From the IMG/VR virus record IMGVR_UViG_3300042519_001698: a DNA stretch of 64,000 nt; one strand, given 5' to 3'. Positions 1 to 64,000 of this stretch are shown in pieces. This DNA is from a virus. Position numbers and translations under genes: made by a program. Each line of letters begins with the position of its first letter. Position 1 is the stretch's first letter. The notes beneath the pieces were generated by a model that made no database searches, was not told the origin of the DNA, and saw only the letters and a program-made list of their open reading frames with translations.

Positions 1-259
1 ATATTTCGGCGGTGTCAACTGATTGAATTACAGGTACTTCAACTTTAACCTCGTATGGAACCTTAACCTCATATAGTACCTCAACCTCAACAGGAACTTC
101 AATTTCTGTTGTGTCGTGTACCTCAAATGGAATTGAATCTATTTGTGTCACAGTTTTAGTTCTATTGGGCATAAATCCTTTAGGATTTAAAAATTCTAAA
201 GCACATATTAATAATAACAATACTATAACAATATGTCTAATATCTAAAATTTTTTTCAT
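1..259 (-). CDS. Partial (runs off the window edge) membrane-anchored protein with VPVEV-type repeats
   Basis: Not in the ORF track because it has no stop in the window. ATG at 259 reads MKKILDIRHIVIVLLLLICALEFLNPKG...EIEVPVEVEVLYEVKVPYEVKVEVPV, open to base 1, with an N-terminal hydrophobic helix. Confidence 0.75.
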   Translation of the reverse strand, partial: MKKILDIRHIVIVLLLLICALEFLNPKGFMPNRTKTVTQIDSIPFEVHDTTEIEVPVEVEVLYEVKVPYEVKVEVPVIQSVDTAEI

Positions 260-261
260 AT

Positions 262-687
262 TTACTTAAGAAGATATAACGATGTCATTATTATTCCTGC
301 GAATGACCCTACTTTATAAAGAAAAGTTTTTCTTCTTTGTCCTTTTAATTCTTTTAATAAACTTTCAGATTTTTGTCTCTCCAATCCAAATTGTTCATCT
401 TTTTTATTGATGATTACTTCTAAATTAGAAATCTTTTGGTCTTTAAGTGTGTCTTTTTGTTTAAATAAATCAATTTGTTGATCCTTAAAACCAATAACTT
501 TATTTAATTCAACAATCTCTAATTTTACCCCATCATAACGAAGTAAATCTTGGTAGACTAATCTAGCGACTTTTGTTGGTATAGTAACTTTAGTCGTGTC
601 TAATACAATAACTTTAGTTGTATCTGTTTGTGAATAACTGCTCAAGCTCAACATTACCAATAGTAGTAATAGCATTAACTTTTTCAT
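262..687 (-). CDS. Signal-peptide protein with coiled coil and C-terminal hydrophobic anchor (possible lysis/spanin-like)
   Basis: MKKLMLLLLLVMLSLSSYSQ signal peptide, heptad-like middle, C-terminal VGSFAGIIMTSLYLLK. Overlaps 614..949. Confidence 0.7.
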   Translation of the reverse strand: MKKLMLLLLLVMLSLSSYSQTDTTKVIVLDTTKVTIPTKVARLVYQDLLRYDGVKLEIVELNKVIGFKDQQIDLFKQKDTLKDQKISNLEVIINKKDEQFGLERQKSESLLKELKGQRRKTFLYKVGSFAGIIMTSLYLLK

Positions 688-949
688 CTGTGTTGTTTTT
701 AATAATAGTTATGTTTTTCGTTACGTTGTCAATATCTCTATCAACACTAACAATGTGATTGTCAACTTTTTCAATTTGACTGTCTATTTCTTTGTTCGCA
801 GTATAAACCGAATCTATTTCCTTTTGTAAGGATTCAATTTTAGCATTATATCCTGCAACATCGGTTTTTATACCTTGATTTTGAAAAATGGTATAAGCCG
901 CCAAACAAGCAATCAAAACTAATAAGATGTTTGTTTTATCAATCTTCAT
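614..949 (-). CDS. N-terminal TM helix plus coiled-coil protein (i-spanin/Rz-like topology)
   Basis: NILLVLIACLAAYTIF helix followed by heptads (IESLQKEIDSV...IDSQIEKVDNHI). TATTTATA lies 14 nt upstream. Confidence 0.7.
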   Translation of the reverse strand: MKIDKTNILLVLIACLAAYTIFQNQGIKTDVAGYNAKIESLQKEIDSVYTANKEIDSQIEKVDNHIVSVDRDIDNVTKNITIIKNNTDEKVNAITTIGNVELEQLFTNRYN

Positions 950-963
950 ATTATATGTTTTAT

Positions 964-971
964 TATAAATA
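964..971 (-). promoter_or_regulatory. TATTTATA putative late-promoter motif
   Basis: Exact 8-mer 14 nt upstream of the ATG at 949; it recurs before many structural genes. Confidence 0.55.
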
Positions 972-976
972 TGAAG

Positions 977-998
977 AAAGGGGACTTTCGTCCCCTTT
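977..998 (-). terminator. Intrinsic terminator after clpP
   Basis: Perfect 9-bp stem AAAGGGGAC/GTCCCCTTT with a GAAA tetraloop on the minus strand, directly after the clpP stop. T/A tracts on both sides suggest it may be bidirectional. Confidence 0.85.
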
Positions 999-1001
999 TA
1001 C

Positions 1002-1676
1002 TTATTTCTTTTTCTTCACTATCTCATCGATTATTCCGTAAGTTAGTGCCTCGTCGGCCCCCAACCACAAATCTCGAGATGCGTCGTTTTTAACTTGGTC
1101 CGCCGTTTTACCACAATATCCACCCAACAGTTCAAATAGGGTGTCATTTATCTTCTCCCACTCAGCAAACGTGATACGAGCGTCTTGGATGTTACCACCA
1201 GCACCACCCGAAGATTGGTGTAACATGGTACGAGAGAACCTTAATGAACCTCTTTTACCTTTAGTACCCGCACCTAATAGGACAGAACCCATTGACGCAG
1301 CCATACCTGTGTTTATTGTTCGGATATCAGAACTAATGTATTCCATAACATCAACCATGGATAAACCTGACTTAACAGACCCACCAGGACTATCAATGTG
1401 CATAGTAATGTCATTATGGTCAGTACTATCTAAAAACATTAACTGAGCCTGTACAATGGTTGACATTTGGTCATTTACTTCACCCGCTACCCATATGATA
1501 CGTTCCATCATTAAACGTGAAAACACGTCCATAATTGTTACATTCATACTTCTTTCTTCTAAAATGTATGGGGTTAGACTATTTTCAACTCTTTTATTGT
1601 AGTTATGTAAGTTCAATGAACTAACACCGTGGTCTTTTGCGTAAAGACCGAAATCTTTAAATTCGTTTGGGGTCAT
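1002..1676 (-). CDS. clpP: ATP-dependent Clp protease proteolytic subunit
   Basis: IDSPGGSV, GMAASMG (catalytic Ser), TMLHQ (His) and RDLW (Asp). The N-terminal LTPYILEER...MDVFSRLMM resembles Bacteroidota ClpP. Confidence 0.95.
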   Translation of the reverse strand: MTPNEFKDFGLYAKDHGVSSLNLHNYNKRVENSLTPYILEERSMNVTIMDVFSRLMMERIIWVAGEVNDQMSTIVQAQLMFLDSTDHNDITMHIDSPGGSVKSGLSMVDVMEYISSDIRTINTGMAASMGSVLLGAGTKGKRGSLRFSRTMLHQSSGGAGGNIQDARITFAEWEKINDTLFELLGGYCGKTADQVKNDASRDLWLGADEALTYGIIDEIVKKKK

Positions 1677-1697
1677 ATAAGTTTATTTTGTATAACA

Positions 1698-1705
1698 CAA
1701 AAATA
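1698..1705 (-). promoter_or_regulatory. Bacteroidota-type -7 element (TAnnTTTG) upstream of clpP
   Basis: Minus strand reads TATTTTTG, 21 nt before the clpP ATG. Confidence 0.45.
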
Positions 1706-1729
1706 GGCATTTATATTCTAAATAAAAAA

Positions 1730-1758
1730 TTGACTGTGTTATTTATTTTTTTTATATT
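1730..1758 (+). promoter_or_regulatory. Host-type promoter for the heptose cassette
   Basis: TTGACT-N17-TATATT, ending 6 nt before the ATG at 1765, so the mRNA would be near-leaderless. Confidence 0.6.
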
Positions 1759-1764
1759 TTGATT

Positions 1765-2562
1765 ATGAAGATAACAGTAATAGGTGAGTTATGTGAGGAT
1801 ATTTTTGTATATGGGGAAACAAAAAGATTAAGTCCTGAAGCTCCAGTACCCGTTTTTAACCCATTTTATACTGACAAGAACCCAGGTATGGCGGGAAATG
1901 TGGTAGAAAATCTAAAACCATTAGATTTAGACATTGAGGTTGGGTTCATACATCAGAATAAAATTATAACCAAAACTAGATTTGTGGACTACAAATCCAA
2001 TCATATGTTTATAAGGGTGGATGAGGGTGAGAACAATGTTGAACCATTGATATTAACTGAGGAAATCATTGAACAAATTAAAGAATCTGACGCTGTTATT
2101 ATCAGTGATTATAATAAAGGATTTTTGAATGAGGATATTTTATTTGAGATTAGTTATCATTCTCGTTTCATTATAATGGACACTAAAAAGAAAATATCTG
2201 AAAAATTAGTACCAAACTTTAATTTTATAAAATTGAACGAAGACGAATATACTAATTTTGATAGTTATATTAAAATATTACATTCTAACAAATTAATTGT
2301 AACTTTGGGCTCAAAGGGTGCAAAATATATGGACGAATTATTTCCGTCTAACGACCCTAAAGAGACAATTGATGTGAGTGGTGCAGGTGATACGTTTACC
2401 GCGTCTTTCACATTAAAATATTTGGAAACTAAAAATATTAAAGAATCAATTGTTCACGCTAATGAAATGGCGGCAATTGTGGTATCAAAAAGAGGAGTAT
2501 CAACACCATGGAAAAAGCAATTATCACTGGATCAAAGGGATTTATTGGTCAAAATTTATTAA
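1765..2562 (+). CDS. D-glycero-D-manno-heptose-7-phosphate kinase (RfaE/HldE domain I, PfkB family)
   Basis: VIGE..DIFVYG..RLSPEAPVPV, GMAGNV, IISDYNKG and IDVSGAGDTF anion-hole motif. The ATG at 1765 is preferred over the TTG at 1759. Confidence 0.9.
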   Translation: MKITVIGELCEDIFVYGETKRLSPEAPVPVFNPFYTDKNPGMAGNVVENLKPLDLDIEVGFIHQNKIITKTRFVDYKSNHMFIRVDEGENNVEPLILTEEIIEQIKESDAVIISDYNKGFLNEDILFEISYHSRFIIMDTKKKISEKLVPNFNFIKLNEDEYTNFDSYIKILHSNKLIVTLGSKGAKYMDELFPSNDPKETIDVSGAGDTFTASFTLKYLETKNIKESIVHANEMAAIVVSKRGVSTPWKKQLSLDQRDLLVKIY

Positions 2563-3323
2563 ACGAATTAAAAGGTAAATTTGAAATTTTAGAAATAAAC
2601 GAAGACATCTTCGATAAACCAAAATGGTATGACGAGATATTTTTTTTATTAAATAATTTTGAACCTGATGTAATATTCCATGTTGGTGCATGTTCAGACA
2701 CATTAGAAACTGACGTGAATTACATGATGACAAGAAACTACGAATTTACTCGTTGTTTATCTGAATGGACAAACACAATGAATAAGAAGTTAATATATTC
2801 ATCGTCAGCAGCTAATTATGGAACCAATGGTATACACCCATCTAACCTATATGGTTGGAGTAAGTATGTTGCTGAACAATTAGTAATTACAAATGGTGGA
2901 ATTGCATTACGTTATTTTAATGTGTATGGACCTTTAGAAAACAACAAAGGAAAAATGGCTTCAGTTGCGTACCAAATGTTACAAAAGCAAAAAGAAGGAC
3001 AAGAGATTAAATTATTTCCACTTAAACCAAAACGAGATTTTGTTTATATAAAAGATGTTGTAAGTGCAAACATATACGCTGTAGAAAATTACACAGAAAA
3101 TGCGGGTGATTGGTATGAGGTTGGTAATGGTGTCGCAAGAACCTTTGAAGATGTATTAGATAATTTGAATTTAACGTACACATACCACGATGAAAAAGAT
3201 ATCCCTAATGGATATCAATTCCATACTGAAAGTAAACCATATAAATGGATGTTTGGTTGGGAATCACAATGGAATTTAGAAGATGGTTTAAAAGATTACC
3301 TTACGTTTCTAAATCAATTATGA
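2508..3323 (+). CDS. hldD: ADP-L-glycero-D-manno-heptose-6-epimerase-like extended SDR
   Basis: ITGSKGFIG Rossmann motif, YSSSAANYG, YGWSK (YxxxK), LRYFNVYGP..KGKMASV; adjacent to the heptose kinase. Confidence 0.85.
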   Translation: MEKAIITGSKGFIGQNLLNELKGKFEILEINEDIFDKPKWYDEIFFLLNNFEPDVIFHVGACSDTLETDVNYMMTRNYEFTRCLSEWTNTMNKKLIYSSSAANYGTNGIHPSNLYGWSKYVAEQLVITNGGIALRYFNVYGPLENNKGKMASVAYQMLQKQKEGQEIKLFPLKPKRDFVYIKDVVSANIYAVENYTENAGDWYEVGNGVARTFEDVLDNLNLTYTYHDEKDIPNGYQFHTESKPYKWMFGWESQWNLEDGLKDYLTFLNQL

Positions 3324-5660
3324 AATCTTAGTGGTAATGAAATCAATCGATGAAACATTCTCATCTTTCTTAATCATTATTAAATTATCCGACCAGTTAC
3401 GAATTAAAGAGTTATGTGAAATAACGAATATGTGTTCAAAGTAATCTTTAATCTTTTTAAAGAACTCACCTACCATCTCTAAATTTTCATCAGCAATTTT
3501 TCCAAACACTTCATCCATTACCACAATGTTTGGTTTAGGTAATGAAGATATTTTAGTCAACACACTACGAAGTGCCAATGATGAAATTGTTCTTTCATAA
3601 CCTGAACCTGAATTCAATGGTTTTACAATTCTTGTTTCTGTATCAATCATAATAAACTCAACTTCGTTTTTATCATTAACATTTAATTCTAAAATGAAAT
3701 GACAACTATCAACAAGTAATCGATATAGCTCTTGATTTATTAATGGAATCATATTTTTCATTATGATTTTAGAAATACCATTCTTACCATAAATTGTCAA
3801 ATAGATTTTAAATACCGCAAGTAAATCCTCTTCAGATTTAATCTTTGAAATCAAATCATTATTAACACCAATCTTTTCATTCATATTGGTAATGTTATTA
3901 CGATTCTTTTCAATTGATGTATTAGTTACTCTAATGTTAGCCGACGCAGTTTCAATTTGAGTTCTTAATTTTATAACCAGTGCGTCGATTTTTTGATTCT
4001 CTTCTAACTTCTTCTTATTATTTTCATAATTGTCAAGTTTCAGTTGTTTAGAATCAATTTCAAGTTGTTTTTGTTCAACCTCTAATTCGCTTCTTTCTTT
4101 ACGAAGCTTATTTCTTTCGTAAGTTTCAAATTCTGTTTTTAAAATATCAAAGGCTTCAGATTGTCCTTTTAACAAATCAAATTGAATTTGATTTAATTCA
4201 ATCTCCTTGATGATATCTTCAATTTCTTTTCTAATCTTTTCAATTTCATCTGTATGGTCAACCTCATCTAACGCTCTATTACATGTTGGACAAACCGTAC
4301 CTTCTTCAAATTGTTTGATTAGTTTTTCTCTATCAGTTTTCTCGTATTTGTATGCAATATCAACTCCTTGAAGGTTCGCCATTTGACCTCTCAATTCTTT
4401 ATGTTGATCCTCATGATAATATAGGGATGGTTCAACGACATTAATATTGTTTGCATTAGTTTGACTTGTATTCCTTACTTTAATTAAATCGTTAATTTCT
4501 CTCTGAAGTAAAATTGGATTGGTATTAATTAAATCTTTATCAACATTATTGTTTTTAGATTCTAAAGAGTCGTCTCTTTGTTTTTCTAATTTCTTTAATT
4601 CCTTTTCAAACTCACCTAAGTCCTTTGTTAATTCTGTTATTTTATTTTCAGATTCGGTAATACTATTTCCATATTCTAAATTGTTATTTTGTAATTCAAC
4701 AATGTTATATGTGTTTGAAACTAATTTTTTACTCCAATCATTATAAATCTCTTTTGCAATTTCTTCCTTTGCTTTAAGACTTTCTAAACCCATAAATTTG
4801 GTTAGGATTTGTCCTCGTGCAGTTGGTTTAGATTCAATAAGTTCTTCTAAATTATATCCAGTAGTTAAGATTGTAGAAAGAAAATCTTCTTCGGTTCCAA
4901 TTGCAGATGCAATGAACGCTTCAGTCTCTCTTCTTTGTTCACCAGATAGGTTCAGTATTGTTCCATCTTCACTTTTCTTATAGAACTCCAATTTGTTACT
5001 TACCGTGTATTCACCCGATTTACTTAATTTACGTAATGTTAATCTTTCAATAACATAATCATCACCATCTATTGTAATTTCACCACGTACACTTACTTCA
5101 TTCTTATCGGTAAACCTATTAAAGATTTCACCATTCGTTTTAGTTTTAGTTGTGGTATTGAAAAATAAGAACATTAATAAATCAACAGTAGATGTGGACT
5201 TACCACCAAAATTCTTTGGTGTTGATTCTATAACTGTAATGCCGTCAAGATTTGTAAAATCAATAACGTTATTGTCACCAAATGAAAGAAAATTAGAGAA
5301 TTCAACTTTCTTAATGTACCATTTATTGTACCTAACTTTATTTTCGTTTAGTTTGTCAATTTGTACATTAACTTTATCATCAAGTCGATTTATTAACTCC
5401 CATTTGATATCAATATCATTGTCCTTAACAAAATCACGCATCAACTTTTTTTGGTATTGGTGGTCAAGTATGTTGTCTGTAACTTCTAAAGATTCTAAAC
5501 GTGTCTGATTGACATTCGTTAGTGTTTTAGTGATTACCTGAATATTTTTAGAATTGTATTTTTCTTGGAAATATGATTTTACTCTTTTGATTTTTTCAGG
5601 AGTAAAATTCTCGGGTACATCTTCCCAAGTTACTTTAATAAACGGGTTATCGTTTGGCAT
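3318..5660 (-). CDS. sbcC: SbcC/Rad50 (T4 gp46-like) ATPase with ~110 aa N-terminal extension
   Basis: IKKVEFSNFLSFG, Walker A NFGGKST, long coiled coil with CPTC zinc hook, SGSGYER signature, Walker B VVMDEVF, VISH. Confidence 0.92.
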   Translation of the reverse strand: MPNDNPFIKVTWEDVPENFTPEKIKRVKSYFQEKYNSKNIQVITKTLTNVNQTRLESLEVTDNILDHQYQKKLMRDFVKDNDIDIKWELINRLDDKVNVQIDKLNENKVRYNKWYIKKVEFSNFLSFGDNNVIDFTNLDGITVIESTPKNFGGKSTSTVDLLMFLFFNTTTKTKTNGEIFNRFTDKNEVSVRGEITIDGDDYVIERLTLRKLSKSGEYTVSNKLEFYKKSEDGTILNLSGEQRRETEAFIASAIGTEEDFLSTILTTGYNLEELIESKPTARGQILTKFMGLESLKAKEEIAKEIYNDWSKKLVSNTYNIVELQNNNLEYGNSITESENKITELTKDLGEFEKELKKLEKQRDDSLESKNNNVDKDLINTNPILLQREINDLIKVRNTSQTNANNINVVEPSLYYHEDQHKELRGQMANLQGVDIAYKYEKTDREKLIKQFEEGTVCPTCNRALDEVDHTDEIEKIRKEIEDIIKEIELNQIQFDLLKGQSEAFDILKTEFETYERNKLRKERSELEVEQKQLEIDSKQLKLDNYENNKKKLEENQKIDALVIKLRTQIETASANIRVTNTSIEKNRNNITNMNEKIGVNNDLISKIKSEEDLLAVFKIYLTIYGKNGISKIIMKNMIPLINQELYRLLVDSCHFILELNVNDKNEVEFIMIDTETRIVKPLNSGSGYERTISSLALRSVLTKISSLPKPNIVVMDEVFGKIADENLEMVGEFFKKIKDYFEHIFVISHNSLIRNWSDNLIMIKKDENVSSIDFITTKIS

Positions 5661-6208
5661 ATTCTTTCTTTAAGACTTAATTTTTTTGTTTGTTGTAAAA
5701 CATATTCACCGTACAGTAAATCATATGTTTCAACGTGTTCATTTCTAAATGATATCCAATCCTCAACTTCATTACTGTTATTTGGTTGGAAGCTTGTTCT
5801 AATTAGTTTATTAGAATCTCTGACAGTTTCAGGTCTAATAACAATTAGTTGTGTAAAATCTTTATTTGTTCTAACAAATATATTTTTTTTACTGCTTGGA
5901 TTTATAATCTCTTTTCCACGGTATAGATTAACATCTTTCCAATATTTTTCTTTTCTTAATGGGATATTGATTGTTCTGTAATCTAATCCGGTTAAATTTA
6001 GTGAATATGAATCAACATTCCAAAAATTGCCGTTCCATTTCCCATGTTCAACCTCAACCCCTAATAAATTATCATTAATACCTAATAAGTCGATTTTTTT
6101 CTCTACTTCATTTGATTTTAATTCTACATTGAATCTTTTTTTAAAGAATTCAATAACTGCGTTTCGTACTAATGTATCGTCGAAACTTGTGCCTCTTAAT
6201 TTGGCCAT
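5630..6208 (-). CDS. Hypothetical protein, possible PD-(D/E)XK-like nuclease fold
   Basis: KIDLL...GVEVEH resembles a restriction-endonuclease catalytic motif. Coding status is clear; the function is weakly supported. Confidence 0.6.
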   Translation of the reverse strand: MAKLRGTSFDDTLVRNAVIEFFKKRFNVELKSNEVEKKIDLLGINDNLLGVEVEHGKWNGNFWNVDSYSLNLTGLDYRTINIPLRKEKYWKDVNLYRGKEIINPSSKKNIFVRTNKDFTQLIVIRPETVRDSNKLIRTSFQPNNSNEVEDWISFRNEHVETYDLLYGEYVLQQTKKLSLKERICQTITRLLK

Positions 6209-6214
6209 TCATTT

Positions 6215-6523
6215 TTATTTAATTCTGCTCTCCTCGAAAAATTCGACGATTGCATTTATAGCCCATACCGACCCTGCAGTAAACATTCCATCAAAAAATA
6301 GCTGGGCTAACCAATTTGATTGTAAATAATGATTACTTAATCCTCCTAAAACAAGAGACATAAAAAATCCAACCCACGTAGATGTACAAAGTGTACAACC
6401 TATTAATGTTCCAAACCATTTTGAATTTGCAGTAATCCAAACTCTTTGATTTTCAAAAATTTTACCCCACACTAATATGGAGGTCATTCCGTAAGCCGCT
6501 AAAGCCCAAAATAATAATAACAT
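6215..6523 (-). CDS. Small membrane protein (DUF1360-like)
   Basis: Three hydrophobic segments and CTLCTSTWVG (CxxCxxxW) motif. Confidence 0.65.
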   Translation of the reverse strand: MLLLFWALAAYGMTSILVWGKIFENQRVWITANSKWFGTLIGCTLCTSTWVGFFMSLVLGGLSNHYLQSNWLAQLFFDGMFTAGSVWAINAIVEFFEESRIK

Positions 6524-6586
6524 ATTTGATTGATTTATATAAAAAGTAACTAAAATATGTGATAATAAAAAGAATGTTGCCGGAAA

Positions 6587-7198
6587 TTATTCGTCATATA
6601 AACTATTTAAATTACTGTTCTTCATTAACTTACCTTTATTCATGTTAGTTAATGCACCAGTAATTTTGTCTAAATCCGATTTTAATTTTTCGTTCTCATC
6701 TATTAATCTTTTTATTTCAACATCATTAACCACTTCTTTAGTTACTTCTACAATTTTCTCTACCTGAACTTCTCTTATAACCTCTTTAATCACTTCGATA
6801 GGTACTTCCTTTATGATTTCTTTGGTGATTGTTTTGGTTTTAGTTTTACCCTCTTTAAAGACTTCTATTGGTACTTCTCTTATAACCTCAACCGGCACTT
6901 CCTTAATAATTTCCCTTATCACCTCAACGGGAACTTCTTTTATAATCTCTTTGATAATCTGCACTTCATAAGGAACCCTAATTTCTTTTTCGACAATAAC
7001 TTCAACAGGAACTTCTCTTATGACTTCAACTATTTTTTCTTTAACCTTTGTATTTCCGACGGGGGTTTCACCATACTTTAATAGTGTAAACCCCCTTGTG
7101 AATGTATCATTGGCTAATTTGTCAATATCTTTTATTTCGTTTAACTCACAATAAAGAATAAATTCTTTATCCAAGGTTAACGTGTACTTCTTCTCCAT
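6587..7198 (-). CDS. Protein with articulin/alveolin-like (I/V)KEVP(V/I)EV repeats and C-terminal coiled coil
   Basis: Repeated EVPVEVI(R/K)E(I/V) and LIDENEKLKSDL coiled coil. ATG at 7198 preferred. Confidence 0.75.
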   Translation of the reverse strand: MEKKYTLTLDKEFILYCELNEIKDIDKLANDTFTRGFTLLKYGETPVGNTKVKEKIVEVIREVPVEVIVEKEIRVPYEVQIIKEIIKEVPVEVIREIIKEVPVEVIREVPIEVFKEGKTKTKTITKEIIKEVPIEVIKEVIREVQVEKIVEVTKEVVNDVEIKRLIDENEKLKSDLDKITGALTNMNKGKLMKNSNLNSLYDE

Positions 7199-7991
7199 TT
7201 TCAATGTCTTTTATGTCTGATATAGTAAAGTGAAGAAATGGTTGTTCATTTGGTAAATCATGAAATGTATAATCATTACTCTTCACATCATATATACCAT
7301 AACCATGATGTTTTACAGTTTCACCAAAGTTTTGTTGGATTAGAGATCCAACCATTATTGCTTTACCACCATTAGGTAGTGTAAATTGTTGTCTTTTATG
7401 GATGTCACCACATAGAAGTAAATCCAAATCGACAAAGTTTAATTGGTCGTACGCATCTTCAAATTCATATCCTAAATCTGTGGATAAACCCATGATAGGA
7501 CCGTGAAATAAACCGACCGTTAATAACCCTTCTTGTTTTGTGAATTCAGGTCTAACATTATGTTGATATAAAGAATAAACTATCCATTGAATGTTACCTT
7601 CGGTGTCAATATAATCACCACTATCTTTTAAGTATGTGATATGTGGATTGTTTAGTAATTCTACAACAGGACTAATACTATCTAATCTTTGTGTGTTGTT
7701 TTCTAAAAAATCGTGATTGCCAGGTATGATAACAACTTTACCATATTCTGTAAGTTCTCTGATAAACCAACTTGTTAACATCAACTGTTCATTAGAAATG
7801 TTGATTTTCTGATGTGCGATATCACCAGCAATCACAATTCTAATTTCATCCCAATTAACACCTTCTTCTAACCATTCAAATACTTTACCACTTAGTTCTT
7901 TTAGTAGTTTACTAAATTGTTCTTTATACAATTCATGCATTTGAATTGTACGAATATGTAAATCGGCAATGTGTATTATTTTTTTGACCAT
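7167..7991 (-). CDS. sbcD: SbcD/Mre11 (T4 gp47-like) metallophosphoesterase nuclease domain
   Basis: IHIADLHI, IAGDIAH, IPGNHD, LFHG and GDIHKRQ metallophosphoesterase motifs; short, at 274 aa. Confidence 0.9.
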   Translation of the reverse strand: MVKKIIHIADLHIRTIQMHELYKEQFSKLLKELSGKVFEWLEEGVNWDEIRIVIAGDIAHQKINISNEQLMLTSWFIRELTEYGKVVIIPGNHDFLENNTQRLDSISPVVELLNNPHITYLKDSGDYIDTEGNIQWIVYSLYQHNVRPEFTKQEGLLTVGLFHGPIMGLSTDLGYEFEDAYDQLNFVDLDLLLCGDIHKRQQFTLPNGGKAIMVGSLIQQNFGETVKHHGYGIYDVKSNDYTFHDLPNEQPFLHFTISDIKDIENGEEVHVNLG

Positions 7992-8845
7992 CTTGAAATA
8001 TATTTTGATAAATCCATTGTTTGGATTGCGTTGTTAATTTGTGGTGGAACTTTGTACTCAATAAATGTTGAGTCGTCTTTTAAAAGAACAATCACATTAC
8101 CTAACAATTTAGTATCTGAGTATTTTGTTCCTTCCAACATCTTACGTAACAATCTTCCATATAAAGGAAGTTGTAAATAATAATGTCCTAATGCGTTATT
8201 ATGGTAATGGTTAAATGGTGGATATAGTTTATCCGTGTAATGATGTACTTCAAAGTTTTTTGGTTGGTTTGTTTTCCAATCTGTAATAACAAATCCAAAA
8301 TCATCTTTCTCTTTATTCATCATTAACCAAACCTTATCTGGTTGTCCTGTGTATTGTTCGGTTGGGTCGCCTAATACAATTTCAGTATCCAATAGTATTC
8401 CACCTCTTTCTAACATTAAATCAAGGAATTGTTTTCCCGCAATAATCATGTTGTCACTCTTACGTTGTTGTTCTTCATTGATTTCAAATATTGGTTGTCT
8501 AACTTCTTTATAGTTACCAAAACGTGAAATTGTGTCGGACTCTAATTCGAAGTGAACACGACTACCCATGTTTGTGGATAGGTCGCCGGCTTGTTTCCAT
8601 TCCGCAAGCAATTTTGCTTGCCCTTCAGGGTCACCTTTAGACATCTTTAATGCCATACCTTCAGCATCAAAAGACTTGTGAAATTTCTTTACAATTTTTG
8701 AAACGGATGGAAAATTTCTTTTTATTTCACCATCCAAATCTTTCATGTAGTAGATGTGTTCTTCTTCTATGAATGTTAATTCTAATTCTTTTCTTCTTTT
8801 CTCTAATAAATCATTAATCTCTAATGATATGTCTTTTAAATTCAT
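7976..8845 (-). CDS. PD-(D/E)XK exonuclease (Cas4/lambda-exonuclease-like)
   Basis: PSVS, GSRVH, DTEIV, TGQPD, ITDWKT, YYLQLPLY. ATG at 8845 preferred because the upstream gene ends at 8850. Confidence 0.85.
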   Translation of the reverse strand: MNLKDISLEINDLLEKRRKELELTFIEEEHIYYMKDLDGEIKRNFPSVSKIVKKFHKSFDAEGMALKMSKGDPEGQAKLLAEWKQAGDLSTNMGSRVHFELESDTISRFGNYKEVRQPIFEINEEQQRKSDNMIIAGKQFLDLMLERGGILLDTEIVLGDPTEQYTGQPDKVWLMMNKEKDDFGFVITDWKTNQPKNFEVHHYTDKLYPPFNHYHNNALGHYYLQLPLYGRLLRKMLEGTKYSDTKLLGNVIVLLKDDSTFIEYKVPPQINNAIQTMDLSKYISRWSKK

Positions 8846-8849
8846 ATTT

Positions 8850-9365
8850 TTAAATTTTGATATAACTAATTCCACCTTGAGTTCCTTTAAGTGGATTATC
8901 ATATTTTTTCTCTACCGATTTTCTTGGTGTTATTTTACCATCTTTGTGATATAAAGCCCACTTCCATGTTTTATCTGGTTTATAGCCAGGTCCTACCCAA
9001 TGATGATGTACACTCTTTTCGTATTTTTCTAATTTAGTAATGGTCGCTTCTAAGACATACTCATCGGAAACTTCAAGATATTTCATACCATCATATATCT
9101 TATCCATCTTTGGACAATTGTACATAACCGCATAACCACAATCTTTTGAAATGTTTAAATCTTCATCACTACGTGCACTAATCACTATTGCCAATTGGTC
9201 ATTTGTAGGTGCCACAATTTTTGGTTTAATGTGTTTAGGTAGGACTTCGATTAATTTGTTTATGTTACCTCTATGAGCTCTTACCGCATCTTGTCTTGTT
9301 TCATAAAGTGTTGTAATTTCTTTTCCATCTAACAACTGAACCCTGTACTGTTTTTCTACTATCAT
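8850..9365 (-). CDS. Hypothetical protein
   Basis: 171 aa ORF that tiles between the primase and nuclease genes; no motif recognised. Confidence 0.7.
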   Translation of the reverse strand: MIVEKQYRVQLLDGKEITTLYETRQDAVRAHRGNINKLIEVLPKHIKPKIVAPTNDQLAIVISARSDEDLNISKDCGYAVMYNCPKMDKIYDGMKYLEVSDEYVLEATITKLEKYEKSVHHHWVGPGYKPDKTWKWALYHKDGKITPRKSVEKKYDNPLKGTQGGISYIKI

Positions 9366-9377
9366 TTTTATTTATGT

Positions 9378-10313
9378 TTAATCTAATTGTTTTATATCAC
9401 ACTCGTTTATTTTTCCTTGTAGGTCGGCAATATCTTGATTACCTTCTAATTTTACTATCCACACTTTACCCATTAATTTACCAATGTTAATTCTGTGATA
9501 TAGTCTTTCCGCATCGTTCCATGCATCGGGGTCTAGAATTATAATTATCTTTTTTGCTTTAGTATATAGTTCATTAAATAAATGTTCACTCATAAATTTC
9601 CCTAACATTGGGATTGCGTTAGGAATGAATATACTATCAAACGCACCTTCAACCACATACACAGGTTTATCCCAATCAATTAGATATTCATTAAAGATTA
9701 TCGTTTCTTTTTGTGCTTCAGGATTTTTATATTTCATCTTTGAGTAATTCAAATATGAACGTGCTATAAAATAATTTATATTTCTATTTGTGTCGTATGA
9801 TGGTATGATAATTCTATTTTCATATAAACCAGATGGACAATATCCAATGTTGTATATTTGTAACATTAATTCGGATATATTTCTACTCTGAATATATTTG
9901 TAAGCTTGTTTATATTGTGGAGTTAATTTCATTCCGAAACTAACATCTTTGAATTTTACAAACTCTTTAGGTAATCTAACTGGTTTATACACACGTTTAT
10001 TACCCTCTTCATCCTCTTCTGGTCTTAATAGTGTGTATTTTTTTAGTTGTTTTGGATTACCGAATTTCTTAATCAATTTATGTACGGAACCATGTGTTTC
10101 GTGGGATTCAGCACACACCCAACACTTATAAACATTGTATTTGTAATTAACTTCTAGATTTCCTTTTCCGTCTCCATGTTCCAATCCTTTTATTTCATAT
10201 GAACAAGTAGGACAATCAAAAGACATTTGGCAACGATAGTCATTGTGCATCTTAGGTTCACCTAAAATGTCTTCAAGAATATCAATAACGGGACTGTAGT
10301 CAATTTCTACCAT
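9378..10313 (-). CDS. dnaG: DNA primase (DnaG/T4 gp61-like)
   Basis: Zinc finger CPTC...CWVC, RIIIP, KYKN, TOPRIM VVEGAFD and LDPDA. True start is probably the ATG at 10313 (MVEIDY); the track's GTG lies inside a terminator loop. Confidence 0.92.
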   Translation of the reverse strand: MVEIDYSPVIDILEDILGEPKMHNDYRCQMSFDCPTCSYEIKGLEHGDGKGNLEVNYKYNVYKCWVCAESHETHGSVHKLIKKFGNPKQLKKYTLLRPEEDEEGNKRVYKPVRLPKEFVKFKDVSFGMKLTPQYKQAYKYIQSRNISELMLQIYNIGYCPSGLYENRIIIPSYDTNRNINYFIARSYLNYSKMKYKNPEAQKETIIFNEYLIDWDKPVYVVEGAFDSIFIPNAIPMLGKFMSEHLFNELYTKAKKIIIILDPDAWNDAERLYHRINIGKLMGKVWIVKLEGNQDIADLQGKINECDIKQLD

Positions 10314-10344
10314 AGATAGTAGAATTATAAAGAAAATATCTTGT

Positions 10345-10380
10345 AAAAAAAAATGGGAGCCGAACACCACCTCGACTCCC
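10345..10380 (-). terminator. Intrinsic terminator upstream of the primase gene
   Basis: Minus strand: GGGAGUCGA-GGUGGUGU-UCGGCUCCC followed by A and U9. The one non-Watson-Crick pair is a U-G wobble only on the minus strand. Confidence 0.8.
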
Positions 10381-10420
10381 TACCAACTAAACGAGGATTT
10401 AACTCCCCGTCCCGTCCTAT
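10345..10420 (-). ncRNA. Candidate short leader RNA or sRNA (promoter, hairpin, terminator)
   Basis: GC-rich ~75 nt unit between a promoter (10427-10455) and the terminator, with an extra hairpin ACGGGGA/UCCUCGU at 10391-10410. Confidence 0.5.
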
Positions 10421-10426
10421 ATTATA

Positions 10427-10455
10427 AGTATAACCTAATTATGTTGTAATGTAAA
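10427..10455 (-). promoter_or_regulatory. Host-type promoter
   Basis: TTTACA-N17-TATACT, immediately followed by a second TATAAT (10421-10426). Confidence 0.6.
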
Positions 10456-10458
10456 ATG

Positions 10459-11076
10459 TTAGTTGCCGGATTTTTCTGATTTACTCATATTAATATATCC
10501 AATCACACAACAAGCGGCGTCCGCCATATCAAAATTTTCTTTTTTCAATGTACCTGTCTTTCCATACAACCAATTTACTTCAGGACAAAGTGAATTTACA
10601 TGATCCCAAATGACTTGTTTCTTATCAATATCTTTTGGGTATCCACCAAATAAAACATTACGACCTTTATCGTTTGGACCTACCAAACTTGGGAATGCAA
10701 ATTTTCTTGAATTATATGTTGAAATAAATGAGGGTACAATTTTCAATGTATCGTAAATCATTTTACAAATCATCGTATTATATCTTAATAATGTCCCAAC
10801 TGTATAAACGTTATTTGAATTTAATAAGGGTTCCTCGATAATAACTTTTGTAATTCCCACATCCACATAATTGTCCAAATGTTTTTGAAACGCATTTGCC
10901 TTCATCATAAGTTCTTCTAACTTATCTTCAGGTTGTGGTTTAATCTTTGGGGAAAAGTGAGTTAATTCTAATAGATTGGACCCTGATATATCAAACAGTG
11001 CCCACCCAATAGTCTTAGTCGAAATATCGAGACCTAAGATTTTTGGCTTATTCTTTAATTTTACATCTATGCTCAT
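10459..11076 (-). CDS. ruvC: RuvC-like Holliday junction resolvase (RNase H fold)
   Basis: ILGLDISTKTIGW, VIIEEP and FDMADA acidic catalytic motifs. Confidence 0.8.
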   Translation of the reverse strand: MSIDVKLKNKPKILGLDISTKTIGWALFDISGSNLLELTHFSPKIKPQPEDKLEELMMKANAFQKHLDNYVDVGITKVIIEEPLLNSNNVYTVGTLLRYNTMICKMIYDTLKIVPSFISTYNSRKFAFPSLVGPNDKGRNVLFGGYPKDIDKKQVIWDHVNSLCPEVNWLYGKTGTLKKENFDMADAACCVIGYINMSKSEKSGN

Positions 11077-11083
11077 AATGTAG

Positions 11084-11112
11084 AAATTAAGAATAAAATC
11101 TTTAAATGTAAA
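11084..11112 (-). promoter_or_regulatory. Host-type promoter for the resolvase gene
   Basis: TTTACA-N17-TAATTT, ending 7 nt before the ATG. Confidence 0.45.
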
Positions 11113-11114
11113 GC

Positions 11115-13127
11115 TTAGAAATCTAGTTTAACTGAAAATACTTGTGTACCAACTCTTGGAACCGGATTAGCCGTTTTTGCAATAACTAATGCCGTTTTAT
11201 TGGAATCTAACAATGCAACTTCTGTAATCTTTGGTTGATACCCTGAAACAAATGTTGGATTTTGAGATGTTGCGAATTTACCTGACGGTAGATTCACCAA
11301 GAAATTCATTTCCTCAATTTTACTTTCTCTTGTTAATTTGGCAGAACCTGCGAACGGTTGTTCATCACCAAACTGTGTGGTTGCTCCCGAATATGATTGT
11401 CCCGTGTGTCCTGATAAAGTGAAAGTTGAAGCCGCGGTATAATTTGTGTTATTAATTGTAAATGTTAAACCTGTAACACTTGATGGTGAAATTAAACTAT
11501 CTCCATTCAATGTTATTGAAACTGGTATTTTTTTCCAACCCGATGATGATGGTAATGAGTTAGTTGTTTTTTGTGCTAAAACATACATTTCATTTGCAAC
11601 AAAACCAGTTTTTAAACCAGAAAGTGATGGTTTTAAAGCATCAAATAAAGTTGAACCTGTAAATCTTACCACAACATTTGAAGCAGGGTTTGTTGCTGGT
11701 GCACAAACATCTGATGTTGTCGGTTGTGTTAATGAAATTTTAGAGTAGTTCATACAAGGTAGACCGTTTAATTTTTGGTCTGTTGAGTATGAAAATACAT
11801 ATGAAACATATAATGTTTGACCTGTGGTACCATCTAAAATGTAAGAACCATCAGTTGAGTGTGTTAATTCTAATTTAGGTGTTGGTAATGTGTATTTTCT
11901 ATTAGATTTAATATCTAATGTCGCTGCAATTTCTTTATCATCAAATACAATTACTTTGTTATTTAAGAAAACCTTACCAACTTTAATTCCTTGTTCGTCT
12001 AATAAATCTCTATATAAAATTGACATTTTATTAGGATTGATTTTCGACACTACAAATTTATCATTACTTCCGATATGAAACTTAGCTCCGATTGTTGTTC
12101 CTGTATTTCTATGGTAGTCAATATATGGGATATAGACCTCAAAAGAATCGGTACCAATATAATCATCATATTTAAACGCTCTATCAGGGTCATTAATTAA
12201 ATCACCCATTTCTGAGTAATGTAATAAAGCAATGTTGTCTTGTTCAGATGAAGGAATTTCAACCTCTTCACCAAATACATTAACATATGTTGTACCCGTA
12301 ATTAACGAACCAGTAATGTCTGTAAAATATTGTCCACCGTTTGAATGGTAACCTAAAAACTCTTTTGTTGAAACGTGATTACTACCTGTAAAGACGTTTG
12401 CTCCGTCATCAGTTGATGTGAATCCAATTGGTTTTTTACCCCAAACAGAACTTAATGTCCATGGGTCATGTTGTTCTTCAGGACTTGGAATTGGTGGTAA
12501 ACATAGTGGGTCACTATCCGTTGGGAATTCAATTTTAACATTGTTACCAATAACTGTAAAATTACCCGTTAACCCTCTTGAGTTATAATCTGGTGTTGGT
12601 CTATCTAATGTTAATATTTCAGTAGTTGTGTTACCACTAATATTAACAATTTTATATGTTAAACTATTTGAATATCCTGTTATTGTTGTACTATCTAATG
12701 TTCCTAAAACTAATGTGATGTATTCAGCATCACTAAAACTTTTATCTGTTGGTTTTGTTAAAGTAAGTGTATTTGTTCCTGTTAAAGATGTAATGTTACC
12801 TGTTACCGCTAATGATTGAATTATACTACCTGAAATAAATCCAGCTTCTCCCATTTGATTTGATACTACCTCATATGTTGACCCCGTAATAGGAACTCCA
12901 TAGGGTAAAGAACCACTTTCATATGATAATGGATACTTTATGTCACTATCCTTATCTAATGGTGTAAAAACACTCTGTGATGAACTTACGAATCCACTAT
13001 AAACATATTCAGAATCACCAACCGTAAAGTATGATATTTTAAAATCACCCTTTGCAATTGCATTTCTTCCTTTTTGTGTTAATCTCGCTGAAAGATATTC
13101 TGAATTATTTTTATCTAAGAAACTCAT
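11115..13127 (-). CDS. Tail-fibre/baseplate attachment structural protein
   Basis: N-terminal ARLTQKGRNAIAKG.F.ISYF.VGDSE and C-terminal KITEVALLD...LVIAK..NP....FSVKLDF resemble the baseplate-binding fibre domain of the P2 gpH type. Ser/Thr/Gly-rich. Confidence 0.65.
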   Translation of the reverse strand: MSFLDKNNSEYLSARLTQKGRNAIAKGDFKISYFTVGDSEYVYSGFVSSSQSVFTPLDKDSDIKYPLSYESGSLPYGVPITGSTYEVVSNQMGEAGFISGSIIQSLAVTGNITSLTGTNTLTLTKPTDKSFSDAEYITLVLGTLDSTTITGYSNSLTYKIVNISGNTTTEILTLDRPTPDYNSRGLTGNFTVIGNNVKIEFPTDSDPLCLPPIPSPEEQHDPWTLSSVWGKKPIGFTSTDDGANVFTGSNHVSTKEFLGYHSNGGQYFTDITGSLITGTTYVNVFGEEVEIPSSEQDNIALLHYSEMGDLINDPDRAFKYDDYIGTDSFEVYIPYIDYHRNTGTTIGAKFHIGSNDKFVVSKINPNKMSILYRDLLDEQGIKVGKVFLNNKVIVFDDKEIAATLDIKSNRKYTLPTPKLELTHSTDGSYILDGTTGQTLYVSYVFSYSTDQKLNGLPCMNYSKISLTQPTTSDVCAPATNPASNVVVRFTGSTLFDALKPSLSGLKTGFVANEMYVLAQKTTNSLPSSSGWKKIPVSITLNGDSLISPSSVTGLTFTINNTNYTAASTFTLSGHTGQSYSGATTQFGDEQPFAGSAKLTRESKIEEMNFLVNLPSGKFATSQNPTFVSGYQPKITEVALLDSNKTALVIAKTANPVPRVGTQVFSVKLDF

Positions 13128-13131
13128 ATGT

Positions 13132-13139
13132 TATAAATA
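13132..13139 (-). promoter_or_regulatory. TATTTATA putative late-promoter motif
   Basis: 4 nt upstream of the ATG at 13127. Confidence 0.55.
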
Positions 13140-13158
13140 TTGTTTTTTTGTTTTATGA

Positions 13159-14175
13159 TTATGACGGTGAATTATATGTACAGTAATCCATACATTCTTG
13201 TATCGTTGCATATATTCCATCAACACAACTAATACATTGTCCATTAGAGCAACAATATGTTTGTTCGGGTTGTTTAATATTATGTGTTAATATACCCTCA
13301 GCGTAGAATAAATCAATATCCTCTACGTCCATTTGGTAAATTGTTACAGTTTCTTCTATTACGTCAACTGAGGTTACTTCAATTTCATTATTATTAATAT
13401 CTAATAAAAATTGACCAACTAAAACGTCTTTTGCTTGAATAAATCTCCATCCTGTCGGATGTTTTACTAAATGTCTATGATATTCAGTTGTTCTTAATAA
13501 GTTATTTATTAAGATTGTTTTATCCGATGGTTTTGCGACTATATTAACTATAGTTGTTTGACTCAAGTTACCAACAATTTCATTCGTATTCCACGTAGTT
13601 AATACTTCATTAGTGTCCGAATCTGATGGTAAACCTTCAATATTAAATGACATTAACACATCACCAACTTGTAATGTTTCAATTAATACTTGTGAACCAT
13701 CCGATAATGTGATATTAGTACCTTCAATAAAACAAACTAATGGATCACAATCATCCTGACAAGCTGCTAAGTTTGAGTATGTACCTCCATATCCTTCTAC
13801 CTCAATACAATTTCCATTAAAGCAATCGTATGTGTAGACAGTTGGTTCAGTAACATTTGTCGTTGGTGTTGGGGTCTGTGTTTGAGTCGGAGTTGGTGTT
13901 TGGGTTGGGGTCTGAGTTATTGCAGGTGCACCATTTAACTGTGTAATAAGATATAAATTTAAACAATCCCCAACATTTGGATTTATCTTAATGTATTGAG
14001 TTCCATCAGGAATTACATTACTTACAAAACCATTTAATAATTCTGTCCTTGTTACATTTGTTTCAAATGCAGTTCCACCACATGAACTATTACTTGATGA
14101 GGTACAAGAGTATAAATCAAATGTCGACATATTTGTCGATACTGTTGATAATGTTATAGTTCCTGATATTGCCAT
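13159..14175 (-). CDS. Putative virion protein: anchor module, Thr-Pro linker, Cys module, Hint domain, Cys module
   Basis: 338 aa with Hint motifs at residues 148-299; located inside the structural block. Confidence 0.85.
   Translation of the reverse strand: MAISGTITLSTVSTNMSTFDLYSCTSSSNSSCGGTAFETNVTRTELLNGFVSNVIPDGTQYIKINPNVGDCLNLYLITQLNGAPAITQTPTQTPTPTQTQTPTPTTNVTEPTVYTYDCFNGNCIEVEGYGGTYSNLAACQDDCDPLVCFIEGTNITLSDGSQVLIETLQVGDVLMSFNIEGLPSDSDTNEVLTTWNTNEIVGNLSQTTIVNIVAKPSDKTILINNLLRTTEYHRHLVKHPTGWRFIQAKDVLVGQFLLDINNNEIEVTSVDVIEETVTIYQMDVEDIDLFYAEGILTHNIKQPEQTYCCSNGQCISCVDGIYATIQECMDYCTYNSPS
13279..13734 (-). other. Hint (intein-like, BIL-type) autoprocessing domain
   Basis: Block A CFIEGTNITLSDG (Cys1), block B TTEYH (TxxH), block F IYQMDVEDIDLFYAEG, block G THN. 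The +1 residue is Ile. No homing endonuclease. Confidence 0.9.
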
Positions 14176-14404
14176 TTTATTTATTTTTTATTTTTTTAAC
14201 TTGGTTGTTCAGATTCTCCACACTCTATCTGAGTTCCAGAACAAGGATCCACTTGAGCTTGACAAAATCCATCAGGTTCTTTACAATAGTATGTATAGGA
14301 AGGTTCTGTACAATCAGCCTGACAAGCCTCTAAGTTTGAGTATGTACCTCCATATCCTTGTACTGCGGTACAATTTCCATTAATACAATCGTATGTGTAA
14401 ACAG
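13747..14404. repeat. Dispersed direct repeat of 95 bp (13747-13841 and 14310-14404) encoding a 4-Cys module
   Basis: Manual alignment: 84/95 identical, no gaps, 30-nt perfect core. Encodes YTYDCxNGNCxxVxGYGGTYSNLxACQxDC in two adjacent genes. Confidence 0.95.
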
Positions 14405-17400
14405 GTTCAGGTGATGGGTCGGGTGGTGGTGGTGTAGTACAACTAATTGTTACTGATTTTGTTTTAACACTATTACTACTGTCATATAATAAAACGTACC
14501 AAGTTCCATTGGCCAAATTATTCCAATAATATGAAATTTCACCAGTTAAATCAATTGGTGTTGACATTCCAGCATTTTGTAAAGAATCACCAATTCTAAC
14601 ACTACTATAAGAATTTGTTCCACCATCAAATGACCCAATACTTATCGTACCCGTTCCTGATCCACCTAAACATCCACCTGTAATGTTAAAATCCAACGCT
14701 GCCGGTGGTGGAGGTGGTGGTTCTACTTCAGGACAAATAGTTATATTTGCAAGTGTTACACTTATTTTATTACCTCCAGGGTCTATTGTTGATGACCCCG
14801 CAATGACATAATATGTTTCGGAACTTCCCTCAACTATATCTCCTGAATCATATGTTCCTTGTTCATACCCTGTCGAATATAAATTAGTACCACCCGCACA
14901 AGGTGCCAATGTGTAATAATATATATCTAACGAACCATCAGTAATTGTTATCTCACTTGAGGTTGATAAGACGGTACCTGAAGCACTTCCACTTCTAAGT
15001 TCTAATTTAAATTTCTCAGTTCCTTCTGTTAATTGGTCTTCAGCCAATGAAAAAGAATATTCCTCACCTGAATATGTTAATGAAATTGTTGATGGGAAGT
15101 TATTTTGGAAATCAGATAAATTAACCGTTCCAGTTGTGCTTAATATTGTTATATAAAGTGTTTGAGGGAACGATATATTTGCTGCGGTCACAGTTGTGGT
15201 AAATGATCCACCTCCATCATCAGAACTACTTGGACTTACACTTATACCATATGATGGTGTTGATGGTGGTGTTGTAGTACATTCTGACCAATCTTGTATT
15301 TGACCAGCTGTTGTTATATATGCAACATATTGGAAAACATTACCTCCACCATAAATTAAAATTGCATAATATTTGTCTCCACCATTAACAACACTACCAC
15401 CTATATTTGCATCATATAACGTATAAATTGTTGACGGTGTTACTGAAGTTATAGCCGGATCACTAACATATAATGATTCTGAACCGTTTTGTGATAATGA
15501 CACATAACCAACGGGTAATCCACTCGGGTTTTCTCCACATGCTGCCGTTTTAATATCAGTTAATGTTGGACCAGATGCTGTTGACCATGCAAATACTCTA
15601 GCCGTTCTATAAACGACTGGTGTTGCTTCCTCACAATCATTAAGTGGTTGTCCATTATCTGGATCTAAAGATCTAGTGATTTGTATTAACTCAGACGACG
15701 ACACTGGTGGTGTATCAATTGCAGGGTCAAATGTGTCAACAATTACATATGTTATATCGGCGTCTCCCCAATAAACTCTGTTACCATATGTAAAATCACT
15801 GGTGTTATATGTAACCGTATATTTTACAATTGTCGGGTCGTCACATCTCTCAACTTTAAAGTATCTATAATAAGTTGTTGGTGTTGGTGTTTGAGTTGGG
15901 GTTTGTGTTTGAGTCGGAGTTGGTGATTGTGTTATAAGTGGAACTGCACTGTACACCGCATTACCTGTCATATAACATGCCAATGTTTGTGTTGGTGTTT
16001 GTGTTTGTGTTTGTGTTGGCGTCTGAGTCTGAGTTGGTGTTTGTGTTGGCGTCTGAGTCTGAGTTGGTGTTTGTGTCGGTGTTTGGGTTTGTGTTGGTGT
16101 TTGTGTTGGAGTTGGGGTTGGAGTTGGGTCAATAGCAATTGCACCGTAACCAACTTTAAATTCAAAAGATTTATCTACAGTACAACTATGTGGACCATAT
16201 TTGTAAGATTTAAATTTAACATACTCATCTCCATCAATTCCACCTACAAATGGTAAAAATTCACATGATATTCTTGGTAATCTTGTTATTGTATTTGTAC
16301 CGCCAGAATGTGTTGTACCTTTAAATCCATTAATACCATCTGTGGTGTAACCCGAATAAAAATTAATATAATTTACAGTATCAATTATCGCCTCTCTCCA
16401 CAATAATCTTAATTTATTATAATCAGGTTCAAAATCATTTGTACCATTTCCTTTATATAATTTAGCACTAAAATTTGTGGTTGTAGTTCCACTTAATAAA
16501 GCATAAGTTGTACCAGTATAACCCTGTATTGCCTCATAATTCTCAGGGTCGAATAATAACTTTTTAGTTAAGGTTGGTGTTGGTGTTGGAACATTTTCAA
16601 AAGATATTATATTCGTATTGTTAGTTGACACACCCATGTATGGTGCATTATATCCATATTCAGAATTAAGTGGTATAGGAATAAAAACAGGGTCGGTTGA
16701 ACCTGAATATGTTATTCCGTCAATTTCAAATATTGGAAAAAATTGTAAATAACCATCGTAATTTAAATCGTCATCTTGACTGAAATAAAATTGGAATTGA
16801 AATATCTCTTCTTGGAAATGTCTATTACCTTCTGCTGGTGTTGGAAATGCCGGTTCTAAAAATTCATATATTTGACAAGGTTTCTTGTATTTGTATTTTG
16901 ACCTTTGAAAAATGTTATTCTCAATTAAATTACCTCCCGTCCATAAACTTGTTGATGGAACGAATTGGTCAATAACACTTGTCCAATAAGGACTCATTTT
17001 TTCAATAAATTCGTTTGCTGAAATGAAATTATATGGTGTATATCCCGTATTATTCACTTGATTCATGTAATCATCATAAATGTCCTGAAGAACAATATAA
17101 TTGTTTTTGTATTTGATTACATTTGAATTTTTAATTGTTTGATTTAAAACTGTATCAAGATATTCTGCAAATGTATATCCCGTTTGAGAGTATAATGTTG
17201 CACTACCAAAGTCAATTCCTAAGTTTCTTGATTGTCTCCATATGTCATAATCAATTGCTCTTGATGCAGATAAATTAACATTTAAATTTTTTCTATTTAA
17301 AATTAATTTAGAATCAGAGGTGGTTGAATTATTAATTTGTTTGTTGTCGATTTTTGAATCTAATTCAAATCCATATCCTAATCCTTGTAAATTTCTAAAA

Positions 17401-19214
17401 CTATCAAAATAATCTTCACCATATGTATAATCTTTTGGTTTAGTTTTAATTGTTTTAGTGTAACCCGTTAATATTGAATTGTCTTTGTCAACAACCATTG
17501 TTGATCTGTGATTCAAAGTTAAATCATACCAACCCGCACCTTTTTGGAAGAATATATCGTCAGTTAAATTAGTTACTTTTCTTGGTAAGTTATTTTCATC
17601 AATCGGATATTCATCTGAACTTAAATTTGTTGTTCCTGTAATAGATTGTGTGTTGTATGTTATACCTGTTGCACTTTCAGTAACACTTGTAACTTGTGTT
17701 GTTACCTTTAAACCATTTATTAAATCGTAAACATCGTTACCTAATACACTTTGTACTTTTGGTACTGAGGATACTTCATAAATGTATTCGTTAATTTTAA
17801 TCATTGGTTCAGGAGCTCCCAAGAATTTTAAAAAGAATTCTAAAGACGCTCTAGTACCTTTTGATTTATAAATGTGTGCTAAATTAACTAATAATCTTCT
17901 ATAGAATTCATGTTCAGCATCAACCAATGTATGTCCGACAGTTAACCCCGCATATTGTGTGTCGGTTCTTGTATACAATGTATCATTCAATGATTTTTCA
18001 TCAAATAGATTAACAGTATCTAAACCTAATGTGTTCGCTAAATTTTTTAATAATAAATCAGGTATGTTATTAATACTATCATAACTTACATTTCTCATGT
18101 ATGCAATGTTATCTATATATTTTTTTACCCTATCAAAACTTTGTCCGTATAATTGAAAAAGGGATTGAACCTTTTGGTCTTCAGTATCAAATTCAAATAA
18201 TTGTGGTGCAGATAAAAATCTAACAACTAAATTGGATTTATAATCGTCAATCTCATCACCAATACCACTTAACCTTTCAATGTATTGTTCATAACCAAGT
18301 CCGACAATCTGAATGTTCCATCCATCTTTAGAAATTGGCCATGTTACATCAAAATTACTAATTTCAGTTTTTGAACCATCTAAACTTGTATTTGGAACTT
18401 TAAATGTTGCAGTATAAATTGGTGAGGATGTTCTATCAATTAATAATGTTTGAATTTCATCTAAATTATTAAAGAATTCTTCAATGATTGAATCTTTTGG
18501 TTTGATAAATGCGTTTACTTCTGCGTTTAAAAGATTACCAAAAGGATTTCCTGTAACGATTAATTTAATTTCATTATCACTATTAGGTTCCGTGTATCCG
18601 ATAATTGGATAAACGTTTCCATCATATTCTATTACATATTTTTTATATGATGAATAAAAATTTCTTAGTGGATTTGAACTTGTTGGTATTGTGTTACTTT
18701 TAGGTTGTTGAATAACAATATCTAAAGGATTGTAAATTATATTCTTATTTACATAAAATGTGGTATTCTTTAAAATTGAATTGTATGAAATGTTTTTAAT
18801 CGTGTTTGCATCAATTCTTGATGGACTATCCTTATCAATTAACATCCCACTAGGAAATCTACTAATAATATCGTTAACCGAAATTTCTAATCTAAGTTTT
18901 AAAGAACCAAATAAAGATTTACCAGCGTCATTAATTCCACCTCTAAATTTTATCTTTTCTTTTTTAATGATGGTACCCATACCATCTTCCGAAACTGTTA
19001 AATCAGTTTCTTCTTTTAAGGTATCTAATGTTAAAAAATCTGAAAATGGTGAAGTCTTGAATTTTTTCGCGTCTCTTTCAGGAATGACTTTATCAAGTGT
19101 AAAGTTTTCATTGGTCAAATTACCTAAGGTTCTTTGATTACCAACTAAACTATCACTAAAAGTTTCAGCTCCCGATGCTGCTTGACTTGGTACAATTCTT
19201 TTAACTACTGCCAT
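14196..19214 (-). CDS. Baseplate wedge-like protein (P2 gpI/T4 gp7-like core) with variable C-terminal adhesin modules
   Basis: RRLLVNLAHIYKSKGTRASLEFFL motif, then a Thr-Pro tract, a Calx-beta-like domain (EDQLTEGTEKF), a SprB-like repeat and Cys modules. Confidence 0.7.
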   Translation of the reverse strand: MAVVKRIVPSQAASGAETFSDSLVGNQRTLGNLTNENFTLDKVIPERDAKKFKTSPFSDFLTLDTLKEETDLTVSEDGMGTIIKKEKIKFRGGINDAGKSLFGSLKLRLEISVNDIISRFPSGMLIDKDSPSRIDANTIKNISYNSILKNTTFYVNKNIIYNPLDIVIQQPKSNTIPTSSNPLRNFYSSYKKYVIEYDGNVYPIIGYTEPNSDNEIKLIVTGNPFGNLLNAEVNAFIKPKDSIIEEFFNNLDEIQTLLIDRTSSPIYTATFKVPNTSLDGSKTEISNFDVTWPISKDGWNIQIVGLGYEQYIERLSGIGDEIDDYKSNLVVRFLSAPQLFEFDTEDQKVQSLFQLYGQSFDRVKKYIDNIAYMRNVSYDSINNIPDLLLKNLANTLGLDTVNLFDEKSLNDTLYTRTDTQYAGLTVGHTLVDAEHEFYRRLLVNLAHIYKSKGTRASLEFFLKFLGAPEPMIKINEYIYEVSSVPKVQSVLGNDVYDLINGLKVTTQVTSVTESATGITYNTQSITGTTNLSSDEYPIDENNLPRKVTNLTDDIFFQKGAGWYDLTLNHRSTMVVDKDNSILTGYTKTIKTKPKDYTYGEDYFDSFRNLQGLGYGFELDSKIDNKQINNSTTSDSKLILNRKNLNVNLSASRAIDYDIWRQSRNLGIDFGSATLYSQTGYTFAEYLDTVLNQTIKNSNVIKYKNNYIVLQDIYDDYMNQVNNTGYTPYNFISANEFIEKMSPYWTSVIDQFVPSTSLWTGGNLIENNIFQRSKYKYKKPCQIYEFLEPAFPTPAEGNRHFQEEIFQFQFYFSQDDDLNYDGYLQFFPIFEIDGITYSGSTDPVFIPIPLNSEYGYNAPYMGVSTNNTNIISFENVPTPTPTLTKKLLFDPENYEAIQGYTGTTYALLSGTTTTNFSAKLYKGNGTNDFEPDYNKLRLLWREAIIDTVNYINFYSGYTTDGINGFKGTTHSGGTNTITRLPRISCEFLPFVGGIDGDEYVKFKSYKYGPHSCTVDKSFEFKVGYGAIAIDPTPTPTPTQTPTQTQTPTQTPTQTQTPTQTPTQTQTPTQTQTQTPTQTLACYMTGNAVYSAVPLITQSPTPTQTQTPTQTPTPTTYYRYFKVERCDDPTIVKYTVTYNTSDFTYGNRVYWGDADITYVIVDTFDPAIDTPPVSSSELIQITRSLDPDNGQPLNDCEEATPVVYRTARVFAWSTASGPTLTDIKTAACGENPSGLPVGYVSLSQNGSESLYVSDPAITSVTPSTIYTLYDANIGGSVVNGGDKYYAILIYGGGNVFQYVAYITTAGQIQDWSECTTTPPSTPSYGISVSPSSSDDGGGSFTTTVTAANISFPQTLYITILSTTGTVNLSDFQNNFPSTISLTYSGEEYSFSLAEDQLTEGTEKFKLELRSGSASGTVLSTSSEITITDGSLDIYYYTLAPCAGGTNLYSTGYEQGTYDSGDIVEGSSETYYVIAGSSTIDPGGNKISVTLANITICPEVEPPPPPPAALDFNITGGCLGGSGTGTISIGSFDGGTNSYSSVRIGDSLQNAGMSTPIDLTGEISYYWNNLANGTWYVLLYDSSNSVKTKSVTISCTTPPPPDPSPEPVYTYDCINGNCTAVQGYGGTYSNLEACQADCTEPSYTYYCKEPDGFCQAQVDPCSGTQIECGESEQPS
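15873..16127 (-). repeat. Thr-Pro-Thr-Gln low-complexity coding repeat
   Basis: (TPTQ/TQTP)n with degenerate third codon positions, interrupted once by LACYMTGNAVYSAVPLI. Confidence 0.9.
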
Positions 19215-20140
19215 TACGCTTTGATATTATCCAAGTTTAAAGTCTCATCTATATTATCTCTCTCTTCACGTACCTCATATAATGTATCATTAAATTGGTC
19301 TTTAATTTCGTAAAGGTTGAATTGTTTGTAGATGTTATTATCTTTATCGTAGATTGTGTAAATACCCGGAGTAATTGCTTTAGTTTGATTACCATAAAGA
19401 GCATTTGCTAATGTTGATGAATCATGTTCAACCATTTCAACTTCAACCGTTGTTGGGTTGAAGAATGTATTTGAAATAATAATACTTTGTCCTGGTGCTC
19501 CGATATATGGGACCACATTTGGTCTACTCGATGGTGATGATGAGGGTGTTACTGTCATAAAAACCAAATTTGAACTTTGGTCTGTGTATTGATATCTAAC
19601 CGCCTTATCTGTTGAATTTGTTAAATTTGCAACTATTGGTGTGCAATAAAATGACGATGTGACCATTCTATAAAAGTTTGGTATTTTCTGAAATGTTCCG
19701 TCATTATTAATATATTCAATTCTATATCCAACCATTCCTTGTGGAACAAATTTTCCTCTGAATTCTGTCGGTACATTGTTTAAATCTATAACCAAACCTC
19801 TAACTGATGGAAGTGACGCTAAAACTCCACAATCCATAATAGATGTTCTGATTTGTTTAGGTCTTAAATGAAGAGTGTAAACTCCTAAATTTGAAAACAT
19901 GTCGGATGATAATTTTAAATTATATAATCCTCCAAGAATTTCTTTTCCTGTTGCTGTTTTACCAACTGATGAATCTGTATTTGTATTGTGATACACAGGA
20001 GTTAAAACCGTTGCTGAATCTAATTTTGTTAACGTAACAGTGGCGTCCGTCGTCCTACCTGATACATAATGATATAAGATTTCAACGTCTGCTGGTGAAA
20101 CGTCCGCGGGTCTAATTATACCATAACTTCCTACTGCCAT
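19214..20140 (-). CDS. Putative virion structural protein
   Basis: Beta-rich 308 aa ORF with a TATTTATA motif upstream; its stop overlaps the next start. Confidence 0.7.
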   Translation of the reverse strand: MAVGSYGIIRPADVSPADVEILYHYVSGRTTDATVTLTKLDSATVLTPVYHNTNTDSSVGKTATGKEILGGLYNLKLSSDMFSNLGVYTLHLRPKQIRTSIMDCGVLASLPSVRGLVIDLNNVPTEFRGKFVPQGMVGYRIEYINNDGTFQKIPNFYRMVTSSFYCTPIVANLTNSTDKAVRYQYTDQSSNLVFMTVTPSSSPSSRPNVVPYIGAPGQSIIISNTFFNPTTVEVEMVEHDSSTLANALYGNQTKAITPGIYTIYDKDNNIYKQFNLYEIKDQFNDTLYEVREERDNIDETLNLDNIKA

Positions 20141-20150
20141 ATCTTTTTAT

Positions 20151-20158
20151 TATAAATA
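20151..20158 (-). promoter_or_regulatory. TATTTATA putative late-promoter motif
   Basis: 10 nt upstream of the ATG at 20140. Confidence 0.55.
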
Positions 20159-20164
20159 TAATTT

Positions 20165-20746
20165 TTATTGTTTTCTAACCTTAAAAAATCCATTTCCATA
20201 GATTGATAATTCACCGAGGTTGTCAATTTCAGTTAATCTTAGGTTTTTCTCACTTACACCTTGTTTACCTCTGTCCACAAAAATGTCAGAATAAACTCTC
20301 GGTTCTTCTATAAATCCTAAAAAATGTTCATTTCTTGTTAGTACCTGTTGAAAAACTTCTTCTTTGGTGTATCCCGAAGTGTTTCCCGCTATTTCTGTAA
20401 ATCCGTCAGCCCTATCTCGATAATATAGTGTTGCATTTGTATTTGACCCCGTATATGTAAATGTGTAACCTGTATAAGCTACACCATCTTCCGTATTACC
20501 GTATGTAAAAGTGGAACTATCATATCCCGAACTTGTACCATATTTTCTTTTTTCATCCAATCTACTTGTACCTATCCCAATGTAACTAATTGTTGTATTT
20601 CCAGTATATGGATAAGTAGGTAAAGTATTACCTGTTCTGATTTGATACTCTAAATCAAATTCATATCCTTGATTTATCGTTTTACCCGTTGGGGGTATTA
20701 AATAATCAGGAACATTTATGGTTAAGGAACCAATTGGGATGGGCAT
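20165..20746 (-). CDS. Putative virion structural protein
   Basis: 193 aa, T/G/Y-rich (YTGNT, YTGYT, YTGSN, TSGYT). Confidence 0.7.
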   Translation of the reverse strand: MPIPIGSLTINVPDYLIPPTGKTINQGYEFDLEYQIRTGNTLPTYPYTGNTTISYIGIGTSRLDEKRKYGTSSGYDSSTFTYGNTEDGVAYTGYTFTYTGSNTNATLYYRDRADGFTEIAGNTSGYTKEEVFQQVLTRNEHFLGFIEEPRVYSDIFVDRGKQGVSEKNLRLTEIDNLGELSIYGNGFFKVRKQ

Positions 20747-20830
20747 AAATAAAATTGTTTACACTAGTAAATATCTTTATAAGACTTTATTAATATAAAT
20801 AATTTTTAAAAATTAGGAAAGGTTAAAAAA

Positions 20831-21604
20831 TTATGCATTTCCATTTGCATCCCACCAAAATTCAAAGAATGCAAAATTACCCGACATGGTCCATGTGATT
20901 TTATATTTACTCACATTTGGACCGGGTTCCAATGCTGTAATTCCAGGTATTTGTGTTGCTCTAATTCTAAAATGTTGACCATCACCATTAGAGATATCAT
21001 TAGTTATTACAGGATTTGCTAAAGGACCTTGGGAAAAGTATCCAGGGATTCCATATCCATTTGAATCAAGTGTAGATACATGTTCTATTATAAAACCAGA
21101 TAATGGATAATCTTCATAGTAACCCAAGTTTCCAAAAGGTAATGTTGTAAATGACGCAATGTCTTGATAGGACGAATTTGTAACAACATCTCCACCTCCT
21201 ATGAAATCATACATGATTATTGCATTACTCGATATACTTGTTTGTTCACTAATTACACCGTTTGAACTTGGGTTATACACCGATAATGCACTTGATAAAA
21301 TTTGGTCAACATCTGATGTGTGACAACTACTATCTGAAGTCGTAACTAATGCATAATCCATAGGTGTGATACCAGTAATTCCGTAGTATGGTGATACCGT
21401 TAAACTACCCCCATTAAATGTTGAGGTTGCGGTTCTTGATAAACCAGTTGTGACTGTTCTAGTATTTCCCGTAGTAATACTACCAGTGTCCCATCTTGCA
21501 ATTTGAACAGTGAAATTATCGGGTCCGGCTGAACCGGCAGATGTTAACTGTATTGTAACATCCGACGTTAATTCTGTTACTTGTCCTATTAGTCCTTGTG
21601 GCAT
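20831..21604 (-). CDS. Putative virion protein with N-terminal anchor-like module
   Basis: 257 aa; VTIQLTSAGSAGPDNFTV resembles the N-termini of 13159..14175 and 28172..30028. Confidence 0.7.
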   Translation of the reverse strand: MPQGLIGQVTELTSDVTIQLTSAGSAGPDNFTVQIARWDTGSITTGNTRTVTTGLSRTATSTFNGGSLTVSPYYGITGITPMDYALVTTSDSSCHTSDVDQILSSALSVYNPSSNGVISEQTSISSNAIIMYDFIGGGDVVTNSSYQDIASFTTLPFGNLGYYEDYPLSGFIIEHVSTLDSNGYGIPGYFSQGPLANPVITNDISNGDGQHFRIRATQIPGITALEPGPNVSKYKITWTMSGNFAFFEFWWDANGNA

Positions 21605-21615
21605 AATCTTTTATT

Positions 21616-21623
21616 TATAAATA
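21616..21623 (-). promoter_or_regulatory. TATTTATA putative late-promoter motif
   Basis: 11 nt upstream of the ATG at 21604; part of the palindrome TATTTATAAATA. Confidence 0.55.
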
Positions 21624-21655
21624 TATCTTTATTTTGTTTCATTTTAAATCCTATT

Positions 21656-24600
21656 TTATGGCGTTGGTCCACCACCACATAATCCATAATGTGCTATTGT
21701 TCCACCCAGAATTCTTCCGTACACTGATCCATCGGTGTAATAACCTACACCCGAATAAATTGTATCACCTGAACCGTCACTAAACGCTTGATATCCATCT
21801 GTAAATCCTCCCGTTTCTGTATATATTGTAATATCCATCATTGCTCCATTAGCAAAGTTGTAACATGCACTACCAAAATCTTCAGTTCCGCCAATTTGAC
21901 CTGAACGTAAATAAACCGGATATAATGTTAATGGAGGTGCTGGACAAGTTACTTGATGTTCAATCGTAGTGGTAACACATCCGTTTGCATCTGTCACATG
22001 TAACCAATAATAACCACAAGCTAATCCTGTGACACTAATAGACGGTGAACCTGATGTTACATCTGTGTATATTGCGACTAAGTTATCAGTTGGGTAATCA
22101 TTATATGGTGATGCACTATCTTTATATAACCTATATGTTTTATTCCAAACCCCACCACTAGATGATATTGTTAATGAACCATTATCTCCACTTGTTGCTC
22201 CCACAACACTAGTTATTGATGACGATTGTGATGATGGTTGCGAAATATATTGTGGATATGAAATAGTACAACCTAAGGTGTCTCTAACAGTTATTGAGTA
22301 ATCACCAGCGGACAAATTAGAATACGTTTGTGGGAAGGATTCATATGTTGATCCTCCATCAATTGAAACAGTATATGCTCCACTATTACCTCCAAGTGGG
22401 TTAAGTACCGAAATTGATCCCTGTCCTCCATAACATAGTGGATCTACCACATTTATTGTACAACTTGGTGCTGTTTTTCTAAAATCAACAGATACACCTG
22501 TTGTAGAAACCGAACCATTACCATCTTTCGCTTCAAAATAATATAAAGCAGTACCTAAATTAAAGAACGTAACTTGTGATTGCCAATTTCCACCATCAAC
22601 ACGATATTCATAACCACTACCCGAACCACCAGCCGCAGATAATGTTACACTAGCGTTTGTACTATTATAACATGTTGGGTAATTTAATAAGGTTAGTGAA
22701 ACCGTAACACCAGCTAATGAATTACTAGGTGTTTGTGTCTGAGTCGGTGTCTGTGTCTGTGTTGGTGTATTTGTTGGTGTTTGAGTTGGGCAAGTAACAC
22801 AATCTCCGTAAGCTAATCCGTAAAACTCTCCCCCATTATAAGGTAATCCTATAGAAAATTCTCTAACAATTTCACTTCCCTGTAATTTTAACCAAACATA
22901 GTTATTACCGTTTGGACCAAATGTCATATTAATTAAACTACTACTAAGTTTAATGTTTGCATCACAGAAACTTGAACCAGCAGTTCTACTATTGGTAATA
23001 GTAAATGTATCCACAGGAATTGCTCCGGTTTGATAACATACTTCACTCATACTATTAACACTATACGATGCAACAAATGTTCCGAAAGGTGTTGGTGTTG
23101 GGGTCCTTGTTGGTGTTGGTGTTTGAGTCCGTGTTGGTGTTTGAGTCGGTGTACCTGTTTGACTAGGTGTTTGTGTCTGACTAGGTGTCTGAGTCTGAGT
23201 CGGAGTTTGACTAGGTGTTTGAGTTTGTGTTGGTGTCTGAGTCTGAGTTGGTGTTTGAGTAGGTGTACCAGTCTGAGTAGGTGTTGGGGTTTGAGTAGGT
23301 GTTGGGGTTTGAGTTGGTGTACCTGTTTGAGTTTGTGTTGGTGTGTTAGTTGGTGTTGCACTAGGTGCTATGGTTACAACATTGATGTTGAAGTTACAAT
23401 TGATTGTAGGTGTAGGTGTTTGTGTTAAAGTTTGAGTTGGCGTTGGCGTTTGTGTTTCAGTTTGTGTAGGGGTTTGTGTTGGCGTTTGAGTAGGTGTCTC
23501 AGTTTGTGTCTGAGTTTGAGTTTGTGTTGGTGTATTAGTTGGCGTTTCTGTGTTAGTCGGCGTCTGAGTCTGAGTAGGTGTAATTGTATTAGTAGGTGTG
23601 TTAGTTGGAGTTGCACTAGGTTCTATGGTCACAACACTAATGTTGAAATCACAATTAATTGTTGGTGTTGGGGTCTGTGTTGGTGTTTGTGTAGGTGTAC
23701 CTGTTGGTGTCTCAGTTTGTGTAGGAGTTGGGGTTGGAGTTTCAGTCTGAGTCGGTGTTTGTGTCTGAGTCGGAGTTTGAGTCGGCGTTTCAGTTTGTGT
23801 TGGTGTATTAGTTTGTGTAGGTGTGTTAGTTGGTGTTGATGATGGTTCAATTGTAATTACGTTAATATTGAACTCACAATTGATTGTTGGAGTAGGTGTT
23901 TGGGTTGGTGTTTGTGTTGGTGTGTTAGTCGGAGTTTCAGTATTGGTTGGTGTAGGTGTTGGGGTCTCAGTTTGAGTTGGTGTTTGAGTTGGTGTTTCTG
24001 TATTAGTAGGTGTAGGTGTTGGGGTAGGTAATGTATAACAATCACCATAATTTAATACTCTAATTGAAGCAATAAGATATTCATGTTCTACTGATTGAGA
24101 ACTCATTAATGTACCATGTACTATTGGTGTTGTTAATGTGAAAATCCCCTCTGAAACAAATTCATATTGTATTATATTATCAGTATTCTCATATTGAATA
24201 TAACCATACGAATCAACTATGTATAAAGTATTTTCATAATAATCACAATCGATTGGTGCGATACATCCAATAAAATCACCACCACTAAATGTTATTTTTT
24301 CATATGGATTGGTTGATGTTATTGATATTGTTACATCGGTTACATCATTATATTGAAGTAATGGTAATTCTACAAATTTTTCATACTCCTGAGATAACAT
24401 TGTTACGGTTGTGGATGAATATAAACCACTAGCGATGTAAATGTTTGCGGTAAATATTACACCAACAAAGGTTGCGGTTGGGTCACCATTACCATTTCTT
24501 GTTTTAAAATTAACACCATTTGAACTTATCGTACTACATATTTCTTCATAATCAATGTAAACAGTATGTGGTCTATTATATTTAAAAATTGTACTCTCAA

Positions 24601-27600
24601 ATGGAAATATTTCCCTGTACAAACCTTCATCCGCTTCAGTGTATGAATACGAACTTGTGTTATCATCATATAAATAAAAAGTCTCTTTTGTAGATAGGTC
24701 ATCAATAAATCCTCTTACAATATATTCACTATTATAAAAATTACTTGTGTTCCAATTTGTTATTAATCCATTTAAATCGTTATAAACATTTAACTGTAAA
24801 TTTGATTGGTCATATGAAGTTAAAAACCATCCACTGGTGTATGTTAGTCCTGTTGTAATAATATTTACAGTTCCACTATCTTCGGATATTGCCGTTGAAT
24901 CACCACTATTGACCAATGTTATTATGTCACTTACAATACCGTCTGTTGTTTTATAAAATTTTCTATAATTTGTTCCGTCACTTATTGAATAATATCCATT
25001 TAAAACTGTCGAGTCTCCGTCAATGTCGTAATATAATTTTTTACCTTGTACAATACCTAATCCATCCGCATCATTGTAATGTATTTCAAATACGTTTGGT
25101 TTATTTTCCACTTTTAATTCGTGTGTAAAATATGTACTTATTACTTTATTACCCGGTTTATCTTGATATGAATATAGTGTATCTTGTGTATTTCCCGTAA
25201 TTGATTCTAAATACGATTGTACTTTGTCATTAGCATCAGCTTCGGATATGTCAGAAACTATAAACCCATCGGGTATTGTTATGTTAATTGGTATTGGGTT
25301 ATTTAATTCTCCAATAACGTTATTTGTTTGTATAATAGTATAAGTGGTTGCAGAACTTGTATATGATGTTCCAGTTGAGTATGATTCTGGTTTACCTGCA
25401 ATATAGAAAAGTAAAAATAAATCTGCAAAATTTGTTGTTACAATAGGTGCATTAGTATATGTTGGGTCACTGATTCTCATAATATCTATTGAAAATCTAC
25501 TAACATTTGGATTTTGTGTTGTGTCTAAGGCATATGACACGTATCTATTAGTTATAACTCCACTATTTGATACACTGTAAAAATATGCACCGTCACATAA
25601 TGTGGTATAATAACTTTCATATGGAGTATTACTATGCTCATTACCCGTAGACATGTCTGAGTGTTTATAAACCGTAACGTTTGTATTAAGATATGGTGTT
25701 GTCGTATATCTTTTTCTTAAAATTTTTAAAGGTAATTCTCTTCTTGTAATATTTTTTCCTAAAAATAAACCGACAAGTAATGCTATACCGGCAACAATGG
25801 CCCCTATAGGTCCCGCAACAAGAGCCCCTTTGGCCAATGAAAGAAGTGCATATCCTATACTATAACCAACCAAAAAATCTGCACCTCCTTGTTCAATAGG
25901 TTTATCTGAGATGAGATACTTTTCTGGAACACCAGAAGACAAAGCATAATTTTTTCCGTTTTTATAAATGGCATGTTCAAAACCATTTAACGGTATATGA
26001 GTTTCGTTTGAAAAATTATATGCTGTAAAATGTTCATTATTTGCTAAATAATTTGAACTATTTGAGTATCCTAAAAAATAGGAATATGTGCTCGGTACTC
26101 TTAAGCTACCTTGCGGAATTTTTTCACTTATGTGTCCAGTGGCTGGCCACGATAGTTCAATGGCGCTTATTGTTGCCCTATCATATGATGGATTTAATGA
26201 ATAATTTGTTGTATATGTATTATTTTGTGGTACATATGTCCAATCTTTTGGTCCATCAACTTTCGGTATTACTTTAGTACTTGCAAATAATCTACTTTTA
26301 AATTGATAATCTGTTTTTGTACCAAATTCTCTTTTTATATTTGAGCTACCTATTTTATACACCATGTTATTGTCATATAGTGCACCGTAGTAGTATGGTA
26401 ATGAGAAATAACTTAATAATGAGTTATTAAATACTCTATTATAGAATGTTTTACTTGTGGATGCATCCCAAGTGTTTATAGGAGATAAACTATAAAGATA
26501 TGTTTCAATTTTGGGATTTACTAATGAATCGTATGCCGAATATGGATGAACACCAACTTTATATTTATGAACTAAATCACCACAACCAACTGAAACATTT
26601 ATAGTAGTTGGAAATCCATTAGTACTTATTGCATCTTTTTTGTACGCAACAGAAACTCTAACGTGAATCATTCCACTATTTGTTACAAAATAATCTGTTC
26701 TATTTTGTACATTTAATATATATGGTAACTTATACAGGTTAGAATAATTTCCAACATTAAAAACTCCTTGATTGGCATCCCAAGTTTTTAAATACGATAT
26801 TTCACCTATTTTATTTAAATTGACCCCATCCCCAACAACATAATAAACTCCCTGATTATTCCCTGTAAATGAAACTGTTACCGGTACAAATTTATTTGGT
26901 GCATTTAATGAAAAAACAAAATCCCATGATGTGTATTTTAGTCCCGTATTTAAACTAATACCATTCATATCTTCCGAATGATTAAACGCATCTGGAAAAT
27001 ATGGATGTGTTTCTTTAGCGGTACTTGTTGTTAATTCTGTTGACCTACTATTTGGACTACATCCATACACACCAGACCCACCACCACAACTTCCAATTTC
27101 AAATCTATGTGTTGAAATATTATATGTTAATATAATTTTATTATCTCCCCCACCAATAAAATTAACTTTTGGGACATATATGTCCCCATTAGTAAGTTCA
27201 ATAGTTAAATTATCGTCAAGATAATATGGTGAATTTGTAAATGGTGCAACACTCCAACCTGGCACTTTTTCAGTGTATAATTTTATTGTTTGTGGACATT
27301 CATTACAATATGTTGCGGAATTAGAACCTGAAGTTCCTGATGAACCACTAGAACCTGAAGTTCCTGATGAACCACTATAACCAGTACAAAATTCTCCTGA
27401 TATAACTTCAGGGTCACAATCTAATTGAACTTTAAAACTTCCACTACTTCCTCCCGTTGTTCTAAATTCTACAGTAAAAATTACATCACTTTTATTCTCA
27501 TCATCTAATAAAACTTGTAAATATTTACTATAGGTTGAGGATAAGATACCTAATGGAATTTCAGAGATAACCGTGTCAATTCCGTTCTTTTTTTGTTTTA

Positions 27601-27856
27601 TGTAAACGGTGATATTTGCACCATTTGTTGTAACAGGAGTAAAATTAAATTTTAATAGTTTTTGAACAGTTGGTTTTACTATGACATATATTGGTCTTAA
27701 ATTTGTTAATTTAGAATAGACTAAATAAAAACTATTAGAACTTGAGTTATGTAATCCTGTATTTGCCCATGTAAATACCTTCTCAACACCACATTCGTGT
27801 GTTGATGGAGTATCACCTGGTATCGGTTCTGGACAATTAAAATTAAAATTACTCAT
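21656..27856 (-). CDS. Giant modular tail-fibre/adhesin-like protein (2066 aa)
   Basis: Contains a GSS/GTS repeat, a hydrophobic glycine-rich segment, a ~310 aa Thr-Pro tract, three SprB-like repeats (GG...Y...L..G.Y....D..GC) and Cys-bounded modules. Confidence 0.75.
23087..24028 (-). repeat. Thr-Pro coding repeat with three INCxFNIxVxTIxPS spacers
   Basis: Read directly from the translation. Confidence 0.9.
27322..27377. repeat. 27-bp tandem repeat x2 encoding SGSSGTSGS
   Basis: TAGAACCTGAAGTTCCTGATGAACCAC twice; shares a core with the 18-bp repeat at 33983. Confidence 0.9.
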
Positions 27857-27865
27857 TTTCTATTG

Positions 27866-28159
27866 TTAAAATATTTTTAACCCATATATGGTTGACATAG
27901 TGCTGGGTATGTGTGTTAATTTTACTGTTTCAATTATGGTTGTTAAACTTGGGGTTCTGTTGTATTTTTTTACAAACAATTCCTTTTTACTACTATAGTT
28001 AAATATCATAATATTAATATCCTCGGTTTGACTAGGGTCCAAATAAAAGTTTACATTAAATGTTCCGTAAGTGTTTTGAACATTAAACCAAATAATTTTA
28101 GAGACCCTACCAAAAGGTACACTAAAAGATACGCTAGGAATGTTAGTATATGTACTCAT
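27866..28159 (-). CDS. Small hypothetical (probable structural) protein
   Basis: 97 aa ORF tiling between two fibre-like genes. Confidence 0.65.
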   Translation of the reverse strand: MSTYTNIPSVSFSVPFGRVSKIIWFNVQNTYGTFNVNFYLDPSQTEDINIMIFNYSSKKELFVKKYNRTPSLTTIIETVKLTHIPSTMSTIYGLKIF

Positions 28160-28171
28160 TTTTTATATTTT

Positions 28172-30028
28172 TTATATCGCTTCACCATATATTACAGGTA
28201 ATCCACTTCCACTATCAACTTTACCTGTTGTTGTGAATATCTCACCTGAATTTATAAATCTTGTTATTTCATTTCCATTACAATCTAACCAATTTGCTGT
28301 TGCACTAAATCCATAATTTGCAGAGAATGTAATATCCACACAATCACCTATCACAGCAACCGTTGAATTACATAATGTACCTTCATTTGTTATTGTGAAT
28401 GAAGCAGGATTAAGTAGAACTAATGGAGATTTTATTGTTTCAATAATAACACAATCATAAATTGTTTGTGTTCCAACTGTAGCATATATTGTTTGTTGTC
28501 CCGATACGTTATTGTAAATAATATAACCCGCGTCTGTAACGTTTAATACAACATTTTGTTTATACGTTTCGGTTGTTTCAGATACCGAATCACAAGATAC
28601 TGTTGTTTGACAAGAACTTGTTACAGATAAATCAAATGGTTGGAATAATCCTGTATTTGTTGAGAGTACATATATATCCAACACTTTATTTTCTTTTGAA
28701 CTATAATAACCAACTGTTTTGGTGAATTCATTTAATCCTCCAGTTAATATAAATAATTCACCAACTTTTTCCTCATAATTACCTATAAAAATCTCAGTAG
28801 TATTATTATTAGTTGTTGCACTTACTGTCATTTCGTAGTTACCATATGGTTGATCTAATTCAAATGTGTTTAACATTCTACTTAATCCAGCAGAATTAAT
28901 TGTGTTTACAACCGTACCGGTTCCACAATTAGATCTTCTTGATATACTTAGACTACAATCACCACTTCTTTCAATTAAATAAGAATTTTCAGGATTTGTA
29001 CCTCCATCAAAACTTGAATAGAGTGATGGTTCCTCATTTGAACAGTTGTCTGAACATATTTCATTTTCATAAGTTCCAGCCGATGAATATGTCACGAACT
29101 CTTGTGTTCCCGTTTCACATGGATAATAATATAAATAGATTTTATTATCGGTATTACCACTTATTACATCCAAATCCGCTTGTGATATTACAACATTATA
29201 TGATGTACAACCATTACAATCTCTTGGTGTACTTGTTGGTGTTGGTGTGTGAGTTGGTGTAACGGTATTTGTTGGTGTAACGGTATTTGTTGGTGTAACA
29301 GTTGGTGTAATAGTATTGGTTGGTGTAACGGTATTTGTTGGGGTGTTGGTTGGTGTAATTGTATTAGTCGGCGTTTGTGTAACCGTTGGTGTATTGGTTG
29401 GTGTAACACTATTTGTAGGTGTGTTAGTCGGTGTAACTGTATTCGTTGGTGTGTTAGTTGGCGTTTCAGTATTTGTCGGTGTAACTGTATTTGTTGGGGT
29501 GTTAGTTGGTGTTTCAGTTTGAGTAGGTGTTTGAGTCGGTGTTTCAGTTTGGGTTGGTGTTTGTGTAACCGTAGGGGTATTGGTCGGCGTTTCGGTATTA
29601 GTTGGGGTTTGAGTTTGTGTAGGTGTTTGAGTCGGCGTTTCAGTTTGTGTTGGTGTAACCGTATTTGTTGGTGTAACTGTATTAGTTGGGGTATTTGTTG
29701 GGGTCTCAGTTTGAGTTGGTGTAACCGTAATAGTAATAGTAGGTGTTATTGTAACTGTTGGTGTAACCGTTGGTGTTTGAGTTGGTAACATACTTACAAA
29801 ATCAAATGAACAATTTTCTTTTGTATTATGTAATGTTATTAACGTTGTCTCTATTGGTACCGAAAGTAAAACTCCTGAATCTGTTGTTAAATCTGAATAT
29901 GAAACATTTATTGCGTCACTTTCAGTATATACCAAGGTGGCGTAATTAGTACTTACACCATCGTAGTGGATGTTGTAAGGACCTTGTGATGTCCCCGTGG
30001 TAATTTTTACATAAAAGTATCTATTCAT
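28172..30028 (-). CDS. Modular virion protein: anchor module, Thr-Pro tract, Cys-rich modules
   Basis: 618 aa; [15 protein letters not shown]-terminus, ~185 aa TPT(N/Q/V) tract, then several Cys pairs. Confidence 0.75.
29225..29785 (-). repeat. Thr-Pro-Thr-(Asn/Val/Gln/Glu) coding repeat
   Basis: Read directly from the translation. Confidence 0.9.
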
Positions 30029-30036
30029 TTCTTATT

Positions 30037-30044
30037 TATAAATA
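30037..30044 (-). promoter_or_regulatory. TATTTATA putative late-promoter motif
   Basis: 8 nt upstream of the ATG at 30028; palindromic form. Confidence 0.55.
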
Positions 30045-30056
30045 TCATTTTTATTT

Positions 30057-33000
30057 TTATGGACAAATTGTTATTGCATTTACACGTCCTTCGTCATATC
30101 CATTTACGGGTTCACTATATTGACCAGTTACATTACATGACATTACCGTAGGTGACCCAAGTGTTGCACTTATATATTGCCAATTTGAAGGGGATGGCCA
30201 AGCAATTTCATAGACACTACCATTAACTAATTTTTTATATGTCAAATCTCCAAGTGCGGGTAATGTTCCATTCCCAACAAAATAAAATTCATAACCACTT
30301 TGTGATGCAATACTAATACCTCCACAATAAGTAGTTCCCGGACTGTAACCATAAGAATTTACATTACTTCCAGGGTACACTCTTTTATAAACTACTCCGG
30401 GTGGTGTAGGTTCACTATATGTCCAATCGGTAATATCAGTAATAATACAATCAACAATGGTTACTATTTTAACGTTAGGGTCATTTGAATTAATAAATGA
30501 TGAATCAAATAACCAATACTTACCATTTGTTGCACATTCACAATTTGTAAAATATGGATCATTAAGATATACCCTATTTCCAATTGCAATTGTGGCGATA
30601 TCAACCGTTTCATATCCTGTTCCTTGAGAGGTATAATATTTATACAAATTGTAAACATTACCCGCATTTGTTGTTGTACCTGTATAGAAAATATATTGTT
30701 CACCTAAAACCTCTACACTCCTTATTAATTGATACGTTGTTAAACCAGATGATGGTTTAACACAAGGTCCTATTGGAGTTGGTGTAACTGTATTTGTTAG
30801 TGTTGGGGTTGGGGTTGGTATTGAATATGTTTCCGTGAAAGTTACATCCACCACACAATCTAATGTTGGTGTTGGGGTTGGTATAGAGAAAACTTCCGTG
30901 AAAGTTACATCCACCACACAATCTAATGTTGGTGTTGGTGTATTGGTTTGTGTTGGTGTATTGGTTGGTGTACCGGTTTGAGTTTGTGTTGGGGTTGGGG
31001 TTGTCGTTTCGGTATTAGTCGGTGATTGAATTGGTGTACCTGTTTGAGTTTGAGTGGGCGTTTGAGTTGGTGTAACCGTATTGGTAGGTGTAACTGTATT
31101 GGTCGGCGTGTTAGTTGGCGTTTCAGTATTGGTAGGTGTTGGTGTATTAGTCGGCGTCTCGGTGTTAGTCGGCGTAACAGTATTAGTCGGAGTTTGAGTC
31201 GGAGTTTCTGTGTTAGTTTGGGTTGGAGTCTGTGTTGGTGTTTCTGTGTTAGTCGGCGTGTTAGTCGGTGTTTCAGTATTTGTCGGTGTTGGCGTCTGAG
31301 TTGGCGTTTCAGTATTAGTAGGTGTATTAGTCGGTGTTTCAGTATTTGTCGGTGTAGGTGTTTGAGTTGAAGTTTCGGTATTGGTCGGCGTGTTAGTCGG
31401 CGTTTCAGTCTGAGTCTGAGTCGGAGTTTGAGTTGGAGTTTCGGTATTAGTAGGTGTCTGAGTTGGCGTCTCAGTTTGAGTTTGAGTAGGTGTTTGAGTT
31501 GGTGTTTCTGTGTTAGTTGGCGTAACTGTATTAGTCGGCGTGTTAGTCGGTGTTTCGGTATTAGTAGGTGTAGGAGTATTGGTTGGCGTTTCAGTTTGTG
31601 TTGGGGTGTTAGTTGGCGTTTCGGTGTTAGTCGGTGTAACCGTATTAGTCGGTGTAACAGTCTGAGTTGGAGTCTGAGTTGGTGTTTCTGTGTTAGTTGG
31701 CGTTGGAGTCTGAGTCGGAGTTTCAGTCTGACTAGGAGTATTGGTTGGTGTTTCGGTATTGGTAGGTGTAGGAGTATTGGTCGGCGTTTCGGTATTAGTA
31801 GGTGTAACTGTGTTAGTAGGTGTTTGTGTAACCGTAGGTGTGTTGGTTGGGGTCTCAGTTTGGGTTGGTGTTGGAGTCTGAGTCGGAGTTTCAGTATTAG
31901 TAGGGGTGTTGGTTGGTGTTTCAGTATTAGTTGGAGTTGGTGTATTGGTTGGTGTCTCTGTGTTAGTTTGAGTTGGCGTAGGTGTTTGTGTTTCAGTCTG
32001 AGTTGGGGTCTGAGTCGGCGTTTCGGTTGGGGTCTCAGTATTTGTAGGTGTAGGAGTATTAGTCGGCGTTTCGGTATTGGTTGGAGTTTGAGTTGGTGTT
32101 TCAGTTTGTGTAGGCGTAGGTGTCTGAGTCGGCGTTTCAGTATTTGTTGGTGTAGGTGTCTGAGTCGGCGTTTCAGTTGGTGTTTCAGTATTAGTTGGGG
32201 TTGGTGTATTGGTTGGAGTTTCAGTATTAGTAGGCGTTTGAGTTGGTGTCTCACTTGGTGTATTAGTAGGCGTTTGGGTCGGTGTTTCAGTATTGGTTGG
32301 TGTAACCGTATTAGTAGGCGTTTGAGTTGGTGTCTCGGTATTAGTTGGTGTCTGAGTTGGTGTGTTGGTCGGTGTAATAGTATTGGTCGGCGTTTGTGTA
32401 GGTGTACCTGTTGGGGTCCTTGATGGTTCTATCGACTGTACCAAAGTTCCAGTTGGTGTATGGGTTGGTGTAACGGTTGGTGTTTGTGTATTAGTAGGGG
32501 TATTCGTTGGTGTTTGTGTATTAGTAGGGGTATTTGTCGGCGTAACTGTATTAGTCGGTGTCTGACTAGGTGTAACAGTCTGAGTTGGAGTCTGAGTTGG
32601 TGTGGATGTATTGGTTGGTGTAGGTGTAGGTGTAGCCTCATTTGTTGGAGTCTGAGTTGGTGTTGGAGTTGGAGTTTCACAATTAACTGTCAATACTTTT
32701 ACAACTCTATCCGTTGACCATGGTGCAATAAATTGTATTTCAATATTTTGTTCCCCTTGAGTACTAAATTGTTTTGTTACCGAACCATTTGATTCAATTG
32801 AATTACTTGTTCCATCTCCCCAATGAATTGTAAATTCAGCATCAGCTAAAACACTAAGAGAACCATAATTTGTTGTGTTATAAACCGTAACAACATCACA
32901 CTCCACATCGTAAGCAAAGTTTGCCGTTATTTTATTTTGTCCAACTTGTCCAATTTTACCGTCAAACGCATACATTTGACCCATCTCATAAGCACTAGAC

Positions 33001-33308
33001 TCTAAGAATATAGGTAACTGTGTATCATCGTAAATTTGTGAATTAATTTGTGATGTGGTTCCTGTTACACGATACCATGTAGAACCACTATACTTATAAT
33101 AACCTTGAACAAGATTATCTGTTGTTCCCGTTGTTGTATTGTAAACTACAAAACCTTGTGACGGGGTATATCCTGTTGGTAAATAACCTGTGTTATCTGA
33201 CCATGGAATTAAATTACCCTCATTATCATACCATTGTTGCGCAGATAAAGAAACCAATGCTAAATTTGGTATTTCTTTTCTTCGTATTTTATGTATGATT
33301 TTTTTCAC
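30057..33308 (-). CDS. Mucin-like virion protein: PKD-like domain, ~630 aa Thr-Pro tract, Cys-bounded modules
   Basis: GTG start; [11 protein letters not shown]-like motif; more than half of the protein is [12 protein letters not shown]. Confidence 0.75.
30774..32675 (-). repeat. ~1.9 kb Thr-Pro coding repeat
   Basis: Degenerate 6/12/18-nt periodic sequence, which also generates the spurious antisense ORFs in the track. Confidence 0.92.
30831..30938. repeat. 63-bp-period duplication encoding [16 protein letters not shown]
   Basis: 45 nt identical at 30831-30875 and 30894-30938. Confidence 0.92.
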
Positions 33309-33312
33309 TTAC

Positions 33313-33320
33313 TATAAATA
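33313..33320 (-). promoter_or_regulatory. TATTTATA putative late-promoter motif
   Basis: 4 nt upstream of the GTG at 33308. Confidence 0.55.
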
Positions 33321-33366
33321 AAGGTGTTTTAATATTCGGTGTTTATTATTTATCATTTGATTTTTA

Positions 33367-34974
33367 TTAATATGGACATGATGGACAGTTATTTTTTGAC
33401 GCATCACTAATTTGAGTATTACCCAATTCGTTAGTGTCGTTTGTAAATGAAACAACTCTATAACAATATCCAGCGCCACTCCATAACTGGTCACTACCAT
33501 CAAGAGTACCGTCAGTTTGTTGATCCCACCAAAAATTTGTTAAATTATTGCCCGCCAAATCACAAGGACCTCCGTTATAATCTCTAATTCTTTCTAATAT
33601 TACATATCTATATTGTGGTGTGATAGAATCATCAAGTATTGTAAATGTAGGTGTGAACGCAACTTCTCCTCCACGTACAGATGTGCTTCCTGTAAATATG
33701 GCCACAGAAAATGTTTGATCACCCTCAGTAGTCTCATCATCAACTGCAACTAAATCAAAAGTATACCCTGTGGGTGATGAAATAGTCGTTGCAGTATTAA
33801 GGTTTTCAAAATCTTCAACATTGGCGGTTCCTGATTTTTTACCCCACCAAATGTGCATACCTTCCGCACTCATATTTGTTGTTACAGTAACCGTTATAAC
33901 ATTACCAGGTGGTTGCTCACCTATTTGTGATTTATCAACCGTTGCAGTAAATGTTAATGAGGTTGGTGGTGTTCCAGAACTACCTGATGAACCACTAGAA
34001 CCTGATGAACCACTAGAACCTGATGAACCACTAGAACCTGATGAACCACTAGAACCTGATGAACCACTAGAACCTGATGAACCACTAGAACCTGATGAAC
34101 CACTAGAACCTGATGAACCACTTGTACCGGCGGATGTTCCGCCCTTTTCGTAGAACTTAACAGCGTTTATTGTTGTACCACTAACAGTACCCACTCTAGT
34201 TCCTTTAGTTATTCCATTGTAATTTGATATCTCGTATGTGTGATTTGTTCTATCAATATCAACTTGGTAATACATATCACTTTCTTCAGTAACCTCATAA
34301 TTTTGAGTGAATCCCGAATTTGTAAAATCAACAATGTTTCCGTTTTTGGCATTGTAAAATTTAGCAGTCATAAAAAATGTGTTTCCTGAAGTTGTACCAC
34401 TTAAGTTGGTTTCAATAAAAACATCTTCTTGTTCAAACCAAAACAAATACATGTTTTCTTTATTTTTATAATTGTTACCATTAAAGACAGGTAGATGTAC
34501 ATAACCACTTAATGTGTTATAAAACATTTTCTCACCCAACGGTAAGGATAAGTTTCTACTAAAAACTAATTTTCGATTTACTCTTGTAGGTGGTTCACAT
34601 GATAAAGTGTTTCCATTAACAACACCAGGAGTTTTATAAAATTCTAATCTAAAAAAACTATCTGTTGATTGTTTTAACATTAATTCATTTTCTCTTGAAC
34701 TAATATCTTGTGGTGTATAATCTTGGACATATGTTGATCCACTTAAAAAATAAAAATAAAACCAAATATCTGATTGTGTTATTGATGATTCACCAAAACT
34801 ATATGGTTTATGAATAAATCTGATAACATCATAATTCTCAATCGGATTTAAAATTTCATCTAACACTTCTCCTTCAAATTGTTGTAAATTTTCCTCTGAC
34901 CCTAAATTTGATAGGAAATCAGTTTCTACATTTAAAACTAAATTGATGTCGTTTGTGGTTTTAATAATTTTCAT
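33367..34974 (-). CDS. Virion protein with (Gly-Ser-Ser)n linker, Calx-beta-like domain and terminal Cys module
   Basis: ATG at 34974 overlaps the upstream TAA; VDDETTEGDQTFSV Calx-beta-like motif; ends NNCPSCPY. Confidence 0.75.
   Translation of the reverse strand: MKIIKTTNDINLVLNVETDFLSNLGSEENLQQFEGEVLDEILNPIENYDVIRFIHKPYSFGESSITQSDIWFYFYFLSGSTYVQDYTPQDISSRENELMLKQSTDSFFRLEFYKTPGVVNGNTLSCEPPTRVNRKLVFSRNLSLPLGEKMFYNTLSGYVHLPVFNGNNYKNKENMYLFWFEQEDVFIETNLSGTTSGNTFFMTAKFYNAKNGNIVDFTNSGFTQNYEVTEESDMYYQVDIDRTNHTYEISNYNGITKGTRVGTVSGTTINAVKFYEKGGTSAGTSGSSGSSGSSGSSGSSGSSGSSGSSGSSGSSGSSGSSGSSGSSGSSGSSGTPPTSLTFTATVDKSQIGEQPPGNVITVTVTTNMSAEGMHIWWGKKSGTANVEDFENLNTATTISSPTGYTFDLVAVDDETTEGDQTFSVAIFTGSTSVRGGEVAFTPTFTILDDSITPQYRYVILERIRDYNGGPCDLAGNNLTNFWWDQQTDGTLDGSDQLWSGAGYCYRVVSFTNDTNELGNTQISDASKNNCPSCPY
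33983..34122. repeat. Perfect 18-bp tandem repeat (7 full copies plus a partial) encoding GSSGSS
   Basis: Unit CCTGATGAACCACTAGAA with no mismatches. Confidence 0.97.
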
Positions 34975-36797
34975 TAACAAATACCTTTAGTGTTATTTCT
35001 TGGGTTATTACTATCCAAGAAGTTTATTAGACCATCGGCCTTGTTTGTATAGTATCTTTCATTTCTTAAATAGAAATTAATATCGGCTTTAACATAATGT
35101 TGTCCATTGATAAAAGGAAAATCGGTTCCATTTCCATCAACATCAACATAACCATGGTCATATAAATCACGATATCTCCATAATTTATCTTGACTATCAT
35201 ATATTTTATTTTCAGGTATATTAAAAATATCTTTTGTATCTGAATTTTCAATATAGGGTGAAAGTTGTCTAAGTTTTATTCTATGATGTGGTTGATAATG
35301 TAAACCAAATGGATTATTCACCGTCGCACCCGAAAATCCATCTACATTAATAGTTTGTCCATAATCAAAAATTGTTGTTGGGTTTGTTATTTTTTGAAAC
35401 GCCTCACAAATAATTCTTTCTTTTAATTCTTTTGGGTTGTACTCAACAAAGGCACCAGTTAATACGGTTCCTTTTGATATTGTATTACCACTAGTGAATG
35501 TTATAGAGTCTCTCGTGAATGTAGTACCATTTCCAATTGTACTTTCATTTGATGTTGTACCACTAAAATGATTATCAACCCAACTATTATGAAAATTAAA
35601 TTTGTGTCCTACTTTTGGTGGATAATTAAAATAACCATTTCCATTTCTAAAAATAGTTGTTACATATATTTCTGTTGGTGTGTATCCTAAATTATTTTTT
35701 AATTCTGACGTAAGTTGAAATGGTTCCTTAAAATCAAATAGAACCGATTCAGGTCTATTTCTCTCAACTAACACGTCATTAATTCCCGCACTATTTTCAA
35801 ATATTATCTTTTTTTCATTTTCAAAAATTGGACTTTCAAATCCAACATTGTCCATTATATAATGACTACTATCTGTTAATGTTTTATGTTTATGTACATA
35901 ATACGATGATGTTGTGTTAGTTATATTATTAACATCCAATACCCTTTTACCTGTAAATAAAATTTTATTATCTGTACCAATTGTGATACCACTTTTAAAT
36001 GATGATTTTGATAAATTAATAACATATTTTTCTGAATCGTAGAATTCGTTTCCAACTGAATCAATTTGGTATGTTCTACCTGTTATTGCTCCCGTAAATG
36101 TTACACCTGATAATGTGATATATTCCCCTTGTTTCATCCCATGTTCAATAGGACTCGTTAATTCATAAAAATTACCAACCGTATAAGAAACTCTAAACGG
36201 TATTCCATCTCCTGATTTAAACGTTATTATATTATTACCGACAGTCTTTGTACTACCAGATAACGTATATGTCATTTGGTAATTAGAATCTCCACTATAA
36301 ACATATGATAAATAAAGATTCCAATTATGATATGGTGCCATCATTGTGGAAATCGATGTGTGACCTGTTGGTCCTGTGTAACTTAAATTACTATTAAAAC
36401 CAACTGTCGTTCCACTTACTGGTGTATTAATTTGTCTACGTAAATCTCTTCTTAAAAATGCAAACTCATCATATGGTAAAAATCCAGTAAATCTATTCGC
36501 ACCATCAAGTCCATTTGTTCCATCACCAGCCAAGTATAAATTTTCACTTAAATAATCGTAAGGAGTATCACCACTATACATGTTACGGAAGACCATTTTC
36601 ATCTTACCGTAAATTTTATAATCAATACTATCTTGTCTTTCTTTATTGAATAATTTTTCTAAATCTAAAACAATGTCTCTATCACCAAGTCTCATTAGGG
36701 ACTCGGACGATTCTAAATTAACTTGTAATGTTAAATCTTGTTCCTCGGCTTTCTTGTACCTTTTATTAGGTAATAATATTTCTTTATTCTCTTCCAT
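34974..36797 (-). CDS. Putative tail/baseplate structural protein
   Basis: 607 aa, S/T/G-rich, translationally coupled (TAATG) on both sides. Confidence 0.7.
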   Translation of the reverse strand: MEENKEILLPNKRYKKAEEQDLTLQVNLESSESLMRLGDRDIVLDLEKLFNKERQDSIDYKIYGKMKMVFRNMYSGDTPYDYLSENLYLAGDGTNGLDGANRFTGFLPYDEFAFLRRDLRRQINTPVSGTTVGFNSNLSYTGPTGHTSISTMMAPYHNWNLYLSYVYSGDSNYQMTYTLSGSTKTVGNNIITFKSGDGIPFRVSYTVGNFYELTSPIEHGMKQGEYITLSGVTFTGAITGRTYQIDSVGNEFYDSEKYVINLSKSSFKSGITIGTDNKILFTGKRVLDVNNITNTTSSYYVHKHKTLTDSSHYIMDNVGFESPIFENEKKIIFENSAGINDVLVERNRPESVLFDFKEPFQLTSELKNNLGYTPTEIYVTTIFRNGNGYFNYPPKVGHKFNFHNSWVDNHFSGTTSNESTIGNGTTFTRDSITFTSGNTISKGTVLTGAFVEYNPKELKERIICEAFQKITNPTTIFDYGQTINVDGFSGATVNNPFGLHYQPHHRIKLRQLSPYIENSDTKDIFNIPENKIYDSQDKLWRYRDLYDHGYVDVDGNGTDFPFINGQHYVKADINFYLRNERYYTNKADGLINFLDSNNPRNNTKGIC

Positions 36798-39700
36798 TAT
36801 TCAGCTGGTGGGAACGCTCCCTTCGGACCAAATAGGTCAATAAATTTATCAAGCCCAGTTTTACCGGCTTTCAGTCCAAAATAAAATTGGAACGGTGTAG
36901 AAAGTATTTGTTTACTACCACTATAATAATCTGAAGTTGGTCTAATAATAAAATCGACATTGATTGTCCATGATTGTGTTGACCAACCTGTAGAACCATC
37001 GTTACCAGCGGGACCATTTCTTGTATATAATGTACCTACTGTTGGATTTAATATTGAACCACTTGTAACCGCTAAAACAGTGTATCCTGGATATTGATTA
37101 TTATAATCTTGTAATAATGTTCCAACAGATATTAAACTACCTGATTGTGTTTTACCTGTGATTACATCATCAAATTCAATTTGGTCTGTTGTGTTACCTG
37201 TAATTGTTAATCCGGCAAAATTATATGTGATGGGTAATAACAAATATTTGTCAGATATATCATCATATGTACCCGTATAAGAATAACCATAGGTCATACC
37301 TTGTAATGGTTGTGTTTGTATTGTGGTATAATCCCAAGATTGGTCATCTGAAGTTGCTTCATTTGTACCACCGAATCCTGTTCCCTTTTTATCCCATAAA
37401 TGAAAGGGTACAATTTGTGATGATTCTGTTAATCTTCCCGGTTCATTTAATGATGCCCTAACTCTTTCACCATCATCGTTAAATTCTAATGTAATTGGTG
37501 TTGCTCCGTAATAACCATTTGGTTTAAATACTTGTGGATATAAATCAGGGTCAAGTACTTGATATGAGTAACCCAAATATTTTGGACTTTGTAAATCAAA
37601 TGGTTCTATTCCAGTTTCACAATTTGTTGATATTAATTGTAAAATATCACCATCTAAAACATCACTAAGTTTAATTGATGAAAATCCTGAATTTGTAAAA
37701 AAATCTTTTAGTTCAAATTCACTATTACTAACATCTAATCTATAATTTATTGTTAATCCTAAAATCTCACCAAAGTTTTGATATGAAGTTGCACCAATTG
37801 ACCTTACAACTGAAGAATTAACATCTAAAGTTGGGTCTGTTGTTATTTCTTTTATAAATTCATCTCTTGGTCCTAAATCAACAAATGTGGTTGGAGTTCC
37901 GATTCTTTTATACACACTTGAATTACCGAACGTTTCAACTGATGGAACAAATGTTCCGTTAAATTTAGTTGACCTATAATAAAACCTTCCTTGTGTAACA
38001 ACAAATCTAACAACGTCTCTACAATATTTTGCAGTGTTTTCGTTTGCATTATTCACAGCATCGGACATTTTTTTAGCTTTAAATTGAAAGAAATATAATG
38101 AACCTGATAACCAATTGTCAATAAAAGCATAATTTACAATTCCACCACAAAACATTTTTCCAACTCTTTTTCGTCTTCTATATTCTATAAGGATATCAAA
38201 TAATCTTTTGTTAGATAATGAACCTGGTGTTATATAAAATCCTCCATTTGAAAATTCGCTATAACCTGATTTTGTTATTGGTGAATAAGATTCTCCTTCA
38301 TAATTTGTTGGTAATTTAAAATTAGTGGTATCGGATAATTTTGTTGCCGTTACGTCCAACCCTGGTGTGTATACTGTTGTTTCAGTTCTTCCTGTACCAA
38401 CATAATATATTGCAACTAATGATTCATTATATGGTACATCATAAAGTTCACAACCTGATTCAAGTGTAACTAAATTACTACTTGGGTTAGATGTTGCGTT
38501 TTTATCTTTAATAATTAAAGTATATAGTGATGAGTCTGAGAAAAAACCAGATGTATCATCAAAAAGTATACCTCCACTACCATCATCACTGAATGGTGTG
38601 TCATCTAAACTAATGTTATTACCATAAAATGAAATAACATAATCACTTTGTCTATTAATAAAATCATTAATATCAACTAATGGGCTTGCCGTACCAACAC
38701 AAATACCAACATCAGGAACTGCACTATTAAAATTAGCAGCATTTAAAATTCTATATGATTGATCTCCAGAACCCGTAATTTCTATCGTACCAACTTGACA
38801 ATATTCTGAACTTGTTGATGTACTACCTTGTATACCATATAAATTATTAGCATCATTACACTCTTCACATTCGGGATATGTTATTAGGTACAAAGCTCTT
38901 TGTGATGAATCTTGAATTCTATACGCAAATTTTCTAATAGATCTTGACAATCTTTTAATTGGGAAAAAATCAACAGCATCTGCAAGTCCATGAAATACTT
39001 TAGCAATGGTGTTAAAAAATGTTAATGTAACAACATTTATTAATTGTTCAAAAAACAATAATACGTCGGCAATTAATAATGTAAATGTATAATTCTTAAG
39101 TCCAAAATTCACAGGAGGTGTTAAATGATCACCACAATCTTCTTCTTCATTGGGTACTAATTCTTTAAGACCTATAAATCTATCTTTAGTGAATAGATTA
39201 TCATTATGATATGAACTTTGAAATGATGAAACAGTATAAACTTTATTATAATTAAATCTATAGAAATAATCTTTCGGAAAATACTTTCCATTTTCATTAT
39301 ATAAAATCCCTAATGACCCGTCATTACTAACTGCAGTTGTTGGATAATCAGCCCAATCTAATGACCATGCATACGATTTATCATCTATAGTCCAAGTAGT
39401 ACTATTATATGAACCATACTCTCTAATGTTTGGAATTAAAAAATCAGCGTTTTGTCTAACTCTTGATAAATCATTATCATTTATGTTAATTCTTGCTCGA
39501 TAACATGCGGAAGTCGCAACTCCTTTATTTGGGTCATTTGTTATTTCATTTTCACCAAACTCGTTAGTGTAAATGAAATCCATATTCATTTCCAAAGGAA
39601 TTACAAAACCACCATCATCTGGAACATCTTCATTAAGAATTACCTCCTCTAAGACTGGTTTATTATTTTCATCTTTAACCGGTGTGAATCTAATTAATTC

Positions 39701-40570
39701 TACTTTAGCCGATTTGGCAAGTAAGTCACACTTACGTCCCATCTTAGCCCTTGGTACACAAGTTTTACTTATTGAATTTTTTCCACCGTCAGTGTAAACT
39801 CCTCCGATTAAATATGCTTTAGGTTTTATAGTGACACCTCTTTCTGTCAAATCAAAATCAGTTCTTGTTAAACCAATTTCACAATAATCTTCATTACCCC
39901 AAAATGGATATACTTCAATTGATTTATTATATGAAATAATTTGAGGAAGGGTTATTAAATCTTCTGAAGATTTAAATTTGTATTTGTTTTTAAATTTATC
40001 AACACCAGCACCTTGTCTCATTAAATCATATGGTCTTAATGAAAACGCTCCAATGTCTGATAAATCTACATCGACATGTAATGTTTGGTTACCTAATGGT
40101 ACACCCCAAATCATAAAATCACCAGCCTCATTAGTTTTAACCGTATAAGAATAATAGGTTTCGAAAACCTCCAAAATTTCTTCTCTTGTTAAAATATCGG
40201 TTTGGTCAAAGAACGTACCTGTTGGTTCATGTCCTCCGTGTTGTTGTCTAGATGGTAATAAATTGTATTTGTAACCCGCCTCATTTTTGTCATCAGCCTC
40301 TTTATATGGATATAAAGCTGAAATTACGGGGTCATTTTTGTGTTCGTCTTTTAACGGAACAAATATTGAAACTCTTGCATTTGGTATACCTAAACCATTG
40401 TTAACCGAAATCCTACCACAAACAACACCATAATCTGAGCAAAACGAGGCGTACGCGTCTTTCTGACTGAACTTTAAAGATAGAATTTCTAACAATTCAT
40501 AATCTTGCTTTAGTTCGACGGTAATCTTGTTGTCCTTACCAACGTTGGTTAAAATTCTATGTTTTTGCAT
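36797..40570 (-). CDS. Large structural protein with N-terminal carboxypeptidase-regulatory-like beta domain
   Basis: VVCGRISVNNGLGIPNARVSIF...TNEAGDFMIWGVPLG; internal hydrophobic helix; sits next to the wedge genes. Confidence 0.7.
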   Translation of the reverse strand: MQKHRILTNVGKDNKITVELKQDYELLEILSLKFSQKDAYASFCSDYGVVCGRISVNNGLGIPNARVSIFVPLKDEHKNDPVISALYPYKEADDKNEAGYKYNLLPSRQQHGGHEPTGTFFDQTDILTREEILEVFETYYSYTVKTNEAGDFMIWGVPLGNQTLHVDVDLSDIGAFSLRPYDLMRQGAGVDKFKNKYKFKSSEDLITLPQIISYNKSIEVYPFWGNEDYCEIGLTRTDFDLTERGVTIKPKAYLIGGVYTDGGKNSISKTCVPRAKMGRKCDLLAKSAKVELIRFTPVKDENNKPVLEEVILNEDVPDDGGFVIPLEMNMDFIYTNEFGENEITNDPNKGVATSACYRARININDNDLSRVRQNADFLIPNIREYGSYNSTTWTIDDKSYAWSLDWADYPTTAVSNDGSLGILYNENGKYFPKDYFYRFNYNKVYTVSSFQSSYHNDNLFTKDRFIGLKELVPNEEEDCGDHLTPPVNFGLKNYTFTLLIADVLLFFEQLINVVTLTFFNTIAKVFHGLADAVDFFPIKRLSRSIRKFAYRIQDSSQRALYLITYPECEECNDANNLYGIQGSTSTSSEYCQVGTIEITGSGDQSYRILNAANFNSAVPDVGICVGTASPLVDINDFINRQSDYVISFYGNNISLDDTPFSDDGSGGILFDDTSGFFSDSSLYTLIIKDKNATSNPSSNLVTLESGCELYDVPYNESLVAIYYVGTGRTETTVYTPGLDVTATKLSDTTNFKLPTNYEGESYSPITKSGYSEFSNGGFYITPGSLSNKRLFDILIEYRRRKRVGKMFCGGIVNYAFIDNWLSGSLYFFQFKAKKMSDAVNNANENTAKYCRDVVRFVVTQGRFYYRSTKFNGTFVPSVETFGNSSVYKRIGTPTTFVDLGPRDEFIKEITTDPTLDVNSSVVRSIGATSYQNFGEILGLTINYRLDVSNSEFELKDFFTNSGFSSIKLSDVLDGDILQLISTNCETGIEPFDLQSPKYLGYSYQVLDPDLYPQVFKPNGYYGATPITLEFNDDGERVRASLNEPGRLTESSQIVPFHLWDKKGTGFGGTNEATSDDQSWDYTTIQTQPLQGMTYGYSYTGTYDDISDKYLLLPITYNFAGLTITGNTTDQIEFDDVITGKTQSGSLISVGTLLQDYNNQYPGYTVLAVTSGSILNPTVGTLYTRNGPAGNDGSTGWSTQSWTINVDFIIRPTSDYYSGSKQILSTPFQFYFGLKAGKTGLDKFIDLFGPKGAFPPAE

Positions 40571-40575
40571 GATTC

Positions 40576-40615
40576 TTATAATAAATAGAAACGATCGGGT
40601 TTTCTATTATTATAA
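40576..40615. promoter_or_regulatory. Imperfect inverted repeat covering a TATTTATT motif and the initiation region of 36797..40570
   Basis: Arms TTATAATAAATAGAAA and TTTCTATTATTATAA around a short GC-rich loop. Confidence 0.45.
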
Positions 40616-40627
40616 CGAAAAAACATT

Positions 40628-42460
40628 TTAATATGTAGTCGTTCCTAATGTTTTAGTTCTAACTTTGATATCGACATTTGGGAATCTAATTTGGTAAATT
40701 TGGTTAGATTTCATAAAAATAGTCATGTCACTCTGTTGTATCTCTTTGGTACTATCATTTACGTATGATTGTGAAACTTCAGCAGATGAATATTGGCCAC
40801 CGATTTTATTGAAAACTCTAACATCAATTACGTTGATTACACCATTTTCTTGACCAACTTGTCTAATCAAATCACCAACAAATAACGGGTCTCCCATCTT
40901 TCTTTTATCAAATGAGAAGAAATCAATCGTATTGTTAATTGTTGTTTTTATGATATCAGAAGGGTTTTCATTTTTATCAATAATCAAATCAATTTCCAAT
41001 CCTAAGTCTATAACCTCACCATTTGCAATATCTATGTAATCATTTATCATTCTATATTCAGATAGATAATTAATGATATTATTTTTTAATGTGTTAGAAA
41101 CTGTGTCAGTTAAATTACCTTTATCATCATATGATAATATTTTGATTTTAACCTTATTATCTTCTTCCATGACGTTTACCTTAGCCGGTGCTCCGAAAGT
41201 CGATGGCATGACCTCTATTAACGATTTATAGTCATTTAATGTAACCGCCCTATCTTGTGCTGCGAAATTATATGAAATCATATTTCTTAATTCCTCAATT
41301 GTTGGTTGGTCAGCACCACCTACCGCAGGTGTGATATTAGTAACTTTTAAAGATTGTATGACTTGAGTGTTTGTTGAACTAACAGGTCCGTTTACATTGA
41401 ATTCGACAGTATCAATACTGTTTACGACGTTTACACCTACGTTTGAATTTTTACCACCACCAATTCTGTATTTTACGAATAATGTTGTATCTGTTTTTGG
41501 TACTGCACCTAATGATAAATTGTTTAAATAACTCGCTAAATTCACTTTTAATTGACCCGTCATGTAATTATCCAAATTATCTAATGGATTAACAGTCCCA
41601 GAACCAAATATCAATGAGAAATATCCTTCAGGTGTATATTCAGTTATAAACTTATTTGTAACGTCTTTGTAGACTCCAGATTTAAAATTATCCTTATCTG
41701 AAACCGCCGTTGAATCGGGTATAAAAACTCTATTTTGTATTAAACTTTTAACTTCATACCACTTATTTGTGGTTGTTAAAAATTCACTTGGTGTTGGGTT
41801 TGCACCAAATGACGTACCCTCTTTATGTATAATTGAAACAACACCTAAAACATTTTGTTCAGGTAAAAATAACTTCAAGAACGGTTTTTGATCTGTTTGA
41901 TTTATAATTTTTCTATATATTTTACTAACACCGTTAACAACCGCATCTCTTTTTGTGATTGTGTAGGAAACTAAAGTGTTATTTGCATTAAAGTTTGGTA
42001 TTTTAAGTCTATTTGGTTCCCCTTTAGTGTTAAATGGACTAGAGAAATCAATATCCTCTAATGTTTCAAAAACTTGTCCACCACCTGAAACTTGAGCTCC
42101 TGTTTTTAAAATACCCAAATATCTTTCATCTTCCTTGTCTCCTCTAACAGGTACATTTATTGAGAAATCACACAAACAAACCGATGGTCTGTTACCGGGT
42201 ATTTTAAGTCCGTAGGTTTTTGCAATGTGATATAACGATTGTCTTTGTTGAGCAAAGTCCAACATAGTTTCTTGCCAAACCCTATCAATGTGATAATGTA
42301 AGTTATCGGTAACAGCCGCGTTTAAATCTAACAATACAGAATATATTGACGCATCATTGGTGTTTTTAACCAAATCAGGATAATATTGTTTAGTTAGGTT
42401 TACTAATTCCTGTCTTAAACCCGCAAAATCACGGGTTGCATATGATATTTTTTTACTCAT
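40628..42460 (-). CDS. Baseplate wedge subunit (T4 gp6/baseplate J-like)
   Basis: RDFAGLRQEL, AQQRQSL..IAK..G, GGAD..TIEELR, AAQDRAVT..DY. Confidence 0.9.
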   Translation of the reverse strand: MSKKISYATRDFAGLRQELVNLTKQYYPDLVKNTNDASIYSVLLDLNAAVTDNLHYHIDRVWQETMLDFAQQRQSLYHIAKTYGLKIPGNRPSVCLCDFSINVPVRGDKEDERYLGILKTGAQVSGGGQVFETLEDIDFSSPFNTKGEPNRLKIPNFNANNTLVSYTITKRDAVVNGVSKIYRKIINQTDQKPFLKLFLPEQNVLGVVSIIHKEGTSFGANPTPSEFLTTTNKWYEVKSLIQNRVFIPDSTAVSDKDNFKSGVYKDVTNKFITEYTPEGYFSLIFGSGTVNPLDNLDNYMTGQLKVNLASYLNNLSLGAVPKTDTTLFVKYRIGGGKNSNVGVNVVNSIDTVEFNVNGPVSSTNTQVIQSLKVTNITPAVGGADQPTIEELRNMISYNFAAQDRAVTLNDYKSLIEVMPSTFGAPAKVNVMEEDNKVKIKILSYDDKGNLTDTVSNTLKNNIINYLSEYRMINDYIDIANGEVIDLGLEIDLIIDKNENPSDIIKTTINNTIDFFSFDKRKMGDPLFVGDLIRQVGQENGVINVIDVRVFNKIGGQYSSAEVSQSYVNDSTKEIQQSDMTIFMKSNQIYQIRFPNVDIKVRTKTLGTTTY

Positions 42461-42461
42461 C

Positions 42462-42911
42462 TTAAATGTTTAATATTACAAAATCTGAAGTTGAAAATGC
42501 TCCATTAGTTACTGTGTATTCAATTTTTACTTTGGCAGTATATGGTTTGGTTGAATGGTCGGAAACCCTGAATAGTCTTTCATCTTCCATCATGTTAAAT
42601 GTGGTTGTTTCATCGGGGTCATCCTCCGCGGACATGACATTAATTGATGTGATATCTAAATTAGGGATATAGGTTTTTACCGTCTCTCTAATCTCACTTT
42701 CAATCAATCCGAATGTTACCATATCGTTTTGGTCGAAGATAAATTGATATAAACGGGTACCAAAATCAGGTAAGAAATATCTACTACCTTTTCTTGTCAG
42801 TAAAAGATGAATTAGGTTTCCTCTAATCTCTCTTTCTGCCTCTCCTGTCATTTTTAAAAACTTTCCTTCTAAACTATCTCGGAAAGGAAAATCTATACCA
42901 TATGTCGCCAT
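42462..42911 (-). CDS. Baseplate gp25/GPW-like sheath-initiator protein
   Basis: GIDFPF, NLIHLLLTRKGSR...PDFGT.L..FIFDQ, I...P. Confidence 0.92.
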   Translation of the reverse strand: MATYGIDFPFRDSLEGKFLKMTGEAEREIRGNLIHLLLTRKGSRYFLPDFGTRLYQFIFDQNDMVTFGLIESEIRETVKTYIPNLDITSINVMSAEDDPDETTTFNMMEDERLFRVSDHSTKPYTAKVKIEYTVTNGAFSTSDFVILNI

Positions 42912-42914
42912 ACC

Positions 42915-42922
42915 TATAAATA
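42915..42922 (-). promoter_or_regulatory. TATTTATA putative late-promoter motif
   Basis: 3 nt upstream of the ATG at 42911, just downstream of the nrdA terminator. Confidence 0.55.
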
Positions 42923-42946
42923 TAAACTAATATAAAATGGTAATAA

Positions 42947-42974
42947 ATAAAAAAATCCAGCCGAAGCTGGATTT
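42947..42974 (-). terminator. Intrinsic terminator after nrdA
   Basis: Minus strand: AAAUCCAGC-UUCG-GCUGGAUUU followed by a U-tract; C(UUCG)G tetraloop. Confidence 0.9.
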
Positions 42975-42982
42975 AAATTAGT

Positions 42983-43042
42983 GTCTTAATATTCACCCCC
43001 TATATTCTCAAGACCTGGGAGTACTCTTCAAGGGGTCTCCCA
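42983..43042 (-). ncRNA. Candidate pseudoknotted structured RNA in the nrdA 3' UTR
   Basis: 28/60 G+C. Stems UGGGAG/CUCCCA and GUCUU..AAUAU/AUAUUAAGAC; the loops are complementary (ACCCCUU with AGGGGGU). Confidence 0.5.
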
Positions 43043-43047
43043 TTATT

Positions 43048-45480
43048 TTAAGAACCACATCCCTCACAATCAAATGGAGAGTCTACTGGTTTTTCCGATG
43101 TCATTACTACCTCAGGTGTTTCTTCACTTATTAAAGAATTATTTTTTGGTACTTCAACATTATTTACTGATGACGTTTGTTCAATTGGTTTTGATGTTGA
43201 CATATCCACACCCAAACCTTTAATTGCATCCACCGCCGCTCTTGTTCTTAAATAATACATACCCGTTTTTAACCCCAATTTCCAACCAAATAAATGTGCG
43301 GCTAATAATTTGGGTTTGGTAGCGTTATCCACAAATAAATTCAATGATTGTGACTGATCAATAAAAACACTTCTATTGGCTGCCATTTGTAAAATTCTCT
43401 TTTGTGACATTTCCCAAACGGTCTTATATACTTCCTTCATTTCTGTAGGAATTTCAGGTATGTTTTGAACTGAACCATTTTCCATGATTAGTTTATTTTT
43501 AATACCTTCATTCCATAAACCAATTTTTATTAAATCATAAACCAAGTGTTTATTAATCATAATAAATTCACCACTTAATGTTCTACGAGAATATAAGTTA
43601 GTTGTAAACGGTTCAAACGCTTCATTATTACCTAAAATTTGTGCAGTCGATGCAGTTGGCATTGGTGCAACTAATAATGAATTTCTAACACCATTTGTTT
43701 TAATTTCTTTTCTTAAAGATTTCCAATCCCAACGACCTGATAAATCTGAATCTTTTTTACCCCACATTTCATATTGTAAAATACCCTTTTCAATTGGTGA
43801 ACCTACAATTGTTTCATATGGACCAAATTCTTTCGCTAAATCTTTTGATGAAGTTAATGCCGCAAAATAAATTGTTTCAAAAATATCTGTTTGTAATTTA
43901 TCAGCCATTTCAGATTCAAAAGGTAAAGCCAATTTACACATTACGTCCGCCAAACCTTGAACACCTAAACCAACAGGACGATGTCTAAAGTTTGAACGTT
44001 TAGTTTCTTCGGTTGGGTAGAAGTTTAAATCAATTACATTGTTTAAGTTCTTAACAACTTGATATGTGTATTCATAAAGTAACTCATGATTGAATTCTCC
44101 ATCAAGGATATATTTTGGTAACGCGATTGATGCTAAATTACAAACTGCTTGTTCAGTTGGTGAACTATATTCAATAATTTCTGTACATAAATTTGAAGAT
44201 TTAATAGTACCTAAATTCTTTTGATTTGATTTATAATTCGCTGGGTCCTTGTATAACATGTAAGGTGTTCCCGTTTCAATTTGTGCAGTTAAGATTGCGT
44301 CCATTAATTTTCTTGCCTTAACTACTTTTCTTGCCTTACCATCCTTTTCATATGATTCATATAAACGAGTGAATGCTTTATCTTCAGGACTGTCGTAAGC
44401 GTCGGATAATCCTGGCGCCTCGTCAGGTGAAAATAGGGACCAATCTCCATCACTTTCAACACGTTGCATAAATAAATCGGGAGTCCACATCGCTAAGAAT
44501 AAATCTCTCGCTCTCATTTCTTCCTTACCATGATTCTTTCTTAAATCAATAAAATCAAAAATATCTGAATGCCAAGGTTCAAGATAAATAGCAAAAGAAC
44601 CTTTACGTTTACCACCTTGATTAATCCATCGAGCAACCTCATTGTATGTTTTTAACATTGGTAACAGACCATCTGAAAGACCTCCTGTTCCTTTTATATA
44701 AGAACCTTTGGCTCTAACATCATGAACGTGTAAACCAATTCCACCAGCCCATTTAGAAATCTTAGCCACATCTTTGATTGTATCAAACAACCCATCAATA
44801 TCATCACCTTTATTTCCAATTAAAAAACAAGATGACATTTGAGCTCGTTTTGTGCCGGCATTAAACAGCGTTGGGGTTGCATGTGTGTAATAATGTTGGG
44901 ATAAGTCATCATAAATACGAATCGCAGTTCCAACATCACCTTTACAAATACCTACCGCGACTCTCATATACATGTATTGTGGTCTTTCAATAATACGTTC
45001 ACCTATCTTTAATAGATATGAACGTTCTAATGTTTTAAAACCAAAATAATCGAAATCCAAATCTCTTTCTTGGTGAATTGAACCGTCAAGTGATTCTTTA
45101 TTGTTCATGACAAACTCATAAACTCCTTCATCAATTAAAGAAGATTCTTTACCTGTTTTTGGTTCAATAAAAGAATATAGTTCTTTAATACATTGTGAAA
45201 ATTTCTTATGAGTTGTTTTATGTAAATTAGAAACGGCAAGTCTTCCTGCTAATTTTGAATAATCAGGATGTGTTGTGGCCATCGCCGCCGCAGTTTCTGC
45301 AGCAAGAACATCTAATTCAGTTGTAGAAATTCCATCATATATTCCTTGTGTAACTTTTAAAGTAACGTAGGTTGGGTCTATGTATTCTAAATTTAAATCA
45401 CTACAAAATACACTTATTCTTCTTGTAATCTTATCGTATCTCATCTCCTCTAAGGAACCGTCTCTTTTTTTTACTTTCAT
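43048..45480 (-). CDS. nrdA: Ribonucleotide reductase class Ia alpha subunit
   Basis: N-terminal ATP cone (VKKRDG), ATPTLFN, SSCFL, SSNLCTEI, APMPTAST, YYLR and C-terminal CEGC. Confidence 0.98.
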   Translation of the reverse strand: MKVKKRDGSLEEMRYDKITRRISVFCSDLNLEYIDPTYVTLKVTQGIYDGISTTELDVLAAETAAAMATTHPDYSKLAGRLAVSNLHKTTHKKFSQCIKELYSFIEPKTGKESSLIDEGVYEFVMNNKESLDGSIHQERDLDFDYFGFKTLERSYLLKIGERIIERPQYMYMRVAVGICKGDVGTAIRIYDDLSQHYYTHATPTLFNAGTKRAQMSSCFLIGNKGDDIDGLFDTIKDVAKISKWAGGIGLHVHDVRAKGSYIKGTGGLSDGLLPMLKTYNEVARWINQGGKRKGSFAIYLEPWHSDIFDFIDLRKNHGKEEMRARDLFLAMWTPDLFMQRVESDGDWSLFSPDEAPGLSDAYDSPEDKAFTRLYESYEKDGKARKVVKARKLMDAILTAQIETGTPYMLYKDPANYKSNQKNLGTIKSSNLCTEIIEYSSPTEQAVCNLASIALPKYILDGEFNHELLYEYTYQVVKNLNNVIDLNFYPTEETKRSNFRHRPVGLGVQGLADVMCKLALPFESEMADKLQTDIFETIYFAALTSSKDLAKEFGPYETIVGSPIEKGILQYEMWGKKDSDLSGRWDWKSLRKEIKTNGVRNSLLVAPMPTASTAQILGNNEAFEPFTTNLYSRRTLSGEFIMINKHLVYDLIKIGLWNEGIKNKLIMENGSVQNIPEIPTEMKEVYKTVWEMSQKRILQMAANRSVFIDQSQSLNLFVDNATKPKLLAAHLFGWKLGLKTGMYYLRTRAAVDAIKGLGVDMSTSKPIEQTSSVNNVEVPKNNSLISEETPEVVMTSEKPVDSPFDCEGCGS

Positions 45481-45495
45481 TTTTATTTTCTAATT

Positions 45496-46473
45496 TTAAA
45501 AATCAACATCACCAAATGCAGAATCTAAATCTTCAGATTCGTTTGTTTTATTCACACCAGCTTTTTGATACTCGGCAACTCTTTTCTCAAAGAAATTTGT
45601 TTTACCTTGTAATGCAATGTTTTGCATAAAATCAAATGGATTCTCTGAGTTATAAACTTTAGATACTCCTAAGGCAATCAATAATCTATCAGTTACAAAT
45701 TCAAGATATTGTGACATTAAATCTGAGTTCATACCGATTAAACGAACTGGTAATGCCTCAAGTATAAATTCTTTTTCAATCTCTAAAGCCCCACATATAA
45801 TTTCTTTAATTCTTTCAGGTTTTACTTTATTTTGAATATGTTGATTATAGATATGACATGCAAAATCACAATGCATACCTTCATCACGAGATATCAATTC
45901 ATTTGAAAATGTAAGTCCGGGTAATAACCCTCTTTTCTTTAACCAAAAAATTGAACAGAATGAACCTGAAAAGAAGATACCTTCAACCGCAGCAAATGCA
46001 ATTAATCTATCAACAAACGACTCTGAATTAATCCATTTTAATGCCCAATCAGCTTTCTTTTTAACAGCAGGAATTGTGTCGATAGCATTGAATAAGAAAT
46101 GTTGTTCATCTTTGTCTTTTACCAAAGTGTCAATTAAAAGTGAATATGTTTCACTATGGATGTTCTCCATCATAATTTGAAATCCGTAGAAAAACTTAGC
46201 TTCAGTATATTGAACTTCGTTTAAGAAGTTTATTGCCAAATTTTCATTTACGATTCCGTCAGATGCTGCGAAAAATGCCAATACATGTTTTACGAAATGT
46301 TGTTCGTCAGCATTTAGTTTATTTTCCCAATCAGAAACATCTTGTCCTAAATCAATTTCTTCAGCTGTCCAAAAAGACGCTTCAGATTGTTTATAGAACT
46401 TCCATAGGTCATGGTGTTCGATAGGGAAAACGACAAATCTCCCTGGATTGTCTTGTAATATTTTTTCAGTCAT
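45496..46473 (-). CDS. nrdB: Ribonucleotide reductase class Ia beta subunit
   Basis: [46 protein letters not shown]. Confidence 0.98.
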
Positions 46474-46484
46474 TTTGATTTTTT

Positions 46485-47867
46485 TTAATTTTTAACTACT
46501 AAACCTGCCTTTCTTTCTTGTGTCCTTTTGTAGACATCTGCCGCTCTAGTTGCTCTCTCTTGTACTTTTTGTTCTTCAAATCCAAGAAGAGTATTCTGTG
46601 TGTCGGTATCAATAACAAGATATTCATTATTGAACTTACAGTTTTGAAATATAACACCGTCTCTACCAATACGTGATTTAAGTAAAGTTAATGTTGCTAA
46701 GTTATTTTCTTTTTGTTCAAGTGTTTTAGCGATTGAAACAATTACGTGGGCAATTTGTGCTTTCTTAATTGATCCTCCCATTTGGTCACTATTAACAACT
46801 TCAGATGAAATTGATTCTCTATTACCTTGTGTCGCCGTCCATATTGCAATATCGAATTCACCTGTCATTGATTCTAAACTTCTCATAATAGAACCCTCTC
46901 CTTTCCATTCTTCTCCATTTACACTTCTTTCGGGAGATATACAATCAACATAATCAATGAGTAGCAAATCTATTTTAAATCCGTCAGAAATCAATTTTCT
47001 AACTTTATTTTTTATTTCAGATATTGTTACATTATCACTCGCTAATTTTAAAAGTTTAATTCCACCTTTAGATTGTACTTCAGCTTCTTTAACCTTTATT
47101 TTTACCTCTTCAGCGTTTTCTGGTTGATCTTTAGGTGCAACACCTGACCATATGGTATAATGTTTTCTTTTAATATTACCTGGATTATCTTCAAAAAACA
47201 CTTGTAAAACATTATATCCTTGGTTATATGCCGTGTTAGCCATTTTAGTAAGTAAGGTAGTCTTACCAGTACCCGTAGGAGCTAATACAATACCCAATTC
47301 TCCTCTTCCAAGTCCACCCTCTAACAAGTTGTCGATTCCAACAATACCTGTCGCAATTGGAAGTCTATTGTCCTTTTCTAATGCTAAATCAATGTCCTCA
47401 AATACATCCGTTCCGTCATCGTTCATTAAACCGATTTGTAACGCTTTTTGTATGATTTCCTCAATCTTATTATAAGATTCAAATTCACCATTGTCAATAA
47501 TGTTATGTACATCTTTAAGTTTCTTCTTTAAGTTCTGTTGTTTACAGAAATTAAGGGCGGTATCTTGTATGTATTCAGTATTGACTTCTAATTGTTTAAT
47601 AGCTTCAAGAGTATCAACGTGTTTTGTTGAGTCATTACCACCTTCGGCCATTAACTTTTGTGCAACCGTATCGTAGTTTGGTATAGTGTTATACGTTTTG
47701 AATAACTCTTTAACATTTTCCATGATAAATTTAAACGATGTATTATCAAAATATCTACTTTCTAAAACATCAATAATCGTTTCTCCGTACTTCTTGTTTT
47801 CGATTATTGACTTAATAAGTGATTGTTGAAATGAAAATCCTAAATTACCAAAATTCTTCTCTGCCAT
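46485..47867 (-). CDS. dnaB: Replicative DNA helicase (DnaB/T4 gp41-like)
   Basis: Walker [29 protein letters not shown]. Confidence 0.93.
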
Positions 47868-47881
47868 TTTATATATATATT

Positions 47882-48328
47882 TTATAGTTCATAATTCAAA
47901 TACGTTGTCTCCAATTCATCAGATGATAAAATGTCAGTTAAATCTGTCAAAATTCTCTTAAGTCTTGGTCGAACATCCACCGTGTATCTAACCTTTGGAT
48001 GGTAGTAAAATGCTGGGAATATTCTTTGAATAAATACATCCTCATTCAACTTAATTTCCAATAAAAAGTGTTCTTTATCCTTCTCATTTGAATCTTCCAC
48101 ATAGTCAGAAGACAAGATAAAATTTGCATTCTCACATAGATAATTGGAACTTTTTATTTTTAAATCTTCAGCAATATCATCACAAATATTTTTCACATAG
48201 TAGTGTAAGTCCATTGATCTTCTAGATGGGTCATAGTGGTCTTTAACGTTAAAAAATCTTTGGACAATGATGTTTCCCTCTAATGATAATAGGAATTCGA
48301 ATTTAGTAATGTTTTCTTGATTACTCAT
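47882..48328 (-). CDS. Hypothetical protein in the replication cluster
   Basis: 148 aa ORF, coupled to its neighbours. Confidence 0.75.
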   Translation of the reverse strand: MSNQENITKFEFLLSLEGNIIVQRFFNVKDHYDPSRRSMDLHYYVKNICDDIAEDLKIKSSNYLCENANFILSSDYVEDSNEKDKEHFLLEIKLNEDVFIQRIFPAFYYHPKVRYTVDVRPRLKRILTDLTDILSSDELETTYLNYEL

Positions 48329-49340
48329 AGTTTTTAATTTTTATTATTCTTTTATTTTTTTCCTTTCTTGTGAGACGTAAAAATGGGTTTAAAAATTTTA
48401 TCCATGCATCATCCGATTTTGGTAACACATTGAATAATCCATCTTCCATCATCATTTTCATGGTATTTTTATAAGACCTCCCCTCAGGGTCTAAATTTTC
48501 ATTAATTAGTGAATCTATATTTTGTTTTGCCTCATCAGTAAGGAACGGGTCATCCAAACTTACAATACGACTGTTTACATCGAAGAACTCATCTCCAAAA
48601 ACTCCATGCTTAGTTACACCTGTAAGTAGATTAGTTACTAACCTATTTGTCTTATCTTGTTCAAATAAGACGTTACATTTGTCTTTAACTTGTTCAATTG
48701 AAATTTTTTCTGTTTTTAGTTCAGGGAAAAGTGATAAAAATCTCTTAACTCCCATTCCTCTTATACCTGCGATGTTGTCTGAAGAGTCTCCGCACATCAT
48801 TTTAACCAATTTAACATTTTCAATTAAAATTTCTTCGTGGTCGTAAACAATCGTATCGTTTTGTTTGTATATTTTTCCGTGTGACGGGTTGTATATTTGT
48901 GTAGTTTCTGAAACAAGTTGAGTTAAATCTCCATCAGATGAGTAAACTATCTTAGACTCGTTGTTTGATTTTTGTGAATAATATGCAATACAATCGTCAG
49001 TTTCACAATATTCATATTCTCCTTGTCTAACAAAAAGTTCTTCTAAATATTGTTTTACCCTATCCCTTTGATATCCGTATGAGTTAATCTCTTCTTCAGA
49101 ACGAAGTCTAGATTTTCTGTTCTCCTTGTAATGGATATAAATTTTCTTTCTGGTTTGTGAACCGTCAAGTCCATCCCAAAATACCACAATTTTATCTAAA
49201 TGATACGTCTCAAATGCTCTTCTAAGGGTATTAAGAAAATGATATATTCCCCCAATATGTGTCCCTTTATAGAAGTAATTCTTGACACCATAAAAACCAA
49301 TCGTAAGTAAATTGTCACCATCAACAAGTAAAACAGACAT
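48321..49340 (-). CDS. 5'-3' exonuclease/flap endonuclease (T4 RNase H, Pol I N-terminal-like)
   Basis: LLVDGDN, VFWDG, ETDD, SSDGDL.QL and GDSSDNIAGIRG.G helix-hairpin-helix. Confidence 0.93.
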   Translation of the reverse strand: MSVLLVDGDNLLTIGFYGVKNYFYKGTHIGGIYHFLNTLRRAFETYHLDKIVVFWDGLDGSQTRKKIYIHYKENRKSRLRSEEEINSYGYQRDRVKQYLEELFVRQGEYEYCETDDCIAYYSQKSNNESKIVYSSDGDLTQLVSETTQIYNPSHGKIYKQNDTIVYDHEEILIENVKLVKMMCGDSSDNIAGIRGMGVKRFLSLFPELKTEKISIEQVKDKCNVLFEQDKTNRLVTNLLTGVTKHGVFGDEFFDVNSRIVSLDDPFLTDEAKQNIDSLINENLDPEGRSYKNTMKMMMEDGLFNVLPKSDDAWIKFLNPFLRLTRKEKNKRIIKIKNYE

Positions 49341-49352
49341 TAATAAATTTTA

Positions 49353-50333
49353 TTATAGATCACTTTCTTCTGTTACAACTTCCACGTCTTCGATGTCTGT
49401 AACATTAACACCTAACATCTTACTGATGTAATCACCACACTCTTTTTTGTACTCTTCGAGAGATTTCTTTTCTTCTCCTTCTTCTCGTCCTGCCATAAAT
49501 CCGTGTGATGTAACCAAGATACGTCCATCTTCATATCCCAAACCATTAATGTGGTTCTTCATAATAGAGATTTTTGTTCTTGTTGCGATTTTAACTTTTC
49601 TCTTATCTTTTGTGATTGAGATTTTAGTTGTACCCGCACCTTTTTGATTACCAAATAAGAATACAATACTCGAGTTTAACCAAATCGCTTCTCCACCTTT
49701 TGCTTTAATCTTAGGTTGTCCGAAAGGATTATCAGGTAATTCTACCCAAGGTTGGTTAACAATGATTAATGTATTCGTATAAGGTTTATCTGTTCTTCTT
49801 GAACCTGAAATACGTTGGTTGATACCCATTCCAATTTTGTCAGCTAATACCGACGCATTGTGTTGTTTACCACCTTTACCATCGTAAGTCATTTTACAAG
49901 GAACTGAACCTACTGAATCCCAAAGAATTAATAAATCGTGAGGTAAATCTCCTTTCTCTTGTGCGTCTAATAATTCATTGATATATTCTGTAATTTGTTC
50001 AATATATTCAAAATCACTATTAAAAAGATAATCTCCATTTCTATCGAAACCCATCAATTCGGCGTGGTCCCAACTCCATTTTTGTTCTGTGATAATAAAC
50101 ACAGGAACAATGTTTTTCTTTTGTGCATCTACCGCTGACTTTACAAGTGCCGTTGTTTTACCCGTATCACTATGTCCTAATAACATATTGATGTGTCCCA
50201 TTGCAGGACCGGGTATACCCGTTGCATCTAAGAAAGCATCACCCAAATCAAAGAAACGGTCTGCTTTATATTCGGCCTCTTTAGAGAATTTCTTCTTAAT
50301 TGCAGAAAAGTCTGTTTTTTTTATACCTGCCAT
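49353..50333 (-). CDS. uvsX: RecA/UvsX-like recombinase
   Basis: GHSDTGKT Walker A, LILWDSVG, IIVNQ, GGEA, IMKNH. Confidence 0.9.
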   Translation of the reverse strand: MAGIKKTDFSAIKKKFSKEAEYKADRFFDLGDAFLDATGIPGPAMGHINMLLGHSDTGKTTALVKSAVDAQKKNIVPVFIITEQKWSWDHAELMGFDRNGDYLFNSDFEYIEQITEYINELLDAQEKGDLPHDLLILWDSVGSVPCKMTYDGKGGKQHNASVLADKIGMGINQRISGSRRTDKPYTNTLIIVNQPWVELPDNPFGQPKIKAKGGEAIWLNSSIVFLFGNQKGAGTTKISITKDKRKVKIATRTKISIMKNHINGLGYEDGRILVTSHGFMAGREEGEEKKSLEEYKKECGDYISKMLGVNVTDIEDVEVVTEESDL

Positions 50334-50351
50334 GTTGTTGTTTTTTAAAAT

Positions 50352-50381
50352 GATGTTCCCGACATTGGTGTCGGGAACATC
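50352..50381 (-). terminator. Perfect 13-bp hairpin after the SSB gene (terminator or processing site)
   Basis: GATGTTCCCGACA-CCAA-TGTCGGGAACATC followed by only a short AUUUU. Confidence 0.6.
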
Positions 50382-50390
50382 TTAAATTAA

Positions 50391-51239
50391 TTAGAATGGT
50401 AATTCACTATCTGTGTCATCATCCGCTTGTGGGTCAACCACAGGTGTAGATGATTTTACATTTCCGATTGTTTCCTCACCAGTTGTGTTGTTACTTGAAA
50501 CCCATTTGTTTTGGTTTGTGTCCCAACGTGGAGCTTCGCCATTTGCAACCATTTCAAGATAATCTTCACCTTTCTTAGAATAAACATCAGACCAAACTGT
50601 CTCATCATCTAACCACGCTTTAGCAACGTCACTATCAGAATGTAATACACTTGAATCGTCATTTAATACTGAATTAATAACTGTGTATTCTTTACCCGTT
50701 CCTGCTTTTGTTAAAGTTAAAGATAAGATTAAGTCACGTCCATTTTCAGGACTTGTAACGTCACCTTTGTTACGGAAGATTGGGAAGATTTTATCAATAA
50801 CACCATCACCTTTGTGATTATGTTTAAATCTCCAAAACTTAACCCCGTCGTTTTCATGGTCGCGGTCGATAACCTTAACAATGTAAAACTTACGAGAGCG
50901 GTAGTTACGTGCTAATTCACGGTCAGACTCAACTCCTGTTTGCATTAAACTGTCATGAACCTCATTTAATGGGGAACGTTTTCCTTCTTGTTTAGGGTCA
51001 TATAATTTAACCCACTTTCCATCCACCTGAACTTCGTGGAAATAAACCTCAACAAATGGTGAACCACCATCTTTTGTAGGTAAAATACGAATACGTCTTT
51101 CTTCTCCCTTAGAACCCTTAGGTAATACGGTAGTGAAATAACGCTTCATTCTGTCCTCTGAGGACATTTTGTTAGAATTGCCACTTGTGGCGTTTTTGTT
51201 TTTCTCGTACTGTGCTAGTACTGCATCAAATGTTGACAT
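50391..51239 (-). CDS. Single-stranded DNA-binding protein (T4 gp32-like)
   Basis: RIRILP, F.EVYFHE, FYIVKVIDR, GRDL.L and acidic tail DDDTDSELPF. Confidence 0.88.
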   Translation of the reverse strand: MSTFDAVLAQYEKNKNATSGNSNKMSSEDRMKRYFTTVLPKGSKGEERRIRILPTKDGGSPFVEVYFHEVQVDGKWVKLYDPKQEGKRSPLNEVHDSLMQTGVESDRELARNYRSRKFYIVKVIDRDHENDGVKFWRFKHNHKGDGVIDKIFPIFRNKGDVTSPENGRDLILSLTLTKAGTGKEYTVINSVLNDDSSVLHSDSDVAKAWLDDETVWSDVYSKKGEDYLEMVANGEAPRWDTNQNKWVSSNNTTGEETIGNVKSSTPVVDPQADDDTDSELPF

Positions 51240-51277
51240 AATTAAGAATTTTTATTTATAAAACTGTTATAGTAAAT

Positions 51278-51313
51278 TATAAATAAAAAAACCCGAATTA
51301 CGAAATCCGGGTT
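51278..51313 (-). terminator. Intrinsic terminator whose U-tract runs into a TATTTATA motif (51278-51285)
   Basis: Minus strand: AACCCGGAUU-UCGU-AAUUCGGGUU plus a U-tract; the G-U wobble fixes the strand. Confidence 0.85.
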
Positions 51314-51337
51314 CAAGTTTTTTTAAAAAGTCTTAAA

Positions 51338-51565
51338 TTACCATCTAATAACGTAATCGTTGTTTGTACCCATGAAATTATTTTTGGTACTTACTTTATA
51401 TCCGTAATTATCCAATGTGGTTAAAATTTGTTCGTTAATATATCTAGGGTCTATTGTAATTTGATATAATCCCTGTGCCGTTGCTGAGGTTATTAAACCA
51501 TCTATGTATGATAATGAACCCGTGGCGGTATTTGACGCTGTTCTTGCTGCTGAACCTGATTGCAT
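51338..51565 (-). CDS. Small hypothetical protein
   Basis: 75 aa ORF followed by a terminator. Confidence 0.7.
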   Translation of the reverse strand: MQSGSAARTASNTATGSLSYIDGLITSATAQGLYQITIDPRYINEQILTTLDNYGYKVSTKNNFMGTNNDYVIRW

Positions 51566-51578
51566 ATTATATTTGTTT

Positions 51579-51950
51579 TTATTCTAATGTTAATAAATAT
51601 CCTAGTTTATTAATCAAACCTAAAATCTCATCTCTGATGTTTAATAGGTTTGTGTCTGTTTCGTCAAGTTGTGATGTAAATTGTACTAATGCTTCTCTTA
51701 ATGTGTTTATAAATCCTTTCATATCTAATTCAGATAGATTTACCAATTCAATGGTTTTAGTTTCGTCGTCTAATATAAAACGACCATACTTTCCCATAGC
51801 CTCTTCAACATACCTATCTACCAATTCAAGTAATTCATCAAATGTAGACCCAAAAGCATTATGACGAGCAAACCCTTTGGTTTGCCAATGATTAACCTTA
51901 AGTTGCATTTGTAACCCCAAAAAGAAATTTACATTAGAACTTAAATTCAT
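51579..51950 (-). CDS. Ferritin/Dps-like four-helix protein (DUF5856-like)
   Basis: NHWQT..FARH.AF...FDEL...VD.Y.E resembles Dps ferroxidase helices. Confidence 0.75.
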   Translation of the reverse strand: MNLSSNVNFFLGLQMQLKVNHWQTKGFARHNAFGSTFDELLELVDRYVEEAMGKYGRFILDDETKTIELVNLSELDMKGFINTLREALVQFTSQLDETDTNLLNIRDEILGLINKLGYLLTLE

Positions 51951-52611
51951 CTTCTTCAGTTTCCGGATTAAATGATTTTCTTATTTGGTCAACGGGGTAG
52001 TTACTTACCTCATCTTTAGTTAAAACATATTCGTTTTTACCACTTGCTCTCATTTCACCTTGTTTGTGAGCAAAGAATTCTTGTGGTTTTTCGTTAAATG
52101 GATATGAATCCAAAGAACGCATTTCCAATTTTTCAACTTCACTTTTAGGTTTTACCTCATCAATTTTAGATCCTAATTGGTCAATTCTTGAAACCAATTG
52201 GTCCATTTGAGCCAATTTAACTTCAAGTTCTCCTAATTTAGAAAAAACGTCATCCATCTTACCAATAAGGTTTCCTTGGTCTTGTTGTTTATCCTCTAAA
52301 TCTTTTTTGATACTTTTGGTCATATCAACTAAGTCTGTAATATCAATTTCTTCTGTTGAGTCTCCTCCCATTGCGTCGGGAGCCGGTGGCATTCCACCGT
52401 CAGCGGGTGGTATACCAGCATCTGGTGCTGGTGGTACATCTCCACCTAATGGTGCGTCCGCCGCCGCTGCGTCTGCTGGAGGTGCCGCTAATGGGTCTTC
52501 AACAGGTGCTTCAGGTGCTGGTGGAACGTCTTGTTCCATTATCATCGTTTTACCATATTTGTTAATGGCTTTATAACGATTTAATTCTTCTTGTAGTTTT
52601 TGCTCTAACAT
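51934..52611 (-). CDS. Acidic Pro/Ala-rich disordered protein with coiled coil (possible head scaffold/internal protein)
   Basis: ATG at 52611 preferred (MLEQKLQEE); PPAPEAP...DAPLGG tract and coiled coil. Function is inferred only. Confidence 0.7.
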   Translation of the reverse strand: MLEQKLQEELNRYKAINKYGKTMIMEQDVPPAPEAPVEDPLAAPPADAAAADAPLGGDVPPAPDAGIPPADGGMPPAPDAMGGDSTEEIDITDLVDMTKSIKKDLEDKQQDQGNLIGKMDDVFSKLGELEVKLAQMDQLVSRIDQLGSKIDEVKPKSEVEKLEMRSLDSYPFNEKPQEFFAHKQGEMRASGKNEYVLTKDEVSNYPVDQIRKSFNPETEEDEFKF

Positions 52612-52615
52612 AGTA

Positions 52616-52819
52616 TTAATCTTGTAATAATTGTCTACCATCGTTGGTAACATATTTTTTATTTATTCTTTCAACAATTCCGTCTTTTTCTCTAATTGTG
52701 TAACATTCTCCCGTCATTAAATCACATTCTTCTCTTTCCATACCATCACTTGACGTTCTTTTAGTCTGTTTAGGACTTAAAAATTGGTCCATTGCGTCGT
52801 TTATTTTATTATTTTCCAT
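52616..52819 (-). CDS. Small hypothetical protein
   Basis: 67 aa; TATTTATA lies 16 nt upstream. Confidence 0.7.
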   Translation of the reverse strand: MENNKINDAMDQFLSPKQTKRTSSDGMEREECDLMTGECYTIREKDGIVERINKKYVTNDGRQLLQD

Positions 52820-52835
52820 AATGTTCTTTTATATG

Positions 52836-52843
52836 TATAAATA
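52836..52843 (-). promoter_or_regulatory. TATTTATA putative late-promoter motif
   Basis: 16 nt upstream of the ATG at 52819. Confidence 0.5.
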
Positions 52844-52866
52844 TCCTAAGTTTTATTAATATTCAT

Positions 52867-55800
52867 TTAAACCAATTTAAAATAAACAAAGTCACCGTTA
52901 TTGATACCTAATTGTTTGAATAATTCATTAGATAATGAAATACCATATGTGTCAGAATCGGGTCCAATGTTAACCGCACCACTTATATTTGTTTTACTTA
53001 TCATTTCAGTATTTGGGGTTGGGTCTATTTTAACTCTAATACCTTTACCGTTATCACCATCTGGATTTAAGAAAACCGTTGTTGCATTAACAATAAAGTC
53101 CGCAACATTCATATTTGATAATTTTTTATTGGTTATATCAAATTTGGTTGAGTAGAATAGATTTTTACTATCCTTAATATCTTCCCATAAAATTTTACCT
53201 GTATTAATTGAAGTAATCATAGAATTGTAATTACCAAGAACTTGTCGATTAACTAATTTATTAATAATCTGCATTTCATTTGAATCTTGTAATACGTTAT
53301 CCTTACTTCCCATTCTGACAGCTTTAGCCTTATAAAAACTTTCACCTTTATATGTAACTTTTTGTATTCCTTTAATATTTTTATACCCGTTAAATGGAAT
53401 ACCATATAAATCTAAATCCTTATCCAATTCTAATTTCTCATCATTGTTTGGTATTGTATTTCCATTATCGATTGTACCCGTACCGTTAGGTGTGGTTATT
53501 GTTTGTTCGGTGGTTGGTTTTGGTGCCGTTTCTTGTTTAAATTTAGTTAAAGCATTCATTGTTATTTTATCAAACAATGATTTATAACTAGATGTGAATG
53601 AATCTTCAAATGTTGGTAATGCTTCTTTAGGGATACGAGTACCTTTAAAATTAGTGGTGATTTTATTACCCTTAACATTATGACTAACTTCAGTTATCCA
53701 ATATGTTCCCTTAAAAATTGGAATATTTTTTAGATAAAAATACATCGTTGGTTGAATCATGACACAACCCATCATTGTAATTTCACAACTATATGATGCT
53801 TGTCTATATACCTCATATAGATTACTATCAATTTGATAAGCCGCGGCACCTGTTGCTGAACGACCCATATTTTCATAAATCTTAAAGGTTTCAGTTGTGT
53901 TCTTAATTGTATCTTGAGATACTTGAACTCCTTTAAAAATTCCCTGATTTTGGTCACCAACACTAATATCAAAAGCGACGACTTTATTTGACCTTGCCAT
54001 ATTTTCAGCTGAGAAAATTTCAGGGTTAGTTAAAATCATAGGGTTGTTAACATTACTACCAATATCATGACTGTCATCATTGAATTTATAATCAGGACTA
54101 ATATCTGATAAATCCGGATTTTTAGAAGTTGTATTAATATATTGAATTATAATTTTAGGTGACGATTCTTCATAGTCAACATCTAAAAATGTTCCGAAAA
54201 CCGAACTTGCAGCCTCTCTAGATGATTTGATTTTTTGTTTGGACCCTGAAAAATTTGTTCCGTAAAAATTAACATATGCAGGCATTGGTTTCATGTCAAA
54301 ACCTTGATTATCACCAATTAACATATTACAAACACTATATAAATCTATAGAACCGTTTTCTGTCATTTCTAAATCTATTAATTTGGTTATATCGATATAT
54401 GCTAAATCACCAATATCTCTATTTGCCCTATCTAAAAATAAAAATTCTTCCAACATTGATTTTTGACCAATTGAGTTACCTGAAGCCCATTTGTCATTGA
54501 ATGATTTAAAATAATTGTATAAATCTAATTTGGTAGCATCGTTATTAAAACCCTTAAGGTCTAAAGCGTTTAGTGGATTTCCTTTACCTTTAAAAGTGAT
54601 ATCATTTAATTTTATTATAAATTGAATCAGGTATGTACCAAAATTAGTCAAATATGGTGTTAACATATTAGTAACCAAGTATTCTTTAAATCCTGTTTTT
54701 GTTGTGAATTTATTAGCTTTAAATCCGCCAGCAAAAATGTAAATTAAAGGTCTAAACCTTTTTATATTTTCTTCACTAAATTCAACATCACAAATTGTAA
54801 AAAATTTCAAATAATTACCATCTAAATCTTCACCCACATATAGTTTAAAGTACTCCGAAGTTCCTGGTGTATATTCTAACGCAACAGTTGTACCTGTTGT
54901 TATTTGTGAAGATTCAAACTTTTCATATGATAATGTTGTATTCGGATTGTTACCACTAAACCCTTCTAATATGTGACTATTCATTTCTCTTGGATTTGCA
55001 ATAGTGATTTTAATCATATTATCAGAACTAAGTAAATCTTTCGTTATACTCTTTAATTTAATTTCTTGTTGTTCTCTAATTGAACCAATGATAACCTCAT
55101 GGTCGGTTTCGTCATTACTAATAATTGGGACAGTAACAATATCTTTTAATAATTCTTGGAAATTTTGATACTTTACTTCATGTCGTTTATTATCTTCTTC
55201 TAAAAGTGTTTCAAACGAGTATGTTTTTACTTCAACATTTTGACTGTCGGAAGCGAATTCTAAAAAATAATTTTCAAATGATTCTAATACCTCATGATTA
55301 AATGTTGCAATTAAATCCATTACCTTACGATATGTTCCACTTAAATAAAAACTATTGTCGGTTAAATTACTTCTTTCTTCAGATGTGTCTAAACTTAAAA
55401 GATATTCATTTGGTCCGTTAAATGTAACACCACTATAATCTTTAGTTATTTTTTCATCTGAATTCCAAATAACTCTAAATGAACTTTGTTCGTCTTTTGA
55501 AAAAACACCATCATAATTTTCTAACGCATTTGATCCGTCAGATGGTAGTAACGTGTAAAAACTTTCAGTTCTTAAACTTAATTCATTATTTTTAATCCAA
55601 TTGGTGTAATATCTTAAATTTTTATTTTTTCTAACCCTACTGTAGTGTCCTTTATTAGGTTGTGTTCTATCATAATATGAAGCAACGTCATTAACATCAT
55701 AAAATGTGTAATCATGAATAATTTGGTGGAATATAGCATCGTAGAATGGGTGAACACCTAATTCGGTTTTTTCACTATGTTTAAGTCCTAAGTAATTGTC

Positions 55801-58743
55801 AAATATTGGGTCGTGAAAAACGTTATCTAATACATCAATACTTAAATCACCAAAAGTATGTCCACTATTATTATCAAAAAATGTACTTCCTGAAATTGGT
55901 GTTGTAATTCCTGATAGAATATCTTCATTTTCAAGTAACTTCTTTTTATATCTGTGATATAATGAGCCCCATTTCAACATCAAGTGATACGGTACATAAT
56001 GTGTTGATGCAACCTCTTTAAACATATCAGAAATTCTAACACTTGTCATTCTTTCATTAAAAATGATGGTGTCTTCTAAATTTTTATATGGTAAAGAATT
56101 TAATAAAAGGTATGCTGACCCCGCATATTTTCCGTATAATTTTCCGTTTGTAAAATCTTTATAAAGTTGTTTATGGAAATATGGTGTATTAAGTACATTT
56201 ACAAATTCACCATCACTAATTTTCAATGTGTAGTTAAACATGTTTTCAAGGTAAGAACCTTTAACCCATGGTGTTGTTTCGTTTGGTGTATTAATGAATC
56301 CTTTTTTTGTTTCAACCCTGAATAAATCAAGATATGTTAAATTAGACCTATCGTATGATGGTTTATTTATGTATGAAAGGTATTCATCAGAATTGAATGG
56401 GTAAACATTTGTTCGGTATTCTTCTGATTTATAGTTTTGTAACTCTTTAGATAATTCAGGATACTCTTTATCGTTATCTACGTTTAGTTTTTCAGTATAG
56501 TTTGCTGTGATGTCAAACGTATTTTGTAAAACATTTTGAATACTCATAGTTGTATCCATATTATCCAAATAATAAAGATATCTATCGTTAGGTGAAAAAG
56601 CTTGGATGTAATCTTTTAACTTTTGAACATCCTGTACTTTCTTTAAAACTTCAATGATGTCATAATCCTCCTCAAATGTATTTTTTATATTATCAAATTC
56701 AATATTAGCTAATTCAATATATGATGTTTTTGTAAATGGATTTATAAAACTGATATATTTTCCTCTTTCATAAATTTCATATAATATAGATGCTAAACTC
56801 TTATCCGTATATGGAATTTTACCAACAATAAGATTTAATAAATCTGAAACTGGTTTAATTTGATTTGAATCCTTATCGTCTTCAAAAATTAAATTTGTTT
56901 TAGTTACTCCACCTTCCTTATCGGCTAACGTATCTTCTTTTTTAGTAATAATACTAATATATGTTTCTAAGAAATCAATCTCAGGCCATAATATTTTATC
57001 GTTTGTCTGTAATATTTCAACTAAATCACTCGAACCAGGATAAGCAAGTTCATTTTGATTGGTTTTAAATGATGGTTTAGTAATTTTAGGCCATGGGTAT
57101 ATTGAATCCCCATCTTTAGCTTCATTACTATATTCTTTTGTTATAAGTTTTTTTCTTTCGGGTCCGATTTCAAAAGCTTTAAAATGGACATCTTTAAGAA
57201 AACGTACATATACCTCGGCATTTGCTAAAACAACCGCAAACACGTTTCTAATGGTTGGGTCAAATCCCAATCCATTAGTTTTATCTTTAACCACTTCATT
57301 CATCTTTCGTTCAATTGTCGTTTGAACTTTGTCTCTTTCTGTGTTAAAGTTTTTTTGTAAATCATACACATCCTTAACTAATGAAGCATAATTTACCGCG
57401 ATATGGTTGGTGTCGGGATTGTCTAGTACTTTATAATAACTCTTTACGTCACTCTTAACATTATTGATTATATCTAATCTGAGTTTTTTTGATATGTCAC
57501 TATTTGTGTCCTTATTTTGTAATCTAATATATGTTATAATTTTTTCAATTTCCTTGTTGTAAAAATTTATCTGATATTCTAATGTTTTAGCCTCCTTAGG
57601 ACCTAAAATATTTATTGTTTCCGTTTTATCTTGACTCGATAATTTAAAATATTTAATACCGTTTTCAACATAAACATCATTACTCAAATATAGAATTGTC
57701 CACGCCTTTATACTATCAACAAAATTTTGTATAACACCTTCTAATTCTTTTAGACCACCAAAAACTTTATAATCTACGGAACTTCCAAATATTTGTTTTT
57801 CTAAAATACTATCTAATCTTTTAGCCTTACTTATTAACTCACGTAAAGTTAAAACGGGAAAATCCTTAGAGATTAATCCTTTGGTTTTATACTCATTGTA
57901 AATTGAAGTTAAAAGAGAATAACCTTTAGATGACTTTGAAATTCTTTTTGTTATTATCTTATCTTTATCGTTTGTTTTTACGTCCACACTTTTTTCAATA
58001 TAATAAAGGTATGGTGCTGCGAGAATACCATTCAAAGGTATTTCAGAAAAGTAAGCGTAGGTTTGTCCAACAAATGTACATGTTATATCAAAATTACCAT
58101 TACCATCATTATACTTTGACGTAAATGATGTCATGTGTAATCTATATCTAATCGCCTTACCGTAATAACCCTTGATTGTTAGGTAAAATATTGGCCACGG
58201 TAAATGAAAAAATGATGCATATGGTGAATTTTGTTCTCCACTCATTAATGTCTTACCTCTAACATCGACAAAATTAATAGACACTTTAGGTAAACCAATT
58301 GCGTTTACTGTCATTGAAATACTATCAATTCCAAAACCTTGTCCGGAACTATCCATATTATTGGGTACGTTAGGAAAAATACCAGTAAGCGCACCGACCA
58401 CTAAATTTATTACTTCATCTTTTTCTGTATATGCTTTTGGGTTAAAATAATCAGTCCAAGAGGTGTCAAAATCTTTACCGTTTTGATTACTCATTAAATT
58501 TAAAGTACCACCAGCAATAGAACTTAATCTACCCTTTCCCTTTTCATCTGAAACGGATAATACTGTTCTTGGTATCAAATCAGCTTCCAAATTTACAAAC
58601 ATAACCAACTTTTCAGGGTTGGTGTGTCTTGGTTCTACTAAATTATCTTCATTAACGACAGAATTTGGGTCTATACAAATTACGTTGTTTTCATCTAATC
58701 TAATATGTAAATTTTCAGTCTCTTGTATTTTATTGTTCCCCAT
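52867..58743 (-). CDS. Baseplate hub-like protein (gp27/VgrG-type barrel motifs split by a large insertion)
   Basis: N-terminal FVDVRG...FYLTIKGYYG...FDITCTFVG; late SCEITMMG...IQP...KGTYWITEVSH...TTNFKGTR; follows a LysM-like gene. Confidence 0.7.
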   Translation of the reverse strand: MGNNKIQETENLHIRLDENNVICIDPNSVVNEDNLVEPRHTNPEKLVMFVNLEADLIPRTVLSVSDEKGKGRLSSIAGGTLNLMSNQNGKDFDTSWTDYFNPKAYTEKDEVINLVVGALTGIFPNVPNNMDSSGQGFGIDSISMTVNAIGLPKVSINFVDVRGKTLMSGEQNSPYASFFHLPWPIFYLTIKGYYGKAIRYRLHMTSFTSKYNDGNGNFDITCTFVGQTYAYFSEIPLNGILAAPYLYYIEKSVDVKTNDKDKIITKRISKSSKGYSLLTSIYNEYKTKGLISKDFPVLTLRELISKAKRLDSILEKQIFGSSVDYKVFGGLKELEGVIQNFVDSIKAWTILYLSNDVYVENGIKYFKLSSQDKTETINILGPKEAKTLEYQINFYNKEIEKIITYIRLQNKDTNSDISKKLRLDIINNVKSDVKSYYKVLDNPDTNHIAVNYASLVKDVYDLQKNFNTERDKVQTTIERKMNEVVKDKTNGLGFDPTIRNVFAVVLANAEVYVRFLKDVHFKAFEIGPERKKLITKEYSNEAKDGDSIYPWPKITKPSFKTNQNELAYPGSSDLVEILQTNDKILWPEIDFLETYISIITKKEDTLADKEGGVTKTNLIFEDDKDSNQIKPVSDLLNLIVGKIPYTDKSLASILYEIYERGKYISFINPFTKTSYIELANIEFDNIKNTFEEDYDIIEVLKKVQDVQKLKDYIQAFSPNDRYLYYLDNMDTTMSIQNVLQNTFDITANYTEKLNVDNDKEYPELSKELQNYKSEEYRTNVYPFNSDEYLSYINKPSYDRSNLTYLDLFRVETKKGFINTPNETTPWVKGSYLENMFNYTLKISDGEFVNVLNTPYFHKQLYKDFTNGKLYGKYAGSAYLLLNSLPYKNLEDTIIFNERMTSVRISDMFKEVASTHYVPYHLMLKWGSLYHRYKKKLLENEDILSGITTPISGSTFFDNNSGHTFGDLSIDVLDNVFHDPIFDNYLGLKHSEKTELGVHPFYDAIFHQIIHDYTFYDVNDVASYYDRTQPNKGHYSRVRKNKNLRYYTNWIKNNELSLRTESFYTLLPSDGSNALENYDGVFSKDEQSSFRVIWNSDEKITKDYSGVTFNGPNEYLLSLDTSEERSNLTDNSFYLSGTYRKVMDLIATFNHEVLESFENYFLEFASDSQNVEVKTYSFETLLEEDNKRHEVKYQNFQELLKDIVTVPIISNDETDHEVIIGSIREQQEIKLKSITKDLLSSDNMIKITIANPREMNSHILEGFSGNNPNTTLSYEKFESSQITTGTTVALEYTPGTSEYFKLYVGEDLDGNYLKFFTICDVEFSEENIKRFRPLIYIFAGGFKANKFTTKTGFKEYLVTNMLTPYLTNFGTYLIQFIIKLNDITFKGKGNPLNALDLKGFNNDATKLDLYNYFKSFNDKWASGNSIGQKSMLEEFLFLDRANRDIGDLAYIDITKLIDLEMTENGSIDLYSVCNMLIGDNQGFDMKPMPAYVNFYGTNFSGSKQKIKSSREAASSVFGTFLDVDYEESSPKIIIQYINTTSKNPDLSDISPDYKFNDDSHDIGSNVNNPMILTNPEIFSAENMARSNKVVAFDISVGDQNQGIFKGVQVSQDTIKNTTETFKIYENMGRSATGAAAYQIDSNLYEVYRQASYSCEITMMGCVMIQPTMYFYLKNIPIFKGTYWITEVSHNVKGNKITTNFKGTRIPKEALPTFEDSFTSSYKSLFDKITMNALTKFKQETAPKPTTEQTITTPNGTGTIDNGNTIPNNDEKLELDKDLDLYGIPFNGYKNIKGIQKVTYKGESFYKAKAVRMGSKDNVLQDSNEMQIINKLVNRQVLGNYNSMITSINTGKILWEDIKDSKNLFYSTKFDITNKKLSNMNVADFIVNATTVFLNPDGDNGKGIRVKIDPTPNTEMISKTNISGAVNIGPDSDTYGISLSNELFKQLGINNGDFVYFKLV

Positions 58744-59056
58744 AATATAAGTTATACAATTCTACACCACTTTTATAATCTTGTAAAGAGGTAATTAATG
58801 GAAATGGTATTCTTAAGTATGAATTGTCGGGTATTGTGAATTCTAAACCACCTACTGATGGATTTGCTTGTAAAATTAACCAACCAAATAACGGTGTACC
58901 ATAATATTCTTGTGATACCTTATCTAATCTGTCTTTACCTTTTTTATATTGTAAGTATTTGTCGGTTCCTTTTATTGGTAATTCAATTCCTGGTACAATT
59001 CTAAATCCTCCGTCTTTTAAAAATAGTTGGTATCTATTGAAATATTGTCTACTCAT
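58730..59056 (-). CDS. LysM/gp53-like baseplate protein
   Basis: KDRLDKVSQEYYGTPLFGWLILQANP...LRIP. Confidence 0.85.
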   Translation of the reverse strand: MSRQYFNRYQLFLKDGGFRIVPGIELPIKGTDKYLQYKKGKDRLDKVSQEYYGTPLFGWLILQANPSVGGLEFTIPDNSYLRIPFPLITSLQDYKSGVELYNLYYGEQ

Positions 59057-62000
59057 TTTTTATAATAGTTTAAATTAGATGGGTCTAAGAATGGTTTATT
59101 AACAAAAATCTTGTTTAGAATTTTACCTTCAGCATCATCAAGTAATTCGTCTTGTTCTTCAATTTCATATCTAATTGGTATTTCTTTAGCAAATTTTGGA
59201 GCCGTTAAAATATCATACCCAAATTCTTCATATTGTGGTGTTGTTGTAATTTTTATTACGGTATCAAAATATAACTCTATTTGATCAAAGTATGTTGTTG
59301 AACTTTCTGGTAATTCAACTGAGAATACACCATTATAAGTTTCATTTGACTTATTATATTCATCTAAAAATTTACTCTTTTCGTCTTTAACTAAGTAGTG
59401 AACAATTTCAACTAATTGATCATTTGTTATAATGATATTTTCGGCAATTGAAGTTCCTTCGATTGCTTCAATATTATCTGTGGCCTCTTTAAAGAAGTTC
59501 ACCATTTCATAATATTTTGAATAGAACTCATATGACGATACAAAGTTTTTTAATTTTGCGTACTTATATTTTGCATCAGATATTTGTCCGTCATGTGCAC
59601 CTAATGGGTTACCGTTTGGTAATAAAGTACTTTCTGATGTCATGATAAAATTAAGTTTATCAATAATTTCAATAATTTTATCTCTTTTTTCGGTTAACCC
59701 CTTATCAACATATCCTTCGTCTATAATATTATTTAGTTTAGTTTTTATTAATTCAGGTAAAAAAGATTGTAGTGTTCCTTCTGATGCTTCATTCCATTGA
59801 GGGTCTTTCATTTGATCTAAATAAAAATTAAAAACAACTTCAGTTAAATTAGTATTTTTTAATTTATCAATAAACTTAGGAATAAAAATATTCATTAATG
59901 TAGACCTTTCTTTACCCTTATCAGGAATACCTAAAACTTTTAAATTAATAGTATCTCCACTTGTTGGTCCAGTTTGTACCTTTAGTATGTTATTTTTTCT
60001 ATAGTTATGTGAAAAATATAAATCAATAAAATTTTTACTGTACTGATTGTACTTATTTTGATACTCAATCTTGTATGTAATTAAATAGGATTTCATTTCA
60101 TCATTTAATTCAGATATGATATCGGTATAATCCATAAATTTATCACTTACTCTTCCAATGTATTTACCATCAACAACGTCAATTATACCAGCATTTAAAT
60201 CGTTAATTAATTCAAACTCAGGTTTTTTAGTTAATTTCTCAATAAATTCCTTAGTAAAATCTTCAGCCCTTTTTCCGTTAATAATTGTGTTAGTAGCTTC
60301 AGATCTTTCGTCATATATTTCGGTGTTTGCAAAGAAATTTGACGATAAAGCATTTTGTAATTTATTAACAGGTGTTTCCAATCCTTGTCCACCAATGAAA
60401 CTAAGTTGTAATGTAACACTCGCAATCATTGGTTGCATACCAATTCCTTCGGGATTCATATCCCAAGGACTATCATCATAACTAATATTAATATCTTTTA
60501 TGATAACTTTAGAATGATAAAAATCCCCAATTCTTAAAACACAAATTGGTGGTGGACCAAAAGTTGTATTTCTAGCGGTCTTATCTAATTTATTATTTAT
60601 GATTGGTATTGTATCTCCAGGTCTTAAACATTGTAATAAGAATGTTAATCGACTATTCAATCCCTCGGGTGTTGTTGAGTGGAAAGCCGGATGGAAATAT
60701 TTTAATTTTTCTCTTAGTGATGAAAATTGTAACGGAGAATCTTCTTCCAATTTTTTAAAATAATGACACTCTGATAAAGTTTTCATTATTATTCTTTTCA
60801 TCACATCAATAGTTGGTTTATTTGGTGGTCTACCTCCAACTGTTTTCTTATCAGGACTAACTTTTAATCTAGGAACTTTAACTGTTTGTCCTTCTATTTT
60901 TTTAGTTGTTTTGTTTTTATATTCAATCTGAACTTCAGCACTTCTACAATAAAACGCGATAGGTGCATGGTCTTTTAATCCTGTTTTTGTTTTAATTTCT
61001 TTTTTACAATCAATATTACCAACTCCATTAAAATTTGGTACGTCGGAACTTTCTCCCTCGGTTGCAATTTCAATAATAAATTTACCCTCAATATCGTATC
61101 CTAAATCTTTGAAATTAATTGAAAATATATCTCTTACACCTTTATCGGCTTCGGGTGCTAATTGTTCATCTGTATACCAAGTGATTATCTTTTCATCAAA
61201 TTGGTCTAATCCACTAATCTTATTAAGAAAATCAACAAGAATACTATATGATCTTCTAACACCTAAATAAAAATTATATTTATCGGTTGCAACTTCAGAT
61301 GTTGATGCGTTTATCGTTACTTTAACTTCATTACTAACAGTCTTACCTGAAAGATTATTTTTTAATTCTGTAACAAACGTGGTATAATCTGTGTAACTTT
61401 TTTCTAAAGCGGTAAATCCATCTTCAGCTTGTTTTACAACTTGTTTAGCGTTGTCGATAGTTATTTCCACTCCAGTTTTATTTACCTTATCAAAAATAAC
61501 TTGTTGGTCATGTATTTGATTTTTTGTTGTACCGGTTATTAATCCACTTGTAGTTGTACTACCAGTTAACTCCTCACTTAATTCACTTATAAATTGACTT
61601 TTTTTAGAAATATATTCGGTGTAAATATTACCAAATTGTTCCGCCGTTTTTCCTTGTTGTGATGTTTTTTGTGGTCTATCGTTTTGAAAAAATAGTCTTG
61701 ATGTTAATTTTTTAGGTTCCTCACTTTCTTCAGTTTTTCCAGGGATTTCTTCTGGAACTTGTTCACTTGTAAATGTTAAACTTTCAATAACTTGTGGTTC
61801 AACACCCTTGTCTAAATAAGATTGAATTAATGTAACATCTTCCCTATCTAACGTTGTATATGTTTGAATTAAATCATAAAAATCTAAATCTGTACATCCA
61901 GCAAAAAACGCATTTATATAGTTATCAGCCTCTTCATTAGACATTCCTTTAAAATGTTCTCTTACTAATAAATTTAATATACTTGGATGGTCAACAACAA

Positions 62001-63906
62001 CTTTAAATGATAGTGTACCGTTTCTTTCAGAATCTTGATACGTGTAAATTGGTTCGGGTCTACCAACGAAAGTATTTTTATCCCAGTTTGCACTATTTTG
62101 TTCTGTCACTTTTAAATCATATGGTGGAAACCACATAACCCTTCCTCCGTTATTTCCTCTTTCACAAGCCGGTAAATCGTTAACGGTAAATCCCGCTCTA
62201 TTAGATGTTTTCCATGCTAAGTTTTCAATTGAAAACATATATTTTTTAGCATAAAAATTACTTCCATATGTTGACCCTGAAACTATGTTTGTTGAACCGT
62301 CAAATGATTTTTTACCATTAGACATTGGTGCAATATTTAAATTCCATACTCTACTTGCTCCACCCATTACACTACCTTCAAACTTTCTATACATGGTAGT
62401 TGTTCTCATGGTATCAGAAAGATTCATATAAGAACGGTCTTTAGTCCAAACTCTACAATATTCTACACCAGCTTCTTCTTTGGAAAATTTCTCAATGTAT
62501 TTTATTGCAGAACCTTTTGACATAACCATGTTACCATCTTTAAATAATCTTGTTGATTGGTCAATCGCGTTAGAAACTTGATTTGACTGTTTCAACATAT
62601 CTTGTGTGTAACTTAAAATTGAATTGTCAGTAAACCCACTATATTCACTACTAGTGGAAATTGATTTTTCATATAATGTACTTTCACCACTCCACTCTTT
62701 GTTGTTTGAACCATACTTTGGTTTGTTCTGTCTATCATTTGATATCCATGTTAAATTACCAGCAATATTACCTCCTTCAGATATTGATGTGTTTCTTCTA
62801 AAAACTTCCGCAGCTTTAGGGTCAAAAAATGATGATAAATAAAAACTACTTTGTGTTGGTCTATCAAATTGGTCGTGTAAAATATTTGAAACAGAGTTAC
62901 CTCTATCGTCACCAATATAACCACTAATTTTAGGAGCCTCACTTCCTCCTGTCATTTTCTTAACTAAATTTATACCTTTACTTATTCCATTGAATAATCT
63001 AGATGTATTTTGTGACCTTGCTAATATTGTATAATCAGGACCAAATTTATTAAATGATAAATTATCAAATAATCTATTCTTCTGTCCTGAACCCATGTGT
63101 TCTAATAACAAATCAGATGGTGACCTATCCTTTCTTGGTCTTCTATTAATACCAATCATTGAACCTAAAGTTCCTGTAACATCTTGAAATATTTTACCAA
63201 CTTGAGTTTTAGCTTCAGGTCTTTCTTTTTCTTGTGTTTTATTATCTCTTGGATTTTGTGGTACACTTAAATAATCGCCAGGTATTTGTGAAAATGGTAA
63301 TTGAACTCCACCAACTAACTTTAAAAAATCAACAGCTAAACCTGGAATACTAAGTCCACTTTCGGCTGTAATTTTATAATTCGCTTCAATAAGTGGTTCT
63401 CTACCTGTTATAATATTAATTGCCGTTGTTGCATTCCCATTTAATGCGTCTAAAATTCTTGCTCTACCTGTTGTATTTTTTTCTACATTTTGTGCAATCC
63501 TTGAATAAACAGGTCCTTGTGTATTGTATTTTATATTGTTCGCAGCAAATTTAAATAATTCAGATTCATTAGTATATGTTGAACCTCCTGTTGCAATACC
63601 AACTAAATTATAATTATTACTTATAAAACTCGGATATAAATTTAAACTATTTGTTATTTGAACCGTATTAATATTTTGAATATAATTAATATTTTCTGGT
63701 GCGTATGTGTTTGTAAATGGATTACCATTTAAACTCGGATTTGTTGGTTCAACGCCACCTAACATTTTATTAGATGTTTCGGCAGTATTTTGTACCGTAT
63801 AAGACGCATTAGTAAAACTTTGAGGTCCGTTTGGTTGTTTCAAAGTCTTACCTAAAATATAGTCTCTAAACTTTTTGGTTGAATCAAAATCTAAGTTACT
63901 TGGCAT
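59053..63906 (-). CDS. Tail-tube initiator-like (gp48/gp54-type) multidomain protein with internal OmpA-like domain
   Basis: Two tube-like motif sets (W....FVGRPEPIYTY...R.GTLSF; FGPPPICVLRIGDF....IIK.INISY...W) flank YN..LG.RRS...GES...R.AEV. Confidence 0.65.
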   Translation of the reverse strand: MPSNLDFDSTKKFRDYILGKTLKQPNGPQSFTNASYTVQNTAETSNKMLGGVEPTNPSLNGNPFTNTYAPENINYIQNINTVQITNSLNLYPSFISNNYNLVGIATGGSTYTNESELFKFAANNIKYNTQGPVYSRIAQNVEKNTTGRARILDALNGNATTAINIITGREPLIEANYKITAESGLSIPGLAVDFLKLVGGVQLPFSQIPGDYLSVPQNPRDNKTQEKERPEAKTQVGKIFQDVTGTLGSMIGINRRPRKDRSPSDLLLEHMGSGQKNRLFDNLSFNKFGPDYTILARSQNTSRLFNGISKGINLVKKMTGGSEAPKISGYIGDDRGNSVSNILHDQFDRPTQSSFYLSSFFDPKAAEVFRRNTSISEGGNIAGNLTWISNDRQNKPKYGSNNKEWSGESTLYEKSISTSSEYSGFTDNSILSYTQDMLKQSNQVSNAIDQSTRLFKDGNMVMSKGSAIKYIEKFSKEEAGVEYCRVWTKDRSYMNLSDTMRTTTMYRKFEGSVMGGASRVWNLNIAPMSNGKKSFDGSTNIVSGSTYGSNFYAKKYMFSIENLAWKTSNRAGFTVNDLPACERGNNGGRVMWFPPYDLKVTEQNSANWDKNTFVGRPEPIYTYQDSERNGTLSFKVVVDHPSILNLLVREHFKGMSNEEADNYINAFFAGCTDLDFYDLIQTYTTLDREDVTLIQSYLDKGVEPQVIESLTFTSEQVPEEIPGKTEESEEPKKLTSRLFFQNDRPQKTSQQGKTAEQFGNIYTEYISKKSQFISELSEELTGSTTTSGLITGTTKNQIHDQQVIFDKVNKTGVEITIDNAKQVVKQAEDGFTALEKSYTDYTTFVTELKNNLSGKTVSNEVKVTINASTSEVATDKYNFYLGVRRSYSILVDFLNKISGLDQFDEKIITWYTDEQLAPEADKGVRDIFSINFKDLGYDIEGKFIIEIATEGESSDVPNFNGVGNIDCKKEIKTKTGLKDHAPIAFYCRSAEVQIEYKNKTTKKIEGQTVKVPRLKVSPDKKTVGGRPPNKPTIDVMKRIIMKTLSECHYFKKLEEDSPLQFSSLREKLKYFHPAFHSTTPEGLNSRLTFLLQCLRPGDTIPIINNKLDKTARNTTFGPPPICVLRIGDFYHSKVIIKDINISYDDSPWDMNPEGIGMQPMIASVTLQLSFIGGQGLETPVNKLQNALSSNFFANTEIYDERSEATNTIINGKRAEDFTKEFIEKLTKKPEFELINDLNAGIIDVVDGKYIGRVSDKFMDYTDIISELNDEMKSYLITYKIEYQNKYNQYSKNFIDLYFSHNYRKNNILKVQTGPTSGDTINLKVLGIPDKGKERSTLMNIFIPKFIDKLKNTNLTEVVFNFYLDQMKDPQWNEASEGTLQSFLPELIKTKLNNIIDEGYVDKGLTEKRDKIIEIIDKLNFIMTSESTLLPNGNPLGAHDGQISDAKYKYAKLKNFVSSYEFYSKYYEMVNFFKEATDNIEAIEGTSIAENIIITNDQLVEIVHYLVKDEKSKFLDEYNKSNETYNGVFSVELPESSTTYFDQIELYFDTVIKITTTPQYEEFGYDILTAPKFAKEIPIRYEIEEQDELLDDAEGKILNKIFVNKPFLDPSNLNYYKK

Positions 63907-63916
63907 TATTTTTATT

Positions 63917-63924
63917 TATAAATA
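63917..63924 (-). promoter_or_regulatory. TATTTATA putative late-promoter motif
   Basis: 10 nt upstream of the ATG at 63906; palindromic form. Confidence 0.55.
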
Positions 63925-63930
63925 GATATT

Positions 63931-64000
63931 TTAGTTAGTTTTTTTGAGTACTTTCTGTGTACTATCAAAACTTTTTGGTTTGTTATTAATTTTAAGTCCT
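63931..64000 (-). CDS. 3' end of an upstream gene (partial)
   Basis: Open frame GLKINNKPKSFDSTQKVLKKTN ends in TAA at 63931; identity unknown. Confidence 0.4.
   Translation of the reverse strand, partial: GLKINNKPKSFDSTQKVLKKTN

Follow-up and report, generated by a model that had tools for sequence, protein, structure and literature searches.

The gene and its locus

The window (the whole 64,000-nucleotide stretch of virus record IMGVR_UViG_3300042519_001698) carries on its minus strand an open reading frame at 13159-14175, whose product has 338 aa. Judging from this frame and 83 homologues, the gene would encode a modular virion-surface protein, fibre- or whisker-like, with an internal Hint domain. 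It lies within a module of gp25, Baseplate_J and giant-protein genes, and collinear phage contigs carry anchor-only alleles at the same position, sharing with it the N-terminal domain alone. These sequence comparisons place the gene in a hypervariable cassette, part of a T4-like module for baseplate and fibres, and it is by this context only that the original prediction of a virion protein is upheld. The gene downstream encodes a conserved protein of ~670 aa, found in all collinear phages. The source is an uncultured T4-like jumbo phage with a probable host among the Flavobacteriia; a megablast search found no near-identical DNA among cultured phages.

The product begins with an FN3/Ig-like beta-sandwich (residues 1-85; 13921-14175, minus strand, as are all features below), modelled by AlphaFold2 with a pLDDT of 86.8 and aligning to FN3-like domains with a VIA-align Z of ~6. 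This domain is 59-81% identical among proteins with unrelated C-terminal parts, and presumably acts as the anchor, attaching the protein to the virion. A Thr/Pro-rich linker follows (residues 86-110; 13846-13920), disordered in the model (pLDDT ~40, and <50 across residues 83-111), whose TPTQ-type tracts recur in several giant genes nearby. A small cysteine module (type 1, copy A; residues 111-143; 13747-13845), located by regular expression and tblastn and showing the four-Cys pattern C-x4-C-x15-C-x3-C, closes the folded part of the N-extein. It is separated from the Hint domain (residues 148-299; 13279-13734) by the junction Asp-Pro-Leu-Val (positions -4 to -1; 13735-13746), at whose -1 position homologues have Pro, Gly, Ser or Val. 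Beyond the Hint come Ile300 (+1, non-nucleophilic) and Lys301 (+2) at 13273-13278, and then the rest of the C-extein (13162-13272), a short linker with a second type 1 module (copy B, core 13180-13257), identified by the same searches and in the model. Residues 300-338 thus form a stretch of 39 aa that starts at Ile300 and contains six Cys. Both type 1 copies are modelled as a beta-hairpin plus a helix. The layout first proposed for this gene (anchor, Thr-Pro linker, 4-Cys module, complete Hint and 39-aa 6-Cys peptide) matches the translated frame.

The neighbouring gene (14196-19214) encodes a structural protein of 1672 aa, with a weak match to gp7 domain V and homologues bearing SprB/cadherin-type domains. 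Its C-terminal ~70 aa (14199-14408) consist of a type 1 module, four residues and a type 2 module, with no Hint between them. The claim that this end is a Hint-free module-module version is therefore genuine. Its type 1 module shares 80% aa identity with copy A over 31 aa, and 90 of 104 nucleotides are identical.

Identity and conservation of the Hint domain

The Hint domain is 152 aa long, lacks a homing endonuclease, and shows the expected motifs: Cys148 in block A, T230-E-Y-H233 in block B, and His298-Asn299 in block G. A family profile run against PDB sequences matched Tetrahymena BIL2 with an E of 1e-8, as well as the C. thermocellum BIL and archaeal and yeast inteins. The Hint segment of the AlphaFold2 model has a pLDDT mostly >90, and Foldseek returned BIL2 (E 2.8e-10) and 2LWY (TM 0.84, rmsd 2.1 Å) as its top matches; ranks 6-30 include canonical mini-inteins, and the Hedgehog-type 1AT0 appeared only at rank 30. 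The window protein falls below the gathering threshold of every Pfam Hint model, the best being PT-HINT with 22.2 against 27.7 bits. A relative with a 37% identical Hint (P0057) passes the PT-HINT threshold with 51.5 bits, and among Pfam families PT-HINT ranks first for the subfamily, matching 35 of 97 representatives (E<=1e-3). By fold and motifs, as judged from sequence and model, the domain is a type-A BIL-like Hint, and its assignment as a Hint lies well beyond chance. The original prediction had called it BIL-like, and this assignment agrees with the N-terminal Cys, TxxH, His-Asn and non-nucleophilic +1 seen in 55 of 55 homologues, and with closest folds that are two solved BIL domains.

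Conservation is concentrated in the Hint. Cys1 and His-Asn are invariant in all 55 homologues, and Cys148, Thr230 and His233 across the 52 aligned sequences. The +1 residue is I, L, V, A, R, Y, Q or K and never C, S or T (0/55), while Lys at +2 is conserved in >=90% of homologues. The original prediction was open to refutation by catalytic residues that are not conserved among homologues; since they proved invariant, it stands on this point. Mean identity is 61% for the Hint, the best conserved segment, versus 34% for the C-extein and 23% for the anchor, and in one related pair dN/dS is 0.08 for the Hint versus ~0.3 for the flanks: on this sequence evidence the Hint is under purifying selection. 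Distribution is mosaic, with near-identical Hints (93%) occurring on unrelated anchors (36%).

The domain resembles type-A BILs (C. thermocellum BIL4, 2LWY) and PT-HINT (PF07591) in its ~150 aa without endonuclease, Cys1, TxxH, His-Asn and non-nucleophilic +1, and it shares with type-A BILs a location in the variable parts of secreted or surface-exposed proteins. It differs from both in residing in a phage virion-module protein instead of a bacterial secreted protein or toxin, in its conserved Lys at +2, and in its flanks, which are tiny Cys-stabilised modules with no toxin domain; from PT-HINT it also differs in scoring under the Pfam threshold. The best match in both sequence and fold is BIL2 of Tetrahymena thermophila (BUBL locus, 6Y75/6TMM), where the Hint likewise sits between two small folded modules. 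BIL2 uses a Lys amine in place of the +1 Cys/Ser/Thr (PMC8616854); unlike the window Hint, it is eukaryotic and has ubiquitin-like exteins, and the two share ~23% identity. Class 1 mini-inteins (gp41-1, Npu/Ssp DnaB, the Mtu RecA splicing domain) have the same fold, Cys1, TxxH and His-Asn, whereas the window Hint has no +1 Cys/Ser/Thr, does not interrupt an essential enzyme at a conserved site and shows no trace of a homing endonuclease.

Three other assignments were rejected. A canonical intein of class 1-3 does not agree with a +1 that is never C/S/T (0/55), the absence of an endonuclease, a hypervariable host gene, and a Hint-free counterpart found only in a different gene. The Hedgehog/Hog type was rejected because His-Asn is conserved; there is also a folded C-extein and no extra region past the Hint. 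As for a polymorphic toxin, there is no toxin-sized C-extein, only a 39-aa Cys module of a kind also found on Hint-free structural proteins, and no immunity-like neighbour.

Cysteine modules and the terminal-Hint family

Of 55 Hint homologues, 50 have a type 1 or type 2 Cys module after the Hint, and this conservation indicates that the modules are functional. The type 1 module also occurs ahead of the Hint and at the ends of proteins that have none. It gave no significant match against PDB sequences (best E 0.07), and its profile, searched on contigs, found only one further contig, from the same phage group. The neighbour's type 2 module recurs downstream of the Hint in other homologues (P0005-7, P0025-27, P0029-32, P0034 and P0050). 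In related phage loci (L003 and L007), the neighbour gene ends in polyGly-type 2, which can be compared with the polyGly-Hint-type 1 arrangement of P0036-49. Among homologues with and without the Hint, whose survey the original prediction had suggested, Hint-free flanks exist on neighbour genes, but no Hint-free allele of the 13159-14175 gene was found. A search for shorter alleles of the form anchor-module-module returned only the anchor with other tails. No protein sharing the neighbour's module-module end came out of a region search at E<=0.01, and a scan of viral contigs with its 74-aa end gave no match.

Searched exhaustively with phmmer, the Hint by itself returned at least 1,405 cluster representatives (E<=1e-3), mostly on phage tail-type proteins, and family statistics were drawn from the best 145 of these, with Cys1 scored in 127. 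Among these best representatives, 127/127 have Cys1 and 138/145 have His-Asn, Lys occupies +1 or +2 in 102/145, and only 1-16 residues follow His-Asn in 133/145 (~92%). The window Hint matches terminal-Hint proteins with E values of 1e-41 to 1e-15 and phrog_38766 with 7e-9; named examples include gp110 of Erwinia phage vB_EamM_Y3 ('contains intein domain') and a protein of Phage NCTB ('large intein domain protein'). Because the subfamily so commonly forms the very C-terminus of phage tail proteins, the window gene is, on sequence, a variant of a recurrent module and no one-off. The literature covered, which was covered in part, gave only terminase and replication inteins and toxin papers, and no published account of this family.

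The window Hint shares with these terminal caps 25-28% identity (Erwinia and NCTB copies) or 36-54% (metagenomic ones), adjacent tail-fibre genes, poly-Gly or Pro before Cys1, and Lys after His-Asn. Unlike the caps, which stop 1-16 residues past His-Asn, it is internal, since a conserved, folded 39-aa six-Cys module comes after His-Asn. By this comparison the window clade is an exception in the family, carrying a real C-extein. In the closest terminal relatives the Cys module is upstream of the Hint, and elsewhere in the family up to seven Hints stand in tandem. In a Hint tree (FastTree, 165 rows, unrooted, with weak support), Hints that bear a Cys module fall into two groups, among which 13 terminal forms are interspersed; this agrees with either gain or loss of the C-extein.

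A terminal-Hint relative in a Flavobacterium olei prophage adjoins two fibre proteins ending in Peptidase_S74 domains, which shows that fibre modules of this kind do employ C-terminal domains that can be removed. Self-cleavage of the S74 intramolecular chaperone, a C-terminal domain of fibres and spikes that removes itself after assisting assembly, is a known route of phage fibre maturation. S74 would be a functional analogue of the phage Hint caps, yet its fold and chemistry are unrelated (a Ser-Lys dyad protease versus thioester and succinimide), and ligation is impossible for it. For maturation of phage fibres by Hint chemistry, the literature covered gave no description.

Possible fates of the Hint and its flanks

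Our preferred reading, held tentatively on sequence and model, is that the Hint removes itself post-translationally and re-joins its flanks, leaving a Cys-capped tip. The FN3-like domain would sit on the virion, and the Thr/Pro stalk would bear a variable tip, made by means of a Hint set exactly between two cysteine-stabilised mini-modules. After translation, Cys148 would turn its peptide bond with Val147 into a thioester, cyclisation of Asn299 would cut the Asn299-Ile300 bond, and an amine on the C-terminal fragment so freed would attack the thioester. We propose amine attack because the +1 residue has no side-chain nucleophile; splicing by this route is possible for type-A BILs (PMC4031507). 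The attacking group could be the alpha-amine that cleavage exposes on Ile300, which has been proposed for type-A BILs, or the side-chain epsilon-amine of the conserved Lys301, on the model of BIL2, the closest solved homologue, whose N-extein is ligated to a Lys epsilon-amine (PMC8616854). The Hint would then depart, and the stalk would end in a module-module Cys cap such as the neighbour encodes directly. The sub-threshold Pfam scores and the search that returned no Hint-free allele of the gene weigh against this reading. We infer all three elements, that is, processing itself, re-joining as opposed to mere cutting, and the choice of amine: the flanks are probably re-joined, with cutting alone almost equally likely.

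In the latter course, which we consider somewhat unlikely, one or both Hint ends would be cut and the flanks left apart; the mature protein would end at Val147, and the Hint with the 39-aa Cys peptide would be discarded, stay bound non-covalently, or be freed at lysis as a signal, inhibitor or toxin-like peptide. Cleavage is the dominant outcome for characterised BILs, and in published work type-A BILs were chiefly cleaved and spliced only to a small extent (PMC4031507, PMC7664689). A C-extein of any significance is absent from most relatives, and in the closest terminal ones the Cys module already stands before the Hint, so that no ligation is needed and cleavage alone would be a sufficient function. 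PT-HINT, the best Pfam family for the subfamily (35/97 representatives), is thought to free the C-terminal module in polymorphic toxins, and the S74 fibre domains of the related prophage follow the same logic of being cut off after assembly. Mere cutting leaves unexplained, however, why His-Asn and Lys+2 are retained where just 1-7 residues remain; such a stub, kept on a discarded domain, is otherwise hard to explain and may have a role in resolving the thioester. Nor does it explain a conserved four-Cys module downstream in 50/55 homologues if this is thrown away. Since the anchor is N-terminal, the particle would retain downstream modules only through a covalent joint or tight binding. Release is impossible for the copies of this module found ahead of Hints or at the ends of Hint-free proteins, and what comes downstream is no immunity-like gene but the one for the conserved ~670-aa protein. 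Of the outcomes that the original prediction had named as possible (a freed peptide, a tip cross-linked to another protein or the host surface, alternative forms of the tip), the comparative sequence data lean away from free peptide release.

The domain is unlikely to be non-catalytic or selfish, that is, an inactive structural domain kept in the virion or a parasitic mini-intein remnant whose motifs are conserved just to spare the host protein. Sub-threshold Pfam scores would agree with this, a 93%-identical Hint on 36%-identical anchors resembles a mobile cassette, and a selfish intein would likewise conserve its splicing residues. But with no homing endonuclease and a +1 that is never a nucleophile, canonical splicing is impossible, and the gene is hypervariable, with no essential conserved site. 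At the extreme C-terminus, where 92% of the best relatives have it, a stop codon would be a cost-free loss, yet there are at least 1,405 representatives; and a whole-domain dN/dS of 0.08, below that of the exteins, argues for domain function.

Two further proposals would make the Hint a joining device. We think it improbable, to about the same degree as an inert domain, that it acts as an ATP-independent ligase built into the particle, with the thioester resolved by the Lys after His-Asn, in cis or between neighbouring subunits, giving isopeptide-branched or inter-chain cross-linked tips and a Cys-capped knot. Slightly more doubtful still is transfer of the Cys148 thioester to an outside nucleophile (a Lys of a same-fibre subunit or another virion protein, or a host-surface amine or hydroxyl), which would cross-link the tip as in Hedgehog or BUBL. 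BIL2 does conjugate its N-extein to lysines of other proteins, with no need for ATP (PMC8616854), a conserved Lys closely follows His-Asn, and arrays of up to seven Hints are poorly explained by simple self-removal. Against such transfer, the thioester would arise at folding in the cytoplasm and be lost before host contact, no candidate acceptor was identified, and the conserved His-Asn suggests an intramolecular reaction; the idea is drawn purely by analogy, and nothing in the sequence singles out trans-ligation.

Because nearly all members end directly after His-Asn, cutting-off and ligation are indistinguishable from the sequences of the family. The window clade is a natural test case, since it keeps a conserved folded C-extein and the neighbour shows the architecture of a Hint-free product; its chemistry would tell the family's mode, be it cleavage, amine-attack splicing or Lys isopeptides. 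If the Hint acted as a ligase in the particle, this would amount to covalent maturation of the virion by a new type of process, with the window copy as a natural substrate-bearing form of the terminal-Hint family. For protein engineers, a self-contained Hint of 152 aa working with no nucleophile at +1 would be of interest if it ligates. That it lies within a hypervariable cassette of the host-range type bears on surface diversification in giant Bacteroidota phages.

The Hint domain and its closest relatives

The 338-aa product of the minus-strand ORF at 13159-14175 has, on translation, the domain order given in the original prediction: an N-terminal domain (residues 1-85), a Thr/Pro linker (86-110), a four-Cys module (module A; C-x4-C-x15-C-x3-C, 111-143), a four-residue junction, a 152-aa Hint running from Cys148 to His298-Asn299 with a block-B Thr230-x-x-His233, and, after Ile300-Lys301, a six-Cys C-terminal stretch. 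In its AlphaFold2 model (52 homologues; mean pLDDT 79.9) pLDDT is mostly >90 across the Hint, the linker is disordered, and both Cys modules take the form of a beta-hairpin with a short helix. The N-terminal domain is an FN3/Ig-like sandwich (pLDDT 86.8; Z ~6) and is probably the attachment end of the protein. Its nearest viral models (BFVD) are several paralogues in the marine relative 'Virus NIOZ-UU157', where five different proteins (77 to 939 aa) share this small N-terminal sandwich at 22-30% identity to the window protein, suggesting the same multi-paralogue anchor system as in the window phage.

All Pfam Hint models match the protein below threshold (PT-HINT best, 22.2 vs 27.7 bits), and a relative with two tandem Hints, 37% identical, clears the PT-HINT threshold at 51.5 bits. 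A family profile search matched Tetrahymena BIL2 (bacterial intein-like; 6Y75/6TMM) at E 1e-8, together with the C. thermocellum BIL domain 2LWY, the Pho RadA intein and the VMA intein. Foldseek ranked BIL2 (E 2.8e-10) and 2LWY (TM 0.84, rmsd 2.1 A) at the top, followed by ~50 inteins and Hedgehog. The domain is a genuine Hint of an already known class (type-A BIL / PT-HINT), and its nearest structural relatives are the two solved bacterial-intein-like domains.

Conservation and Hint-free counterparts

The catalytic residues singled out in the original prediction held up: among the 55 Hint-bearing proteins of 83 homologues found by word-indexed search, Cys1 and Thr-His-Asn never vary. At +1 these 55 have I/L/V/A/R/Y/Q/K and in no case Cys/Ser/Thr, and Lys at +2 is conserved in at least 90% of homologues. 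Of all segments, the Hint is conserved best: its mean identity to the window protein is 61%, while the N-terminal domain reaches 23%, module A 48% and the C-extein 34%. In the one pair with DNA (contigs L003 vs L007) dN/dS is 0.08 in the Hint vs ~0.3 in both exteins. Some homologues are mosaics: P0003 is 36% identical in the N-terminal domain and 93% in the Hint, and in P0005 a Hint 86% identical is followed by a Cys module of a different type.

Cys modules come as type 1 (C-x4-C-x13/15-C-x3/4-C) and type 2 (C-x7-C-x6-C-x6-C); comparison of the type-1 module with PDB sequences found no known fold or family. They lie downstream of the Hint in 50 of the 55 homologues, upstream as well in the window protein and most of its clade, and upstream only in P0051, P0086, P0087 and P0090, the closest relatives in which the Hint is terminal. 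They also occur without any Hint at the C-terminal ends of neighbouring giant proteins, with a type-2 module at the extreme C-terminus (window 14208-14291; L003 and L004 9845-9934; L007 about 2080-2184). The type1-type2 end of the window's neighbour is the exact Hint-free counterpart of the type1-Hint-type2 arrangement (P0005 and others); likewise the end in L003, L004 and L007, where type 2 directly follows a poly-Gly run, is the counterpart without Hint of polyGly-Hint-type1 (P0036-49). Module A and the corresponding module of the neighbouring giant protein are identical at 90/104 nt.

Possible processing and the wider Hint family

With the Hint alone as query, exhaustive phmmer searching reached 1,405 cluster representatives at E<=1e-3, of which 363 score E<=1e-10. 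Among the best 145 of the 1,405, Cys1 is found in 127/127, His-Asn in 138/145 and Lys at +1 or +2 in 102/145, and the tail after His-Asn is just 1-16 residues in 133/145. Family representatives match PT-HINT most often in Pfam, carry N-terminal fn3, DUF5977, collagen and PKD domains, and hit PHROGs of virion structural, major tail and tail-fibre proteins. Exceptionally for this family, Hints of the window's clade are followed by a conserved folded module. Cultured examples, all adjoined by tail-fibre genes, are two proteins of Phage NCTB and gp110 of Erwinia phage Y3, annotated 'contains intein domain'. The latter (vB_EamM_Y3; L001 5017-6453) has collagen-like Gly-x-y repeats, a terminal Hint and a 10-residue tail, and has the canonical nucleophile Thr at +1, unlike the window's clade. 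In Flavobacterium olei a terminal-Hint protein adjoins two fibre proteins ending in Peptidase_S74 domains. This prophage-like fibre module (L008 1-9224; GCA_039749035.1 contig, 238432-255655) holds two different kinds of C-terminal domain, each presumably self-cleaving; the Hint protein is 407 aa, with fn3 and a final Hint of the window's subfamily, and its S74 neighbours are large.

Type-A BILs form an N-terminal thioester and cut their C-terminus through Asn cyclisation. Since they lack a +1 nucleophile, their products are mainly those of cleavage, but they can splice if the liberated amine reacts with the thioester (PMC4031507, PMC7664689); Tetrahymena BIL2 instead joins its N-extein to the epsilon-amine of a Lys (PMC8616854). 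The window Hint is probably an active, self-removing domain. We tentatively favour, short of even odds, that it would excise itself with re-joining of its flanks, because a conserved functional module lies downstream in an N-terminally anchored protein, because the native product architecture is present in the adjacent gene, and because His-Asn and a stub with a Lys persist in the family even where nothing further follows. Cleavage without ligation, which suffices for the terminal-Hint relatives, is almost as likely for the window protein as re-joining. A non-catalytic or selfish Hint is improbable, and transfer in trans (trans-ligation) more improbable still. Several metagenomic proteins (P0108, P0174, P0172, P0226, P0057/P0058/P0093) carry tandem arrays of the window's Hint subfamily, up to seven complete copies spaced just by K-G-G, K-C or R-S, which simple self-removal does not obviously explain.

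In the literature searchable here, Hints on phage fibre-type proteins are annotated in passing in a few genomes, and no characterisation was found. As far as can be told, the internal form is new in its Cys-module exteins, conserved Lys+2 and Hint-free counterparts; its main value is that it makes a large, unstudied family accessible to experiment.

A hypervariable cassette

Contig L006 is collinear with the window, gene for gene, and P0053 (338 aa), at the same position, is 78% identical in the N-terminal domain with unrelated C-terminal domains; L005 carries a tandem pair of such genes. Collinear contigs whose alleles share the N-terminal domain alone show the locus to be a hypervariable cassette, flanked by a conserved 1434-1672-aa protein on one side and a conserved ~670-aa protein on the other. 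Its members (window 13159-14175; L005 10001-11977; L006 10001-11017; L003 10001-14590) comprise one to several genes with the FN3-like domain, a Thr/Pro linker and unrelated C-terminal tips. Every allele combines constant domain, linker and variable tip, and a constant N-terminal domain with a variable tip is what characterises host-range or decoration proteins. Contigs carrying homologues span 100-324 kb, and a relative also occurs in a Flavobacterium olei prophage.

Upstream along the minus strand, the gene is preceded by a series of giant proteins rich in Thr and Pro and by genes for Baseplate_J (40628-42460) and gp25-like wedge (42462-42911) proteins, with T4-like replication genes on either side. 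The baseplate genes (40628-42911) adjoin a T4-like replication block (43048-51239: class I RNR large and small subunits, DnaB-like helicase, 5'-3' exonuclease, RecA/UvsX-like and gp32-like proteins), which puts the phage with the distant T4-like jumbo myophages. Very long Thr-Pro-Thr-Gln/Asn/Glu tracts in 2066-aa, 618-aa and 1083-aa window proteins (about 22000-24000 and 29300-33000) coincide with a local rise in G+C to 0.39-0.40 and with GC skew that is strongly positive; the remainder of the window is 30% G+C.
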